A DNA stretch of 64,000 bases from an uncultured Pseudomonadales bacterium. Its GTDB lineage: Bacteria > Patescibacteriota > Microgenomatia > UBA1400 > PJMF01. Numbering within the stretch: position 1 is the stretch's first letter; every line of letters begins with the position of its first letter. Shown here in pieces: positions 1 to 64,000 of this stretch. Under the pieces are notes generated by a model. That model worked only from the letters and a program-made list of their open reading frames with translations. It was not told the origin of the DNA and did no database searches. Both the position numbers and the translations under genes were made by a program. The stretch lies in NCBI GenBank assembly GCA_964588685.1, contig CAZPQG010000002.1, positions 35,481 through 99,480 on the forward strand. The letters run 5' to 3'.

Positions 1-657
1 AACCGCGACAGAAACATGCCTTACACTGCCGGTAAAAAAGGCATGCTGCCTCCAAAATTAGCTAGAACTATGGTTAATCTCGGTTTAGGCAGATTAAACT
101 TATTGGGGAAAGAACCGCCAGTTTTATATGACCCTTTTTGCGGTACAGGCACAGTTTTAATTGAAGGTTTATTAAGAGGCTGCCGAGCAATAGGTTCTGA
201 TCTCAATCAAGAAGCGGTAGCCGGTACTGAGCGAAATCTGGCCTGGTTTGAACAACAAGCTGATTCAAAATTTGATTATGAATTGTTCCAAGCCGATGCT
301 GCTCACGTAGATAAACTAGACTGGGAAGTAAAAGTTGATTTGATTGTGACGGAACCGTTCTTAGGCAAACCCAATCCTAAAAAAAATGAGCTGCCCAATA
401 TCTTTCAGGGCTTAACCTCCTTATACCTGGGAGCATTTAAAACTTGGGCTAAAATTTTAGCTAAACAAGCACTAGTTGTGATCGTCTTCCCTCAAGTTAC
501 AGGCGACAACAAAGAATACAACCTTTTAGCTTTAGTTGATAAATTAACTCAATATGGCTATACACTTGAAGCTGATCCTATTGATTACGGTTATGAAAAA
601 GCGACTGTTAAAAGACAGATTATGGTCTTTAGCTACCAAGCAGACAAAAAGAAGTAA
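1..657 (+). CDS. Class I SAM-dependent methyltransferase (Trm11/RlmL-like RNA m2G or N6-adenine type), 5' end probably outside window
   Basis: ORF 16..657 remains open back to nt 1. Motif I DPFCGTGT (FxGxG SAM loop) and a TEPF motif-IV variant of D/NPPY. Likely N-terminally truncated by the window edge. Confidence 0.5.
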   Translation, partial: NRDRNMPYTAGKKGMLPPKLARTMVNLGLGRLNLLGKEPPVLYDPFCGTGTVLIEGLLRGCRAIGSDLNQEAVAGTERNLAWFEQQADSKFDYELFQADAAHVDKLDWEVKVDLIVTEPFLGKPNPKKNELPNIFQGLTSLYLGAFKTWAKILAKQALVVIVFPQVTGDNKEYNLLALVDKLTQYGYTLEADPIDYGYEKATVKRQIMVFSYQADKKK

Positions 658-996
658 AAGCATTAAGCAAGTAAAAAATAAAGCCTCTTTCTCATTGAAA
701 AGCGAAAAGCGTCAATCTGTTTAAACAAATTAATTTTGCCCCATTTTAATTTAAGCCGAGTGAAATAAAGTTTCTTCACAGCTCCAATAAGGGGTTAGTG
801 TTGAAAATTAATAGCTAAATCTGTTAAAATTAAATGACAATTTATCAGAACTAGTTATCAGTATCAGCATTTACTTTTAACACTGACTTAATTGCAGCTG
901 CTAATTTTCATAATTTTCAGCTAACATTATTTTCTAGGTACTAAAAGTTAATAATTTTTTAAATTTAATCGCACTATAAAATATAAAGGACAATAT

Positions 997-1257
997 ATGG
1001 CACACGTTAAAGGCTCAGGCACAGTTAGACAACATTCACAGAAAAAACGCAGAGGTAGAAGACTAGGCGTGAAGCTGCAGGACGGCCAAAATATTAAAAC
1101 CGGTCAAATTATTATTAGACAACGAGGCATGGTTTATAAAGCAGCCAAAGGTGTGGGTGTAGGCAAAGATCACACTCTTTTTGCAACTAGAGACGGCATT
1201 GTAAATTTTGGTCAAAAACACGGCAAAACAACTGTTGGAGTAGTAGACGAAAGCTAA
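997..1257 (+). CDS. rpmA: 50S ribosomal protein L27
   Basis: MAHVKGSGT...RLGVK...IIRQRG...GKDHTLFA matches the L27 consensus. Confidence 0.85.
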   Translation: MAHVKGSGTVRQHSQKKRRGRRLGVKLQDGQNIKTGQIIIRQRGMVYKAAKGVGVGKDHTLFATRDGIVNFGQKHGKTTVGVVDES

Positions 1258-1334
1258 ACAAATTTTTAAATTTAGCAATCATTGCTGAAAATCAAGTTAA
1301 TAAAAGCAATTAATTTAATTCGTTAGCTCTAATT

Positions 1335-2153
1335 ATGGCAAACACTCTAACTCATTTAGATGTCAATCAACTTCAGCCTAATCCTTTCCAGCCTCGAGAT
1401 AAAATCAAACAAGAGAGTATTCAAGAGTTAAGTGCTTCCATCAAAGAACACGGCATTATAGAACCTCTGTCTGTGGCTAAAACTCCGGCCGGCTATCAAA
1501 TTATTGCCGGCGAAAGACGCTGGAGAGCAGCCAAAGCAGCCGGTTTGTCAGAAGTGCCCGTCATCATCTCTAAGACTACTCCCAAGAGAATGCTGGAAAT
1601 TGCATTGGTTGAGAATGTACAAAGAAAAGATCTAAATGCCATTGAAAGAGCCAAAGGCTTTCAACAACTCATGAAAGACTTTGATTTGGGAGTAAAAGAT
1701 ATTACTCAACGAATTTCAAAATCAAAATCATATGTCAGCAACAGTTTACGCTTGCTGTCTTTACCTGACGCTATTAAAGATGGGGTGATTAACGGCAAAA
1801 TCAGCGAAGGTCATGCTCGCGCTTTAGCCGGCTTAAATTCAGAATCAATGCAAATTAAATGTTTTCGGCAAATAGTGAAGGAGAGTGCTTCCGTGCGCAG
1901 AGCAGAACAAATGGTAAGACAGGTTAAACAAAAAAATAAAAAAGATCAAAAAAGTGAAGATAGCTTGATTAAAGAAGATCCTGACGGCAAAATCAGTGTC
2001 ATTGAGCAGTCTTTAAAAAAAGAATTTAAGGCTCCGGCTTTAATTCACCTTAGAAGATCAAAACAGCAAACCAAACTAACTATTACCTTACAAGGCAACC
2101 AGGAAAGTACGGACCGCGATCTCAAACTGGTGTTAGCAAAACTGCGCCGATAG
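1335..2153 (+). CDS. parB: ParB/Spo0J-like partition protein
   Basis: ParB N-domain (LQPNPFQPR, IIAGERRWRAAK box) followed by an HTH segment; divergent C-terminal tail. Confidence 0.75.
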   Translation: MANTLTHLDVNQLQPNPFQPRDKIKQESIQELSASIKEHGIIEPLSVAKTPAGYQIIAGERRWRAAKAAGLSEVPVIISKTTPKRMLEIALVENVQRKDLNAIERAKGFQQLMKDFDLGVKDITQRISKSKSYVSNSLRLLSLPDAIKDGVINGKISEGHARALAGLNSESMQIKCFRQIVKESASVRRAEQMVRQVKQKNKKDQKSEDSLIKEDPDGKISVIEQSLKKEFKAPALIHLRRSKQQTKLTITLQGNQESTDRDLKLVLAKLRR

Positions 2154-2188
2154 TAAAATACAAGGGTAAGAGATAAAGGAATATCTTT

Positions 2189-3256
2189 TTATTTAAGCCG
2201 CAATTTAAGTTGCGGCTTTTGTTGTTCAATTAGATTGAAGGCTATTCCCAGCGCAATCATAAAAGCAATAATTGAGCTGCCTCCGTAAGAAATTAAGGGT
2301 AAAGTTAAACCGGTAATCGGCAGGAGGCCTAAATTCATCCCAATATTAATTAAGACATGCAAAAATAAATTCATCATTATAATAAGCGTAAACAATTGAT
2401 GGCTTTTGTTTTTCATTGAAACAGCGTATTGCCACAGTACCAGTAACAAAGCAAATAACAAACTGACCAATACCATTGAGCCAATAAACCCCCATTCTTC
2501 AGCAATTGAAGCAAAAATGAAATCAGTTTGTCTTTCCGGCAAAAATTTCAAATGTGACTGAACACCAAAGCCTAAGCCTCTGCCAAAAAGCTGCCCTGAA
2601 CCAACGGCAATTAAAGCTTGACGAGCATTATAATTAGCATCCGCGCTTTGCTCTTCTTGTATAGAAAAAAAGCTTATCACTCTATTTTTTTGATAAGGTT
2701 GAAGCAAAGAATTCCAAGCTACTATCAACAAGATAACAGCTGCAACACTCCCAGCCAGCATTTGTTTGAATTTAATAGGGATTAAAAAGAAAATCATGCT
2801 TAAACTGAGCGCCAACACTAAACTGGTGCTAAAATCTGGCTGCAGAAAAATTAAAAAAACAGGTAAAGCTATTATGGCAATTAACTTACTGAGTCCTAAC
2901 AAAGTTTTAATTTCAATTTTAGGGATAATGAAAGCTAAATATAAAGCTGTGATTAAACCGGCAAATTGTGAAGGTTGTATTTTAAAGCCGGCAAATAAAT
3001 CAATCCATCTTACGGTTGCTCGAGTGGTTTGGCCAATCACCAGCAGCAACAATAAAACTAAATTTAACAACCAATAAGCAATAATGCTTGGTTTTTCCAA
3101 GTGGTTAAAATTAAGAAAACGCATTACAAAAAACAATCCGAACCCCATTAAAAAATAAAAAAACTGTCTAAAAACTAACTCCGGAGCAATGCTGTATAAA
3201 CCTATGAGGCTTAAACAGGCTAAAACAAAACTAATAATTGGGATGAGCCATTTCAT
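2189..3256 (-). CDS. SEDS-family peptidoglycan glycosyltransferase (RodA/FtsW-like), second copy
   Basis: Multi-TM protein with C-terminal GLTLPLISYGGSS SEDS signature, paralogous to the ftsW at 11237..12316. Confidence 0.7.
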   Translation of the reverse strand: MKWLIPIISFVLACLSLIGLYSIAPELVFRQFFYFLMGFGLFFVMRFLNFNHLEKPSIIAYWLLNLVLLLLLVIGQTTRATVRWIDLFAGFKIQPSQFAGLITALYLAFIIPKIEIKTLLGLSKLIAIIALPVFLIFLQPDFSTSLVLALSLSMIFFLIPIKFKQMLAGSVAAVILLIVAWNSLLQPYQKNRVISFFSIQEEQSADANYNARQALIAVGSGQLFGRGLGFGVQSHLKFLPERQTDFIFASIAEEWGFIGSMVLVSLLFALLLVLWQYAVSMKNKSHQLFTLIIMMNLFLHVLINIGMNLGLLPITGLTLPLISYGGSSIIAFMIALGIAFNLIEQQKPQLKLRLK

Positions 3257-3307
3257 AAAAATTAAATTTCAGCTGCTGAAATATTGAAGTAAAGATTTTA
3301 AAAATTA

Positions 3308-6145
3308 TTACTGCACTATTTTCATCTCATCACCTTGAACTAATTGAGTGTTAGTTTTGGTTTCTATCTCTTCCTGCCAATTTTCCGGCCAATCCGGCAG
3401 CTGCAACACAACTTCTGCCTCTACATCTAATTTAGCCTTGCGTCGTAAATTCTGGATTTCTCTAATTAAATCTCTGACTTCTGCCTCTTGTTTTAAGTCA
3501 GGAGTAATGTCAAAATCGTACTCTAATTTCAACTCAGATTGATCTGCTTCAACCTCCCAATAAACTTCTTTAATATTTAATTCATGTTTAATTAATTCTG
3601 ATAATTCATCTTGATAGGAAAGAGGAGTGTTAGTTTTAATTACAGCACTGGCTAAAGGATGCCTTAATTTCAAGCCTTTGTCACGGCGAATACCTCGGCC
3701 CAGTTCAACTATTTCCGTCACTTTTGCCATTTCTGACTCTAGTTTTTCATTAATTTCTTCTTGTTTAATCTCGGGCCAATCAGTTAAATGAATCGAGCTG
3801 TTTTCATCCACTAAATTATGATAGCTTAATTCACTGAAAAAAGGGCATAATGGTGCAAATAGCTGGGCTAGAGAATGCAGCCCGGCTCCAAACACACGGC
3901 TGACTTCTTGATTTTCATCTTGTTTAATTCTTTCTCTAGACAAGCGTAAATACCAGGTTGAAAAGTCGTTCACAAATTCTATTAAACTGCGGCTGGTTTT
4001 GACAACATCATATTCTTTTAGATGAGTAGTTACCTTTTGTCTTAAGCTATTAATTCGACTCACCAGCCACTGATCTAAAATATGTTCAGGCTCAGTTGGA
4101 AGAGTGGTAATATCATGTTCTTGGTCAGCAAACATTTTATAAAAAGAAATCATATTCCACCAAATTAAGAACACCCTGCGTCTTAGATCTGCTACTTCTT
4201 GTTCACTAAAATTTAAATTTTCAGCCTTCATGACAGGGGAACTCATTAAATATAAGCGCAAGCTGTCGGCACCGTACTGTTCTAATACATGGCTTGGATC
4301 CGGAAAATTCTTTTTTGATTTACTCATCTTAGTGCCGTCTTCAGCTAAAATAGTGCCTGTGGTTAAAACATTTTCAAAAGGCGGTTGTTCAAAAATAGCT
4401 ACTGACATCACATGCATGGTATAAAACCAAGCTCTAGTTTGAGCAATATACTCACTTACAAATTGAGCCGGATAATTTTCTTCAAAAAAATCTTTATGTT
4501 CAAACGGATAGTGAATATGAGCAAAAGGCATAGAGCCTGATTCTACCCAGCAGTCAAAAACTTCCGGCACTCTAGTGCCCACAATAGTTCGTTCATCATC
4601 AACATAAACTTTAACCTCATCAATAAATTCGCGGTGTAAATCAAGTATCTCTTCAACCTGTTCGGAATCAACAGCCCATTCTTGCAGCTCTGCCACTGAA
4701 CCAATAATTCTACTAACTGTTTTATTGTTTTCATCTTTACCCTGCCAAATTGGCATCGGAGTTCCCCAATAGCGAGAACGCGAAATATTCCAATCCGGGG
4801 CACTTTCCAAACCTTTTAAAAAACGGCCGTGTTTTAAATGCTTTGGCACCCAATTTATTTTTTCATTGTGCTCGATTAAATCATCTTTAATGGATTGAAT
4901 ATCAATAAACCAAGCCGGGACAGGTGCATAATAAAGCCTAGTCTCACAACGATGACAGACCGGCACCGTGTGAGTATATTGATTTTCACTATAAATTAAA
5001 CCACGTTCTCTTAAATCACGATTCACTAACTTATTGACTTCATTGATAGATGTGCCTGCCCACGGTTCTACTTCTTTTTTAAGCTTACCTTCTTCGTCAA
5101 CATGCAGCACAATTTGAATTTGATGCTCTTTCATGACACGATAGTCATCTTCGCCATAAGCGGCTAAAGTTACTACACCAGTTCCTTCATCTGCTGTTAC
5201 AAAATCATCAGTCACCACTACACCGACTCGCTCATTAGCACTGCGGTCAGGATAAAAATCATAATGCAGCTCAAATTCTAAATCTTGCAGCTGACTGCCT
5301 TTGAATTCGTCAACAATTTTATAGCTGGGCTCATCCTTTAGCATCTCCAACCTGTCTTGAGTTAAGACATAATATTTATCTCCCTGCTTAATTTTGATAT
5401 ACATCAAGTCCGGATTAACTGCCAGCGCAGGAGTGGCTAACTTATTCCAAGGCGTGGTGGACCAGGCCAATAAATAAGTATTTTTTTGATCTTTGATTGG
5501 GTATTTATAAACAGTTGAAGCTTCAGTAATTTGCTTGTAGCTGTTATCCATTGCTATTTCGAAGTTTGAAAGAGGAGTACCGCAGCGAGGACAATAAAGT
5601 ATAACTTTTCTGCCCTGATAAATTAAGTCTTTTTTAGCTAATTGCTTAAAGCCCCACCAAACAGATTCCATATAAGACTTGCTCATCGTCTTATAGCTAT
5701 TTTCAAAATCAACCCAGCGGCCAATACGATTAATGGTTTTCTTCCATTCTTTATCTAAGCGCAGCACCTCACTACGACAAGCTTGATTGAACTTTTCAAT
5801 ACCTAATTTTTCTATTTCTTGTTTGCCATCCTCAATATCTAACTTGTTTTCAATAATATTTTCAATGGGTAAACCATGACAGTCCCAGCCCCAAACGCGG
5901 CGCACTCTTTTTCCCAACATAGTTTGAAAGCGGGGAATTACGTCTTTAGTAGTAGAAGCTAACAAATGCCCGTAATGAGGCATGCCGGTAGCAAAAGGCG
6001 GGCCGTCATAAAAAACATAGGCATTATCTTTTGGTCTTTTGTTGATAGATTTTTCAAAAATCTTATTTTTTTTCCAAAAAGAAATAATCTCTTTTTCTAA
6101 TTTTGGTAAATCCGGGACTTGTCGAAATGATTTAACTTTAGGCAT
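3308..6145 (-). CDS. ileS: Isoleucyl-tRNA synthetase, eukaryote-like type 2
   Basis: 945 aa. PPFATGMPHYGHLLA HIGH region (type 2 style), WDCHGLPIE, and KMSKS present as GTKMSKSKKN. Confidence 0.85.
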   Translation of the reverse strand: MPKVKSFRQVPDLPKLEKEIISFWKKNKIFEKSINKRPKDNAYVFYDGPPFATGMPHYGHLLASTTKDVIPRFQTMLGKRVRRVWGWDCHGLPIENIIENKLDIEDGKQEIEKLGIEKFNQACRSEVLRLDKEWKKTINRIGRWVDFENSYKTMSKSYMESVWWGFKQLAKKDLIYQGRKVILYCPRCGTPLSNFEIAMDNSYKQITEASTVYKYPIKDQKNTYLLAWSTTPWNKLATPALAVNPDLMYIKIKQGDKYYVLTQDRLEMLKDEPSYKIVDEFKGSQLQDLEFELHYDFYPDRSANERVGVVVTDDFVTADEGTGVVTLAAYGEDDYRVMKEHQIQIVLHVDEEGKLKKEVEPWAGTSINEVNKLVNRDLRERGLIYSENQYTHTVPVCHRCETRLYYAPVPAWFIDIQSIKDDLIEHNEKINWVPKHLKHGRFLKGLESAPDWNISRSRYWGTPMPIWQGKDENNKTVSRIIGSVAELQEWAVDSEQVEEILDLHREFIDEVKVYVDDERTIVGTRVPEVFDCWVESGSMPFAHIHYPFEHKDFFEENYPAQFVSEYIAQTRAWFYTMHVMSVAIFEQPPFENVLTTGTILAEDGTKMSKSKKNFPDPSHVLEQYGADSLRLYLMSSPVMKAENLNFSEQEVADLRRRVFLIWWNMISFYKMFADQEHDITTLPTEPEHILDQWLVSRINSLRQKVTTHLKEYDVVKTSRSLIEFVNDFSTWYLRLSRERIKQDENQEVSRVFGAGLHSLAQLFAPLCPFFSELSYHNLVDENSSIHLTDWPEIKQEEINEKLESEMAKVTEIVELGRGIRRDKGLKLRHPLASAVIKTNTPLSYQDELSELIKHELNIKEVYWEVEADQSELKLEYDFDITPDLKQEAEVRDLIREIQNLRRKAKLDVEAEVVLQLPDWPENWQEEIETKTNTQLVQGDEMKIVQ

Positions 6146-6274
6146 ATTGGAATTATAACTTAAAAAAATAAATTACTAAAATTAAAATATTAAATTCATC
6201 AGGGAAATTACTACGGCTATTAGCAATAAACAACTCACACCTCAAGCGGTAATGAGTTTAATTGCAGAGTATTA

Positions 6275-7573
6275 TTACAAATTTCTTAAAAAGGCCGGCA
6301 CTTCAAAATCATCTTTAAAAGCTGAGTCATCATCTTCGGCCGATTGAGCTTTGTTATCCTCAGATGCCGATGAAGGCTGCTGTTTGGCAGCTGCTTGGCC
6401 GGCTGAGCCGGAAGTTTTAATAAAGGAAGAAGTTTTTGGCTGCGCTTCTTCTTTTTGCGGTTGTTCAGCCTGATGGGATCTTTGGGACTTTGTTATCGGC
6501 TGAGTAAAACCATTAGGAGCACGATCAATTTTATTACCATTTTCATCAAATTTTTTAGTTTTAGAGCGTTTGCTGTAAGCGCCAAACATGGCACGCCGCG
6601 AACTAGTGGCTAACGCTTCCTGTTCAAAACCGGTCGCTATGACGCTGATTTTAATTTTATCGCCTAATTCGTCGTCAATATTGGCTCCAAAAATAATATT
6701 AGCATCCGGATCTGCTGCGCTGGCAATAATTGCCGAGGCATCAGATACTTCAGTCATAGTCATCTTGGAATCTCCGTGTATGTTATACAGCAGTCCTTTT
6801 GCCCCTTCAACTGAAACTTCCAACAGCGGTGAAGAAATTGCCATTCTAGCAGCATTGACAGCTCTATCAGTACCTGAAGCTTCGCCAATGCCCATTAAAG
6901 CGGTGCCTGAGTCATACATTATTGTCTTTACATCAGCAAAATCAACATTAATTAAACCCGGAATGGTAATCAAATCTGAAATACCTTTTACTCCCTGACC
7001 TAACACATTGTCAGCCAGTTTAAATGCATCAATTAAAGTCATTTTTTTATCAACTACTTCCATTAATCTTTGGTTGGGAATTACAATTAGAGTATCGACA
7101 CAGTCTTTTAACACTTCAATGCCTTCTTCGGCAGTCTGCATCCTTTTCACACCCTCAAAAACAAATGGTTTAGTCACTACTGCCACTGTTAATGCGCCGG
7201 CTTCTTTAGCCACTTGAGCAATAATTGGGGCTGCACCGGTGCCGGTGCCCCCGCCCATACCAGCTGTGATAAAGACCATATCACTGTCAAAAAGTAAATC
7301 TTTAATTTTTTCTTGACTTTCTTCAGCAGCGGTTCTGCCGACTTCCGGATCAGCTCCTGCTCCCAACCCTCGCGTAAAATTACTGCCGATTTGTAATTTA
7401 GCTTCAGCTTTGGATTTTAGTAAAGCTTGAGCATCAGTATTTACAGATACAAATTCTACACCCTCAATTTGCTTGGATTCAATCATAGTATTAATAGCAT
7501 TGCAGCCTCCGCCGCCAATGCCTAAAACTCTAATTTTGGCAAATGTATTGTTTGAAGGTTTAACTAATCCCAT
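6275..7573 (-). CDS. ftsZ: Cell division GTPase FtsZ
   Basis: [10 protein letters not shown] tubulin signature, long C-terminal linker ending in a [13 protein letters not shown]-terminal peptide. Confidence 0.95.
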
Positions 7574-7821
7574 ACAAAGTTAAGTTCGTTTTATTATTAA
7601 TTATTTTTATTATTTTTTTGAAATAATTAGAAGTCAAGGCTGATAATTATTGCTGGTAATTATTATTGTAACAAATTACTCTTAACTCTTAATTAAGCTC
7701 TATTCTTTGCTTATTCTTGACTTATGTTTTAATTATATTTAGGTGCTAATTAATATATCAAAGTCTACCATTATTTACAACAAATTCCTAGTAAGAAAGC
7801 CCGTGAAGTTATAAAAAACAA

Positions 7822-9132
7822 TCAAGGTAATAGCTTTTGCAAAAAATTAAGTAATTTTTTGCTGATATTCTTAAGATTAATCTCTTGAAAAATTTCCCCA
7901 AAATTAATTGCAGGCCCAACTAATTCTCCGGCTCCCTGTCTGCGCCCGTAAACCAGCAAACCAACCGCAGCTGAAAAAGACGGGCCTTGAATTTCATTAA
8001 TGACCCCTTTGAGTTCAGGCGGCCGGCCAATGCGGGCAGGTAGTCCCAATACCTTTTCCGCAACCTCAACTAAATCAATAGTTTGAGCACCGCCGCCGGA
8101 AATAATTAATCCAGCCGGTACCTCAGTAAATAAATCTTCTCGGTCTAATTTTTCTCCCAATAAAGTTACAATTTCTTTCATCCTGGGATGCATGATGCGC
8201 TTAATAACATAAGAACGAGTCAATTCTTCCTTGACTCCGGTAATGCCGTATTTATCTAAATCAATAACATCAGCAGCCTTTTTTCTAAGAGTGAACTCCT
8301 TTTTAGATTCACCCGGCATTGGTTTCAACTCTGTCTTTTTTTGCTCTGACAAAGCTATTTTCAATTTCTCAGCACTCTCGCGATCAATGCGGCAGCCTAA
8401 GGCAATATCTTGAGTGATATGTTTGGCACCAACGGGCAGAGAACCAGACAATTCTAAAGCACCATCAACATAAGCACAGAATGAACTGCTGTCACCGCCA
8501 ATGTCCAGTGCCACTGCGCCTAATTCTTTTTCGGTCTCAGTTAAAGTTACCTCGGCAGCAGCCAAAGCTGCAAAGACAAATTTTTCAACTTCAACTCCTA
8601 AATCATTTAAGCATTTTTCAAAATTATTTAAGGTAGTGCTCAAACCGGTAATAATATGCGCTTCAGACTCAAGCCTTACGCCGGTCATGCCAACCGGATC
8701 TTTAATGCCTGCTTGGGAATCAACTTTAAAAAATCGCGGCACCACGTGGATAATTTCATTTTCTGAAGGAATAGACACAGCCCGAGCTGCTTCAATCACT
8801 CGTTCAACGTCCAGATTAGTAATTTCCTGCTCCGGATCTGCTACAGCCACCACTCCTTTTGAATTTTTTGAAGAAACGTGAGGACCGGAAACTAAAAGAT
8901 AAGCACTGCGAACACTTAAACCGGCCATTCTCTCAGCAGAATTTAAGCTTTTTTCAATTGATCCCAGCGCAGACTCTAAGTTAACAATAGCGCTTTTTTT
9001 AATCCCCAAGGAAGGCACAGCGGAAAATCCCAACACTCTTAATTGCGGACTGTCACCGCCGTAGCCGGCAATTAAAGTGGCCACTTTATCGCTGCCGATA
9101 TCTATTGCGGTGATAATATTTTCTTTACTCAT
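7822..9132 (-). CDS. ftsA: Cell division protein FtsA (actin-like ATPase)
   Basis: Actin-fold N-terminus IDIGSDKV and DIGG phosphate loops; located immediately upstream of ftsZ. Confidence 0.85.
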   Translation of the reverse strand: MSKENIITAIDIGSDKVATLIAGYGGDSPQLRVLGFSAVPSLGIKKSAIVNLESALGSIEKSLNSAERMAGLSVRSAYLLVSGPHVSSKNSKGVVAVADPEQEITNLDVERVIEAARAVSIPSENEIIHVVPRFFKVDSQAGIKDPVGMTGVRLESEAHIITGLSTTLNNFEKCLNDLGVEVEKFVFAALAAAEVTLTETEKELGAVALDIGGDSSSFCAYVDGALELSGSLPVGAKHITQDIALGCRIDRESAEKLKIALSEQKKTELKPMPGESKKEFTLRKKAADVIDLDKYGITGVKEELTRSYVIKRIMHPRMKEIVTLLGEKLDREDLFTEVPAGLIISGGGAQTIDLVEVAEKVLGLPARIGRPPELKGVINEIQGPSFSAAVGLLVYGRRQGAGELVGPAINFGEIFQEINLKNISKKLLNFLQKLLP

Positions 9133-9296
9133 AAAATGGTAGCTGCTGATATTACTTTAGCTGCTGATATCACTTAAAATGTTAAAAGCCTAATAATGAA
9201 CCTAACTGCTGACTTAAAATTATTAAAAATTATTTGCCTCGTTGTATGTAGTAATTATAGCCAGGCTGTCTTTTGCCGCAGCAGTGCTTCTAATTT

Positions 9297-10055
9297 TTAG
9301 CTCTCTTGAATTTTAACTACCGGCAGATCAAATCGCAGGTCAATCACTCTAATTTCTTGATCGGCAGTTAAATCTTGTTTTATTTTTGCCAAATCATCAC
9401 TAATTAATTTAACCTTCATGGCTGTTAAAGCCGGCAGCATAGTATCTTCAAAAATATAATCAGTATTATTAACTGTTACTGAGCTTTCTTTTTTATTTAA
9501 TTTAAAATCATTATAATCCAATTCTTGTTGATTAAAATACTCAACATAATCAGTTATCGTTTGATGCAAATCTAAATCTATTTTTTCAGCACTGATTTCG
9601 TTTTGGTAAGCCTCAGTCATTGTAATCAACGGCAAATCAAATTGGTTGGAATCTTGTGCCAAATAGCCTTGAGAATTAACAATATATGTTTGTTGGTCTA
9701 TCTTTATTTTATATGATGGATCTTTTTTAAGAAAAGAGATAAGCAAAGTGTCGGGTAATCTTTTTTGTATTTGCAGCGGCTCAAAAACTTGTCCCTGTTC
9801 ATTAACCAGAGTTGATAAAAATAACGGAGTTTGGTCAAAACGGGTGAAAAATAAAGATTTATTTTTTAAAAAAGACAACTGCTCACATAATTCCGGATTA
9901 GGTTGACCGTCAACTAAACATTTTATCTGCTGTACCTTAAATAAAATTCCTCCTGCACCAAAAACAGTCAATATCAATATAACTGCTAAGAAATAGTTAA
10001 GTTTAGAATGTTGAGGTTGGTTTGTATTTAATTTGGCAGGCGATCTTTTTCGCAT
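9297..10055 (-). CDS. ftsQ: FtsQ/DivIB-like division protein (single-TM anchor plus POTRA-like region)
   Basis: N-terminal TM helix, position between murG and ftsA, and loose POTRA/beta-domain pattern. Sequence is divergent. Confidence 0.45.
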   Translation of the reverse strand: MRKRSPAKLNTNQPQHSKLNYFLAVILILTVFGAGGILFKVQQIKCLVDGQPNPELCEQLSFLKNKSLFFTRFDQTPLFLSTLVNEQGQVFEPLQIQKRLPDTLLISFLKKDPSYKIKIDQQTYIVNSQGYLAQDSNQFDLPLITMTEAYQNEISAEKIDLDLHQTITDYVEYFNQQELDYNDFKLNKKESSVTVNNTDYIFEDTMLPALTAMKVKLISDDLAKIKQDLTADQEIRVIDLRFDLPVVKIQES

Positions 10056-10070
10056 TGTTAAAGGTAGAAC

Positions 10071-11207
10071 TTATGAATTGGACAATGTAGTTAATATTTT
10101 AAAAAGTTTTTTAGCTGCATTCTGAGGTGTTTGAGCTTTTAATTGAGCCAAATTGGCAACAAAGGAGGCATGTTCTTGCTGAATCCGGTTAATCGCATTT
10201 TGCAAGTTATCTAAAGTTAGATCTTTTTGCAAAAGCATAACACCGGCTTTGTGCTTGGCTGCAAATTCTGCATTGCGCTGCTGCTCAGCAAAATGAGCAT
10301 GAGGCAAGGGCACTAAAATTGAAGGCAAAGTGTAGTGAATTAGTTCTTCAATGGTATTGATACCGGCTCTGGACAAAGCTAAAAAAGCATGTTGATAAAG
10401 CCAAGCTAAATCCGCAGCATCAATCCACGGCAAAATAAAATAACGGTCTGGATTAATGCCTTGACCATTAGCAGCGCTGCTTAATTCTTGTTGATAATTA
10501 TAAAGTTTATTAGCTCTTCCGCATTGATGAATCACTATATAACGTTTGGTTAACCAGTGAAGATGCTGTGCCACGAAATCGTTAATAGTTTTAGATCCCT
10601 GGTTGCCCCCCATTACTAACAGTAGTTTGTCATTAAGCTCAAACGGGAGCCAGTTAGGTTTAGCCGCTTGCTGAGGTGTTTTAAGTACTGACCGTAATGG
10701 GGTACCGGTTAAAACAGCTTTATTTTTAATTTTTTCTAAATTAAAATTAGCTAAATCAGGATATGAATAAGCCACTTTAGCAGCAAATTTAAAAATTATT
10801 TTATTAGCCAAACCCACTACCATCGTTCCTTCATGAGCTAAGGATGGAACGCCTTTTATTTTCCCTGCCAAAACAAATGGAACAGCCACGTAGCCGCCAA
10901 AAGACATAATAACATCAGGTTTTTCTTGTTGGATAATCCTTAAAGCTTTCACAAAGCTAATGATAAAAAAAAATGGTTTTATTAACCAGGAAAAAAAACC
11001 TGACCAGCCGAGTTTAACTGTTTTAACAGGGATAAACGGAACTTTTCTTTTATTGACTTCATATGCTTCCACAGCCGGCTGCTTAAGATTTTCCTGACTG
11101 TAAATTCTGCCGGCAAAAACTATCTCAGTATCAGGCTGATTGTTATTAAGCCAATCAATTAATCCTAAAGCCGGTGTTAAGTGTCCACCCGGAATTAAAA
11201 TTTTCAT
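10071..11207 (-). CDS. murG: Lipid II synthase MurG (UDP-GlcNAc:lipid I GlcNAc transferase)
   Basis: GGHLTPALGL N-terminal G-loop and GT-B fold pattern, located in the dcw run. Confidence 0.8.
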   Translation of the reverse strand: MKILIPGGHLTPALGLIDWLNNNQPDTEIVFAGRIYSQENLKQPAVEAYEVNKRKVPFIPVKTVKLGWSGFFSWLIKPFFFIISFVKALRIIQQEKPDVIMSFGGYVAVPFVLAGKIKGVPSLAHEGTMVVGLANKIIFKFAAKVAYSYPDLANFNLEKIKNKAVLTGTPLRSVLKTPQQAAKPNWLPFELNDKLLLVMGGNQGSKTINDFVAQHLHWLTKRYIVIHQCGRANKLYNYQQELSSAANGQGINPDRYFILPWIDAADLAWLYQHAFLALSRAGINTIEELIHYTLPSILVPLPHAHFAEQQRNAEFAAKHKAGVMLLQKDLTLDNLQNAINRIQQEHASFVANLAQLKAQTPQNAAKKLFKILTTLSNS

Positions 11208-11236
11208 AATTAATTAAGATTATTTTTAATAATCGC

Positions 11237-12316
11237 TTACTTTTTATTTTTCGCTAATTTAAAAACTAATCCTGAAGCAAACAGGACTGTGGTTAAAGAC
11301 GATCCTCCATAAGAAAACAGCGGTAACGGCAAACCTGTTAACGGAACCAAAGCTACGATTGAAGCTAAATTTAAAATAGTTTGAACAGCAATCCAAGTTA
11401 AAACGCCAATCAATAAAAGCTGTTCAAATGACTGCGATTTTTGCCTAATTGCAGTTTGATAGATCAAATAAAACCAATAACTAAAAGCAGTAATAATAAT
11501 CATCGAACCAATAAAACCTATTTCTTCTGCCACAATGGAAAAAATTGAATCACTGCTGACTTCAGGAATAAAGGCGTATTTTTGTTGCGAATTACCTAAA
11601 CCTCGACCAAGCCAGCCGCCGCTGCCTAATGCCAAGGTGATCTGTCTAATTTGAAAACTAGCGCCCAACGGATCTGTTTGGGGATTGAAAAATGTTTGTA
11701 TTCTCCTAAGCCGATAAGGAGAAAGAGCTACTACAATTACTAATGCCAAGCCCGTCACGGCGCCAATAGGCAATATTTTCTTGATATCTCCGCCGGCTGT
11801 AAAAAAAATACTGGCAGCAATTGTTAATAAAACTAACAATGAGCCTATGTCAGGCTGTAATAAAAGGATTAAAGAGGGGAGAGCAGTTAAAAAGATAAAA
11901 GGTGTTATTTTTTGATGATCGCTCATCCAGTTAGCAAAAAATATAGCTAATCCCAGTTTGAACAATTCCACCGGTTGGAAAGAGGTAAAGCCCAGATCCA
12001 GCCAACGTCGGGCAGCATTAACTTCTACTCCAATAGCAGGAACCAAAGTTAAGGCTAACAAAATTAAAAAAAGAATGTATAACGGAAAGCTCAATTTTGA
12101 CCAGATTTTAAGAGGCATGAAATAAGCAATAAAAAAACCCAGCACCCCGATCACAAACCAAATTAATTGCCGCACAATAAAATAATATTGATGGCCGTAC
12201 AGTGTAAAGCTTTCAACAGTTGAAGCTTCAAAAACAAAAAATAAGCCAACCAAAGACAAAAGCGTGAGTACAAAAATAAATTTACCGGCGAGAGAAGTTT
12301 TAAAGACGTTGGGCAT
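11237..12316 (-). CDS. ftsW: SEDS peptidoglycan polymerase FtsW
   Basis: Multi-TM protein with PLTGLPLPLFSYGGSS signature, located between mraY and murG. Confidence 0.8.
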   Translation of the reverse strand: MPNVFKTSLAGKFIFVLTLLSLVGLFFVFEASTVESFTLYGHQYYFIVRQLIWFVIGVLGFFIAYFMPLKIWSKLSFPLYILFLILLALTLVPAIGVEVNAARRWLDLGFTSFQPVELFKLGLAIFFANWMSDHQKITPFIFLTALPSLILLLQPDIGSLLVLLTIAASIFFTAGGDIKKILPIGAVTGLALVIVVALSPYRLRRIQTFFNPQTDPLGASFQIRQITLALGSGGWLGRGLGNSQQKYAFIPEVSSDSIFSIVAEEIGFIGSMIIITAFSYWFYLIYQTAIRQKSQSFEQLLLIGVLTWIAVQTILNLASIVALVPLTGLPLPLFSYGGSSLTTVLFASGLVFKLAKNKK

Positions 12317-12419
12317 GATGCGCCATAAATTTATTAATAAGTGATGGCAATAATGTTTGAATTTAATTTATTTTTAATAACAGTTTGAGTTCAGTCAAGC
12401 AAAATTAAACAAAAGCCAA

Positions 12420-13466
12420 CTAGATTACAGCCAACCAGACTCCAAATAAAGTGAGCATAATCTGAACTAACCATGCTCTTTGGACAATTTTAGGCTCTTC
12501 CCAGCCATAAGACTGTAAAGATAAATGAAAAGGAGCAGCAACAAACACTTTTTTATTTTTAAACTTTTTTGCCAGCAATTGAATTAAAGAGCTGGAAGCT
12601 TCAAACACAAAAATAAAGCCAATAATTAATAATGCCACAATCTTGCCTAATAATAACCCTACCACTGCCAAAGTAGCTCCAAAAGCTAACGAACCAACAT
12701 CGCCCAACATAATCCTAGCCGGATAAACATTAAAATAAAGAAAGGAAATTAAAGCCCCAATCCATAAAGCTAAAAATACTGATAAAGTTAAATCCAAAAT
12801 AGAAGCAGACAATATCCATAAACCAAACAATGAAATCATTAATATTCCGCTAGCTAAACCATCTAAGCCGTCAGTAATATTAACAGCATTGGCAAAAGCC
12901 ACGATCACAAACGCAGCAAAAGGAATATACAGCCAACCTAATTCAAAGATGCCGACAAAAGGAATGTTAAGGAATGAGATACCTAAATTTAGATACAGCA
13001 TTAAAGCAATAATTACAGCCAGAACAATCTGAATAACTAGTTTAAACCTCATTTTTAAACCAAAAAATCCGGTCTGATCAAAAGCAAAAAATTTTTTAAT
13101 GTCATCATATAAACCTAACAAGGCAAATGACAAGAAAGTAAAGAATAAGACATTAACTTCTGACTCAAAACATTCATATGCACTAAACAATTCCACCCCA
13201 ATTAAATTGAGAATGGGAATTAATAAGGCAAACAATAAAGAGATAATTAAAACAAGCAGCAAGCCGCCGCCAATAGGCGTGCCGTCTTTATCTTTGTGAT
13301 AATAATTAAAAACAGTTGTTTTTTCACCAAAAGCATCGGTAGCTTTATCTTGTTTTTTTCGTTGAAAGTGAAACTTATAAAGAACATTAATAAAAGGAAC
13401 TATCAGGATACTGACTACAATAAAAGAAAAAATGAGTAATCCCAAAGAAAGCGCTAGAGTGTTCAT
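12420..13466 (-). CDS. mraY: Phospho-N-acetylmuramoyl-pentapeptide transferase
   Basis: NAVNITDGLDGLA motif and multi-TM MraY/WecA family topology. Confidence 0.85.
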   Translation of the reverse strand: MNTLALSLGLLIFSFIVVSILIVPFINVLYKFHFQRKKQDKATDAFGEKTTVFNYYHKDKDGTPIGGGLLLVLIISLLFALLIPILNLIGVELFSAYECFESEVNVLFFTFLSFALLGLYDDIKKFFAFDQTGFFGLKMRFKLVIQIVLAVIIALMLYLNLGISFLNIPFVGIFELGWLYIPFAAFVIVAFANAVNITDGLDGLASGILMISLFGLWILSASILDLTLSVFLALWIGALISFLYFNVYPARIMLGDVGSLAFGATLAVVGLLLGKIVALLIIGFIFVFEASSSLIQLLAKKFKNKKVFVAAPFHLSLQSYGWEEPKIVQRAWLVQIMLTLFGVWLAVI

Positions 13467-13549
13467 GTTAATAACATATTATTTATTATTTTTTTTAACG
13501 AAAATTTTACCCGCCCGCGGTCTATTTCAACTGCCTTTACATCATTATT

Positions 13550-14926
13550 TTAAGCCGCCCTTGCTCTCTCGATATTAGCCCCCAGTGATCTAAGCTTAAC
13601 ATCAATCTGTTCATAACCACGATCAATTTGATTAACATCCGTCAAAATTGTTTGGCCCTGTCCGCTGATAGCAGCCAATAATATTGTGGCACCGGCCCTA
13701 AGATCGCAGACTTTGAATTTACCGCCGGTAAACTGAGTTGGACCGCTGATTTTAATGGCATGAATATCACTTTCTTTTCTATCTTTCCAATTAAAATTAT
13801 ATATTTTTTCCGGATAAGGTACATCCAGTTCGATTGGCTTAATGTCAGCGCCCATTTTGTTTAAATGTTCAATATATTGGAAACGATTTTGCATCACCGT
13901 TTCATGAACAATACTATCCCCCTCAGCTTGAGAAATTAAAGTAGTCCACAACGGCTGCCAATCAGTCATAAATCCGGGATGTATGCCGGTAGCAACATCA
14001 GTGGCGCGTAATTTGTCCTGATAAAAAAATCTTGCACCGTAATTACCCGCCTCGAAACCTCCTCCTGCTTCCTCCAGTTTATCAATAAAAGCCGTAAAAT
14101 CTTGACACTGCGCGTTCTCAATAATAACATCGCCTTTAGTGGCCACGGCTGCACAGGCATAACTCACAGCTTCATTCCGGTCAGGCATTACTTGGTGAAT
14201 AGCCCCATGCAGCTGTGATACTCCTTCTATTTCAATCACTCTATTAGCCCGTCTTCTCACGCGGGCTCCCATTTCATTTAAAAATAAAATTAAATCATCA
14301 ATTTCCGGCTCTTGAGCGGCATTCTCCAAAATTGTTGTTCCCTCAGCTAAAACGGCAGCCATAATTAGTGTCTCGGTACCGGTATGAGTATTTTTTGCAA
14401 AACGATAATTAGCGCCGATTAATTGGTCTGTTTCCAGATGTAAAAACCCATCATGATATTCATAATCCACTCCTAATTTTTTTAAACCGGCTAAATGCCT
14501 GTCTAAGGGACGGACTCCTATTTGATCACCACCGGGTAGAGGTAGTTTGGCTTTACTAAATTTTGCTAATAACGGACCGATAAACAAAGTAGAAGCTCTT
14601 GATAATGGGCCGTATTCATTAGCAATTTCAAATTGATCAATTCCCCGGGGATCAAGAAACAGCATTTTAGGACCTGCTTCCCACACCTTGCCTCCTAATT
14701 TTTTAATAACATCAGCTACTAAATAAACGTCTTCAATATCAGGCAAGTTCAACAGACAGCTTTTACTATCTGCCATCAGAGAAGCAATCATTAATTTATA
14801 AGAAGCATTTTTAGCTCCACCCAACCTCACTACGCCGCTTAAAGGAGTGCCGCCCTGGATAACGAGCTTAGTTTGATTTAACTTGTTTTCCGGTGAGCCA
14901 TTATTACTAAAATTCATAGAATTCAT
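13550..14926 (-). CDS. murA: UDP-N-acetylglucosamine 1-carboxyvinyltransferase; active-site Cys replaced by Asp
   Basis: LGGAKNASYKLMIASL and EPT fold. The position of E. coli Cys115 reads PGGDQIGVRPLD. Confidence 0.85.
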   Translation of the reverse strand: MNSMNFSNNGSPENKLNQTKLVIQGGTPLSGVVRLGGAKNASYKLMIASLMADSKSCLLNLPDIEDVYLVADVIKKLGGKVWEAGPKMLFLDPRGIDQFEIANEYGPLSRASTLFIGPLLAKFSKAKLPLPGGDQIGVRPLDRHLAGLKKLGVDYEYHDGFLHLETDQLIGANYRFAKNTHTGTETLIMAAVLAEGTTILENAAQEPEIDDLILFLNEMGARVRRRANRVIEIEGVSQLHGAIHQVMPDRNEAVSYACAAVATKGDVIIENAQCQDFTAFIDKLEEAGGGFEAGNYGARFFYQDKLRATDVATGIHPGFMTDWQPLWTTLISQAEGDSIVHETVMQNRFQYIEHLNKMGADIKPIELDVPYPEKIYNFNWKDRKESDIHAIKISGPTQFTGGKFKVCDLRAGATILLAAISGQGQTILTDVNQIDRGYEQIDVKLRSLGANIERARAA

Positions 14927-15134
14927 AGCATGTTAATTTAAACTTAAATACTTATCGCAATAAATTATCTTAATAAATACAATAAATTATTAATCCTGAT
15001 TATACTTTGCAGCTTGTTTCGCTAACTACAGCTTTGCTTACTCCTGAGAGTAGTAGTGCTTTTATTGTACTATAGATTGTTTTAATAGCTAGCAGATTGT
15101 CCTATTTTTTTTATTTTTGATTGTAAAACAAATA

Positions 15135-15176
15135 TTGTTATTGATGTTAATTAATTGTTATTGATGCTAATTACCT
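15135..15176. repeat. Two tandem copies of a ~20-nt motif ATTGTTATTGATGYTAATTA between murB stop and murA start
   Basis: Direct reading of ...attgttattgatgttaattaattgttattgatgctaatta... Confidence 0.5.
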
Positions 15177-15180
15177 GAAT

Positions 15181-16176
15181 TTAATCAATCCAAAATACTT
15201 CCTCTTCCAGCTCAAGATTATATTTATTTTTCACTTCAGTCTTAACTTTGACAATCAACTGCTTAACATCCTTGGCTGTACCGCCGTTAGTATTAATCAT
15301 AAAATTAGCATGTTGTTTGCTGATTTGGATAGAACCTTCTGTCATACCTTTTAATCCGGCTTGATCAATAATCAATCCAACTGAAACATAATCTTTATCT
15401 TTAAATTGAGGCAATAACTGTTTTAAACGATTATTGTTGGGTACATTCTTAAAAATACAACCACTCGAAGGCATCCCTAGTGGCTGCGTTTTCATGCGGT
15501 GCAGAGTGTATTTCCTCATTAATTCTTCAGCAGCTTGGGCAGTTTCTTTTTGCAAAACAATAATTGCCCGCATAATTACTTCTTTAGTATTATGAAATCG
15601 AGTGTAATCATAAGCAAAATCACATTCCTCGCGATCCAGCCAAATTACTTCACCTGCGTGATTAATAATTTCTACTTTAAAAACACAGTCGCTAATCAAA
15701 AAATCTTGATAATGAGCATTGTTGTAAATCGCTCCTCCTAAAGTACCGGGGACACCTACTAATGGTTCCAAACCACTTAAGCCTCGGCTGACAGTTTGTT
15801 TCACCACTGAAGATAAATTGGCTCCGCTATCTATTTGTAAAACATAATTGCCATTGGCATTATTGACTATTTTAAAATCGTTGTGTCTCGCTAAAATTAC
15901 CAAACCTGAAACGCCTTCATCAGCTATAATGACATTGCTAGCTTCCCCTAAAATTGTAAATTTCAAATCTTGCTGATAACAAAATTTAACTAAATTAAAT
16001 AAATCTTGACGGGTCTTTGTTTTAACTAAGACTTCTGCCGGACCTCCAATTTTGAAGTGAGCAATTTTAGCCAACGGAACTTTTACTTTAAACTTTAAAT
16101 CAGAAAACTGATGTTTAAGCTGTCTTAAAATCTCATTAGTAATAGTTGACATAATGCTCGATAAATTTCTTGTCAA
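15181..16176 (-). CDS. murB: UDP-N-acetylenolpyruvoylglucosamine reductase
   Basis: FAD-binding FKIGGPAE start and MurB C-terminal domain pattern. Confidence 0.8.
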   Translation of the reverse strand: MTRNLSSIMSTITNEILRQLKHQFSDLKFKVKVPLAKIAHFKIGGPAEVLVKTKTRQDLFNLVKFCYQQDLKFTILGEASNVIIADEGVSGLVILARHNDFKIVNNANGNYVLQIDSGANLSSVVKQTVSRGLSGLEPLVGVPGTLGGAIYNNAHYQDFLISDCVFKVEIINHAGEVIWLDREECDFAYDYTRFHNTKEVIMRAIIVLQKETAQAAEELMRKYTLHRMKTQPLGMPSSGCIFKNVPNNNRLKQLLPQFKDKDYVSVGLIIDQAGLKGMTEGSIQISKQHANFMINTNGGTAKDVKQLIVKVKTEVKNKYNLELEEEVFWID

Positions 16177-16245
16177 TAAATTTTAAAATATCGTTCTCTT
16201 GCTGCTGATCAATAAATTAATTTCTTTAGCTGTTTATCAGGAAAA

Positions 16246-16821
16246 CTAGTATGCGGCTGAACGAATCATACCCACGGATTCAGAGGGCCAATATCTGAAA
16301 AAGGCTTTGCCGACAATCATAGATTGAGTAATAGGCCCCCAAACTCTTGAGTCGCTGGAATGATTTCTATTATCGCCCATAACAAAATATTCATCTGCAG
16401 CTAAAGTTACAGCTTCGTCATCAATAAATTGGCCCGGGTTGGTTTTTGTATCCGCTGGTAAATACTTTTCTTCCAAAACAGCGGAGTTAACAAATACTTG
16501 ACGGGATTTAATTTCAATTCTTTCGCCGGGTAAAGCGATGACCCGTTTTATAAAATCACAGCCTGTACCTACCGGGCAATTTGCTTCAGGAGGAGCTTTA
16601 AAAACGATAACATCTCCTCGCTCCGGTTGTTTAAAAGAATAACTGATTTTATCTGTCAAAACATAATCACCGCTGTGAAAATTTGGCTCCATAGATTGAC
16701 CGTTAACCTGGTGTGGTTGGAGCAAAAAAATATAAACAATTAAAAAAATTGAGAGGGCAATTACCAGCGTTTCAAAAACATCAAGAATAAAGGCGGCAAT
16801 TTTTCTAAAAAAATTTGGCAT
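16246..16821 (-). CDS. lepB: Signal peptidase I
   Basis: N-terminal TM, catalytic Ser box GQSMEPNF, and VMGDNRNHSSDSR box. Confidence 0.8.
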   Translation of the reverse strand: MPNFFRKIAAFILDVFETLVIALSIFLIVYIFLLQPHQVNGQSMEPNFHSGDYVLTDKISYSFKQPERGDVIVFKAPPEANCPVGTGCDFIKRVIALPGERIEIKSRQVFVNSAVLEEKYLPADTKTNPGQFIDDEAVTLAADEYFVMGDNRNHSSDSRVWGPITQSMIVGKAFFRYWPSESVGMIRSAAY

Positions 16822-16969
16822 AATTGAATGATAATAAGTTTTAATCTAGAATACAATGCACGTTTTGATAAAATTTAATCTATTAACTAGTATATCAGCA
16901 GCACTGCTTATTCCAATAAATTCCAATAAAAATTTCTACAAAAAATTTGACAAATTAAATTTAATTTAA

Positions 16970-18193
16970 ATGAATTATACAAAAAAAATCATCGCAGGAT
17001 TTTCTTGGGAAACCGTATTGAAACTTTCTACTTATGGTTTAACTTTAATTAAAATTTATTTTTTAGCTAGAATTCTTGATCCGGCTGATTTTGGTTTATT
17101 TTCTCTAGCCCTAATTGCACTGGGGATCAGTGAATCTATGACCCAAACTGGGATTAATCTCACTATGATTCAATCAAAATTATCAGTTGAATATTTCTTG
17201 GATACTGCCTGGGTTATCTCCATTATCAGAGGTTTTCTTATCGGCATTATTATGCTTATTGTCGGCTATGGAATGAACTTTTTCTATCAAGAACCAGCCT
17301 TATTAACGTTAATAGCCTTAGCTACTTTAATTCCCGTAATTAAAGGCTTTATTAATCCTTTTGTTGTGGTACTGCATAAAAAAATGTTTTATTGGCAAGA
17401 TACACTTTACCGCATAAGCGTGTTTTTGATACAAACCATCTTTGCCATTATTTTAGGTGCTTTAACTAAATCAGCTCATGGTTTAATCCTTGGCTTTATC
17501 ACAGCTGCCGTGTTTGAAACCGTTATCTCTTTTTTAGTTTTTAAAAAACATCCAATTTTTAAATATACCAGTTCCAGAGCCAAAATCATTTTTGATAATG
17601 CCAAGTGGTTAAGCATAGGGTCGCTGCTCAATTATTTAGTGGAAAATATTGATGACTTTTTAATTGGTGCTATCACCAGCACACATTTGTTAGGTATCTA
17701 TCATAATGCCTACAGCCTTACTCATAAATTTAGCTACGAAGTAGCTAAATCAACACACTATGGCACCATCCCTGTTTACACTAAAATTATTCAACAAAAA
17801 GATAAATTAAAAAAAACTTTTACCAAATCATTTTTAGCTACAATCGGTTTAGCATTAGCTGTTTCTATTCCGCTTTATATTTTTAATGAACCGATTATCA
17901 CCATTCTATTAGGAGAAAAATGGCTTGAAGCAATTCCTTTAGTCAGACCGCTGGTTGCAGCTGGAGTTATTCAAACAATTTCAATGACTAGTTATACCAT
18001 GATGCTGGCTAGTAAAAAATATAAAATTATGAACTTGCACTTATTGCTTTCGCTGCTCTTAATGATTTTATTCATTATAGTTCTCGGACGGCGACAAGGA
18101 TTAATCGGAGCAATTTACGGCATAGTGTGGTCTCGAGCCTTAACAACACCGATTATTATTTATTATTTTTGGCATTTTTTTAAAAAAAATTGA
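16970..18193 (+). CDS. PST-family (Wzx-like) lipid-linked oligosaccharide flippase
   Basis: N-terminal LARILDPADFGLFSLALIAL matches the polysaccharide-biosynthesis (PST/MOP) consensus; about 12 predicted TM segments. Confidence 0.55.
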   Translation: MNYTKKIIAGFSWETVLKLSTYGLTLIKIYFLARILDPADFGLFSLALIALGISESMTQTGINLTMIQSKLSVEYFLDTAWVISIIRGFLIGIIMLIVGYGMNFFYQEPALLTLIALATLIPVIKGFINPFVVVLHKKMFYWQDTLYRISVFLIQTIFAIILGALTKSAHGLILGFITAAVFETVISFLVFKKHPIFKYTSSRAKIIFDNAKWLSIGSLLNYLVENIDDFLIGAITSTHLLGIYHNAYSLTHKFSYEVAKSTHYGTIPVYTKIIQQKDKLKKTFTKSFLATIGLALAVSIPLYIFNEPIITILLGEKWLEAIPLVRPLVAAGVIQTISMTSYTMMLASKKYKIMNLHLLLSLLLMILFIIVLGRRQGLIGAIYGIVWSRALTTPIIIYYFWHFFKKN

Positions 18194-18288
18194 CTTTTTG
18201 TGCAGATATCTGTCTACCATTTCGCTTAGCATCATTTAATTAAAATTAGTTAGCAAGTAAAATTGATTGGTTTTATAAAAAACTAGAA

Positions 18289-19521
18289 TTGGTTGCTTTT
18301 ATAAATTTAAGACACAATAATATTTATATGTCATTAAAATTTAGCAAAACTATTTCTTTAAACTTTCCATTGTTACTGCTGTTTATTAGCTACTGCTTAG
18401 TTAGCCTAGGCCAGCTGCAGCGAATTCAACTCAGTCATCAGGTGGCATTTTACGCTCATGATGTTTTTATTAGTTTTTTTGTGCTAGTTTTGATAATTTC
18501 CTCGGGTAAATCTTTATTCAAATTTTTAAAAAAGAAACTAGCGACCAACGCCGCTTGGCGCTGGCTGGCTCTTTTTTTAGCCTGGTCTTTATTGAGCCTT
18601 ATCATTAATCAGCTGCATTTAGGCTTAAACTATCTACCTTGGCTTTATTGGTTGAGACTATCCGTCTATCTCAGTGCAGCCATCGTCATGGCTTATCTGA
18701 AGACAAATCGGAAGCAAACTCAACAATGGTTTGCTATTTTTTATTTACTGATATTTGCTCTTTTTATTTTACTGGGGTTTGTACAGTATTTGCTGATTCC
18801 TGATTTAAGATTCTTAAGCGATCAAGGCTGGGACGTACATTATTTTAGGTTTGCCGGAACTTTGCTGGACCCTAATTTTTTAGGTCTGATTATTATTAAC
18901 GGCTTATTAGTGTGGCTTTTTAAACTTGCCCCCAATGACAACTGGAGATTGGGAGGTGGAGTTATTTTGATTTTATCCTTGTTGCTAACCTATTCTCGCA
19001 GCAGCTACGGAACGTTTCTTTTAATAACCGGTATTTATCTTTTTTTATCATATCGATCACAAATTACAAAGAAAATAAAAAAGTCCTTGCTGATATTAAC
19101 CGGTATTTTTGTTATTCTGATACCTTTTTTGCCGAAACCGGGTGGATCAGGGGTAAATCTTGTCAGAACCGAAACTATCAGCAGTAGAGCAGAAGTGAAT
19201 CGGTCAGTGCTTGAATCTATTCAAGCGGTAGACTTAATATTAGGCAGAGGCTTATTTATCTCAACAATTAATTTGGATGTAGTTGATAAAATCGTGCATG
19301 CAAATTTTCCCGACAATCTTTTTGTGTTTATTTTAATCAGCGCCGGCATACCGGGTTTAATTTTATTTTGCAAATTTCTTTACCAAGCCTTTATAAAATT
19401 GTTAAGCTCAGATGGCTTGCATTTTTTATTACTAGCTGCTGTTTTAGTCCACTCAATGTTTAATTTGAGTTTAGTGGAACCAATAAATTTACTAGTACTG
19501 CTGTTGGTGCTGCAAATTTGA
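18289..19521 (+). CDS. Wzy_C / O-antigen ligase-like polytopic membrane protein
   Basis: 410 aa with about 10-12 TM segments and a central loop with a YSRSSYG-type motif; adjacent to the Wzx-like gene. Confidence 0.4.
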   Translation: MVAFINLRHNNIYMSLKFSKTISLNFPLLLLFISYCLVSLGQLQRIQLSHQVAFYAHDVFISFFVLVLIISSGKSLFKFLKKKLATNAAWRWLALFLAWSLLSLIINQLHLGLNYLPWLYWLRLSVYLSAAIVMAYLKTNRKQTQQWFAIFYLLIFALFILLGFVQYLLIPDLRFLSDQGWDVHYFRFAGTLLDPNFLGLIIINGLLVWLFKLAPNDNWRLGGGVILILSLLLTYSRSSYGTFLLITGIYLFLSYRSQITKKIKKSLLILTGIFVILIPFLPKPGGSGVNLVRTETISSRAEVNRSVLESIQAVDLILGRGLFISTINLDVVDKIVHANFPDNLFVFILISAGIPGLILFCKFLYQAFIKLLSSDGLHFLLLAAVLVHSMFNLSLVEPINLLVLLLVLQI

Positions 19522-19594
19522 AGAAAAAAAATAAAAAAAATGAGTTGGCAAGCAAGTTATACCAGTTTGGAAATTTTAGCGAGCTGTAAAATTC

Positions 19595-20311
19595 TTAGCG
19601 GCGATAATAAACTGTTATTTCTGTTTCATTTTCGTTGCCTGCTTGGTCCAGAACTCTAATTTCAATAGTATTTTCGCCGCTACTTAACTGAAATCTGGTG
19701 GAAAAAACACCGTCACTGTCAGCATAAGTTAAACGATTATTAACATAAACTTTTGATTTAGGTTCTGTTGTACCTTCTATTTGAATAACCTCATCTTTTT
19801 TTAAATCAAACTCCGCCTCATCTTCGGGAAAATCAATCTCTATTTCCGGGGGTTCTTTATCAAGCGTTACAAAAAACTGTTGATGTTGGGATTTATTACC
19901 CTGTGAATCAATACTAAACAAGCTAACGATATTTTCACCCGAAGACAAGTGAACAATTACCTCAAACTGATCAGAGTCATCTACTGCCACTGTATCTTGA
20001 ACTTGATTATTTACTTCCAGCCTAATTTTAGATTCACTTTCCCCATAGCCGCTTAGTTGCAGCTTATCTTGATTGGTAAACTCCGGTGGAGCAGAAACTA
20101 TAGGCGGCTGCGGCGGAATGGTGTCAGCTTGATGTATGTCCGTTTGCTTGTCTAAAATATCAAAAAAAAGCCTAACTCCGCTAGGCAAAATTATCAACAA
20201 AAATAATAAGCCGACAATGATTGAGAGTAGAATTAAAACAATGGTTTGCTTAGTTAATTCTTTTTTTTGTTTTTTTGCTAGTCTGGAAGTGACGCGTTTT
20301 GCCATTGCCAT
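19595..20311 (-). CDS. Membrane-anchored surface protein with two Ig-like/beta-sandwich repeats
   Basis: N-terminal TM, Pro-rich stalk, then two ~60-aa repeats sharing a V(N)N..D..FS..LSSGENI pattern. Confidence 0.4.
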   Translation of the reverse strand: MAMAKRVTSRLAKKQKKELTKQTIVLILLSIIVGLLFLLIILPSGVRLFFDILDKQTDIHQADTIPPQPPIVSAPPEFTNQDKLQLSGYGESESKIRLEVNNQVQDTVAVDDSDQFEVIVHLSSGENIVSLFSIDSQGNKSQHQQFFVTLDKEPPEIEIDFPEDEAEFDLKKDEVIQIEGTTEPKSKVYVNNRLTYADSDGVFSTRFQLSSGENTIEIRVLDQAGNENETEITVYYRR

Positions 20312-20463
20312 ATAAATAGTAAATTAACTTGTTGATCAATTATAGTAATTATACTAAATTAAAATTAAATTTAGAAATCATTACTTAATTTTTGACCATC
20401 TCTTATTTTTCTAAGCGCTAATATTAATAATTAAAAATTCAAATTTAATTTTTTAATACCTTG

Positions 20464-20536
20464 AGCCAGGAATGGGAGTTGAACCCATGACCTACGGTTT
20501 ACGATACCGGCGCTCTACCAGCTGAGCTATCCTGGC
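20464..20536 (-). tRNA. tRNA-Thr (anticodon CGT)
   Basis: Reverse complement GCCAGGATAGCTCAGCTGGTAGAGCG...ATCGTAA...GGTTCAACTCCCATTCCTGGC folds as a cloverleaf with a CGT anticodon. Confidence 0.8.
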
Positions 20537-20618
20537 ATAATATTATCATCAAACTCAATTGAGTATTTTTAATTTTAGCAGGAATTTTCAACAGATAGTA
20601 GAGGAAGGGCAAAAAATT

Positions 20619-21272
20619 CTAAAGCCTATTAATTATTTCATTAATTTGTTGAGGTTTATCAATTAAAAAATCAGGCTCAGCTTGATTTAAGAGAGTACGG
20701 CTCTCAATGCCCCAGCTGACTGCAATAATCTTAACACCAATCTTTTTACAAGCTTCTACATCCCTGGTCTCATCACCAATATAAATCGCCTGTTGCTTTG
20801 TTAACTTTTGTTTCTTTAAAAATGAGGCTATGGTTTTATCTTTACCAAATAAATTTTTACTAGATTGAATAAATTTAAAAACATTACTTTTATTTTGTTT
20901 CAAAAATGTTGTTACATTTTGTACTGAATTGGAAGTTAGAATACTTTGCCCCACCTCTTTTTGTGCAAAATCTTTAATTACCGCTTGCATGCCCGGCTGC
21001 CAATTGAGCTGATCAATTCTTTTACCAAATTCTTGCTGTATTTGCTTGATAAAATTAGGGAGTTTAAAAACTGACAACTCATATTCTTTTATTAATTGGG
21101 CGGTATTTTTTTGCAGCAAATCTTTTTTAATTTGTTCGGAGGAGACTTGATCATAGCCATACTCAGCTTTTAACTGATTAAAAATTTGAGTCATTATTGG
21201 AAGACTGTCAACCAGTGTGCCGTCAAAGTCATAAATGAGTGCTGGTGAGTTAGATGTGGCTTGTGATTTCAT
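20619..21272 (-). CDS. HAD-IA family phosphatase (phosphoglycolate phosphatase-like)
   Basis: YDFDGTLVDS motif I and GDETRD motif IV. Confidence 0.7.
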   Translation of the reverse strand: MKSQATSNSPALIYDFDGTLVDSLPIMTQIFNQLKAEYGYDQVSSEQIKKDLLQKNTAQLIKEYELSVFKLPNFIKQIQQEFGKRIDQLNWQPGMQAVIKDFAQKEVGQSILTSNSVQNVTTFLKQNKSNVFKFIQSSKNLFGKDKTIASFLKKQKLTKQQAIYIGDETRDVEACKKIGVKIIAVSWGIESRTLLNQAEPDFLIDKPQQINEIINRL

Positions 21273-21299
21273 ATTTATTATGAAGATTCGTATTTATTG

Positions 21300-21370
21300 A
21301 GCGGGATACGGGAATCGAACCCGTTTTTTTACCTTGGGAAGGTAATGTTGAACCGATCAACTAATCCCGC
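21300..21370 (-). tRNA. tRNA-Gly (anticodon CCC)
   Basis: Reverse complement GCGGGAT...TTACCTTCCCAAGGTAA...CGGGTTCGATTCCCGTATCCCGC with U73 discriminator. Confidence 0.75.
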
Positions 21371-21388
21371 AGACCAGTCGATAAAAAA

Positions 21389-21670
21389 TTAAAAATCTTC
21401 TTTTTGGGAAGTGCAGCCTGCCTTTTCAAACTCGGCCCTTGCAAGTGAAGCCAGAAAGTGACACACCCGAGCCCCATTAACTACACTTTGGCAAAAATCA
21501 GCGTATACTTTTTTGAATCTTGTATTGCACTCAAAACTTAATTTTTTAGCTACCATCTCAGCATTATCTTCAGTCCAACTTGATCTCTTGCTAAGATCAA
21601 TGCTGTTTGTTTCCATATTCTCCACATTCAGTATTAAGTTTGAAGGCTGCAAACGTTCTGCCATAAACAA
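21389..21670 (-). CDS. Hypothetical small Cys-containing protein (93 aa) between tRNA-Gly and tRNA-Asp
   Basis: ORF only, 4 Cys, no recognisable family. Coding status uncertain. Confidence 0.25.
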   Translation of the reverse strand: MFMAERLQPSNLILNVENMETNSIDLSKRSSWTEDNAEMVAKKLSFECNTRFKKVYADFCQSVVNGARVCHFLASLARAEFEKAGCTSQKEDF

Positions 21671-21695
21671 GTGAAGTTAATTTAATTTTAAACTG

Positions 21696-21769
21696 CGACC
21701 CCGACCGGGCTCGAACCGGCGATCTCTTCCGTGACAGGGAAGTATGTTAACCAACTACACCACGGGGCC
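21696..21769 (-). tRNA. tRNA-Asp (anticodon GTC)
   Basis: Reverse complement GGCCCCGTGGTGTAGTTGGTTAACAT...CTTCCCTGTCACGGAAG...GGTTCGAGCCCGGTCGGGGTCG. Confidence 0.8.
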
Positions 21770-22303
21770 TGATAATAATTTACTGCTGTTGAATCTCTTC
21801 TTTTGAATAGACTCTGGCAAATTAGTTGTATTCAAAACTCTTATTCTGCTTTTCTAATTACAACACTGTCAGCAGCATATCTCTTCAATCTTCCTATAAA
21901 GTGGTCGCCTTTCACAAATAATCTTAACTTTCTTGTCAATTCAACTCATTGCTTAAGGCCTTAATTATAGCTAAAATGATTGACATTTTCCAGTTCTAAA
22001 ATCAGGTATTATGCTTTTTATTCTACCAAATTTTATTGCAAAAGCTAAATTTAAAGTAAAAAACAGACAAAAAACGATTCCTTAAAAAATTTGGGCTTTT
22101 TTTAAGAAAACTAGAACGGCAGTCAAACTAACATTACGACAGTCAGCCTAGCATCTCAGTTAAAATTTTAGTCTACTAAAATTGCTAAAAATAAGCTATA
22201 CTAATAACTTGAAACTAAGCGTATTTTTAAACAACATAACATAATAAAATTTATTAATTCTTTAAAAATAATTTGCTTAGCTTACTAATTAAAAAAAGAA
22301 ATT

Positions 22304-22903
22304 ATGTCAACATTAACCATCGCACTCATTGTCATTTTAATGATCATTTTTTATGTTGCTTTTGTCTTTAATGCCTTGCAAAAGCTTAAAACTCAAATTG
22401 AAGCCAGCATCCAAGAAATCGGCAATCAATTAAAACGACAGGCTAATTTAATTCCTAATCTGCAAGCGTCTGTTAAAAGTTATATGAAGCAAGAAAAGAA
22501 AATCTTTAAGATGCTAACTGAGGCTCGAAAATCTGTTGCTCAAGCAGAAAATTCCGGCCAAATGGAAGATATTAATGAAGCCATTGATCAAGTACAAAAT
22601 TTAGTGCCGCAATTAAGAGTGGTATTAGAAAGTAATCCGGAGATTAAATCAAACCAAACCATAGTTAAATTTATGAACGAATTAACTGATACGGCTGATA
22701 AATTAACCTATGCTAGACGAAGCTTAATCGATTTAGCTCAAATGTATAATCAAAAATTAGTTACTTTTCCCTCTAATTTAGTAGCTAATATGTTTGGTTT
22801 TGAACGCGAAAAAGGGCTGGAAACAGCCAAAACAGGGGAACATGTCACTGTTTCAGCTGAAGACATGAAAATGCCAAAAGTAGATTTAGATCAGGAAGAA
22901 TAA
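22304..22903 (+). CDS. lemA: LemA family membrane protein
   Basis: N-terminal TM plus LemA domain; the conserved partner htpX lies immediately downstream. Confidence 0.75.
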   Translation: MSTLTIALIVILMIIFYVAFVFNALQKLKTQIEASIQEIGNQLKRQANLIPNLQASVKSYMKQEKKIFKMLTEARKSVAQAENSGQMEDINEAIDQVQNLVPQLRVVLESNPEIKSNQTIVKFMNELTDTADKLTYARRSLIDLAQMYNQKLVTFPSNLVANMFGFEREKGLETAKTGEHVTVSAEDMKMPKVDLDQEE

Positions 22904-23023
22904 GCTTAAACAACAATTTGTAAAATAGCATTTTGAGATTAAAATGCTGGCTTTCAATGTTGTTTTGCCGTTCAATCTTACAATAGGTTGTTGTTTTTTA
23001 TATTTTAAATTTTTATCTTAAAT

Positions 23024-23965
23024 ATGGCAGTCAGTCATTACCAGCGCATCAGTAGCAACAAACGCCGCTCTACTTTAATTGTGGCTTTATTTATTATTTT
23101 TATTGCTGCTGCCAGCTATATTATGACTTTAGCTTTTGGCTACAGTTTAAATATAGTGGCTTATGCCTTAATTTTCTCAGGAATCACGACCTTTGTTAGT
23201 TACTGGTGGTCTGACAAAATAATTTTATCCATTTCCAATGCTGTGCCTGCCAACAGAAAAAATCATTTTGATTTTTACACGACAGTTGAAAATATTGCCA
23301 TTGGGCAAAGAATGCCAATGCCAAAATTGTATGTCATTCATGATACTGCCATCAATGCTTTCGCCACCGGTAGAAATCCCCAAAACGCTGTAGTTTGTGC
23401 CACCACTGGTCTGCTTAATAGGTTAAATCGATCAGAAATCGAAGGAGTAATGGCTCACGAAATGTCTCATGTTCAAAATTATGATATTTTATTGATGTCA
23501 GTTGTGACGATTTTAGTAGGTTTAGTGGCTTTACTTTCAGATTGGTTTTTAAGAATGAGTTTTTTTGGCAGAAGCCGCAATAGTCGTGACAATAAGAGCC
23601 AATTGCAGGCTATTTTAACCATTGTCGGCTTGCTTTTGGCACTTTTATCTCCTCTTATTGCCCAACTAATAAAGCTGGCAATATCACGCCGTAGAGAATT
23701 TTTAGCAGATTCAAGCGCAGTAGCTATGACTAGAAATCCGGAAGGCTTGGCTCGAGCTCTAGCCGCTATTTCTTCTGATCAACAGCCTTTGGAGGCAGCT
23801 AATAAAGCCACAGCCCACCTTTACATAGCTAATCCTCTTAAAAATCACAGAGGCTCACTTGGTTGGTTTGCTAGCTTATTTCAAACTCATCCTCCTATTA
23901 AAGAAAGAATTAAGCATTTAAGAGAATTGTCTATGTCGGAACATGATGCTGCAGCTAATAATTAA
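23024..23965 (+). CDS. htpX: Zinc metalloprotease HtpX (M48)
   Basis: HEMSH zinc motif (VMAHEMSHV), 4 TM segments, C-terminal second zinc-ligand region. Confidence 0.8.
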   Translation: MAVSHYQRISSNKRRSTLIVALFIIFIAAASYIMTLAFGYSLNIVAYALIFSGITTFVSYWWSDKIILSISNAVPANRKNHFDFYTTVENIAIGQRMPMPKLYVIHDTAINAFATGRNPQNAVVCATTGLLNRLNRSEIEGVMAHEMSHVQNYDILLMSVVTILVGLVALLSDWFLRMSFFGRSRNSRDNKSQLQAILTIVGLLLALLSPLIAQLIKLAISRRREFLADSSAVAMTRNPEGLARALAAISSDQQPLEAANKATAHLYIANPLKNHRGSLGWFASLFQTHPPIKERIKHLRELSMSEHDAAANN

Positions 23966-24215
23966 CATTAATTACAGGCAGGAGCAAATATTTTAAATAA
24001 GAGATTGGCTTTATTGAACTTAAATTGTTTTATTAAATTAACTTAAAAATGATAACTTTATGAGTATTTTTTTCTTGTATAATAAATTAATTCTAAAGGC
24101 TTAAAAAAGACTGAAAAAGATAAAACAAATTTAAAAAGTACAACAGCAAATTCAAACTAAACGAAATTAAACACATACTGCATTACCTTTATAGATAAAC
24201 ATTTTATACTTAACC

Positions 24216-24515
24216 ATGTCAAACATTACTCAAAAAATTATTGAACACGTAGCAAAATTGGCTAATATTCCTATTTCCAAACAAGAAGCGCAAGACTTAA
24301 CAACAGCTTTTCAAGAAACGCTGGAAGTAGTTGACAACCTGAAACAAATATCTGTAGAAGAAGTTGAACCAACCCATCAAGTAACCGGTCTTAGCAATGT
24401 TACCCGGCCCGATAAAATAGAAAAAGAATTTATGTTTTCCCAAAAAGAGGCATTAGCCAATGCTAAAGACACATATCAAGGTTATTTTGTTGTACCCAGA
24501 ATTCTCAAAAAATAA
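24216..24515 (+). CDS. gatC: Glu/Asp-tRNA amidotransferase subunit C
   Basis: ~99 aa, directly upstream of gatA in the gatCAB order. Confidence 0.75.
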   Translation: MSNITQKIIEHVAKLANIPISKQEAQDLTTAFQETLEVVDNLKQISVEEVEPTHQVTGLSNVTRPDKIEKEFMFSQKEALANAKDTYQGYFVVPRILKK

Positions 24516-24517
24516 TT

Positions 24518-25900
24518 ATGTCTGATTTAAACACACTCACTCTTAAACAAGCTCTTGATTTGCTCAAGAAGAAAAAAGTAACGATTGATGAAATTTATTC
24601 AGATTTGTTGGCAGCTATCGACCAAAAAAATAAAGATTACAACATCTATTTAGATAGGCCGCAAAATCCTCTGCAGCAAGCCAAAGAAGTAAAGCAGCAA
24701 TCTTTGGCCGGCTTGCCTATAGCTGTGAAAGATAATTTTTGCACCCGAGATTTAACTACCACGGCTGCTTCTAAAATTTTAGAAAAATTTAAGCCACCCC
24801 ATGAATCAACTGTCACTAAAAAAATTAAACAACATGGCGGTGTGATAATCGGCAAAACCAATATGGACGCTTGGGCTCACGGCAGTTCAACTGAAACCAG
24901 CTCCTTTGGCACCACTTTGAATCCACGCAATAAAAAATATGTTCCGGGTGGTTCTTCCGGCGGCAGTGCCGCAGCTATAGCAGCTGATTTGTCATTGGCA
25001 GCCCTCGGCACTGAAACAGCCGGCTCAATTCGCCAACCGGCATCCTGGTGTGGAGTAGTTGGTTTAAAACCAACTTACGGTCGAGTCAGCCGTCACGGAG
25101 TCATTGCTATGGCTTCATCTACTGACAGCCCGGGGCCGATTGCTAAAACCGTGGAAGACGCAACTATTTTGTTCAATACTATAGCCGGCCCGGATGAACA
25201 CGATGCCACCACTTCCAAGCTGCCGGTTCCTGATTTAAGCCAATCATTAAATCAATCAATCAAAGACCTCAAAATTGGAGTAATGTATCTGAACTTGGAT
25301 GGTTTGGCATCTATCCGCCCTATTTTTAAAGAACAGTTAAAAGTTTTTGAGGAGCTAGGCGCGAAGGTAGAGCCAGTCAAAGCTTTAGACCCCCATTACG
25401 CCATTGGCGTTTACACAGTCGTGCAAAGAGCAGAGGTCAGCAGTAATCTAGCTCGCTTTGACGGCGTTAGATACGGTCGCAATCGGTCATTGTTCGGACC
25501 AGAAGCTAAACGACGCATTATGCTCGGCACCTTCACCTTAAGCAAAGGCTACGCGGAGCAATATTATAAATTAGCTCAAAAAGTAAGAACTTTGTTTATT
25601 CAAGATTTTCAACGCTTATTTAAAAACTATGACTTACTGGTGGCCCCTACTTCTCCCGGCTACGCGAAAAAAAGAGGCATTAGTGCCAGCAGTCCTATGT
25701 TCGGCGAATTAGAAGATATGCTGCTTGAAGCCAGTTCTGTAGCTGGTTTGCCGGGTATCTCAATTCCTTGCTATCGAAACAAGAAAAGCAACTTATATTT
25801 AGGCATGAACATCATGGCGCCCATGTTTAAAGAAGATGTAATGGTCAAAGCTGCCGACGCCTTTGAAAAAAACACGCCATGGAATAGTTGGAGAAATTAA
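24518..25900 (+). CDS. gatA: Glu/Asp-tRNA amidotransferase subunit A (amidase)
   Basis: Amidase signature GGSSGGSAAA and a Ser-cisSer-Lys triad region. Confidence 0.9.
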   Translation: MSDLNTLTLKQALDLLKKKKVTIDEIYSDLLAAIDQKNKDYNIYLDRPQNPLQQAKEVKQQSLAGLPIAVKDNFCTRDLTTTAASKILEKFKPPHESTVTKKIKQHGGVIIGKTNMDAWAHGSSTETSSFGTTLNPRNKKYVPGGSSGGSAAAIAADLSLAALGTETAGSIRQPASWCGVVGLKPTYGRVSRHGVIAMASSTDSPGPIAKTVEDATILFNTIAGPDEHDATTSKLPVPDLSQSLNQSIKDLKIGVMYLNLDGLASIRPIFKEQLKVFEELGAKVEPVKALDPHYAIGVYTVVQRAEVSSNLARFDGVRYGRNRSLFGPEAKRRIMLGTFTLSKGYAEQYYKLAQKVRTLFIQDFQRLFKNYDLLVAPTSPGYAKKRGISASSPMFGELEDMLLEASSVAGLPGISIPCYRNKKSNLYLGMNIMAPMFKEDVMVKAADAFEKNTPWNSWRN

Positions 25901-25934
25901 TCATAATTAAAAAAACATCAGCCAAACAAATATT

Positions 25935-27344
25935 ATGGCGACTAAAACAAAAACTAATAACACCACCCAAAACAGCAAAAAGACAAGTCAGCCGGGGTCT
26001 TATTCCAAAAAATACAAGCCTCGTATTGGATTAGAAATTCACGCCGAATTAAAAACAAACTCAAAAATGTTTTGCGGCTGTGTTAATGATCCTTTTGCAG
26101 CCGAGGAACCCAATATTTATACTTGTCCGGTCTGTTTAGGCATGCCGGGAGCTTTACCGGTACCTAATCAAAAAGCGATCGAGTGGACTATCAAATTAGG
26201 CTTAGCCCTCAACTGCAAAATTAATAAATTTTCAAAATTTGACCGTAAACACTATTTTTATCCGGATTTAGCCAAGGGCTATCAAATTAGTCAATACGAC
26301 ATCCCCTTTTGCTATCAAGGCTCTATTGAGACTTCTGAGGGAGAAGTTAAAATCCGCAGAATCCATTTGGAAGAAGATACCGGCAAATTAATTCATGAAA
26401 CTATTGATGGTCAACCTGTGAGCTTGATTGACTTTAATCGCAGTGGAGTACCGTTAGTAGAAATTGTCTCTGAACCGGATGTTAAAAACAGTCAACAAGC
26501 TAAAGAGTATAGTCAAAATTTAACGCAAGTGCTGAGATATCTAGATATTTCTGATTGCAAGATGGCTGAAGGGGGCATGCGATTGGAAGCCAATGTCTCT
26601 TTAAGCAAAATTGACTCAGACAAACTACCGGCTTATAAAGTTGAGCTTAAAAACATTAACTCCTATCGCTTTTTACAAGACGCCATTGAATATGAAATTA
26701 AACGGCAGACTAAAATTTTAGAACAAGGACAAATTCCCGCCCAAGAAACCAGAGGCTGGGATCCAGCGCAGCAACAATCTTTTTCACAAAGAAGTAAAGA
26801 AGAAGCAGAAGACTACCGCTATTTTCCGGAGCCTGATATACCTCCGCTAGAATTCACTGCAGAGCAAATTAGCCACATTCAAGACAGCTTGCCTGAAATG
26901 CCTCAACAAGTGAGTGCCCGCTGGCAAAAAGAATATCAAATAGAGCCATATAACGCTCAACAGTTAACTTCAAATATTAATCAAACACAGTGGGCAGAAC
27001 AAGTTTTTGTCATAGCGCAAGAAGAGAATATTAAGGCTAATGATATAGCTAATGATATCATCAACCAGAAAATTGAAGTTAACTCACAGACTCCGGCTCA
27101 AAAAGTAATTGCAGCGTATCAAGATCTTCACCAAACAGTTGCTCTTGATGAAGAAAAACTAACAACAATTATCAACCAAGTTTTAGCTGAAAACCAGGAC
27201 GTAGAAGCTAAATACCATGCCGGCAAAACTCAGGTGCTTGGATTTTTAATGGGGCAGGTAATGACCCGGCTTGATAAATCAGCAGACCCTCATCAAATAA
27301 AATCAGCTTTAACATCAATTTTAAAACAAAGAACGGCAAACTAA
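25935..27344 (+). CDS. gatB: Glu/Asp-tRNA amidotransferase subunit B
   Basis: GLEIHAEL, CPVCLG, and a YqeY-like C-terminus. Confidence 0.9.
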   Translation: MATKTKTNNTTQNSKKTSQPGSYSKKYKPRIGLEIHAELKTNSKMFCGCVNDPFAAEEPNIYTCPVCLGMPGALPVPNQKAIEWTIKLGLALNCKINKFSKFDRKHYFYPDLAKGYQISQYDIPFCYQGSIETSEGEVKIRRIHLEEDTGKLIHETIDGQPVSLIDFNRSGVPLVEIVSEPDVKNSQQAKEYSQNLTQVLRYLDISDCKMAEGGMRLEANVSLSKIDSDKLPAYKVELKNINSYRFLQDAIEYEIKRQTKILEQGQIPAQETRGWDPAQQQSFSQRSKEEAEDYRYFPEPDIPPLEFTAEQISHIQDSLPEMPQQVSARWQKEYQIEPYNAQQLTSNINQTQWAEQVFVIAQEENIKANDIANDIINQKIEVNSQTPAQKVIAAYQDLHQTVALDEEKLTTIINQVLAENQDVEAKYHAGKTQVLGFLMGQVMTRLDKSADPHQIKSALTSILKQRTAN

Positions 27345-27472
27345 GATAAAAAAAGAAAGATAAAAATAGAAAGACAAACCTAATAAGATAAAATTAGAAC
27401 GCCAGAAATTAAATTTTAAGATCATATGACATTATTTTAATGATACTTATATTTTGTTAAGCTTTTATATTC

Positions 27473-30400
27473 ATGCCCGACTTCGTTCATCTCCATCTTC
27501 ACTCTGAATACTCTATGCTGGACGGCCTAGTAAAATTTCCTGATTTAATTGACAAAGTCAAAGCACAAGGCCAAAACGCAGTAGCTTTAACTGATCACGG
27601 CAATATGTATGGAGCTGTAGAGTTTCATAATATTTGCCGAGAACGTGATGTTAAGCCTATTATCGGCTGTGAGATGTACTTGGCAGAAAATGGCTTAAAA
27701 ACAAAACAGACAAGACCGGGTCAAGATCAAAGTCATTTGACATTATTGGCAAAAAATTTTACCGGCTATCAAAATTTAATGGAGTTAGTTAGTATTGCTC
27801 ATTTTGAAGGCTTTCATTATAAACCTCGTATCGATAAAAAAAAATTATTTAGCCACAGTGAAGGTTTGATAGTTTTAACCGGCTGCTTAAATGGATTGAT
27901 TGCCAAGGATATTATTACTCACAACATAAGTGCAGCTAAGGAAAATCTGGATCAACTACAGCAAGCTTTCCCCAATCATTTATATATTGAAATACAAAAT
28001 CACGGCCTAACAGAACAGGAAGAATTAAATCAACATTTGATAAAAATGGCCCGCGAATTCAATCTTCCTTTAGCAGCTACTAATGATGTGCATTATTTAA
28101 ATGCTGATGATGCTGAAGCGCAAGATGCTTTATTAGCTGTAGGCACGCGTAGTTTAGTTTCAGATCAAGATCGATTGTCAATGATTAATACACCTGAATT
28201 TTATTTAAAAAGCCCTAACCAAATGGCGGATTTGTTTGCTGATACTCCGGAGGCAGTCAAAAATACTCTTGAAATTGCTGAGCGCTGCCAAGTTGATATA
28301 CCAACCGGCAATCTTATTTTTCCTAAATTTCCCCTACCGAAAAACGAAACTGATGCTTCTTATTTAAAAAAACTGACCATAGAGGGGTTAAAAAATAAAT
28401 ATCCGGAGATTACTCCAAAAATAAAAAAACGGCTGGAATATGAACTTAAAATTATTCATGATAAAGGCTACGACACTTACTTTTTAGTGACTCATGACTT
28501 TGTGAAATGGGCTAAAGAACAAGACATCGGAGTTGGGCCCGGACGGGGGAGCGCTGCCGGCTCCATTGTTTCTTACGGTTTAGATATTACCACTCTTGAC
28601 CCCTTTGAACACGGCTTGCCTTTTGAAAGATTTTTAAATCCACAACGGCCAACCCCGCCTGATATAGATATTGATTTTGCTGACGACAGAAGAGATGAAG
28701 TCATTCATTATGTAGCTAATAAATACGGGGATGATGTGGTCGGCCATGTAATTACCTTTGGCCGAATGGAAGCCAGAGGAGCCATTCGTGATATCGGCCG
28801 TGTATTAGGCATGCCTTATGAACAGCCGGACCGCATTGCCAAACTTATTCCAAACAACCCTCAACAAAAAACCTCCATTAAACAAGCCATCAAAAGTGTG
28901 CCTGAATTAAACGAATATTACAAACAACCTAAATATGAAAAATTGTTGGACTTAGCAATGAGAGTTGAGGGAACTGTCAGGCACAGCAGTGTGCACGCCG
29001 CTGCAGTAGTCATTGCTGATAAGCCCCTTTTAAGGTATACACCTATTCAAAAAGATTCTAAAACCAACGCCACTGTTACTCAGTATGACATGTATTCACT
29101 CGACTGCAATATTAATGACGATGCAATTGGTTTGATTAAATTTGATTTTTTAGGCTTAAGAAATCTATCAATTTTACAGAATGCTATTGATTTAATTGAA
29201 AAATATCATCAAGTTGAGATTAATTGGGATCAAATTGAATTGGATGATGAAGAAACTTACAAACTCATTAGCAGCGGCGAAACTACGGGCATCTTTCAAC
29301 TTGAGTCAGCAGGCATGCGGCGAGTCGCCAGAAATCTTAAGCCTTCACAATTCTCAGATATCACTGCTATGCTGGCTCTGTATAGACCCGGCCCCATGGA
29401 CTTAATTCCTCAGTTTATTCAAGGCAAGCATAATCCTGAAGCAGTAACTTATCCTCATCCCACTTTAAAACCAGTGCTTGAAGAAACCTACGGCATCATG
29501 GTTTACCAAGAGCAAATCCTGCAAATTGCTCATATTATGGCCGGCTACTCTTTAGGAGAAGCAGATATTTTACGGCGAGCCATCGGTAAAAAAAAGAAAA
29601 AAATTCTTGATAAAAATAAAAAAAGATTTATTAAACAAGCAGTTAAAAAAGGTTATAAAGAACAAACCGCTGTTAAGGTCTGGGGTTTTATTGAAGCTTT
29701 CGCCAATTATGGTTTTAATAAATCTCATGCTGCCAGCTACGGCATGATCTCTTATCAAACGGCTTACCTCAAAGCCCATTATCCGGTTGAATTTATGACA
29801 GCTCTTATGAGCGTAGAAAGCGATTCAAGTTCCGCCAACAGAGATGAAAAAATTGCTATAGCCATTGATGCTTGTAAAAAATTAGGCATTAAAATTTTAC
29901 CGCCTGATATCAACAAGTCCGGTAAAAATTTTACTATTGAATCTGATGATAATTCCTTAAACGGCCGAGCTATTCGCTTTAGTTTAAACGCCATTAAAAA
30001 TATCGGTGCAGCTGCAATCGAAAATATACTTTCTACACGTCAAGAACATGGTAAATTTGCTTCGTTTACCCAATTTATCCACTTAACTGATACCCGTAAA
30101 GTTAATAAAACAGTTTTAGAATCATTAATTAAAGTGGGAGCCATGGACAGCTTTGGCACCAGAGCTAGTATGCTGGAAAATTTTGAGGGCATTAGACAAA
30201 CGGCTGCTTCTTTTGAAACAGAACAAAAAGGTCAAGACAACCTGTTTGCAGAAGTAGCTCAGAAGGTAACAGAAATTAAAGATAATTTTGAAAAAATACC
30301 GGAATATCCGGAAAAAGAATTGCTTTCCTTTGAAAAAGAGCTGCTTGGAATTTATTTAACAGACCATCCTTTAGCTGATTCTTTAAAAGCAGTGACCAAC

Positions 30401-30925
30401 TTGGCCAGCAAAACCATTACTGAGATTGATCCCGCTATTCACCTTAACCAAGTTTTTGTTTTCGGAGGAGTTATTAATAGAATTAAGCATGTTAAAACCC
30501 GTAAAAGCAACAAAGACATGTGCTTCGGCCGCTTAGAAGACCAGACCGGCTCGATTAGATTCGTAGTTTTTCCTCGAACATATGAAAAATATCAATCTTT
30601 ACTGTCCAATAATAAAGTAGTGTTGATGAAGGGCAAAATTAATGAAAGAGAAGGGGAGATTAATCTGATTGCGGAAAAAATATTTTTACCTAAAAAACAA
30701 GTAATGAAACAAAAAGAAGAAAGTAATTATAAAGAAATCTTTATTCCCCGTAAAACTTCTAAAGATGCGTTGAAAAAATTAGGACAATTGCTCAAAAAAC
30801 ATCCGGGAAAGGACAAAGCTATGGTCGTGATTCCCAATGGTGATACTCCGAAAAAAATGAAATTGCCCTATACCATCAACTTTTCTGATAAATTAGAAAA
30901 GAAAATTGATCAATTATTAAAATAG
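27473..30925 (+). CDS. dnaE: DNA polymerase III alpha subunit
   Basis: N-terminal PHP domain (HLHLHSEYSMLDG), polymerase core, C-terminal OB fold; 1150 aa, no intein-length insertion. Confidence 0.9.
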   Translation: MPDFVHLHLHSEYSMLDGLVKFPDLIDKVKAQGQNAVALTDHGNMYGAVEFHNICRERDVKPIIGCEMYLAENGLKTKQTRPGQDQSHLTLLAKNFTGYQNLMELVSIAHFEGFHYKPRIDKKKLFSHSEGLIVLTGCLNGLIAKDIITHNISAAKENLDQLQQAFPNHLYIEIQNHGLTEQEELNQHLIKMAREFNLPLAATNDVHYLNADDAEAQDALLAVGTRSLVSDQDRLSMINTPEFYLKSPNQMADLFADTPEAVKNTLEIAERCQVDIPTGNLIFPKFPLPKNETDASYLKKLTIEGLKNKYPEITPKIKKRLEYELKIIHDKGYDTYFLVTHDFVKWAKEQDIGVGPGRGSAAGSIVSYGLDITTLDPFEHGLPFERFLNPQRPTPPDIDIDFADDRRDEVIHYVANKYGDDVVGHVITFGRMEARGAIRDIGRVLGMPYEQPDRIAKLIPNNPQQKTSIKQAIKSVPELNEYYKQPKYEKLLDLAMRVEGTVRHSSVHAAAVVIADKPLLRYTPIQKDSKTNATVTQYDMYSLDCNINDDAIGLIKFDFLGLRNLSILQNAIDLIEKYHQVEINWDQIELDDEETYKLISSGETTGIFQLESAGMRRVARNLKPSQFSDITAMLALYRPGPMDLIPQFIQGKHNPEAVTYPHPTLKPVLEETYGIMVYQEQILQIAHIMAGYSLGEADILRRAIGKKKKKILDKNKKRFIKQAVKKGYKEQTAVKVWGFIEAFANYGFNKSHAASYGMISYQTAYLKAHYPVEFMTALMSVESDSSSANRDEKIAIAIDACKKLGIKILPPDINKSGKNFTIESDDNSLNGRAIRFSLNAIKNIGAAAIENILSTRQEHGKFASFTQFIHLTDTRKVNKTVLESLIKVGAMDSFGTRASMLENFEGIRQTAASFETEQKGQDNLFAEVAQKVTEIKDNFEKIPEYPEKELLSFEKELLGIYLTDHPLADSLKAVTNLASKTITEIDPAIHLNQVFVFGGVINRIKHVKTRKSNKDMCFGRLEDQTGSIRFVVFPRTYEKYQSLLSNNKVVLMKGKINEREGEINLIAEKIFLPKKQVMKQKEESNYKEIFIPRKTSKDALKKLGQLLKKHPGKDKAMVVIPNGDTPKKMKLPYTINFSDKLEKKIDQLLK

Positions 30926-30954
30926 TTTTAGTTATTGAAATAAATTAAAAATTT

Positions 30955-31791
30955 ATGAATGAACCTCTGAGTTCAGCTGAAATTAAACGACTGACTAACA
31001 CAGCACAAGTGGTGAGAATTAAAATAATTGAGATGCTAGCTCGAGCCGGGTCCGGGCATCCGGCCGGAGCTCTAGGCATGACTGATATTTTTACAGCGCT
31101 ATATTTTAAATTACTCAAACATCGACCTGACCAACCGGACTGGGATCAACGTGACTACCTTCTTTTATCAAATGGACACATCTGTCCGGTCTTATATGTT
31201 TGTTTGGCTGTGGCTGGTTATTTTCCGGTCGAAAAATTAACTCAACTACGGCAAATAGACAGCCCTTTGCAAGGTCATCCTAAATTATCATCATTACCTG
31301 GTGTTGAAATTACCTCCGGTTCTTTAGGTCAGGGTTTATCTCAAGCTTGCGGCTTGGCGCTGGCATTAAAACACGATCAAAAAAATAATCATATTTATTG
31401 TTTAATGAGTGATGGTGAGCAACAAGAAGGCCAAACTTGGGAGGCATATATGCTGGCTGCTAAATATCAATTAATAAATTTAACAGCCATTATTGATCGC
31501 AATATGATTCAAATCGGCGGCAGGACTGAACAAATTATGCCCTTGGAAAATCTTGTGGCAAAACTTAAATCTTTTGGCTGGCAGACTTTAGCAATTGACG
31601 GTCATAATTTAAATAACATTGCTGCTGCAGTCTCAGAAGCCAAATCAGATAATGCTCCCACTGCGATAATAGCCAATACAATTCCGGGGAAAGGTGCTGA
31701 TTTAATGGAACATGATCATCGCTGGCACGGCAAAGCTCCAACTTTAGAACAAGCTCAACAAATTATTCGTAATCTAGCTTCAAAACCATGA
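30955..31791 (+). CDS. Transketolase, N-terminal (TPP pyrophosphate-binding) subunit
   Basis: GHPAGALGM, GHICPVLY, and GSLGQGLSQACG TPP motif; its stop overlaps the start of the next gene. Confidence 0.8.
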   Translation: MNEPLSSAEIKRLTNTAQVVRIKIIEMLARAGSGHPAGALGMTDIFTALYFKLLKHRPDQPDWDQRDYLLLSNGHICPVLYVCLAVAGYFPVEKLTQLRQIDSPLQGHPKLSSLPGVEITSGSLGQGLSQACGLALALKHDQKNNHIYCLMSDGEQQEGQTWEAYMLAAKYQLINLTAIIDRNMIQIGGRTEQIMPLENLVAKLKSFGWQTLAIDGHNLNNIAAAVSEAKSDNAPTAIIANTIPGKGADLMEHDHRWHGKAPTLEQAQQIIRNLASKP

Positions 31792-32831
31792 ATTCTAATT
31801 CAACATCAGTTATTGATGAACCATTAGCAACCAGAGACGGGTTTGGTCTTGGGTTAGTACAAGCCGCTCAAGTTAATCCGGCTGTCTTTGCCTTAACAGC
31901 TGATTTGACCAAATCTTTAAGAATGACTAAATTTAAAGAAAAATTTCCTGATCGGTTCGTACAAGTTGGTGTGGCTGAACAAAATTTAATCGGAACTGCG
32001 GCTGGTTTATCTTTAGCCGGAAAAATTCCTTTTGCAGCCAGTTTTGCTGTCTTTAGTCCAGCTCGAAGTTGGGATCAAATTAGATTGTCAGTAGCTTACA
32101 GTAATTTAAATGTAAAAATTGTTAGCTCTCATGCCGGATTAGCCACCGGCGCTGACGGGGCCTCGCACCAATCATTGGAAGATATTGGTTTGATGAGAGT
32201 TTTGCCTAACATGAAAGTGATTGAGCCTTGCGACGCTGAACAAGCCCGGCAAGTAGTACACGCTCTGGCGGCTGATCAAGGCCCAGCTTATTTAAGACTA
32301 ACCCGGCCGAAAGCACCTATTATTACTCAGCAACAAAAATTTGTTTTAGGGCAAGCTCAAGTTTTGTATCCCGACCCGGAAACAGAAAGTCAAAAGCGTG
32401 CTACAGTGAACAACAAACAAAAAGAAACAAATCGAACATCAGTTAATTATGAAGCAGTTATTATTGCTTGCGGCAGTATGGTGCATCAGGCTTTAAAGGC
32501 TGCCCGCCAACTAAAAAATGAAAATATTTCAGTACAAGTGATTAATATGCACACTATTAAGCCCCTTGACAAACAAGCTCTTATTGAAGCTGCTAAACAG
32601 GCAAAAATAATCCTCACGGCAGAAGATCATCAAATTAACGGCGGATTAGGTTCTGCAGCAGCAGAAGTGTTATTAACGTCACAAGAATTAATCTCGCCGC
32701 ATCAATTTAAATTCAGCATGATTGGAGTTAGAGATAAATTTGGAGAATCCGGCCGGCCCGAAGAGCTAAGAGAAAAATACGGCCTCAGCAGTGAAAAAAT
32801 TACACAAACGATTAAAAATTTGTTGGATTAA
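31788..32831 (+). CDS. Transketolase, C-terminal (pyrimidine-binding and C-terminal domain) subunit
   Basis: Transketolase Pyr domain and C-terminal domain pattern; 4-nt overlap with the upstream subunit. Confidence 0.8.
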   Translation: MNSNSTSVIDEPLATRDGFGLGLVQAAQVNPAVFALTADLTKSLRMTKFKEKFPDRFVQVGVAEQNLIGTAAGLSLAGKIPFAASFAVFSPARSWDQIRLSVAYSNLNVKIVSSHAGLATGADGASHQSLEDIGLMRVLPNMKVIEPCDAEQARQVVHALAADQGPAYLRLTRPKAPIITQQQKFVLGQAQVLYPDPETESQKRATVNNKQKETNRTSVNYEAVIIACGSMVHQALKAARQLKNENISVQVINMHTIKPLDKQALIEAAKQAKIILTAEDHQINGGLGSAAAEVLLTSQELISPHQFKFSMIGVRDKFGESGRPEELREKYGLSSEKITQTIKNLLD

Positions 32832-32891
32832 GAATACTTCTTGGGTTGCTTCATCAATATTTTTTCAGCTCTTAAACTACTCTGCTAGTCA

Positions 32892-33392
32892 TTATTTTTT
32901 TAAAAAATCGATGTTAATTTGCTCCACTTTCTCTTGATTATTGAGCTTAATACGAGCAAAAAAATTCTTTTGATGAGCAACTATATGGTCAAATAAATAA
33001 TGCAAATCATCTACCAACTCAAAATCTTGCGTCAATATTTCTTCAGGTTTCAGCCACAGAAATTTACCTTCTCGGCAATCTTTACCAGCCGGTATTTCAA
33101 AACCAGGAACCCGTACTTTAAAAAAAGCGACCAGCCAATCAACTGGATAACCACCGCTGATATGAGCCAAACCACAAAAAACAACCTTCTTTTTTTGAAT
33201 CTCAAATCCGGATTCCTCCTTAATTTCCCGCACTGCTGCCTGCACATATGTTTCATCAGACTCAACTTTGCCTCCCAAACCATTTAAGCGTTGCGCATCA
33301 ACTGCCGCCTCAGCAGAGCGTTGCAGCATTAAATATTTATGTTGGTGATAAAGAAAGACGGTCACTGCAGGCTGCAGCTTACGATTTGTCAT
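32892..33392 (-). CDS. NUDIX hydrolase
   Basis: Nudix box GGKVESDETYVQAAVREIKEESGF. Confidence 0.7.
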   Translation of the reverse strand: MTNRKLQPAVTVFLYHQHKYLMLQRSAEAAVDAQRLNGLGGKVESDETYVQAAVREIKEESGFEIQKKKVVFCGLAHISGGYPVDWLVAFFKVRVPGFEIPAGKDCREGKFLWLKPEEILTQDFELVDDLHYLFDHIVAHQKNFFARIKLNNQEKVEQINIDFLKK

Positions 33393-33449
33393 ATTAGAAT
33401 ATTTCTGATATTAAGATTAACACTTAAATCTTTAGCGCAAACAGCTTAA

Positions 33450-34298
33450 TCACTTTTGGCAGGAAGGGCAATAATATGTCCCTCGATTATTAATTTTAAT
33501 TTTTTTAACTTGACCGCCGCATTCATAGCATGGCTCACCCTCCCGGCCATAAACATATAACTTATCTTGAAATTGACCGGATAAACCATTAACGTCAACA
33601 AATTTATCATCGAAAGTAGTGCCGCCGTGTCTAACAGCCCGCTTCATTAATTTTTTAATAACGGTGACTAAAGTTTCTACTTCTTGTTTACTTAATTTTT
33701 GAGCAGATTTTTGAGGATCAATGCCGGCTAAAAACAATGCTTCTGAGGCATAAATATTACCAATGCCGCCCACAATCTTGCCAATCATGAGAGCTTGTTT
33801 AATAGCAATAGTTCTTCTTTGCAATTTTTCAAATAGATAATCGGGGGTGAATTCAGGATCAATAGCATCAGGGCCGTACTTATCAAATTCTTGTTTAATT
33901 TCTTTTTCCGTCAATACTTTTATCCAACCGAAAATTCTCATATCGTTAAAAAACAATTTCGCGTCAGATTTAAAAGTGATGATAACTCGAGTATGATCGC
34001 TGGGTAAATCCTTAACCCAATCAGCTGTGGGGTGGCCTCCACCTATCCTTAGGTCATTATTAATGAAAATTAATTGACCGGTCATTTTCAAATGAATCAG
34101 CAAATTATATTTTCCTGCTAAATTAATTTTAATTAATTTAGCTTTGCGCGAAACAGCATCAATGCTGTTGCCAACAATCTGTTGAGGCAATCCTTGAAAA
34201 CTCTTTTTTTTCAAAATTTTTACATCATCAATCACTTGCCCCACCAACAAGTCTTCCAAACGGGATTTAACTGTTTCTACTTCCGGTAATTCAGGCAT
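33450..34298 (-). CDS. mutM: Formamidopyrimidine-DNA glycosylase
   Basis: N-terminal MPELPEVE (catalytic Pro2 and Glu3), H2TH region, C-terminal zinc finger CYECG...CPSCQK. Confidence 0.8.
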   Translation of the reverse strand: MPELPEVETVKSRLEDLLVGQVIDDVKILKKKSFQGLPQQIVGNSIDAVSRKAKLIKINLAGKYNLLIHLKMTGQLIFINNDLRIGGGHPTADWVKDLPSDHTRVIITFKSDAKLFFNDMRIFGWIKVLTEKEIKQEFDKYGPDAIDPEFTPDYLFEKLQRRTIAIKQALMIGKIVGGIGNIYASEALFLAGIDPQKSAQKLSKQEVETLVTVIKKLMKRAVRHGGTTFDDKFVDVNGLSGQFQDKLYVYGREGEPCYECGGQVKKIKINNRGTYYCPSCQK

Positions 34299-34360
34299 AA
34301 TAATAAAATTAAAACCAATAATAAATTCTGCTCTTAAATTATTTAATTTGCTTATGAGGA

Positions 34361-37300
34361 TTAACTTATCCCTCTATGCTGGGGAGATTTAATTAAGCCG
34401 CACTCTTTATATTTTAAACCACTTCCGCAGGGGCAGGGGTCGTTGCGGCCTATCTTAGCTTTCTTATTGCCTTGTCCAGTTTGATTAACTGATCCAGCTT
34501 TTCGGAGGGCACTGGCTAAATCAGAAGATGAACCGTCCACTGACTGAGGTACAGTGGCTCCGGTTGGCGTTTGAGCATCAGCTACTTCTTTAGAAATCGG
34601 TTCATTCACATCTTCTTTTTGGAAATCAGCTCGATCTAACAACTGCTGCGCTGCTGTGGTTAATGTTCTTCGTCTGGAAGGCTGAACTCTAAAAATACGT
34701 CGCGCCACAGTTGATTCAATAGTGCTAATCAAATTATCAAACATTAAAAAAGCTTCTTTTTTGTATTCTGATAAAACCGTATCTTTATCGCCTCTTAACC
34801 AGATTCCCTCTTTTAAAGCTTGCATTTGATCTAAATGATCAATCCATTTTTCATCAATAGTTGACAAAATCACATAACGTTCTAAGCGGCGCATAGTTTC
34901 ATCAGGAAGCTTGCTTTCCTTAGCCTGATAAACGTCTTTTACTAAATTAAGAAGTTCTTGGTAAATATTTGCCTCATCCGATTGAGTCTGAGTTTGAAGT
35001 AATTTTTCTTCAATGCGCTGTTGAGAATTTTCGTCAAAGGGCACAATCTTAGCAAACTCATTTACTAAATCCTCAATGTCTTCTTCTGCCGCTGTCGAAT
35101 CGTCCGGCAAATACTGATTGTAGATTGCTTTAGTTTCATCTCGAATATACTCTAATATTTCATCTTTAACTGAAGCTGCCTTTGCATCAATTAAGTTATC
35201 AGGTTTGACAGTTGTCTCAGCAATACTTTCTTGTTTTTTTGCAGTCGTTGTTGCTTCGTCCTCATCCTTAGCTGGCTTTTCTTCAACTTCATGAGTGGAT
35301 AATTCTAGCAGTCGTCTTCTCCGTTGATAAATAATTTCTCGATGCTTATTCATAACATCATCAAAATCAACCAATCGTTTTCTTTGATCAAAAAAGAAAG
35401 TTTCTACTTTGACCTGCGCGGACTCAATAGACTTGCTAATCATTTTATTTTCGATCGGTTGGTCTTCTTCAATATTGAGAAAATCCATCACTTTTGAAAT
35501 CTTATCGCCTCCAAAAATACGCATAATCTCATCTTCCAAACTCACAAAAAATTGAGAAGCTCCCGGATCACCCAGCCTGCCTGAACGCCCTCGCAGCTGA
35601 TTATCAATCCGCCTTGCTTCGTGGCGTTCCGAACCAATCACAAATAAACCGCCCGCTGCAATCACTTCCTGATTACGCTTTTTCCACTTATTAAGCTCTT
35701 TTTGATATTTAGCCAAATCATAATTGGCCGGATTAATAGAAGGCGGTAGATCGATATCTTGATATTTTTCGGGTACGTCAATTTTTTTATCGGTCGGATT
35801 TTCTTTGCGAAAATCTTTTAATTCAGGCTTAGCGCCGCCTAAAATAATGTCTACTCCCCGGCCAGCAATGTTGGTAGCTACAGTAATAGCTCCTTTTTTA
35901 CCGGCATCAGCAATAATAAAAGCTTCTTTTTCATGATTCTTTGCATTTAAAATATTGTGTTTGACGCCTTTGCGCTGTAAAAAATTAGACACAATTTGAT
36001 TATTTTCAATAGAACGGGTTCCAATCAGAATTGGTTGACCGGTTTCATTAATTTTTTCTACCTTTTTTGCTATAGCGGAAAATTTAGCTGACTGAGTTTT
36101 ATAAATTACATCAGGTTTATCATCACGAATAATTGGTTTATAGGTCGGAATAGCTACAACATCTGTCTCATAAATTTGATTAAACTCATCAGCTTCTGTA
36201 ACAGCAGTACCGGTCATGCCGGACAACTTGTCATACATTCTAAAATAATTCTGAATGGAAATAGTGGCCAATGTTTTTGACTCTTGTTGAATTGGTACGC
36301 CTTCTTTAGCTTCAATCGCTTGATGCAAGCTGTCACTGTAGCGGCGGCCATACATTAAACGTCCGGTATGTTCATCCACAATAATAACTTCATTGTCACG
36401 CACAATATATTCTTTATCTCTTTGAAAAACAGCCATGGCTTTTAAAGCAGTTTCAATATGATGAATCACTGAAAAATCTTCTTCATAAAGATTGTCAACT
36501 CCTAATTTTTTTTCCAATCTTTTAACACCTAAATCCGTTAACATCGCCGTTTTAGCTTTTTCATCAATTTTATAATCATGATCTTTAGAAAGAGTCTTCA
36601 CTAATTTGGCATATTCATAATATTTATCAGTTGGTTCAGTATCAGGAGCGGAAATAATTAAAGGGGTTCGGGCTTCGTCAATTAAAATAGAGTCTGCCTC
36701 ATCAATAATGGCAAAGTGGTGGGCAAAGTCACGACGCTGGGCTAATTTATCCAGCGACTGCACCATGTTGTCGCGCAAATAATCAAACCCAAATTCATTA
36801 TTAGTGCCGTAAGTAATGTCAGCTAAATAAGCTTCCTGTCTGGTTATATTTTGAAAATGTTCCAACCGCTCATCGCCTCTGGACTCACTGTCAATATCAG
36901 GATTGTAAAGTTTAGATTCATCATGAACAATAACAGCTGCCGAAACATTTAAAAAATCATAAATCGGACCCATCCAGCCCACACCAATCTCGGCTAGATA
37001 ATCATTAACAGTCACTAAATGACAGCCTTTGCCTAATAAAGAATTTAAATAGAGGGGACAAGTGACAGTTAAAGTTTTACCTTCACCAGTTTTTTGCTCG
37101 GTAATCATACTATTGTGAATAGCTATGCCGGCTAAAAGCTGCACATCAAAATGACGCATGCCCGTGATACGCCGTGATACCTCCCTTACAGTGGCAAAGG
37201 CTTCAGGTAAAAGGTCATCTAAAATTTCCTTTTCAGCAGCTTTCTCTTCTTCAATGGTTTGAGGATTAATTGTTGCTAATTGTTTTTTAATTCTTTTTTT

Positions 37301-37444
37301 AAACTTATCAGTTTGAGCCGTCAGCTCTTCATCAGTTAATTTTCTGATAGATGGTTCCAAAGCATTAATTTCATCAACAATAGCCTGATATTGATTAAGG
37401 TAACGCTGGTTTGTATCAAAAATATTTTGTACGAATTTAAGCAT
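34361..37444 (-). CDS. secA: Preprotein translocase ATPase SecA
   Basis: DEAD motor (GEGKT Walker A, DEADS-like), PPXD, and a C-terminal zinc-binding tail CPCGSG..C. Confidence 0.9.
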   Translation of the reverse strand: MLKFVQNIFDTNQRYLNQYQAIVDEINALEPSIRKLTDEELTAQTDKFKKRIKKQLATINPQTIEEEKAAEKEILDDLLPEAFATVREVSRRITGMRHFDVQLLAGIAIHNSMITEQKTGEGKTLTVTCPLYLNSLLGKGCHLVTVNDYLAEIGVGWMGPIYDFLNVSAAVIVHDESKLYNPDIDSESRGDERLEHFQNITRQEAYLADITYGTNNEFGFDYLRDNMVQSLDKLAQRRDFAHHFAIIDEADSILIDEARTPLIISAPDTEPTDKYYEYAKLVKTLSKDHDYKIDEKAKTAMLTDLGVKRLEKKLGVDNLYEEDFSVIHHIETALKAMAVFQRDKEYIVRDNEVIIVDEHTGRLMYGRRYSDSLHQAIEAKEGVPIQQESKTLATISIQNYFRMYDKLSGMTGTAVTEADEFNQIYETDVVAIPTYKPIIRDDKPDVIYKTQSAKFSAIAKKVEKINETGQPILIGTRSIENNQIVSNFLQRKGVKHNILNAKNHEKEAFIIADAGKKGAITVATNIAGRGVDIILGGAKPELKDFRKENPTDKKIDVPEKYQDIDLPPSINPANYDLAKYQKELNKWKKRNQEVIAAGGLFVIGSERHEARRIDNQLRGRSGRLGDPGASQFFVSLEDEIMRIFGGDKISKVMDFLNIEEDQPIENKMISKSIESAQVKVETFFFDQRKRLVDFDDVMNKHREIIYQRRRRLLELSTHEVEEKPAKDEDEATTTAKKQESIAETTVKPDNLIDAKAASVKDEILEYIRDETKAIYNQYLPDDSTAAEEDIEDLVNEFAKIVPFDENSQQRIEEKLLQTQTQSDEANIYQELLNLVKDVYQAKESKLPDETMRRLERYVILSTIDEKWIDHLDQMQALKEGIWLRGDKDTVLSEYKKEAFLMFDNLISTIESTVARRIFRVQPSRRRTLTTAAQQLLDRADFQKEDVNEPISKEVADAQTPTGATVPQSVDGSSSDLASALRKAGSVNQTGQGNKKAKIGRNDPCPCGSGLKYKECGLIKSPQHRGIS

Positions 37445-37688
37445 AATAAATTAAAAATTAATCTTATTAAGTTTAGCTGATGTTAATAGATTCTGAGAGA
37501 GGGCCCTCAGCATTTTGTCCGTTAAATATAGACCAGAGACTTGCCAAGACAACCTCAAATTTTAACTTTTTGCCTTGTTCTCTTGTTCGATAATAGAACT
37601 ATATATTATCACATAAAAAGCAAAAGATGAAAACAGATAACTCCCAAACAGGAGCGCTGTTGCTAAGACAAAAACTACTGGAAAATTT

Positions 37689-38942
37689 TTATAAATACTT
37701 TTGTAAAATTTTTGGAATTTTTACTGTTCCATCCGCCTGTTGGCAATTTTCCACAATAGCAGCCAATAAGCGGGGCGTTGCTAAAACCGTATTATTTAAA
37801 GAATAAGCAAATTTCGTCTGACCATCTTTAGCTTGATATTTAATTTTTAAACGTCTTGTTTGAAAATCATGAAAAGAACTTGCGCTGTGAGTCTCTCGAT
37901 AACAATTTTGTGACGGAAACCAAGTTTCTAAATCATACTTTTTATGCTGACCAGCACCCATGTCACCGCTGCTCATTAAAACCATTTGATATGGCAGACC
38001 CAATTGCTGCAGTAGTTCTTCTGAAAAGCTAATCATTTTTTTATGCCAGCGGCTCGAAGCTTCTTGATCGGCCTTGGTTAAAACCACTTGTTCCACTTTA
38101 TTAAACTGATGAACTCTAATAACGCCTTGCGTGTCTTTGCCGTGAGCGCCAACTTCTCTACGATAACAAGGCGATAACCCTGCCAACTTAATCGGCAAGT
38201 CATCTTCAACCAAAGTTTCATTCATATAATAAGAAGTCAAAGCTACTTCAGCCGTGCCTGTTAAATATTTATTGTCCTGGGTTTGATAATGATCTTCCTT
38301 ACCCCAAGGAAAAAAGCCGGTGCCAATCAACGCCGCTTGCTTTACCATAACCGGCACAGTCATGGCTGTAAAACCTTGATCTACCATATAATCTAAAGCT
38401 AAACGCAAAATAGCTTGTTCTAACAACACTGCTTTATTTTTTAAAAAGTAAGAACGAAAGCCACCAATCTTAACTCCTCTTTCTGTGTCCAGCCAATCTA
38501 ATTGCTCCATAATTTGATCATGGGGGAGAGGAGTAAAATCAAACTGCGGTAGTTCGCCAACTTGCTTCATAATTTTATTGCCTGACTCATCAGCGCTTAT
38601 CGGCACGTCATCGGCAGGAATATTAGGAATTTGCAACATTAACTGCTCAAACTCTTGCTGTACTTCTTTAAACTCAGGTTCAACTTTTTTTAATTCATTT
38701 TTAAGCTGACGACCTTTTTCAATCAATTCCTCATCCGGTTTTGAGCCTTGGTGCACCTGCTTTTCTACCTGTTCGGCATTATTGTTAATGCGGCGTCTAA
38801 TCTCATCTACCTGTTGTTTTAAAAAGCGTCGCTTCTGATCTATCTCTAATAAATCATCCACCACTTGCGGCTCTAATTGTTTATCTTGACAAGCCTGTTT
38901 AACTACTCCCGGATTATTTCTAATAAAATTAAGATCAAGCAT
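37689..38942 (-). CDS. serS: Seryl-tRNA synthetase
   Basis: N-terminal coiled coil and class II motifs (FRSE-type motif 2, GSGLAxGR-type region). Confidence 0.85.
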   Translation of the reverse strand: MLDLNFIRNNPGVVKQACQDKQLEPQVVDDLLEIDQKRRFLKQQVDEIRRRINNNAEQVEKQVHQGSKPDEELIEKGRQLKNELKKVEPEFKEVQQEFEQLMLQIPNIPADDVPISADESGNKIMKQVGELPQFDFTPLPHDQIMEQLDWLDTERGVKIGGFRSYFLKNKAVLLEQAILRLALDYMVDQGFTAMTVPVMVKQAALIGTGFFPWGKEDHYQTQDNKYLTGTAEVALTSYYMNETLVEDDLPIKLAGLSPCYRREVGAHGKDTQGVIRVHQFNKVEQVVLTKADQEASSRWHKKMISFSEELLQQLGLPYQMVLMSSGDMGAGQHKKYDLETWFPSQNCYRETHSASSFHDFQTRRLKIKYQAKDGQTKFAYSLNNTVLATPRLLAAIVENCQQADGTVKIPKILQKYL

Positions 38943-38960
38943 ATCTAATTACATCAATAA

Positions 38961-41081
38961 TTAAGTGTTATTTTTTTGGATAAAGAGATCAATCAAAAAT
39001 TCTAAATGTTCATCTGCATCTTCCTCAATTAAGTCAAAACCTTTATTAATATCGTCTCTGCTGATGTTAGCAGCAAACGACTTATCGCCCAATTTCTTTT
39101 TAACTTTGCTTGGCTTCATACCCACAAAATCTTTGGGCCTCATCAGAGAATAGGCATATAAAAACCCACTTAATTCATCGCAAGCAAAAAGATAACGATC
39201 AAGCATTGCGCTGGGCTCAACTTTGGTCCTCAAAGGGGCATGAGCTCTCACGGCTTCAATAAGTTCTAAGGGATAATCAGTTAACAACTCTTCGGCTGCC
39301 TTTAACGGGTGCTCATCCGGATATTTTTCCCAATCTAAATCATGCAATAAGCCGGTTTGATACCATAATTCCGGATTTTGTCCTAGTTTCTCAGCATAAG
39401 CTGCTAAAGCTTGAGCAGTCATCAAACAGTGGTGTCTTAAATTTTTATTTTTTATATATTGATGCATTAATTTTGTAGATTCCTCTCGAGTAGGAAGCTC
39501 GACTGCAGCTGAAGCAGCGGCGGTGTTACTAGAGCCAGCTTGCGCATCCTCCTTCTGTTTAACTGCCTTCTCTTGCCCTTGATCAGTTTTTTGATTATTG
39601 ATTTTTTCCGGCTGACGAGGAGCTTGTTGTGAAAACTCAGGTTTTAAAGTTGGAAATGCAATTACTTCTTTAATTGACCAAGTATTAGTTAAAAACATTA
39701 CTAACCGATCAATGCCCATGCCTATTCCTCCTAAAGGCGGCAGGCCGTATTCTAAAGCTCTTAAAAAATCTTCATCAGTCGGATGAGCCTCTTCGTCTCC
39801 GGCTCTCATCTGCTGCTGTTCATTTTTAAAAAGATTTCTCTGATCAATCGGATCTACTACCTCGCTCCAGCCGTCAGCTAACTCTTTGCCGCCGACATAG
39901 GCTTCAAAGCGTTCACAATACCAATCATCTTCGCGGTGAACTTTAGCCAGCGGGCTGACATCACGAGGATAATCAATAATCCATACCGGTTGAATTAATT
40001 TATCTGTGACTAATTTGTCAAACAAATTAAACATTGCTTTGCCACGACTATAACCGCCCGGCAAGTCAATTTCATGTTCAGTTAAAAGTTGTTTGACGGC
40101 TTGATCATCCAACTGTTTAAAATCAATCTCAGCAAACTCTTGCAAAGCATCAATCATCTTAATACGCGGCCAGCTGCCGCTTAAGTCAATACTTGTTTCA
40201 CCGACCATTATTTCATGACTGCCATGAATAACCTGCGTCAGCTCTTGAATCATTTCTTCAGCTATATCCATCATAGTATGATAATCAGCGTAAGCCTGAT
40301 ACCATTCAATCATAGTAAATTCAGGCTGGTGAGTTTGGTCAATACCTTCATTTCTAAAATTACGGGCAATTTCAAAAATCCGTTCATAACCACCTACAAT
40401 CAATCTTTTTAAATATAATTCCGGGGCAATTCGCAAATAAAAATCACTGTCCAAGGCATTCATATTGGTGGAAAACGGACGGGCATTAGTGCCGCCGTAT
40501 ATAGCCTGTAGGACAGGTGTTTCCACTTCAGTGTAATTGTGTTTTTCCTGTAAAAATCGACGCATTTCTTTGAGTATTTTCCAGCGCGTATCTAAAATTT
40601 GGCGGACATCGTCATTAATCAAAATATCTACATATCTTTGACGAAACCGCACCTCTTTATCTTCTGCTGCATTCCATTCAGTCGGAATTGGCCGCAAAGC
40701 TTTGCCTAAAAACTTAAATTTTTCTGCTTGAATAGTTAATTCACCCGCCTTTGTTTTAATGACTTCTCCGCTTACTCCTAGAAAGTCTCCCGGATCTATA
40801 TGCTGCAAAAGTTCAAATTGTTTTTTTGACAACTCGTCTTGGCGAAGCATTACCTGTATAACAGCTGTCGAATCTTTAAGATCTAAAAAAACTACCTTAC
40901 CGTGTGGTCGTTTCGCCATGATTCGACCTGAAGTTTTGGCTTGACCACCCACACCAGTTCCAATAAGCTCTTCAATAGTTTGTTGTTTATCAAAGCTATA
41001 GGGATGAATATCAACGCCTTGATCTTGCAAAGCTTTCCGCTTTTGGATTTTAGCTTTAATAGCAGATTCTAATCTTGACAT
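38961..41081 (-). CDS. lysS: Lysyl-tRNA synthetase (class II) fused to a C-terminal HD-domain phosphohydrolase
   Basis: Residues ~1-480 carry LysRS motifs (FRNEG, GGIGMGIDRL). They are followed by a Q/K-rich linker and an HD core LRHH...LLHDLD (roughly 38961..39550). Confidence 0.85.
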   Translation of the reverse strand: MSRLESAIKAKIQKRKALQDQGVDIHPYSFDKQQTIEELIGTGVGGQAKTSGRIMAKRPHGKVVFLDLKDSTAVIQVMLRQDELSKKQFELLQHIDPGDFLGVSGEVIKTKAGELTIQAEKFKFLGKALRPIPTEWNAAEDKEVRFRQRYVDILINDDVRQILDTRWKILKEMRRFLQEKHNYTEVETPVLQAIYGGTNARPFSTNMNALDSDFYLRIAPELYLKRLIVGGYERIFEIARNFRNEGIDQTHQPEFTMIEWYQAYADYHTMMDIAEEMIQELTQVIHGSHEIMVGETSIDLSGSWPRIKMIDALQEFAEIDFKQLDDQAVKQLLTEHEIDLPGGYSRGKAMFNLFDKLVTDKLIQPVWIIDYPRDVSPLAKVHREDDWYCERFEAYVGGKELADGWSEVVDPIDQRNLFKNEQQQMRAGDEEAHPTDEDFLRALEYGLPPLGGIGMGIDRLVMFLTNTWSIKEVIAFPTLKPEFSQQAPRQPEKINNQKTDQGQEKAVKQKEDAQAGSSNTAAASAAVELPTREESTKLMHQYIKNKNLRHHCLMTAQALAAYAEKLGQNPELWYQTGLLHDLDWEKYPDEHPLKAAEELLTDYPLELIEAVRAHAPLRTKVEPSAMLDRYLFACDELSGFLYAYSLMRPKDFVGMKPSKVKKKLGDKSFAANISRDDINKGFDLIEEDADEHLEFLIDLFIQKNNT

Positions 41082-41188
41082 GAAGAATAATGAGAAATAA
41101 ATAAAATTTTAAAAACTCAACCGCAAAAATCTTAATACAAACTGCAATTATTGCTGCACTGCTTATTGCTTCGTTTGTTCAATAATTT

Positions 41189-41665
41189 TTATTCAACCTT
41201 TTTAATAATATATACAATTTCTCCCGACGGAGCCGAAACTGTAACTTCGTCTCCTTCTTTTTTATCAAGCAACGCTTTTCCCAATGGAGAGACAACAGAA
41301 ATTTTACCCTCTTCCACATTACCTTCAAATTCTCCCACAATGGTAATTTTTTTCTTATTATTTTTATTATTTTTAGGATAAGTTGTTACCTTGCTGCCAA
41401 CGCCAATTTTGGTCTTGCTGCGCGTTTTATTAACAACTTCAGCTCTCTTTAATACTTCTTCGATTTCAGCTATTCTGGCATCAATAATGTCTTTTTCTTC
41501 TTTAGCATTTTGATACTCTGTGTTTTCACTTAGATCCCCCTTATCGCGAGCCTTTGAAATTTTTTCAACCACCTCAGGCAGCTTCTCGTCCACAAGTTCT
41601 TTAAGCTCTGCTTGTAGGTCCTCATAGCCCTCTTTAGTTAATTGAATTTTATTTTTTGTTGGCAT
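41189..41665 (-). CDS. greA: Transcription elongation factor GreA
   Basis: Coiled-coil N-domain with acidic tip and FKBP-like C-domain consensus. Confidence 0.85.
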   Translation of the reverse strand: MPTKNKIQLTKEGYEDLQAELKELVDEKLPEVVEKISKARDKGDLSENTEYQNAKEEKDIIDARIAEIEEVLKRAEVVNKTRSKTKIGVGSKVTTYPKNNKNNKKKITIVGEFEGNVEEGKISVVSPLGKALLDKKEGDEVTVSAPSGEIVYIIKKVE

Positions 41666-41812
41666 AATGTTGGATAGTATAGTAAAAAAAAGAAAAAAGT
41701 CAAAATTTTATGAGGAAAAATAAATTTTTCAAAGCCAACTAGCTGCTGAATTTCAAACAACTAGCTCTCGATAAATTCAGTTTAATTTTTTATAAACCGC
41801 CATTTAGCTTTC

Positions 41813-43813
41813 TTATTCCCCTAAAACTAGGACTGCATCAAATTCTTCCGTCGGATCTTCAGTTCTAATTTCCTCAGAAAAAACCAGTTCCTGTTCTAAA
41901 TCTTCAGCCATTGTCTCTAGCAGAAGATCATCACGTTCAGCCATTAATAAATAAAAACCCGGTTCATAGGTATCAACTGCATTTTTAGCTTCAACTTCAC
42001 CATAACCTAAGTCTAATAATTCTGTAGAAATTTCTCCGGCATAACCTGCTTGAGTGGTGGCATTTACCACTCTTATTGAATATTCGGAGCGATCAATTTC
42101 CGGCTCCGGAGTAGGGGAGGGCTCTTCTTCAATTGTTTCAGGCTCTTCAACTTCAGTCGTTGTTTCCTGATCACCGGTCACCGGGGTCCGAATAGTGTCT
42201 GGTTGAGACAATTTTAATACTCCATAGCCAACGCCGATGCCAACCGCAACAGTTAATGCAAATGCTCCAAAGCCAACCAAAATCATTTTTAACAGGCCGC
42301 TGGTGCCATCATCATTTTTAATAGTTCTTTTCATGGTAGGCTGCTCCTTTGACTTTAAATTTTGTTTAGCTGATAATTTTTTTTCTTTACGTTTACTAGT
42401 GAATTTACTTAGGTCAACAGCAAACATATCACCATCCTCTTCTTTCTTTTTTTGATCAGATTGATCTACTTCTTTACTTTCAGCTGCCTCTTGAGCGCTG
42501 TCTTTAATTACTGCAGTTGATGCTGAAGCTGCTGCTGGCGCTGCTTGAGCAGCCGGCTGATAAACTCGTTTGCCAGCTTTGTCAGCTGATTTTTCCTCAG
42601 TGCCGCTGTCTGCTTGAGTCGCTCTTTCTGCTTCGTTTTTCTTAGATTGTTTTTCTTCTTGTGTTGAGATTGCCGTTTCTGGTTCCGGTTCTTCTTTTTT
42701 ATCATTTGTTTCTTGAGCTTGGCCCCCAGTTTTTTCAGCAACTGCTGCATCGTCTAGATCTATGGACGATTCAGGCTCAATTTCAACATCAGCCCTTTCA
42801 GTATCAGCAGCGTTCTTTTCATCGTCTGACATTGCTGCTGATTTTTCGCCCGGCTTAGGCAATTGGCCGGCAGCTCCATTTTTTTCTTCAGGAACTTTTT
42901 TTGCAGCATCAATTTCAACTGCTGCTTTTTTAAATTGATCTTTAATTTCAGCTGAAACTTTTATCTTTTCTCGGTTAAATTCAGGAATCTCAAATTCATC
43001 AATACTAATCGTACGCATGGCAATAGTCATAGCTTCTGCCACATAATTCGGCAATTCATCGCCATTCTCTTTTTGAACCAATTGTTGAATCGGTAAAATA
43101 TCATCCAACTTCTCTTTTAATTCATCTTCTACTGCCTCATTGGATAATAAATAAGCCGTTTGCAGGCTAGGCTCAACGCCTTTCAAGGTTTTAATTGCTT
43201 CTACAAACCGATCAATATTTTTTATGGAATCCACCATCGGCTGGTCTACACCAATATAATGTTTAGCCATAAATAAATTTTCTCCCAGCTGCAACAACGA
43301 AACAGAAGGTTCGAGAGAAATGATAGATTTAATAGTCCAGCTTAAGGGGTAAATTTTATTAAAAACAACTTTTTTACTTTCAAAAGCGTATTTAAGAGGA
43401 GCCAATATAGAATGCTGAACTGTTGATAATTGAACTTTAAAACTACCTTTATACTCACTTAAAATAAAAGTTTCGATTAAGTGCGAATCTGGAGAAATAT
43501 GTAAGCTAGGGATAACTTCTTCTGTTAAATGCTCTTTTACTTGAGCTTCATTTTCTTTTTCCAGATCAATAATAGTATTGGTAAACATTTCATCAGCCAA
43601 AACTATTTCAATTTCACCTTCCTCGAGTTTATCTTCAACCCTGGCTGCTAATTTAACAATGTTCTCAGGAATAAGCTGCCCGTCTTTAATGAGCTTACCA
43701 TTAAATTGCTTAAAACTTTGGATTGAAAAATTATGAGGTTTTTTGCCAGGTAAAAATTCAGCTAAATAAGCTAAATTTGGCAAAATGTATAAAAGTTTTT
43801 GGGTATCAAGCAT
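41813..43813 (-). CDS. Hypothetical bitopic protein: ~330-aa cytoplasmic domain, ~200-aa acidic/Lys-rich disordered linker, single TM, C-terminal LytR_C-like domain
   Basis: TM at LLKMILVGFGAFALTVAVGIGVGYGVL. C-terminal IRVVNATTQAGYAGEISTELLDLGYGEV...YLLMAER resembles the LytR_C/DUF4115 consensus. N-domain unassigned. Confidence 0.35.
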   Translation of the reverse strand: MLDTQKLLYILPNLAYLAEFLPGKKPHNFSIQSFKQFNGKLIKDGQLIPENIVKLAARVEDKLEEGEIEIVLADEMFTNTIIDLEKENEAQVKEHLTEEVIPSLHISPDSHLIETFILSEYKGSFKVQLSTVQHSILAPLKYAFESKKVVFNKIYPLSWTIKSIISLEPSVSLLQLGENLFMAKHYIGVDQPMVDSIKNIDRFVEAIKTLKGVEPSLQTAYLLSNEAVEDELKEKLDDILPIQQLVQKENGDELPNYVAEAMTIAMRTISIDEFEIPEFNREKIKVSAEIKDQFKKAAVEIDAAKKVPEEKNGAAGQLPKPGEKSAAMSDDEKNAADTERADVEIEPESSIDLDDAAVAEKTGGQAQETNDKKEEPEPETAISTQEEKQSKKNEAERATQADSGTEEKSADKAGKRVYQPAAQAAPAAASASTAVIKDSAQEAAESKEVDQSDQKKKEEDGDMFAVDLSKFTSKRKEKKLSAKQNLKSKEQPTMKRTIKNDDGTSGLLKMILVGFGAFALTVAVGIGVGYGVLKLSQPDTIRTPVTGDQETTTEVEEPETIEEEPSPTPEPEIDRSEYSIRVVNATTQAGYAGEISTELLDLGYGEVEAKNAVDTYEPGFYLLMAERDDLLLETMAEDLEQELVFSEEIRTEDPTEEFDAVLVLGE

Positions 43814-44094
43814 ATTTTTGGGCAGTTAGTTTAATAAAGGTTGACAACAAGCAATAAGTAATAAAAGTTCTGCCAACAGCCGGTCAAAAATTTACAGCTG
43901 CTTTGAAATTACAACCACTTCTTAGTATGAGCAAAAATCACTAATTTTGCAAGAGTAAATATGTATTAAAAAAGAGCTTTTTAAAAGCATGTTAACTAAC
44001 ATGTTAAATCAAACCTTTTTAAAAACAGCTATTTTAAAAAGACTTTGCTAGACGCAATATCTAAACAAAATGATGGTTTGACCCAGGCTTAATT

Positions 44095-44481
44095 CTAGTG
44101 ATCGTGCTCTGCTTCATAAGCTTCGGCTTCAGCCTTATTTTTATGCACTGTTCCAGCCGGATGATTAGGAGGAGAATAAATCGTATAAAGCTTCAGCGTC
44201 TTTTCTGGCGAAACATTAATGACATTATGTTCAGCACCGGCAGGAACAATCACCGCCTCGTCCTCTTGAGCTGTAATTTCCTCACCGTCTATGATAAATT
44301 TAGCCTGACCCTGCTCAAGTCTAAAAAATTGATCTACATTTTCATGAATTTCTAACCCGATTTCTTCTTTCGGCTTCAGTGCCATAAGCACTAGTTGCTG
44401 GTGTTGACCGGTAAAAATAACTTCTCTAAAATTTTCATTTTTCAGAGTAGCTGTTTCTATATTATCGTAATACCCCTTCAT
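44095..44481 (-). CDS. Cupin-domain protein
   Basis: Small beta-barrel with a conserved His/Glu pattern (HENVDQFF...EHNV). Confidence 0.55.
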   Translation of the reverse strand: MKGYYDNIETATLKNENFREVIFTGQHQQLVLMALKPKEEIGLEIHENVDQFFRLEQGQAKFIIDGEEITAQEDEAVIVPAGAEHNVINVSPEKTLKLYTIYSPPNHPAGTVHKNKAEAEAYEAEHDH

Positions 44482-44660
44482 ATTTAACCTTTCTTTTTTA
44501 ATTGTGTAGAAAAAATTCTTCTCTTAGTATCAATATAACAAATTATAATCACTTTAGAAATCACTAAAACTAAATTTCTAAGGAAGGAATTGCAAGATGA
44601 AAGAGGATTTACTGAAGAATATCTATCTTTAAAAACTAGCTAAAGTTAGTTTATTAATTA

Positions 44661-44676
44661 TGTGAGCCCGGTGGGA
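44661..44676. repeat. 16-nt direct repeat of the 3' end of tRNA-Lys (tgtgagcccggtggga), 165 bp from the tRNA copy; att-like
   Basis: Identical 16-mer at 44661..44676 and 44839..44854. The second copy is the T-stem/acceptor 3' terminus of tRNA-Lys. Confidence 0.5.
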
Positions 44677-44840
44677 ATCTACTGCTCGCTCACTTTTCAA
44701 GTTCGCTCCCAGCATTACTCGGGTGCTGCGCGTATTGTTAATTGGAACTCCGCACTCGACGGCTGAACCGTTGGTTTCTCATTCAACACCAAGCGACTTA
44801 CAAAATTAGTAACTTAGCTAAAGCTAAGTTATAAATTTTG

Positions 44841-44914
44841 TGAGCCCGGTGGGAGTCGAACCCACGACGCACAGCTTAAAAGGCTGTCGCTCTGACCACC
44901 TGAGCTACGGGCCC
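44841..44914 (-). tRNA. tRNA-Lys (anticodon TTT)
   Basis: Reverse complement GGGCCCGTAGCTCAGGTGGTCAGAGCGACAGCCTTTTAAGCTGTG...GTGGGTTCGACTCCCACCGGGCTCA. Confidence 0.8.
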
Positions 44915-45122
44915 TCGATTTAAAATTTTCTTTTTAGGATTAGAGGCATATTATACCAAGTACAGCTTAAAATCTCCATACTTTAAATAGAGCCACAACC
45001 TAAACAGCCAGCAATAATTTATTTAATTTTTAATTTTAATAATGACCAATATTACATTTCAACCTTCTCATTATTTTAAACCATAATACGCCATAATAGT
45101 CTATGGCCGCAAACCTACCAGC

Positions 45123-45692
45123 TTAAGCTCGAGATACATATGTTCCATTTTCAGTGTTAATCAGTAAAGTTTCGCCCTTTTCAATAAACAGAGGAACTTG
45201 CACCACCAAACCAGTTTCCATTTTCACCGGCTTAGTACCAGCACTGCTTCGATCTCCGGTTACAGCTTCCCTAGCTTCAGCTACCGTCATTCTCACTCTG
45301 GACGGCAAACTGACTGCTAACGGCCGATCTTTATAAATTAATAAATGCACTTTGAGCTCCGGCGCTAGAAAATCTTTTTTATTACCTAACACTGCCGCAG
45401 AGACTTCTATTTGTTCATAGCTGTTAGGATCCATAAAAACCAATTTGTCGTTAGAGGCATACAAAAACTGCATCTCTCTTGACCTAACACTAATTTGTTC
45501 TATTTCGTCGTGAGACTTAAAAACATGCTGAATAAAACTGCCTGTTTCTAAATTCTCCAACTTTGTTCTCGTAAAAGCGGAGCCTTTACCGGGAGAGACA
45601 AACTTTTTTTTAACTACCCTATAGGGTTGATCGTGATGCAGCAAATACATTCCTCGTTCAATATTACCTGCTTTGATTTTTGACATGGTCAA
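45123..45692 (-). CDS. efp: Elongation factor P
   Basis: KOW-like N-domain with the VSPGKGSAF loop and two OB domains; 189 aa. Confidence 0.85.
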   Translation of the reverse strand: MTMSKIKAGNIERGMYLLHHDQPYRVVKKKFVSPGKGSAFTRTKLENLETGSFIQHVFKSHDEIEQISVRSREMQFLYASNDKLVFMDPNSYEQIEVSAAVLGNKKDFLAPELKVHLLIYKDRPLAVSLPSRVRMTVAEAREAVTGDRSSAGTKPVKMETGLVVQVPLFIEKGETLLINTENGTYVSRA

Positions 45693-45804
45693 GATTTTAC
45701 CTTAAATTTATTACTTCTGTAAAGGAAAAGTGTTCAAACTCAATTCAATTATAATTTTATTTAACTCATTTAAAATTACTCGCCCTCACACAGTTAAAAT
45801 TAAA

Positions 45805-46782
45805 CTAAAAACCGAATGATTTAAGCAAGGCATAAATTACATAAAGCAGTAAAACTAAAATTGATTCTTTACGATCAAACTGCCGCTTGCTCAACAAAAA
45901 TAATACCACCACTACCGCGCATAATAATAAATAAGCTATGTCAAAAGTAGCTACCTCTCGAGCAATCGGCCAATCTGTGATTAAGGCTGACCCACCTAAA
46001 GCAGCTAATGTCACAATAATATTACCTCCCAGCATAGTTCCAACTGACAAGCGGCTGGAACCCTTAGTTAAAGCCGCTACCGACACAAACATTTCAGGCA
46101 GACTAACACCAATACCAATAATAAATACTCCTACTCCTAATTGATTAACATTTAATATATCAGCTGCGTTCAAACTCGAATTTACAGTTAATTCAGAAGC
46201 AAAGCCAATAATAATTAAGCCCACAATTAACTTAATAAAGGCTTTTAAATTAAGTTTAGTTTGTAATTTTTTTGACTTTCTTTTAAAACTTGCGATTGCT
46301 TTTGCTTGTGTTGATTTTAAACCATTTTTACTCAACAGCAATATATATAAAAAATAAGAAGCTAATAAAATCAAGCCATTTATCTGAGTAATTTTGCCAT
46401 TAATTGCAAATAAAAATAATAATAAAGTGCTAATAATTAAAGCTAAACCATTGCCGATTATTTCTTTTTTATCAACTTTAATGATTTGAAAAAGTCCGGC
46501 CAAACCAAGCACTAAAGTGATTCGAATCATATTAGAGCCCACAATACTGCCTATAATCAATTGTGAAACTTCTTCCCCTCCGGCTTGCCTAAAAGCACCA
46601 CTGAAAGTAATCACAATTTCAGTAAAATTTAAAGCAAAAGAAACTAAAGTCAAGCCTATAAAAGATTGTGACCAGCCTTTATTCTTTGCAATCATTACAG
46701 CGCCTTTAACAGTGAGTTCTGTGCCCAGCCACAATAAAACAAAAGAAATTATCAACAAGAAAAAATTAGCTTCTAAAGTCAT
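45805..46782 (-). CDS. CaCA-family cation/Ca2+ exchanger (YrbG-like)
   Basis: Two alpha-repeat motifs GTELTVKG... and ELTVNS...GVSLPE, ~10 TM segments. Confidence 0.7.
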   Translation of the reverse strand: MTLEANFFLLIISFVLLWLGTELTVKGAVMIAKNKGWSQSFIGLTLVSFALNFTEIVITFSGAFRQAGGEEVSQLIIGSIVGSNMIRITLVLGLAGLFQIIKVDKKEIIGNGLALIISTLLLFLFAINGKITQINGLILLASYFLYILLLSKNGLKSTQAKAIASFKRKSKKLQTKLNLKAFIKLIVGLIIIGFASELTVNSSLNAADILNVNQLGVGVFIIGIGVSLPEMFVSVAALTKGSSRLSVGTMLGGNIIVTLAALGGSALITDWPIAREVATFDIAYLLLCAVVVVLFLLSKRQFDRKESILVLLLYVIYALLKSFGF

Positions 46783-47101
46783 GTAGGTTTAAAAATATTT
46801 AATAAGTAGATTGACATAATTATTTACTGCAAATACTCATGGTAAATATAAACAATCCTATAACAAAAGGGTTAAGCAGTTTTTTGCCACCACCTTATTT
46901 ATTAAAACAAAATTTATTAATTTATGTTAGAGCAATACTAAAACTAAAGCCAATTCAAACTGCTGCTAATTCTAGTTAGTTAATAATTAAAAGGTAATTT
47001 TAAAGCTAAAAAGATACGGGATTTTTCAAAACCTTTATTTTTCAATGAACTATTAACAGCTATTATTAGCAGCTAAATTAACAGGTGGTTTTCTCTTAAA
47101 A

Positions 47102-47171
47102 TTAGCAACTCTTGACACTGTCTGCTAATTTGCTATATTAAAAATTAGCAATTATAAATTACAACTGCTAA
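47102..47171 (+). promoter_or_regulatory. Two TTAGCA-N15-TGCTAA (CIRCE-geometry) inverted repeats overlapping and following a TTGACA-16-TATATT promoter for hsp20; a third compact palindrome TTAGCAGCTAA lies at 47066..47076
   Basis: Sites at 47102-47128 and 47145-47171; -35 at 47112-47117; -10 at 47134-47139; AAAGG SD at 47181-47185. Confidence 0.6.
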
Positions 47172-47192
47172 TCTGCAGTGAAAGGCTTAACC

Positions 47193-47609
47193 ATGGATTT
47201 AATTCCATTCCAACCACTACAAATGTTAAATCGTTGGCCAGATTTTTGGGATGATCAAGATTGGCCTTTAACTACACAAGGATCTAATAACTTAGATCTT
47301 TATGAAACAGAAGATGAAATTGTGATTAAAACGAATGTAGCAGGAGTAGACGCTAATGATATTGATTTAACCTTTGAGGACGGAGTACTCTGGGTTAAAG
47401 CTGATAAGGTGGAAGAAAAAACTGATGAAGAAAAAAAACATTATGCTAAATCAGCTTGGAGTTATTCATATAAGATAGCTGTTCCGGGAAAAATTGACCC
47501 CAGTAAAGAACCTGCTGCTGAAGTTGAAAATGGCATTTTAACTGTTACTTTTGAGAAGGCTGAAATTTCTAAGCCTAAAAAACTCAAGGTAACTGCTAAG
47601 GAAAAGTAG
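47193..47609 (+). CDS. Small heat-shock protein (Hsp20/alpha-crystallin family)
   Basis: Alpha-crystallin-domain pattern (LDLYETEDEIVIK...GVLWVKADK...ENGILTV). ATG at 47193 is preferred over GTG at 47178 because of the SD spacing. Confidence 0.8.
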   Translation: MDLIPFQPLQMLNRWPDFWDDQDWPLTTQGSNNLDLYETEDEIVIKTNVAGVDANDIDLTFEDGVLWVKADKVEEKTDEEKKHYAKSAWSYSYKIAVPGKIDPSKEPAAEVENGILTVTFEKAEISKPKKLKVTAKEK

Positions 47610-47766
47610 CTTGGAATAAAGAGGCTAGAGCAGTTGGTGCATCAAAAACAAGCTAGCCACGCTCTAGCCTTTTTTTTGTTTATATTTTTATGATCATAGT
47701 ATCTATTGGCATTAATTTTTTATTAATCAGTCATTTTTATTTGCTTTGCTTCGCTATTGTTCATTT

Positions 47767-48786
47767 TTACTCGCTATCAACAACTGCCTCAATTCCAGCT
47801 TGAAAAGCTTCAAAAATATTAGTGGGCTGATTTTGTTCATCAAAAAAACTAAATTGAGAAAATTGTCCCGGAGCTCCTCGTAATATAAAGGGTGTAATGC
47901 CGATTACTTTAGGATGTGACCAAATATGCTGCATGGCATATAAATAATAACTTTTAAGCCAGGGGCGAGTATAGTGATTATCAACCCAGCCGGTTTCAGT
48001 AATAATTACCTTAAAATCTTTACCTGTTCTTTTCTTTAAAAAGTTAAGCTCATGTTCAAAGCCGCGAATTGAATCTTGAGCGGTTCGCGTTGGACTGGAG
48101 GAAAAACCAGGATTTGGATAAGAGTGAGAATTCCAAACATCAATATGATCAAAAATCCAAGGATTATGAGCCAGCATTTTTTTCAAATAAGTAAAAGCTT
48201 CCATGGTTTCATCTGAATTTGGAGCTGCTAAGTCCATTGCAGCCGGCATTACTACGTAATCCGCCTGCTCAGTATTTGCCCAGCTGGCAGCAAACTCTAA
48301 AACTTGAGTATAACTAAGTGGATCAACTTGACCTCCCCATTCCTGAGCATGATTTACTTCATTAAAAATAATCACGTGCCGTTGCTCAGTCGGCCAATCT
48401 AACTTATCCATAAACTGAAACATTTTTACGATCTGGTATCTAGTAGGACGGGCCCAAACACCAGGCTCTTCATGAAAAGTGGCTAGTCTTAATAGAGGAA
48501 TAAATTTATTTTTGCCGGCCTCCTGAAAAAATTTTTGCCACAGCTCCAACTGATTCAAGTCATTAACAGTTAATGGAATTGTTAAAAAATGCCAATCATC
48601 TTTCATTGCACCTTCTTTTAACAACAACTTAGCACTGTCTAAATCAGTTGGAGAAAGAATATGTACTCCTAAAACTTTATTTTCAATAGCTTGAGCTGAT
48701 GATGGGCGGAAAAGCTGCCCAAAAAAAAGGGAGGCGATAAAAATTACAATAAAAATTGGATGAAGTAAAAAATGTTTCAAACGCAT
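47767..48786 (-). CDS. Secreted clan GH-A (TIM-barrel) glycoside hydrolase-like protein
   Basis: Signal peptide/TM; FNEVN (NEP-like acid/base) and ITETGW (TExG nucleophile) motifs typical of the GH5/26/113 clan. Confidence 0.45.
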   Translation of the reverse strand: MRLKHFLLHPIFIVIFIASLFFGQLFRPSSAQAIENKVLGVHILSPTDLDSAKLLLKEGAMKDDWHFLTIPLTVNDLNQLELWQKFFQEAGKNKFIPLLRLATFHEEPGVWARPTRYQIVKMFQFMDKLDWPTEQRHVIIFNEVNHAQEWGGQVDPLSYTQVLEFAASWANTEQADYVVMPAAMDLAAPNSDETMEAFTYLKKMLAHNPWIFDHIDVWNSHSYPNPGFSSSPTRTAQDSIRGFEHELNFLKKRTGKDFKVIITETGWVDNHYTRPWLKSYYLYAMQHIWSHPKVIGITPFILRGAPGQFSQFSFFDEQNQPTNIFEAFQAGIEAVVDSE

Positions 48787-49013
48787 AAAGACAAAAATCT
48801 CTTTTAATTAAAAATTAATGTAATCAATTATTTTCAAGCACTTTGTCGCTTATTTTGTCTCTTTCAATTTATCTCCTATCAGCTATTATTTTACTACAAT
48901 TTATCTTTAAATATACAGCTTTATATCCTTCATTTGTACTTCCCAATTATATTTCCTTACGAAGGAATTTCTTTTTTGCAGTTTTGCCTTAATCTTTATG
49001 CTATACTGACACT

Positions 49014-49673
49014 ATGAAAAAAATTTGGAAAACTTTACTGTGGCTGTCGTTTGCAACTTCCACCATTTTATCAAGTATTATTCTCTTTTGTTTATTTTAT
49101 CAAACCCCGCAAACTACCATTGTGCAGCAAGAATTACAGCAGGTCAGTATTAACTCCAGCAACCAAGAAAATACTAAGGTGCAAGGAATACAAAGCACTG
49201 TTAAACTGGAAGACGCTCGAGCAGAAATTGTAGCAAATTTTTTAGCCCAGCACAATTCTCCTTTAAGACCTTACACTTATTACGGTCAATTGCTAGTTAA
49301 AATCGCAGACCGCCATCAATTAGATTTTAGATTTTTGCCTGCTATTATGATGCAAGAAAGCAATCTGTGCAAAAATATTCCTGAAGGGACTTATAACTGC
49401 TTAGGTTTTGGCATTCATTCCGGAGGCACTTTAGGTTTTGAAAGCTATGAGGCAGGTTTTGAACGAGCAGCTCGAGAACTACGCGCCAATTATGTAGAAC
49501 AAGGCAGAATTAAAGTCTCAGAAATAGCTCGCAAATATACTGCCAGTGTTGATCAGTGGACTAATGCAGTCAGCCAATTTATGTCTGAAATGGAATATGA
49601 TGATCGACAAAAGGGAATTGAGAAAAGAGGTGATGCCAGTGTTTTGGAATACGTAAGGTTGGATGAATTATAA
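49014..49673 (+). CDS. Membrane-anchored lysozyme-like/SLT-like domain protein
   Basis: N-terminal TM; AIMMQESNL resembles the lytic transglycosylase catalytic E-S motif. Weak assignment. Confidence 0.3.
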   Translation: MKKIWKTLLWLSFATSTILSSIILFCLFYQTPQTTIVQQELQQVSINSSNQENTKVQGIQSTVKLEDARAEIVANFLAQHNSPLRPYTYYGQLLVKIADRHQLDFRFLPAIMMQESNLCKNIPEGTYNCLGFGIHSGGTLGFESYEAGFERAARELRANYVEQGRIKVSEIARKYTASVDQWTNAVSQFMSEMEYDDRQKGIEKRGDASVLEYVRLDEL

Positions 49674-49846
49674 TTTATAAGTTAATTATAAGATGATTTA
49701 ATTTTTAATATTCTATAATATTTTCAATCATATTAATATCTTTTGATAGTCAATGAATAAGGATTGACAATCTTATAATAATTCTATATAGTAATAAATA
49801 CCTCAGAAGGTTCTCCTCACCGGGAGATACGTTCTGAGTCAAAAAA

Positions 49847-49872
49847 CCTCGAGGCAACTCGAGGTTTTTTTT
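49847..49872. terminator. Bidirectional rho-independent terminator (A-run, CCTCGAGG...CTCGAGG hairpin, T-run)
   Basis: aaaaaacctcgaggcaactcgaggtttttttt, read directly. Confidence 0.6.
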
Positions 49873-49873
49873 G

Positions 49874-49956
49874 TGCCGAAGAGAGGAGTCGAACCTCCAA
49901 GGGCAAAGCCCACACGGTCCTAAGCCGTGCGCGTCTACCAGTTCCGCCACTTCGGC
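49874..49956 (-). tRNA. tRNA-Leu (anticodon TAG), long variable arm
   Basis: Reverse complement GCCGAAGTGGCGGAACTGGTAGACGCGCACGGCTTAGGACCGTG...GGTTCGACTCCTCTCTTCGGCA. Confidence 0.8.
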
Positions 49957-50051
49957 TCTTTATTTAAAAATACTTGCAAAATCATTGTCTAAAGAAAAAA
50001 TTTTCCGAACTTATTTGCAAACACTCTTATTTTACAATATCTTAATGATTA

Positions 50052-50756
50052 ATGCAGTATGACACCCGTTTTTCAGCCCGAGCCAAACATATCTCAATTA
50101 AAATTGAATTTCCCTCACAAGTGGTGGTAGTTGCACCCAAAAAGACTTCTCCCAAAAAAATTAAGAACTTTGTACAAAATCAGACTGATTGGATTAAAAA
50201 AAATCTTAAAAAAATTAAACAAAAACATGCTCGTATTGAATCAAATTCTCAAATTTTAATTTTAGGCACTAAATATCAAAAAAAATACATTTTTGATCAA
50301 CAGCAACCCTTGCGAATTTTTGTTAAAAACCAACAGCTTTTTTTTAATTATCCTCAACTAAATTCTGAAGCACGCTCACAATATTCAAATAAAACAATTC
50401 CTTCATCAGCCGCCATTAAGAAAGACTTAGAAATATTTTTAAAAAAAATAGGTCGCAGGTATTTACGGCAGAAAACTAAAAATTTAGCTCAAAAAATAAA
50501 TGTCAGCTATTCTAAAATCAATCTCAGAAATCAGAAAACACGCTGGGGCAGCTGTTCCGGTAAAAAAACAATTAGTTTAAATTGGCGGTTAGTACATTAT
50601 CCAACTCAAATTATTGATTATGTTATTATTCATGAACTAACTCATCTAATCCACCCAAATCATTCTAAAAAATTTTGGCAGCAGGTGGCACAATTTGATC
50701 CCGACTACAAACAGCATCGCTCTTATCTTAAAAAATACGGAGTAACTTTTAACTAA
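50052..50756 (+). CDS. DUF45/YgjP-family metal-dependent hydrolase (M48-like HExxH)
   Basis: C-terminal IIHELTHLIHPNHS motif and WxxxV tail typical of the family. Confidence 0.65.
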   Translation: MQYDTRFSARAKHISIKIEFPSQVVVVAPKKTSPKKIKNFVQNQTDWIKKNLKKIKQKHARIESNSQILILGTKYQKKYIFDQQQPLRIFVKNQQLFFNYPQLNSEARSQYSNKTIPSSAAIKKDLEIFLKKIGRRYLRQKTKNLAQKINVSYSKINLRNQKTRWGSCSGKKTISLNWRLVHYPTQIIDYVIIHELTHLIHPNHSKKFWQQVAQFDPDYKQHRSYLKKYGVTFN

Positions 50757-50908
50757 ACAGTTTAATACGGCGGTATTTACTATAATAATAAACACACAGA
50801 CTACAGCCATACTTTAACAAAGCCTCTGATAATTTAGACGCTGTTACATCAGAGTATTGAACTAAAAAAACTTTTTAAATTAATTCATGGTAAAAAAATC
50901 ACAACCTT

Positions 50909-51589
50909 ATGATCGTCATTCACGGGGATAATATTATTAAATCTAAAAATAAACTGCTTGAAATCATTAATCAAGCTAAAGAAAATAATATTTTAGTAGA
51001 GCGCTTATCAGCTCAGGATTTAACCCTACCTTTGTTAGAAAGCAAGCTGCAAAAAACTGACTTATTTGGCCATAACAGAATGATCGTGATTGAAGAACTA
51101 CACAGCCAGCGGCGCTCTAAGAAAAGAACAGCCCTCATGGAAAAAATTACTGCTTCAGATGTCAAAATTTGCTTGTGGGAAAAACGCGAGCTTACTGCTA
51201 ATATGCTTAAAAAAATAGGCCAAGCAGAAGTGCATAAATATAAGTTGGCCAACTCATTGTTTACTTGGCTTGATTCTCTGTCACCAAAAAAAAATACTAA
51301 AGCTAAACAAATTAAACTCTTACGCCAAGCAGTAGTAGAAAATGATGAGTATATGTGTTTTGCGATGCTGATGAGGCAAGTGAGAATGTTAATTCAAGCA
51401 ACCGGCGGCGGCAAAATTAAAGCTCCTTATTTTGTTATCAGAAAAATTAATTCTCAAGCAAAAAAATTTACTTTAAAAGAACTGCTTAGTCTTCATCAGC
51501 AGCTTTACGAGCTAGATAACAAAATCAAAACTTCAGCCAATCATCAACCTTTAACAGAAGCTATTGAATTAATTATAGTCAATCTTTAA
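50909..51589 (+). CDS. holA: Short DNA polymerase III delta subunit-like protein
   Basis: N-terminal ...IHGDN...LLE.I pattern and C-terminal L..L.ELD.KIKT pattern reminiscent of HolA. Only 226 aa. Confidence 0.4.
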   Translation: MIVIHGDNIIKSKNKLLEIINQAKENNILVERLSAQDLTLPLLESKLQKTDLFGHNRMIVIEELHSQRRSKKRTALMEKITASDVKICLWEKRELTANMLKKIGQAEVHKYKLANSLFTWLDSLSPKKNTKAKQIKLLRQAVVENDEYMCFAMLMRQVRMLIQATGGGKIKAPYFVIRKINSQAKKFTLKELLSLHQQLYELDNKIKTSANHQPLTEAIELIIVNL

Positions 51590-51768
51590 TTTATTCTTTA
51601 ATTAATTGCTCTAGGTTTTATTTGCCTACACCCAAAGAATCAAATCACATTAAACACAATTTACCTCTAAAATAGAGGCTTTTTAAAGCTCATGCTCTGA
51701 GTGTGGTATCGAATAAATTTTATTTTGCTTATTTACAGCTTTTAAAAAAATATGATAAAGTATGAAAA

Positions 51769-52569
51769 ATGAGCAAACAACGAATTACCATCACCTTGTC
51801 TCAATCAACATTAAATAAAATTGATCAATTAATTGATAAAAAACAAGTACGAAGCCGATCTCATGCCATTGAAACTATTTTGCAAAAACAACTAAAACCC
51901 GCGGTTGACACAGCTGTAATTTTAGCCGGCGGTAAAAGTGAAAATGCCGAGACTATTAAACCTTTAATTGAGTATCAAAATCAGCCTTTAATTTTTCACA
52001 TTATTGATCATCTCTTAACTCAGCAGGTATCTAAAATTATTATTCTTGCGCATTCTCAAGCTCAAGGAATTAAAACAAAAATTCAGCAAAGACATCCCAA
52101 CCTTAACGTTAAATATATTTTTGAAGACAAGCCGCTTGGCACTGCCGGCGCTTTAAAAAATGCGCAGCGCTGGCTAAAAAGCAATTTTTTTTGTTTGCAT
52201 GGCGATATTTACACTGATATTAATTTGCAAGAACTAGCCATCTTTCATGAACAGCAAAATAGTTTAGCTACCATTGCTGTTAAACCAAGAATGTCGCATC
52301 ATTCATTTGACAATATCTCGGTGCAGGGCAGTCAAATTACCGCTTTTGAACCAAAAAATAAAGAGCCTCAGCCCAGTTTAGTTAACAGCGGCGTTTATCT
52401 TTTTAGCCCTAAAATTTTTAATTATATGCCTGATAAAACCCCTGCTATGTTAGAGAAAGACGTCTTTCCTCAATTGGTGAATTCAAACCAACTGCATGCT
52501 TTTACTTTTGAAGGTATTTGGTTGGATATTACTACAGAACAACAATATCAGCAGGATTTGCATAATTAG
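51769..52569 (+). CDS. Sugar-phosphate nucleotidyltransferase with an N-terminal ribbon-helix-helix (CopG-like) domain
   Basis: Residues 1-45 (KQRITITLSQSTLNKIDQLIDKKQVRSRSHAIETIL) fit RHH. The remainder is an NTP_transferase fold (AVILAGGKS..., GTAGAL). Confidence 0.65.
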   Translation: MSKQRITITLSQSTLNKIDQLIDKKQVRSRSHAIETILQKQLKPAVDTAVILAGGKSENAETIKPLIEYQNQPLIFHIIDHLLTQQVSKIIILAHSQAQGIKTKIQQRHPNLNVKYIFEDKPLGTAGALKNAQRWLKSNFFCLHGDIYTDINLQELAIFHEQQNSLATIAVKPRMSHHSFDNISVQGSQITAFEPKNKEPQPSLVNSGVYLFSPKIFNYMPDKTPAMLEKDVFPQLVNSNQLHAFTFEGIWLDITTEQQYQQDLHN

Positions 52570-52607
52570 TTGACACTTAAAATTTATTAATAATTAATAA
52601 AAACAAA

Positions 52608-53978
52608 ATGACAAAACCAAATCTTGACTTTTTTAAAGCCTACGACATCCGCGGCGCTTATCCGGATCAAGTCAACGAAGATTTAGCTTATAAGCTCGGT
52701 AGAGGCTACGCCACTCTCTTGCAGCAAGAAATTCCTGATAAAAAACTGTCAATTGTTGTTTCGCGTGATATGAGACCTTCTTCTAAAAAATTACACAAAC
52801 ATCTTATTAAAGGCTTGACTGCAGGCGGGGTTAATGTGGTGGATATTGGTTTAAATACCACGCCCACTTTTTATTTTGGAGTCGCTTACTACGGCCATGA
52901 CGGCGGCATTCAAATTACCGCTTCACACAATCCTAGTGAATACAACGGTTTTAAATTAGTGAGAGCAAAGGCTCGACCAATTGGAAAAGGCACGGGTATG
53001 AATAAAGTTAAAAAAATAGTGGCTGCTGAAGACTTTTTAGAACCAGAAACACCAGGCTCGGTAACTGAATTTAATCAAGTATTACAGGATCAAGTTAAAG
53101 AAACACTGAAACAAGTTGATTTAAATGCTATTAAACCCTTAAAAGTAGTGGTAGATGCAGCCAATTCAGTTGGGGCTTTAGATATAAAAGCTATTTTCCC
53201 GCACCTTCCTTGCAAATTAATTCCGCTTTATTTTGAACTGGACGGCACCTTCCCTCATCATGAGGCTGACCCTCTCAAGCCTGAAAATTTAATAGATATT
53301 AAACAAGCAGTTAAAGAACATGAGGCTGATTTGGGAATTGCTTTAGATGGAGATGGAGACCGTATGTTTTTTATTGATGAAACAGGGGAGGAAGTGCCTC
53401 AGCCTATTTTACGCGGTATTATGGCTCAATTGGCTTTGCAAGATAATCCGGGGGCTACAGTTTGTTACGACATCAGACCGGGCAAAATAACGCGAGACAT
53501 GATTGATGAGGTCGGAGGCAAAGCAGTAGTAACCAGGGTAGGGCATTCATTAATTAAAGCCAGAATGGAAGAAGTAGATGCTGTGTTCGGCGGCGAATCT
53601 TCCGGTCACTATTTTTATAAATTTGACTACGGCACCTATGACATGCCTCTAATTCTGTTAGTTAAATTTTTAGAATTCATCAGTCAACAAAATAAACCAG
53701 TCTCAAAAATTATTGAACCTTATAAAAAATATTCTCATTCCGGCGAGATTAACTCTGTCGTTGAGGACAAAGATGCTGTTATTCAACGTTTGGCGGAAAA
53801 ATATGCAGATGCAGAAATTTCCCGCCTTGACGGGATAACCATTACTTATCCGAATTTTTGGTTTAATGTTAGACCTTCTAACACTGAACCTAAACTTAGA
53901 TTAAATTTGGAAGCTGTGAACCGGGAAGTAATGGAGAAGAAAAAAGACGAGGTATTAGCTATTATTAGGCAAGAATAG
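52608..53978 (+). CDS. Phosphomannomutase/phosphoglucomutase
   Basis: Active-site TASHNPSEYNGFK, Mg loop DGDGDR, sugar-binding GGESSGH. Confidence 0.85.
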   Translation: MTKPNLDFFKAYDIRGAYPDQVNEDLAYKLGRGYATLLQQEIPDKKLSIVVSRDMRPSSKKLHKHLIKGLTAGGVNVVDIGLNTTPTFYFGVAYYGHDGGIQITASHNPSEYNGFKLVRAKARPIGKGTGMNKVKKIVAAEDFLEPETPGSVTEFNQVLQDQVKETLKQVDLNAIKPLKVVVDAANSVGALDIKAIFPHLPCKLIPLYFELDGTFPHHEADPLKPENLIDIKQAVKEHEADLGIALDGDGDRMFFIDETGEEVPQPILRGIMAQLALQDNPGATVCYDIRPGKITRDMIDEVGGKAVVTRVGHSLIKARMEEVDAVFGGESSGHYFYKFDYGTYDMPLILLVKFLEFISQQNKPVSKIIEPYKKYSHSGEINSVVEDKDAVIQRLAEKYADAEISRLDGITITYPNFWFNVRPSNTEPKLRLNLEAVNREVMEKKKDEVLAIIRQE

Positions 53979-54025
53979 CTAATAAATTTATTCCGGACCG
54001 GTAAATTAGTTAAAATTAAAGCAGC

Positions 54026-54538
54026 ATGAGTCAAATCCATCAGTATTACCAAAAAAATTATTTATTTTGTCCTCGCTGTCAAACTAAGTTCCCTGACACT
54101 GAAGAGCCGCTGCATTGCAGCAACTGTGATTTTAAAATTTATGCCAACCCGGCTCCCAGCACAGCTATCTTAGTGATTGAAGATAATAAAATACTGCTAG
54201 CTAAACGAAAATTTGAGCCTAAAAAAAATTGTTGGGATACACCGGGCGGATTCTTGAATGTTGATGAAAGTGTTGAACAATGCGCGAGGCGTGAAATGAA
54301 AGAGGAAACTGGCCTGAAAATAAAAATTGCTGCTTATATCGGCTCTGCTCCGGATTATTATCAACAAGTACCGATTCTCACCATTGGTTTACAAGCAGAA
54401 ATAGTGTCAGGAAAAATGAAAGCTCAAGATGATGTGGCCAGCTTACATTGGTTTGAACTTGGTCAAACTCCAAAAAACATTGGCTTTGAGTCTGTCGCCG
54501 CACTTTTGAAGAAGATAAAATCAAAATATAAATTATAA
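54026..54538 (+). CDS. NUDIX hydrolase with N-terminal C4 zinc ribbon (NudC-like core)
   Basis: CPRC...CSNC zinc ribbon, then Nudix box GGFLNVDESVEQCARREMKEETGL. Confidence 0.7.
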   Translation: MSQIHQYYQKNYLFCPRCQTKFPDTEEPLHCSNCDFKIYANPAPSTAILVIEDNKILLAKRKFEPKKNCWDTPGGFLNVDESVEQCARREMKEETGLKIKIAAYIGSAPDYYQQVPILTIGLQAEIVSGKMKAQDDVASLHWFELGQTPKNIGFESVAALLKKIKSKYKL

Positions 54539-54556
54539 ACTAAGAATTCATTAATT

Positions 54557-55651
54557 ATGAAAAAAAATAAAAAAGAATTTGATGCAAAAAATATAGATTC
54601 ATTGGAAAAAATCAAAAAAATTGACAAGGAAAATGTGCTTGGCTCAATCGAGGCTTTACCTGACCAAATACGCCAGGCCTGGCAAGAAACCAAGCAACTT
54701 GATTTTGACCTCAACCAATCCATTCATAATATTACCGTAGCTGGAATGGGAGGCTCCGGTTTGGGAGCTGATGTTGTTAAGCACGCCTTTAAAAATGAAC
54801 TTGAAGTGCCCTTAAACATTGTCAACAGCTACTTACTACCCGGCTATATTAAATCTGATTCTTTGGTAATTTTATCCAGCTACTCAGGTAATACTGAAGA
54901 AGTACTAAGCTGTGCAGAGCAAGCGCAAGAGAAAAAAGCACAAATATTAGTTATTACCCAAGGTGGAAAGCTGGCTAAAATTGCTCAGCAAAATAACTAT
55001 CCAACTTATATGATCAAGCCGGACCACAATCCCTCTGACCAACCAAGAATGGCTATTGGCTATGCCATTGTTGGTTTAATGGGTTTGCTGCACCAAGCTG
55101 AATGCATTCAAATTAAAGATACTGAAATCGAACAAATAGTAGAGACAGTTTTAACCAACATGCATCAGTGTTCTGTGGATAGGAAAAGCGACAACAACCC
55201 GGCCAAAACATTGAGCTACACTTTAATTGACCGACGGCCCAATATTGCCACTGCTCAATTTTTAAACGGAGCCGGACATGTAGCCTCAAACCAATTCAAT
55301 GAAAATGCTAAAACCTTTGCCAACTACTATCAGATACCGGAAATTAACCACCATTTGCTTGAAGCTTTACAATTTCCGGCCAGCAACAAATTAGATAACT
55401 TTTTCTTATTTTTTAATTCTGACTTATATCATGAAAAAAACAAGCAAAGAATGAAGCTGACGCAAAAAGCAGTAGAGAAGCAGGGCATGGAGTCGCTCAT
55501 GATTAACCTTAAAAGTGATTCTAAGTTGGATCAAATCTTTGAATTAATTACCCTTATGGCTTATGCCAACTTTTATTTGTCGATTTTACAGCAAATTAAT
55601 CCCAGCAAAATTCCAATGGTAGATTGGTTTAAAGAACAATTGTCTAACTAA
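54557..55651 (+). CDS. Bifunctional phosphoglucose/phosphomannose isomerase (archaeal-type, SIS domain)
   Basis: SIS motif VAGMGGSGLGADV; ~360 aa, the size and pattern of the PGI/PMI family. Confidence 0.7.
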   Translation: MKKNKKEFDAKNIDSLEKIKKIDKENVLGSIEALPDQIRQAWQETKQLDFDLNQSIHNITVAGMGGSGLGADVVKHAFKNELEVPLNIVNSYLLPGYIKSDSLVILSSYSGNTEEVLSCAEQAQEKKAQILVITQGGKLAKIAQQNNYPTYMIKPDHNPSDQPRMAIGYAIVGLMGLLHQAECIQIKDTEIEQIVETVLTNMHQCSVDRKSDNNPAKTLSYTLIDRRPNIATAQFLNGAGHVASNQFNENAKTFANYYQIPEINHHLLEALQFPASNKLDNFFLFFNSDLYHEKNKQRMKLTQKAVEKQGMESLMINLKSDSKLDQIFELITLMAYANFYLSILQQINPSKIPMVDWFKEQLSN

Positions 55652-55973
55652 TTTTTTTTAAAGTCATAGTCAAAAAAATATACTCAAAAAAAAATTAGTC
55701 TGGGCAAACTATGGCAACTAATAGCAATTGATGATTGTCAATCTTTGTCAACTGTTATCAATAATTGTGGTTTAGAGTATAAAATTACTATTAACTTTAA
55801 TTTAAGAATTAGCTGCCAGTCAGCTAGTATCTCATTCAACCTCTGAACTTTTGGAGCTTAACTTTTATCATCTCTAATTTTAAAATATGATAGTATTGAT
55901 ATTGATATCAATTTAAGCAATCAATTGAAAGTATTATAAATATTTTAAGCATCTAATAAGCTTAATTTTTAAC

Positions 55974-58142
55974 ATGCCCGTAGTTAATCCTGCTCATCAA
56001 TTTTTACAATTTCCTAAAACTGAAGTCGGTACATACGCTCTGGATTTAGCTCGATTAGCAGCCAATAAGATTCCTCTCCCACCCACTTACTGCATCCCCA
56101 TCAGTACTTTAAAAAAAATAGGTCAAGCTAATAATCTGCAAACTAAATTTAATAAAATTGCTAACAGCACCGATCTTCAATCTCAAGAAGAACTGGAGCA
56201 AACTGTGGCCAAGATACAAAATTTAATTAGACAACAAGTTTATCCGCATCAAATTTCTAAAAAACTTTTACAATTCTATGCTAAAAAATTAGATAAAGAT
56301 TATATTCGGCTTACAGCCAGCCCGGTAGACGGTAAAAAAATAGATTTTAAACGCGAAGATAATATTAAAGGTGAGGCCAATATGATGGAATCTATTTTAA
56401 ATGTGTGGGCGCTCAACATTGATCTCACTGATATCCAGGACAACAATTTATTTCCGGTCGCCATTGTTATGCAGGCACAAACCCAGCCCATTAGTTCAGG
56501 CCTAGCTTATAGCATGAATATTAATAATGGAGATAAATCTAAAATTACAATCTCTTCAGTGTTTGGAGTATACGCTATTCCGGAATCAGAGCAAGCCCAT
56601 GACACTTATATTATTGATCAGCGCAGCTGGCAAATTTCCCAACAGACTAAAGCAGAAAGCAAACAATTTTTTAAACGGCAGCCTGATCAATTAACAATTC
56701 AACAAAAGCCTAAACTTGGTAACCAATTTAGTTTAAGCACTGACAAAGCTATTGAACTAGCGCATTTAGTTAAAAAAATTAAGTTAACTAGAACAGAGCA
56801 AATTAAAATACATTGGGAACTGCAGAACGATCAGCTACTAATTACAAAAATTAAACCCTATCATTACTCCTCAGCTCACGCTTTTGATCAAGAAAAATAT
56901 ACTACTTTAGTGATAGGGCATGGTGTTACCTCAGGTTTTGTTTCAGGCAGATGCTTTTTAATTGAACAAGCACAAGATGTAAAAGCAATTAAACCGGGCA
57001 TGATAGCAGTAGTTAAAGAATTAACCAGAGAGCATCAAAAGCTTTTGCAAGTCTGCAGTGCCATTATCTGTGAAACAACTATTAAAGATCAATTAATCTT
57101 AAACAAAATTCGAGACTATTCTTTGCCGGTCATTATCTCAGCCCAGCACGCCTTAAAACAACTGCGTAATGAGCAACTGGTGACAGTTGATGCCGCTGCC
57201 GGCAAAGTCTACCAAGTTAAATCAGAGCAAAAAATCGACCAAAAATTAACTGTCAGCAGTAAAACAAAGCTATATTTGGCTGTGAATAATTTTGACGAGA
57301 TATCAGAAAAAATGGCCTTAATTTCAAACGGCATTGGTTTACTGCGCAGCGAACATCTTTTTATCAAAACTGGCTTACACCCACAGCAAATTCTTAAAAC
57401 TAGAGCTAATCAATTTCAAAAAAAGACTGTCAATGATTTGCTCAGATTTTATCATCGCTTTATTAATTTAAAACAACAAGAGCCACTCATAATTTACCGC
57501 TCTAACAATTTAAATGCCAACCAGTTAGCTCAACTGGAAAGCGGTCATATTTATGAAAATATTGAAAATAATCCTTATTTAGGCTTTAGAGGAGGCATCA
57601 GGTATCTCAATCAAAATGATTGGTTTAAGTTTGAACTAAAACTGTTAACAAAAATCAATCAAAAGATTGATAAACCAGTTAATTTACAATTGCCTTTTGT
57701 TCGCTCTGCTTTTGAGCTCAACCAATTATTCCAACAAATTAACAATCAAATTGAAGCACCGGTTTTACAGCCCCCAATTTGGCTGGAAATTGACACCCCT
57801 GAAAATCTGCTGAATGTTGAAGAATATCTCCAAATTCCACTGGCCGGAATTAGTATTAATATTAAAAACATACACGCTTTATTAAATGGGATTGATCCCG
57901 GATTTACCGATATTTATAATCAATATACCCTTAATCATCAGTTGCTTATTCCGGCTCTTAAAAACCTTATTGCCAAAACAAAAGAAATTCATCAAAAAAT
58001 TAAAATTCATTTAATTTTACCTGATTTTTCTGAAAAACTGCTGCAAGAAGCTAAAGATTTAGGAATAGAAGGCGTGATTGTTCGACCCGAAGTTTCAGTA
58101 CAAACTAAAAAATACTTAATAGAACACGAAACAACTTTATAA
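55974..58142 (+). CDS. PEP synthase/PPDK-family three-domain protein apparently lacking the catalytic His and the C-domain Cys (probable pseudoenzyme)
   Basis: PPDK_N-like N-terminus; mobile-domain alignment G.G.TSGFVSG...PGMIAVV...AIICETTIKDQLILNKIRDYSLPVIIS where the consensus has [21 protein letters not shown]; C-domain GIGLLRSEHLF, NPYLGFRGGIRY, LPFVRS retained. Confidence 0.6.
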   Translation: MPVVNPAHQFLQFPKTEVGTYALDLARLAANKIPLPPTYCIPISTLKKIGQANNLQTKFNKIANSTDLQSQEELEQTVAKIQNLIRQQVYPHQISKKLLQFYAKKLDKDYIRLTASPVDGKKIDFKREDNIKGEANMMESILNVWALNIDLTDIQDNNLFPVAIVMQAQTQPISSGLAYSMNINNGDKSKITISSVFGVYAIPESEQAHDTYIIDQRSWQISQQTKAESKQFFKRQPDQLTIQQKPKLGNQFSLSTDKAIELAHLVKKIKLTRTEQIKIHWELQNDQLLITKIKPYHYSSAHAFDQEKYTTLVIGHGVTSGFVSGRCFLIEQAQDVKAIKPGMIAVVKELTREHQKLLQVCSAIICETTIKDQLILNKIRDYSLPVIISAQHALKQLRNEQLVTVDAAAGKVYQVKSEQKIDQKLTVSSKTKLYLAVNNFDEISEKMALISNGIGLLRSEHLFIKTGLHPQQILKTRANQFQKKTVNDLLRFYHRFINLKQQEPLIIYRSNNLNANQLAQLESGHIYENIENNPYLGFRGGIRYLNQNDWFKFELKLLTKINQKIDKPVNLQLPFVRSAFELNQLFQQINNQIEAPVLQPPIWLEIDTPENLLNVEEYLQIPLAGISINIKNIHALLNGIDPGFTDIYNQYTLNHQLLIPALKNLIAKTKEIHQKIKIHLILPDFSEKLLQEAKDLGIEGVIVRPEVSVQTKKYLIEHETTL

Positions 58143-58160
58143 TTATTTATTAATAAATTC

Positions 58161-59423
58161 ATGTCAAAAATAGCTGCCATTAAGGCTAGAGAGATTTTAG
58201 ACAGCCAAGGACTACCTACCCTGCAGATTTTTTTGTGGATTGAAGACGGCAGATCAGTGGCAACCACAGTCCCCAATGAATGGAGTTACGACAACCCGCA
58301 GGCAGCAGTAAGTCGGGATAATGACAACCAGGAATTTAATGGCTTAGGAGTAAAGCAGGCAGTAACAACGATAAACGAAACTATTGCTCCTCAACTGTTA
58401 AATCTCTCTTGTATTCAGCAAGGGGCAATTGATCAAAGTTTACTGGAAATTGACGGCACCGGCAATAAATCTAAGCTGGGAGCAAATACCACTTTGGGCT
58501 TATCAATGGCAGTCTTGAAAGCCGGAGCATTAAGCACCAATTTACCTCTGTACAGCTATATTAGTCAAAAATACCAGTTAACTGATTATTTATCGATTCC
58601 CAATTGTGTTTATTCTCTCATCAATGGCGGCGAGTTCGGCAACGGTAATCTTGATTTTTTAGAATTTGAAATAATTCCAGCCAGCCATGTTTCCTTTCAT
58701 CAATCAATCACCATTGCTTCCACTTTAAAACAAAAAATTAGGGAAGTGATTGACACTAAAGGCGGCTCTGTCTGCATTGGCTCACAAGGTGGATATTTAC
58801 CCAGAATGAATAGCAACAGTGATGTTTTTGAGCTGCTGCTTGAAGCAATTAAAGTTTCTAATTACACTTTTGCTCAAGATGTATTCTTTGGCTTAAACGC
58901 CAATGCCGATGATTTAATCATTGACAACGGCTATCGTCTGCGTGACAAGCCTGATAAGTATAGTGCGGATGATCTTTTAAAGTTGTATTCTCAACTGCGC
59001 GAAAAATATAAAACTATTTATTTAGAAGATCCTTTTGACAGCGGAGATGAAAAGTCATGGCAAAAAATTACCAACCAACTAGGCACCACTACCAACATTG
59101 TGGGAGATGGATTAATTAGAGGCGATAAAGATAAACTGTCTACTGCCATTAAAAAGAATACCTGTAATTCTTTTTGTATTAAAACACTAGATTTTGGGAC
59201 CATTAGCGAAACTATATTTGCTATTAACTTAATAAAAGAAGCAGAGTTGTCATGTATTATTGCTGATCATTCCGGAGAAACTAACGATACTCTGACTGTA
59301 GATTTAGCAGTGGGAGTAGGCGCTGATTATGTTAAGTTCGGCCCTCCGAACAGAGGTGAAAAAATTGTTAAATACAATCGTTTAATAGAAATTAATGAAG
59401 AACTAGGGGCAGCCAATTCCTAA
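58161..59423 (+). CDS. Enolase-superfamily protein (enolase-like) with substitutions at several canonical catalytic/metal residues
   Basis: Aligns end to end with enolase (ILDSQGLPT, SIPN..INGGE, GGYLPR, IKT, SGETND, KYNRLIEI). However, GDEGG becomes GSQGG, MDCAASE becomes NANADD, and SHRSGE becomes ADHSGE. Confidence 0.7.
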   Translation: MSKIAAIKAREILDSQGLPTLQIFLWIEDGRSVATTVPNEWSYDNPQAAVSRDNDNQEFNGLGVKQAVTTINETIAPQLLNLSCIQQGAIDQSLLEIDGTGNKSKLGANTTLGLSMAVLKAGALSTNLPLYSYISQKYQLTDYLSIPNCVYSLINGGEFGNGNLDFLEFEIIPASHVSFHQSITIASTLKQKIREVIDTKGGSVCIGSQGGYLPRMNSNSDVFELLLEAIKVSNYTFAQDVFFGLNANADDLIIDNGYRLRDKPDKYSADDLLKLYSQLREKYKTIYLEDPFDSGDEKSWQKITNQLGTTTNIVGDGLIRGDKDKLSTAIKKNTCNSFCIKTLDFGTISETIFAINLIKEAELSCIIADHSGETNDTLTVDLAVGVGADYVKFGPPNRGEKIVKYNRLIEINEELGAANS

Positions 59424-59725
59424 TTACGACTTCTTTTTAATTTTATTTTACTACCGTTTTTAGTACCGTAAAATTCTGTAGCCTTTCTATTTTTTTTATT
59501 ATCTCACTCCCAAATAAAAGAAGAAACTTAATTTATTTATTTTGATGCTTTTAGATGCATTAATATGTACTTGCCTATTCGCTATCTGTTCGGTTATTCT
59601 TAAATTAATTCGGGTTTTTATATAAAAAGTTTCACTTAAACCCGAAACAGCACAACTATTGATTTAATCAAAAAATTAAATTATTGAATATTTATTAAAA
59701 AATTAAACTATAAAAGGAGGCTTTC

Positions 59726-60346
59726 ATGGTAGTGACTCTTTATAAAAGACAACGGCAAATTTTGGATTTTATTACACAGTACATCCAAAAAAATGGCTAC
59801 GCTCCAACTTTAAGAGAAATAGCAGATGCAATTAATGTCTCTTCTTTAGCAACAGTGCATGAGCATCTAGAGGCTTTAAATCGAAAAAAAGTGATTAAAA
59901 AACACAGCGGTAAAGTAAGAGGTATAGAACTAGTAGATAAAACATTTTTAAGCAATGACGAAAGCGTTGATTTGCCATTATTGGGTTATATCGCTGCAGG
60001 CTCACCTATTGAACCTTACGCAAATGATGACGCCACTTTTAAAGTCTCCCCAGAACTAATTACCGGTAAAAAACGGGCCTATGTTCTACAAGTAAAGGGG
60101 CAATCGATGATTGAGGATCACATTCAAGACGGAGATTATGTAGTGGTAGAAGAAACTTCTGAGGTTGATAACGGTGAAATTGTAGTAGCATTGCTAGACA
60201 ACGGCTTAGCCACTTTAAAAAAATATTATAAAGAAATGACGCGAGTAAGATTAGAACCAGCTAATGCCAATATGAGTCCAATTTACGCCACTAATGTCCA
60301 GATACAGGGTAGGGTAGTTGGTCTCATCAGAAAATTCAGAAACTAA
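59726..60346 (+). CDS. lexA: LexA repressor (S24 peptidase)
   Basis: Winged-HTH N-domain, AG cleavage site (YIAAGSP), catalytic Ser in GQSM and Lys in TLKK; strong AAAGGAGG SD. Confidence 0.85.
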   Translation: MVVTLYKRQRQILDFITQYIQKNGYAPTLREIADAINVSSLATVHEHLEALNRKKVIKKHSGKVRGIELVDKTFLSNDESVDLPLLGYIAAGSPIEPYANDDATFKVSPELITGKKRAYVLQVKGQSMIEDHIQDGDYVVVEETSEVDNGEIVVALLDNGLATLKKYYKEMTRVRLEPANANMSPIYATNVQIQGRVVGLIRKFRN

Positions 60347-60479
60347 AGCTTTATATTAGCCCTAACTGGAGCGATAGCTGGAATCATGCCGCCGATAAAT
60401 TTATTTGGATTTTAAATAATCATTTTTTTTGCTTTTGCTACTTACCAATATGCACTTTATTGTATTAAAATAATAACCC

Positions 60480-62186
60480 GTGAGAATACACGGACCTAAA
60501 AAATCTTCCACTCAATCTTCTAACACTAAGTATATTTTTATATCAGGCGGAGTTCTGTCCGGCTTAGGCAAAGGCATTACTGCTGCTTCACTGGGCGTGC
60601 TGCTTAAAAAACAAGGCTACAGCGTCACTAATATTAAGTGTGAAAATTACCTCAACCTCGATTCAGGCAATATTAACCCCATTGAACACGGCGATGTTTT
60701 TTTGTGTGAAGACGGCTTAGAAGCCGATCTGGATTTAGGCTCTTACGAACGATTTCTAAATCAAGAAGTAGGCTATCGTAACTTTACAACTATGGGCCAA
60801 ATTTATTCTACTGTTATTGAAAAGGCTAAAAATTTAAAATTTAACGGCTCAACAGTTGACACTATTCCCTATGTTCCGCTGGAAGTTGTTAACCGCATTA
60901 AAAAAGCCGCTGAAGGATTTAATATTGTTTTAATTGAACTCGGAGGAACAGCCGGCGAATATCAAAATGTAATTTATTATGAAGCCAACAGGATTATGAA
61001 GCTGGAAAATCCAAAAGATGTAGCTCATATTCATGTCACCTACTTTCCAGCTCCGGCGCATCTAAATGAACTAAAGTCAAAACCTACGCAGCTGTCAGTA
61101 AGTAAATTAAATTCAATGGGTATTCAACCCGACTTTATTGTTGGTAGAGCCAAAGAAGTAATTGACGATAAACGAAAAGAAAAAGTAGCATATTACTGCA
61201 ATATGAGTAAAGAGGATGTTATCTCAAACCCAGATGTAGAAAGTATTTATCAAATTCCTCTTATTTTTCATGAACAAAATTTTGATCGAAAAATTTTATC
61301 AAAACTAAATTTATCCAGCAAAAAAACAAAGCTTAAAGAATGGAGTCAAATGGTTGATAACATTTTTGCTGAAAAAGAAGAAACCGTCAATATTGCTATT
61401 ATTGCCAAATACATTTCTACAGGAAACTATGAACTAAAAGACTCTTACACCAGCTTGATTGAAGCTTTAGATCATGCCAGTTGGAAAAATAAGCAAGAGA
61501 TAAATTTAATTTTTATTAAAGCCGAAGATTTGGAAAGACGTAAAAAATTGGCCTTAAAAAAATTGCAAAATACAGATGGGGTAATTGTGCCTATTGGCTG
61601 GGGCGAAAGAGGAGTGAAAGGTAAAATCAAAGCTATTAAATATGCTCGAGAAAACAAAATCCCTTATCTGGGCCTGTGCTACGGTATGCAGTTGGCCGCA
61701 GTTGAATTTGCCCGTAATGTAGTTGAATTAAAAGATGCTCATACCAGTGAAGTTAAGCCGGACTGTAAAAACCCTGTCATTCATAAAATTCCTTTCAAAG
61801 AAAAATACCAACGTATTAAAGGTGAAGGCGCCAGCATGCGCTTAGGAGCCTATGACTGTCAGCTTAAACCAAAAACTTTAACTTATTCCATTTATAAAAA
61901 ACACCATAGCTTTAAAGACAAAAAAGAAAATTTGATTAGTGAACGCCACAGGCATCGTTTTGAATTTAATAATGAATACCGAGATATATTGCAAGAACAC
62001 GGCTTAATTATTTCCGGCACCAGCCCGGATGACTTTTTTGTGGAAATGATTGAGCTGCCTAAAAAAATGCATCCCTTTTTTCTTGCTACTCAAGCTCACC
62101 CGGAATACAAATCAGGACCGCTTAATCCTCATCCCATTTTTATTGAATATTTAAAAGCAGCTGCCAAATACAACAGTAATAAATAA
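60480..62186 (+). CDS. pyrG: CTP synthase
   Basis: KYIFISGGVLSGLGKG synthetase N-terminus and GATase GLCYGMQ with the catalytic Cys. No ATG in frame before the conserved NTKYIF start, so a GTG start is likely. Confidence 0.9.
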   Translation: MRIHGPKKSSTQSSNTKYIFISGGVLSGLGKGITAASLGVLLKKQGYSVTNIKCENYLNLDSGNINPIEHGDVFLCEDGLEADLDLGSYERFLNQEVGYRNFTTMGQIYSTVIEKAKNLKFNGSTVDTIPYVPLEVVNRIKKAAEGFNIVLIELGGTAGEYQNVIYYEANRIMKLENPKDVAHIHVTYFPAPAHLNELKSKPTQLSVSKLNSMGIQPDFIVGRAKEVIDDKRKEKVAYYCNMSKEDVISNPDVESIYQIPLIFHEQNFDRKILSKLNLSSKKTKLKEWSQMVDNIFAEKEETVNIAIIAKYISTGNYELKDSYTSLIEALDHASWKNKQEINLIFIKAEDLERRKKLALKKLQNTDGVIVPIGWGERGVKGKIKAIKYARENKIPYLGLCYGMQLAAVEFARNVVELKDAHTSEVKPDCKNPVIHKIPFKEKYQRIKGEGASMRLGAYDCQLKPKTLTYSIYKKHHSFKDKKENLISERHRHRFEFNNEYRDILQEHGLIISGTSPDDFFVEMIELPKKMHPFFLATQAHPEYKSGPLNPHPIFIEYLKAAAKYNSNK

Positions 62187-62289
62187 ACAGCTCGTTTGCT
62201 TTTTGCGTGCTTTACCTTAGCCCTGCTTGCTTTCTGGCTTGTTTTTGAATAAAATATCAGTTCCTGATAATTAGCAGACTCGAGAAACT

Positions 62290-62679
62290 ATGTCATTAAA
62301 AATAAAACATCAAGATACTATCGCCAGAATTGGAGATACCATTCGGGTACATCAAGAAGTGACTGAAGGTGATACTACCAGAATTCAAGTTTTTGAAGGA
62401 ATTTTAATTGCTGTTAAAAATAGAGATCGAAATAAAACTTTTACCGTTAGAAAAATCGGGGCCAATAACATTGGCGTTGAAAAAATTTTCCCTTTGTTTT
62501 TACCTTCTATCAAAAAAATTGAAGTAGTGAGAAAAGGCAAAGTTAAACGCAGCAAACTTTACTACTTAAGACAAAAAAAAGGAAAGGCAGCTTCAAAAAT
62601 CACAGAAAAAAAAGACTATGAGCAAAAGGCCTCAACTGCAGGCTCGGCGGCAAACTCAGCAGCCAGCTCAGCGGCTTAA
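62290..62679 (+). CDS. rplS: 50S ribosomal protein L19
   Basis: GDTIRVH...[15 protein letters not shown]...FTVRKI...KLYYLR matches the L19 consensus. Confidence 0.8.
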
Positions 62680-62700
62680 TCAACAAGCAAACAACCTTGA

Positions 62701-63037
62701 AATGGGCAGCCTTGGTGAAAAACAAGCTATTCAGTTTTTACAAAAGAACAACTATCAAATTTTAAGCCGCAACTTTAAATTCAAAAAATTAGAAATTGAT
62801 ATAATTGCCTTAGATAAAAAAGCTGATGTCATCGCCTTTGTTGAAGTTAAAAAACGCAGCAGCGCTTATTTTGGATCGCCGGCAGCCGCAGTAAACTTTA
62901 AAAAGCTGCAGCATTTAAAAACAGCCGGTCAAGTTTTTCTTCAGCAGCACAAAATAGATAAAAACTTTAGATTTGATATTATTAGCATATTACCGAATCA
63001 AGTCGAACATTTTAAAAACATATCAATTAATTTTTAA
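62701..63037 (+). CDS. yraN: YraN/UPF0102 family endonuclease
   Basis: GSLGEKQA..FL...YQILSRNF...EIDIIA...VIAFVEVK pattern. The upstream in-frame ATG at 62618 would overlap rplS by 62 nt, so the start at 62701 is preferred. Confidence 0.65.
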
Positions 63038-63096
63038 TTAACTCTAAAAAGGCAAATAAAATAAGTTAACTAAATTTATTTGCTGGGGCTTACCAA

Positions 63097-63150
63097 GGCC
63101 CCATTGTTTAGTGGACTAGGAAAACAGATTTTATCTTTAACAATTTTTAA
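63097..63150 (+). pseudogene. Decayed partial duplicate of tRNA-Glu (5' ~45 nt)
   Basis: ggccccattgtttagtggactagga is 23/25 identical to the 5' end of the downstream tRNA-Glu, with weaker similarity after that; no acceptor 3' half. Confidence 0.45.
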
Positions 63151-63155
63151 TACTA

Positions 63156-63228
63156 GGCCCCATCGTCTAGTGGACTAGGACACCAGGTTTTCATCCTGGC
63201 AACCGGGGTTCGATTCCCCGTGGGGTCA
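63156..63228 (+). tRNA. tRNA-Glu (anticodon TTC)
   Basis: GGCCCCATCGTCTAGTGGACTAGGACACCAGGTTTTCATCCTGGCAACCGGGGTTCGATTCCCCGTGGGGTCA cloverleaf. Confidence 0.8.
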
Positions 63229-63235
63229 CAAATAT

Positions 63236-63264
63236 AAAAATCCAGCTCTAAGCTGGATTTTTTA
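63236..63264 (+). terminator. Rho-independent terminator after tRNA-Glu
   Basis: aaaaatccagctctaagctggatttttt hairpin plus T-run. Confidence 0.6.
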
Positions 63265-63578
63265 TATTTACGGCCTCTTGATTTGTGATGAGAAACCAGT
63301 TCTGCCGCCAAATATGAGCGTAGCGAGTACCTGGGTAATACTTGGAGCGAGTCTAAAAGACGAGCGGAAAGTGGATTCCCAATTGCAACTAAGTAAAGTT
63401 GCACTGATTATATTTTGAAACAATTTTTCTCAACAAAAATACCAGAATAGTTATACCAAACTGATAGGAAGCAGATTAATATGAAAATATATTCCAAACC
63501 CCGTTGTACAGTTTAGTCCCCTGGATTATGTTATCATTTCTATACTACTAAACTAATTAGGCTTATTGTTGATACCAC

Positions 63579-64000
63579 CAATTACATGAAAAATAACAAA
63601 ACTCTGCTCCTACTTGTTTCAATCATTTTTATTAGTCTAACCACGTATATATTTAATTTCATTAGCAACAACAGCGGCAAAAATACTACTTTTCTAAATT
63701 CAAGTAAAAACTCACAATCCTCTCAAACAACTTCATCGGAAATTGAGTCCAATCGAGCTCCTAAACCCAAGAATACAACCCTTAGCCCATCTCCTTCTCC
63801 TCAATTTCAGACCTACAACCTCCCAGATATTCTCGAACAAGGAACGTATGAAATTTATCTTGTTGGTGATTCAATGACCAAAGCACTCGGCCCCTTTCCC
63901 TACCAGCTGAGCAAAATAATGAATAACTTCTATCCAGAAAAAAATTTTGTCATTGAAAACTACAGCCGAGGTCAGACCAGTATACAAAAACTCCCAGAAT
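63579..64000 (+). CDS. Secreted SGNH/GDSL-family hydrolase, 3' end outside window
   Basis: ATG at 63579, signal-peptide-like N-terminus, then the YLVGDSMT (GDS(L)) block; ORF runs off the window end. Confidence 0.5.

What the first reader, a model, noticed from the sequence alone, without database searches (positions are those of the whole stretch)
58161..59423. Enolase homologue with substitutions in the universally conserved catalytic and metal-binding positions
End-to-end enolase similarity with good anchors (SQGLPT, INGGE, GGYLPR, LEDPFD, VGDGL, CIKT, SGETND, VKYNRL). However, by-eye alignment to E. coli enolase gives His159 to Phe (INGGEF), Asp167-Glu168 to Ser-Gln (IGSQGG versus VGDEGG), Mg ligand Asp246 to Asn (GLNANADD versus AMDCAASE), and His373-Arg374 to Asp-His (IADHSGE versus ISHRSGE). 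Glu209, Glu290, Asp317, Lys345 and Lys396 equivalents appear retained. This pattern is unlikely to support canonical 2-PG dehydration and suggests an enolase-like paralogue with different or no catalysis, for example a moonlighting, structural or RNA-degradosome-type role.
Basis: partly seen in the sequence, partly recalled or inferred. Interest (0 to 1): 0.7.

Follow-up and report, generated by a model that had tools for sequence, protein, structure and literature searches.

The report
Enolase orthologue with remodelled active site
This candidate-phyla-radiation (CPR, Patescibacteria) bacterium carries, in its normal enolase slot, a well-conserved enolase-fold protein that lacks the acid catalyst and phosphate-gripping residues, so it is probably no longer an ordinary glycolytic enolase although pipelines would name it one.

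Summary
The ORF 58161..59423(+) is real and full-length. It is an enolase by fold: Pfam Enolase_N and Enolase_C, TIGR01060 349.6 bits against a cut-off of 300, AF2 model TM 0.94-0.95 to solved enolases.

Software alignments confirm the substitutions (yeast numbering): H159F, E211Q, D246N, H373D, R374H, and loop SGASTG to NEWSYD. E168, E295, D320, K345, S375 and K396 are kept. VGDEGG holds E. coli D208/E209, the general acid, and that is what is lost. E168 is retained.

It is not a paralogue. It sits in the conserved PGI, PEP synthase, enolase, iPGM, LexA slot.

In relatives the change is stepwise:
- Tier 1 is canonical.
- Tier 2 lacks only E211, and its neighbouring PEP synthase is degenerate.
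- The window clade (14 loci of at least 60% identity, ten of them GTDB species representatives) has the further losses above and no adjacent iPGM gene.

Purifying selection is strong (dN/dS 0.02, like CTP synthase). The new residues are themselves conserved (F159 23/24, H374 22/24).

Most likely it no longer does canonical 2-PG dehydration and was kept for a function that uses the preserved Mg/Lys half-site. A rewired, still-active enolase is not excluded, because MurA still needs PEP.

The parts
58161..59423 (+). Enolase-fold ORF (420 aa). It is the positional orthologue of enolase with a remodelled active site.
   Evidence: AF2 model pLDDT 87.9, pTM 0.90. Foldseek TM 0.94-0.95 to solved enolases.
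58275..58292 (+). Codons for residues 39-44, NEWSYD. They replace the SGASTG active-site lid, which holds the ligand Ser of the second Mg (yeast S39). The clade consensus is NEWxYxN.
58635..58637 (+). F159, replacing the phosphate-contacting His159. Phe in 23 of 24 clade members.
58782..58787 (+). S208-Q209, replacing D210-E211 (E. coli D208-E209). E211 is the general acid for hydroxide elimination.
58896..58898 (+). N246, replacing the Mg(I) ligand Asp246. Among the 24 clade proteins scored, only the window protein has Asn; the other 23 keep Asp.
59265..59270 (+). D369-H370, replacing H373-R374. Across the clade, position 373 is Glu or Asp in 19 of 24 and position 374 is His in 22 of 24.
55974..58142 (+). 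PEP-synthase-like ORF (722 aa), 18 nt upstream and probably co-transcribed. It is degenerate in all three domains: ATP-grasp GGK to GTY, phospho-His motif TSH to DQL, barrel motif NDL to KNI, and the catalytic Cys lost.
   Evidence: (204.7 bits against a 598 cut-off). dN/dS 0.08-0.09.
59424..59725 (.). 302-nt spacer between the enolase-like gene and lexA. Canonical relatives carry the iPGM gene at this position. No iPGM remnant is found here or anywhere in the window.
   Evidence: tblastn with the L005 iPGM gives no hit in the window or in L001-L004. Synteny table.
54557..55651 (+). SIS / bact-PGI_C phosphoglucose isomerase. It is the conserved upstream anchor of the syntenic block.
59726..60346 (+). 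LexA. It is the conserved downstream anchor of the syntenic block, 75-93% identical across nearly all the related loci where it lies on the same strand.
13550..14926 (-). MurA of the Asp type (GGDQIGVR), next to MurB. It consumes PEP, so the cell still needs a PEP source.

Best explanation
This is the genome's own enolase gene, diverged in place into a non-canonical enolase-fold protein.

Shown:
- It keeps the fold.
- It keeps the half of the active site that binds Mg(I) and stabilises or abstracts at a carboxylate alpha-carbon: E168, E295, D320, K345 and K396, with D246 as Asn here.
- It has lost the general acid (E211Q), His373 (now Asp), and the phosphate / second-metal clamp (H159F, R374H, Ser39 lid rewritten to NEWSYD).
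- Its relatives show a stepwise path. Canonical enolase sits with canonical PEP synthase and iPGM. Then E211 is lost while the PEP synthase degenerates. Then, in this clade, the adjacent iPGM gene is lost and the remaining substitutions appear.
- The gene is under purifying selection as strong as on housekeeping genes.

Inferred:
- It no longer interconverts 2-phosphoglycerate and PEP at a physiologically useful rate.
- It is retained for another role that still uses the Mg / Lys345 / Lys396 pocket. That role would be binding, or altered chemistry, on a carboxylate ligand that is not held by a phosphate clamp.
- It possibly acts together with the co-retained, equally degenerate PEP-synthase-like neighbour.
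For: Residue mapping.

Effect of single mutations: in M. tuberculosis enolase E204A (=E211), D241A (=D246), E163A and K335A were non-functional, and S42A kept about 5% activity (PMC10619443).

Orthology:
- The same PGI, PEPS-like, eno, LexA, CTP-synthase order is found in 14 relatives.
- Canonical relatives have iPGM between eno and LexA (L005).
- Adjacent iPGM counts: tier 1 15 of 20, tier 2 24 of 30, clade A 0 of 12, clade B 0 of 17, counting only loci with an adjacent iPGM or at least 2.5 kb of downstream sequence.
- No iPGM hit in the 64-kb window.

Tree: the NJ tree nests the clade inside the E211-less tier.

Selection: for the pair L003-L057 the enolase-like gene has dN 0.011, dS 0.53, omega 0.021. 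The same pair gives CTP synthase 0.012, PGI 0.020 and LexA 0.008.

Conservation of the new residues in the clade: F159 23/24, P210 21/24, E321 20/24, E/D373 19/24, H374 22/24. K345, K396, E168 and E295 are 24/24.

Fold: confident model matching solved enolases.

Neighbour: the PEPS-like protein has lost its ATP-grasp, His and barrel motifs exactly in those genomes whose enolase lacks E211.
Against: - No assay exists. A catalytic group could have moved: Glu or Asp at position 373 lies close to where E211 acts, which I state from knowledge of enolase structures, not from a measurement on the model.
- The genome keeps an intact-looking MurA, so PEP is still needed. With the PEPS-like protein degenerate, enolase is the obvious PEP source.
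- Tier-2 relatives lack E211 yet keep an iPGM with every catalytic motif next door. This suggests E211-less enolases may still work.
- A phosphoglycerate mutase elsewhere in the genome cannot be excluded. Only the 64-kb window plus about 10 kb of upstream sequence was seen.
- The retained charged residues could be kept for structural reasons alone.
Confidence: 0.5

Rival explanations
1. It is still the cell's working enolase with a rewired active site. The acid role of E211 would be taken by the new Asp or Glu at position 373, and phosphate would be held by His374, Ser375 and Mg(I). Activity would be lower but sufficient for a slow-growing symbiont that needs PEP mainly for MurA.
For: - Position 373 is acidic in 19 of 24 clade members, and His374 is present in 22 of 24.
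- K345, K396, E168, E295 and D320 are kept.
- S42A in the M. tuberculosis enzyme keeps about 5% activity, so the second-metal Ser is not absolutely required.
- MurA is intact while the PEPS-like neighbour is dead.
- Tier-2 enolases lack E211 but keep an intact adjacent iPGM.
- TIGR01060 is still passed.
Against: - Five first-shell residues are changed at once. The single changes E204A and D241A already abolish activity in the M. tuberculosis enzyme.
- Clade members with Gln (4/24) or Ser (1/24) at 373, and the next-nearest homologues with Gln or Lys there, have no acid at that position.
- The phosphate clamp H159 becomes Phe.
- The adjacent iPGM gene is lost in all 12 clade loci with enough downstream sequence to score.
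Confidence: 0.27
2. It is a purely non-catalytic protein. After glycolytic flux was lost, the enolase fold was kept for a moonlighting role such as an RNA-decay complex partner, a surface adhesin, or a partner of the PEPS-like pseudoenzyme.
For: - Strong purifying selection persists despite the loss of catalytic residues.
- Both neighbouring PEP enzymes are degenerate but retained as a pair.
- Enolase is a well-known moonlighting protein in bacteria, and solved complexes with RNase E and with Csm/AcrIIIA2 appear among the fold hits.
Against: - Buried catalytic and metal residues (K345, K396, E168, E295, D320) are invariant or nearly so in the clade. A scaffold role does not require this.
- No partner, signal peptide or interaction motif was identified.
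- Nothing was tested directly.
Confidence: 0.15
3. One reading: it is an extra enolase-like copy beside a canonical enolase encoded elsewhere in the genome.
For: The whole genome was not available. Only the 64-kb window and about 10 kb further upstream were seen. Lateral transfer of enolase among CPR bacteria has been proposed (PMC7304191).
Against: - The gene sits in the ancestral enolase slot and nests within the enolase tree of related genomes.
- None of the 80 species-representative loci share an assembly accession prefix (my reading of the table), so no genome showed two family members. That scan used family-specific patterns and would miss a foreign canonical copy.
Confidence: 0.1
4. It is a decaying gene under relaxed selection, on its way to becoming a pseudogene.
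For: Several catalytic residues are lost, a metabolic neighbour gene is lost, and the organism has a reduced symbiont-type genome.
Against: - The ORF is intact and of constant length (418-426 aa) in the 14 related loci, ten of them GTDB species representatives.
- Omega is 0.02, equal to housekeeping neighbours.
- The substituted positions are themselves conserved.
- The fold model is confident.
Confidence: 0.02

Closest known systems
Canonical bacterial enolase (phosphopyruvate hydratase, EC 4.2.1.11; TIGR01060; Pfam PF03952 + PF00113), e.g. B. subtilis 4a3r and E. coli 1e9i
   Same: - Same two-domain fold (TM 0.94-0.95), same length, 34% identity.
- Passes the TIGR01060 cut-off.
- Sits in the same genomic slot as the canonical enolase of related Patescibacteria.
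- Keeps E168, E295, D320, K345, S375 and K396.
   Different: - H159F, E211Q, D246N, H373D, R374H, Q167L, D321G.
- The Ser39 lid is rewritten to NEWSYD.
- No phosphoglycerate mutase gene next to it.
E211-less 'Pacebacteria-type' enolases of related Patescibacteria (tier 2 here, e.g. L005, L015-L021, P0033-P0120; several are annotated phosphopyruvate hydratase)
   Same: - Nearest outgroup at 45-53% identity.
- Same locus.
- Also lack D210/E211 and also have a degenerate PEPS-like neighbour.
   Different: Tier 2 keeps S39, H159, D246, H373 and R374, and an adjacent iPGM that looks intact. The window clade has lost all of these.
Engineered enolase active-site mutants: yeast K345A / E168Q / E211Q (Poyner et al. 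1996, title cited) and M. tuberculosis S42A / E163A / E204A / D241A / K335A (PMC10619443)
   Same: The window protein naturally carries the E211Q change. It also carries a D246 change (Asn here, Ala in the engineered mutant). The engineered single mutants at both positions are non-functional.
   Different: Those are single laboratory mutations in an otherwise optimal enzyme. Here several changes coexist, are conserved across a clade, and are under purifying selection, so compensation or a new function is possible.
Sister clade B of enolase-like proteins (L022-L045, L068)
   Same: It has the same ancestry and, like the window clade, lacks an iPGM gene next to the enolase-like gene. It lacks E211 and is also under purifying selection (omega 0.03-0.05).
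   Different: It shows a different remodelling: D246N/Q, D320C/Y and R374S, with H159 and H373 mostly kept. The PEPS-like gene is gone. A different iPGM lies 8-10 kb away in eight of the 18 loci.
Recruited or non-catalytic enolases, e.g. tau-crystallin (lens alpha-enolase), and the archaeal enolase-like protein family NF006223 / PRK08350
   Same: The enolase fold is kept for something other than bulk glycolysis. The tau-crystallin example is from my own knowledge and was not tested here.
   Different: To my knowledge tau-crystallin keeps the catalytic residues. The window protein is not a member of NF006223 (80.7 bits against a 624 cut-off).

Membership tests
Enolase (EC 4.2.1.11; TIGR01060 / PF03952 + PF00113) | Two-domain architecture: an N-terminal capping domain plus a C-terminal barrel, over the full length. 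| tested here: met
   Pfam Enolase_N covers residues 4-134 and Enolase_C covers 146-418. AF2 model pTM 0.90. TM 0.94-0.95 to solved enolases.
Enolase (EC 4.2.1.11; TIGR01060 / PF03952 + PF00113) | Score above the curated equivalog cut-off. | tested here: met
   TIGR01060 scores 349.6 bits against a cut-off of 300. Annotation pipelines would therefore name it phosphopyruvate hydratase.
Enolase (EC 4.2.1.11; TIGR01060 / PF03952 + PF00113) | General base Lys345 and the carboxylate-stabilising Lys396 and Glu168. | tested here: met
   K341, K392 and E168 are present. Each is 24/24 in the clade.
Enolase (EC 4.2.1.11; TIGR01060 / PF03952 + PF00113) | General acid Glu211 (E. coli Glu209) in the GDEGG motif. 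| tested here: not met
   The motif is IGSQGG, so the residue is Q209. The M. tuberculosis E204A mutant is non-functional.
Enolase (EC 4.2.1.11; TIGR01060 / PF03952 + PF00113) | Mg(I) ligand triad Asp246 / Glu295 / Asp320. | tested here: not met
   The window protein has N246 / E289 / D316. The other 23 clade proteins scored keep Asp246. The M. tuberculosis D241A mutant is non-functional. The effect of Asn at this position is unknown.
Enolase (EC 4.2.1.11; TIGR01060 / PF03952 + PF00113) | Phosphate / second-metal clamp: the Ser39 lid (SGASTG), His159, and Arg374-Ser375. | tested here: not met
   The lid is NEWSYD, His159 is F159, and Arg374 is H370. Only S371 is kept.
Enolase (EC 4.2.1.11; TIGR01060 / PF03952 + PF00113) | His373 in the water / hydroxyl network. 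| tested here: not met
   The residue is D369.
Enolase (EC 4.2.1.11; TIGR01060 / PF03952 + PF00113) | Catalysis of 2-PG to PEP. | not testable with these tools
   This needs an enzyme assay or genetic complementation.
Enolase (EC 4.2.1.11; TIGR01060 / PF03952 + PF00113) | Pathway context: a phosphoglycerate mutase that supplies 2-PG. | tested here: inconclusive
   There is no iPGM in the 64-kb window or within 10 kb of the gene in clade loci. The rest of the genome was not seen, and cofactor-dependent or archaeal-type mutases were not searched genome-wide.
Enolase superfamily (metal-assisted alpha-proton abstraction from a carboxylate) | Barrel with three metal ligands and a Lys base or stabiliser at the barrel end. 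| tested here: inconclusive
   E289, D316, K341 and K392 are kept. The first ligand is Asn in the window protein and Asp in the other 23 clade proteins scored. The geometry could not be inspected.
Pseudoenzyme (catalytically impaired homologue kept by selection) | Homologous to an active enzyme, essential catalytic residues replaced, and the gene under purifying selection. | tested here: met
   Residue losses are shown. Omega is 0.021. The replacement residues are conserved.
Pseudoenzyme (catalytically impaired homologue kept by selection) | Demonstrated lack of the ancestral activity. | not testable with these tools

The most novel reading that the evidence does not exclude
The enolase family proper has, as far as I know, only one activity. 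In one Patescibacteria lineage it may have produced something new. One possibility is an enzyme or ligand sensor that keeps the Mg / Lys345 / Lys396 enolisation half-site, has swapped the phosphate clamp for an aromatic pocket (F159, W41, Y43), and works with a co-retained dead PEP-synthase partner. The other possibility is a natural enolase that runs without the textbook general acid Glu211, with the acid moved to position 373. Either way, the stepwise series of canonical, then E211-less, then fully remodelled proteins in syntenic loci would be a natural experiment in active-site rewiring.
Probability: 0.3. Interest if true: 0.8.

Novelty: new variant of a known kind. Interest (0 to 1): 0.6.

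Why it matters
1. Metabolic reconstructions of CPR / Patescibacteria call glycolytic steps from HMM presence or absence (for example PMC7304191). This protein passes the curated enolase cut-off while lacking the acid catalyst and the phosphate clamp. The PEP-synthase-like neighbour is degenerate in all three domains. So lower glycolysis is probably over-called in a whole lineage: the window clade, its sister clade, and possibly the E211-less tier.

2. The syntenic series gives three natural stages of enolase active-site change. All three are under purifying selection. That makes the roles of E211, H373, R374 and H159, and possible compensation between them, directly testable.

3. The same genome keeps an Asp-type MurA that needs PEP. 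The finding therefore raises a concrete question: where does a cell-wall-building symbiont get PEP if both of its PEP enzymes are altered?

Tried and rejected
- Misalignment or artefact: rejected. phmmer and two MAFFT alignments agree, and an independent assembly gives the identical protein.
- Pseudogene: rejected by the intact ORFs and omega 0.02.
- Paralogue: rejected by synteny and tree as far as the data reach.
- iPGM remnant in the eno-lexA spacer or elsewhere in the window: none found by tblastn.
- A newly gained acidic residue that could replace E211 in the E211-less tier: none was found among tier-specific conserved columns.
- Fisher test linking an intact active site to an adjacent iPGM (p = 9e-13): not used as evidence. 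The tree shows the adjacency was probably lost once, at the base of clades A and B, so the loci are not independent.
- dN/dS for most pairs: unusable because dS was saturated or undefined. Only close pairs were used.
- Extending context beyond the window: walking upstream gave 10 kb of cell-division and ribosomal genes and no glycolytic genes. Downstream, only short contigs were available.
- Organism name from cluster look-up: nothing returned.
- Rfam, tRNA and promoter / terminator scans around the gene: nothing relevant.
- Literature searches for degenerate or inactive CPR or bacterial enolases: no report found.
- The 50%-identity representative search gave no close representative (best 49%). 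It was used only for a census of active-site signatures.
Full report
**1. The observation**

The ORF at 58161..59423(+) is a clean 420-aa reading frame.
- It is an end-to-end enolase by sequence: Pfam Enolase_N 3.2e-39 and Enolase_C 5.1e-56.
- It scores 349.6 bits on NCBI's enolase equivalog TIGR01060, above the 300-bit cut-off.
- Its best solved relative is B. subtilis enolase 4a3r (1e-77, residues 4-416 aligned).
- An AlphaFold2 model built from 28 clade sequences is confident (pLDDT 87.9, pTM 0.90). It superposes on solved enolases at TM 0.94-0.95.
- The same protein is encoded on an independently assembled contig (L001).

**2. Residue mapping**

The phmmer alignment to PDB enolases and two separate MAFFT alignments agree. 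In yeast numbering:
- H159 is Phe.
- D210-E211 is Ser-Gln.
- D246 is Asn.
- D321 is Gly.
- H373-R374 is Asp-His.
- Q167 is Leu.
- The lid SGASTG, which carries the second-metal ligand Ser39, reads NEWSYD.
- E168, E295, D320, K345, S375 and K396 are retained (window residue numbers).

VGDEGG is E. coli D208/E209, the proton donor, not D167/E168. So 'Glu209 retained' is wrong, and the true Glu168 is retained.

**3. What the relatives show**

A protein search and a scan of GTDB species representatives gave 120 proteins and 80 loci. Their active-site signatures fall into tiers.

- **Tier 1** (Collierbacteria, Shapirobacteria, some Woesebacteria; 38-41% identity). Every canonical residue is present.
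- **Tier 2** (Pacebacteria-type; 45-53% identity). Canonical except that GDEGG has become G[VIL][GVL]GG, so the general acid is missing, and D321 is usually Ser.
- **The window clade** (14 further loci at 60% identity or more, ten of them GTDB species representatives, and 24 protein clusters).
  - F159 in 23 of 24.
  - Pro210 in 21 of 24.
  - Thr, Leu, Gln or Ile at 211.
  - Glu321 in 20 of 24.
  - Glu or Asp at 373 in 19 of 24.
  - His374 in 22 of 24.
  - Lid consensus NEWxYxN.
  - K345, K396, E168 and E295 are 24/24. D320 and D246 are 23/24.
  - The Asn at 246 is unique to the window protein among the 24.
- **Sister clade B**. It was remodelled differently: D246N/Q, D320C/Y and R374S.

A neighbour-joining tree nests tier 2 inside tier 1. 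It places the window clade plus clade B as one derived group inside tier 2.

**4. Orthology and context**

The gene order PGI, PEP synthase(-like), enolase, iPGM, LexA is conserved across these genomes.
- In the window and in every clade member, the order is PGI, PEPS-like, enolase-like, LexA, CTP synthase.
- The iPGM gene is missing. No remnant is detectable in the spacer, in the 64-kb window, or within 10 kb in the relatives.
- Adjacent iPGM counts, using only loci with an adjacent iPGM or at least 2.5 kb downstream, are 15 of 20 for tier 1, 24 of 30 for tier 2, 0 of 12 for the window clade, and 0 of 17 for clade B.
- The tree indicates a single loss, so these counts are not independent events.

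The window gene is therefore the positional orthologue of enolase, not a paralogue. No second enolase exists in the window. The rest of the genome could not be examined.

**5. The neighbour**

The upstream 722-aa ORF (55974..58142) is PEP-synthase-like but scores far below the curated cut-offs (204.7 against 598 bits).
- The phospho-carrier His is Leu (TSH to DQL).
- The ATP-grasp GGK motif is GTY.
- The barrel Mg motif NDL is KNI.
- The catalytic Cys is lost.
- These mappings come from alignment to P. furiosus PEP synthase and to tier-1 neighbours.
- Only 26-39% of tier-1-invariant columns survive.

Tier-1 genomes have a fully canonical PEP synthase in that position. Nearly every genome whose enolase lacks E211 and that still carries the neighbouring gene has a degenerate version of it; L059 is the one exception seen, with a canonical PEP synthase beside an altered enolase. 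So the two PEP enzymes changed together.

**6. Selection**

For the least saturated clade pair (L003-L057), the enolase-like gene has dN 0.011, dS 0.53 and omega 0.021.
- The same pair gives 0.012 for CTP synthase, 0.020 for PGI and 0.008 for LexA.
- The PEPS-like gene gives 0.077.
- Most other pairs are saturated at synonymous sites.

The protein is clearly maintained by selection, and the substituted positions are themselves conserved. This is a shifted constraint, not decay.

**7. Interpretation**

In M. tuberculosis enolase the single alanine mutants at the equivalents of E211, D246, E168 and K345 were non-functional, and the Ser39 equivalent kept about 5% activity (PMC10619443). The window protein combines changes at two of those positions with loss of His159, His373 and Arg374 and a rewritten lid.

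The most likely reading (about 0.5) has three parts:
- Canonical 2-PG dehydration is gone or negligible.
- The protein is kept for a role that still uses the preserved Mg / Lys pocket.
- It possibly acts with the PEPS-like partner.

The main rival (about 0.27) is a rewired but still working enolase. The evidence for that rival is:
- An acidic residue appears at 373 in most clade members.
- The genome keeps an intact Asp-type MurA that consumes PEP.
- Tier-2 genomes keep an iPGM with all catalytic motifs next to an E211-less enolase.

A pure scaffold role (about 0.15) is possible. It does not explain the invariant buried catalytic residues. A decaying pseudogene is excluded.

**8. Novelty**

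I found no report of active-site-degenerate enolases in CPR or other bacteria. The CPR glycolysis survey relies on HMM presence or absence.

This is a new variant of a known family rather than a new kind of system. It is moderately to highly interesting for three reasons:
- It suggests systematic over-calling of lower glycolysis in a lineage.
- It supplies a natural stepwise series for testing enolase mechanism.
- About 45 of the 150 nearest 50%-identity cluster representatives also show non-canonical signatures, so the phenomenon may be wider. That sample is biased towards divergent sequences.

Noticed in passing
L005:10001-11263, and L015-L021, L024, L027, L031, L035 and others (tier 2); proteins P0033-P0120: Many Pacebacteria-type 'phosphopyruvate hydratases' keep every canonical active-site residue except the general acid. 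GDEGG is G[VIL][GVL]GG (yeast D210/E211 lost). Yet they lie next to an iPGM whose catalytic motifs are all intact. Either these enzymes work without Glu211 or the whole lineage has a dead enolase.
   Followed up: partly
window 55974-58142 (+): The PEP-synthase-like protein is degenerate in all three domains: ATP-grasp GGK to GTY, phospho-His to Leu, Mg motif and Cys lost. It is still under purifying selection (omega 0.08-0.09) and is always paired with the enolase-like gene. Its degeneration coincides on the tree with the loss of E211 in enolase.
   Followed up: partly
L022, L023, L025, L029, L030, L032-L034, L036, L037, L039-L045, L068 (enolase-like gene, mostly at about 10001-11250; other coordinates in the shorter loci): A sister clade has a different remodelling of the enolase active site: D246N/Q, D320C/Y and R374S. 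It has no PEPS-like gene. In eight of the 18 loci a different iPGM (GNSEINH type, 39-42% identical to the tier-2 iPGM) lies 8-10 kb away on the other strand.
   Followed up: partly
window 13550-14926 (-) and 15181-16176 (-): MurA of the Asp type (GGDQIGVR, the fosfomycin-insensitive kind) lies next to MurB within a full mur / fts cell-wall cluster. The cell therefore still needs PEP although both of its PEP enzymes look altered.
   Followed up: partly
L006-L085 record titles: Many GenBank titles for these MAGs say 'uncultured Pseudomonadales', 'Gammaproteobacteria', 'TM6' or 'Limisphaerales'. However, the loci are syntenic with Patescibacteria, and their LexA is mostly 72-91% identical to the window's (lower in the most distant loci). 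The titles look unreliable.
   Followed up: no
P0121-P0270: About 45 of the 150 nearest 50%-identity cluster representatives of enolase show non-canonical catalytic signatures of many kinds. Degenerate enolase homologues may be common in metagenomic lineages. The sample is biased towards divergent sequences.
   Followed up: no
window 38961-41081 (-): A 706-aa class-II aminoacyl-tRNA synthetase (tRNA-synt_2 plus OB anticodon domain) carries an extra C-terminal HD phosphohydrolase domain.
   Followed up: no
window 41813-43813 (-), 47767-48786 (-), 49014-49673 (+), 9297-10055 (-): Four sizeable ORFs (666, 339, 219 and 252 aa) have no Pfam match. The 219-aa ORF and a 321-341-aa ORF on the opposite strand beside it, like the window's 339-aa ORF, recur at the same position in related loci (L002-L004).
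   Followed up: no
window 30955-32831 (+): Transketolase is encoded as two separate, overlapping ORFs: the N-terminal TPP domain (278 aa) and the Pyr plus C-terminal domains (347 aa).
   Followed up: no
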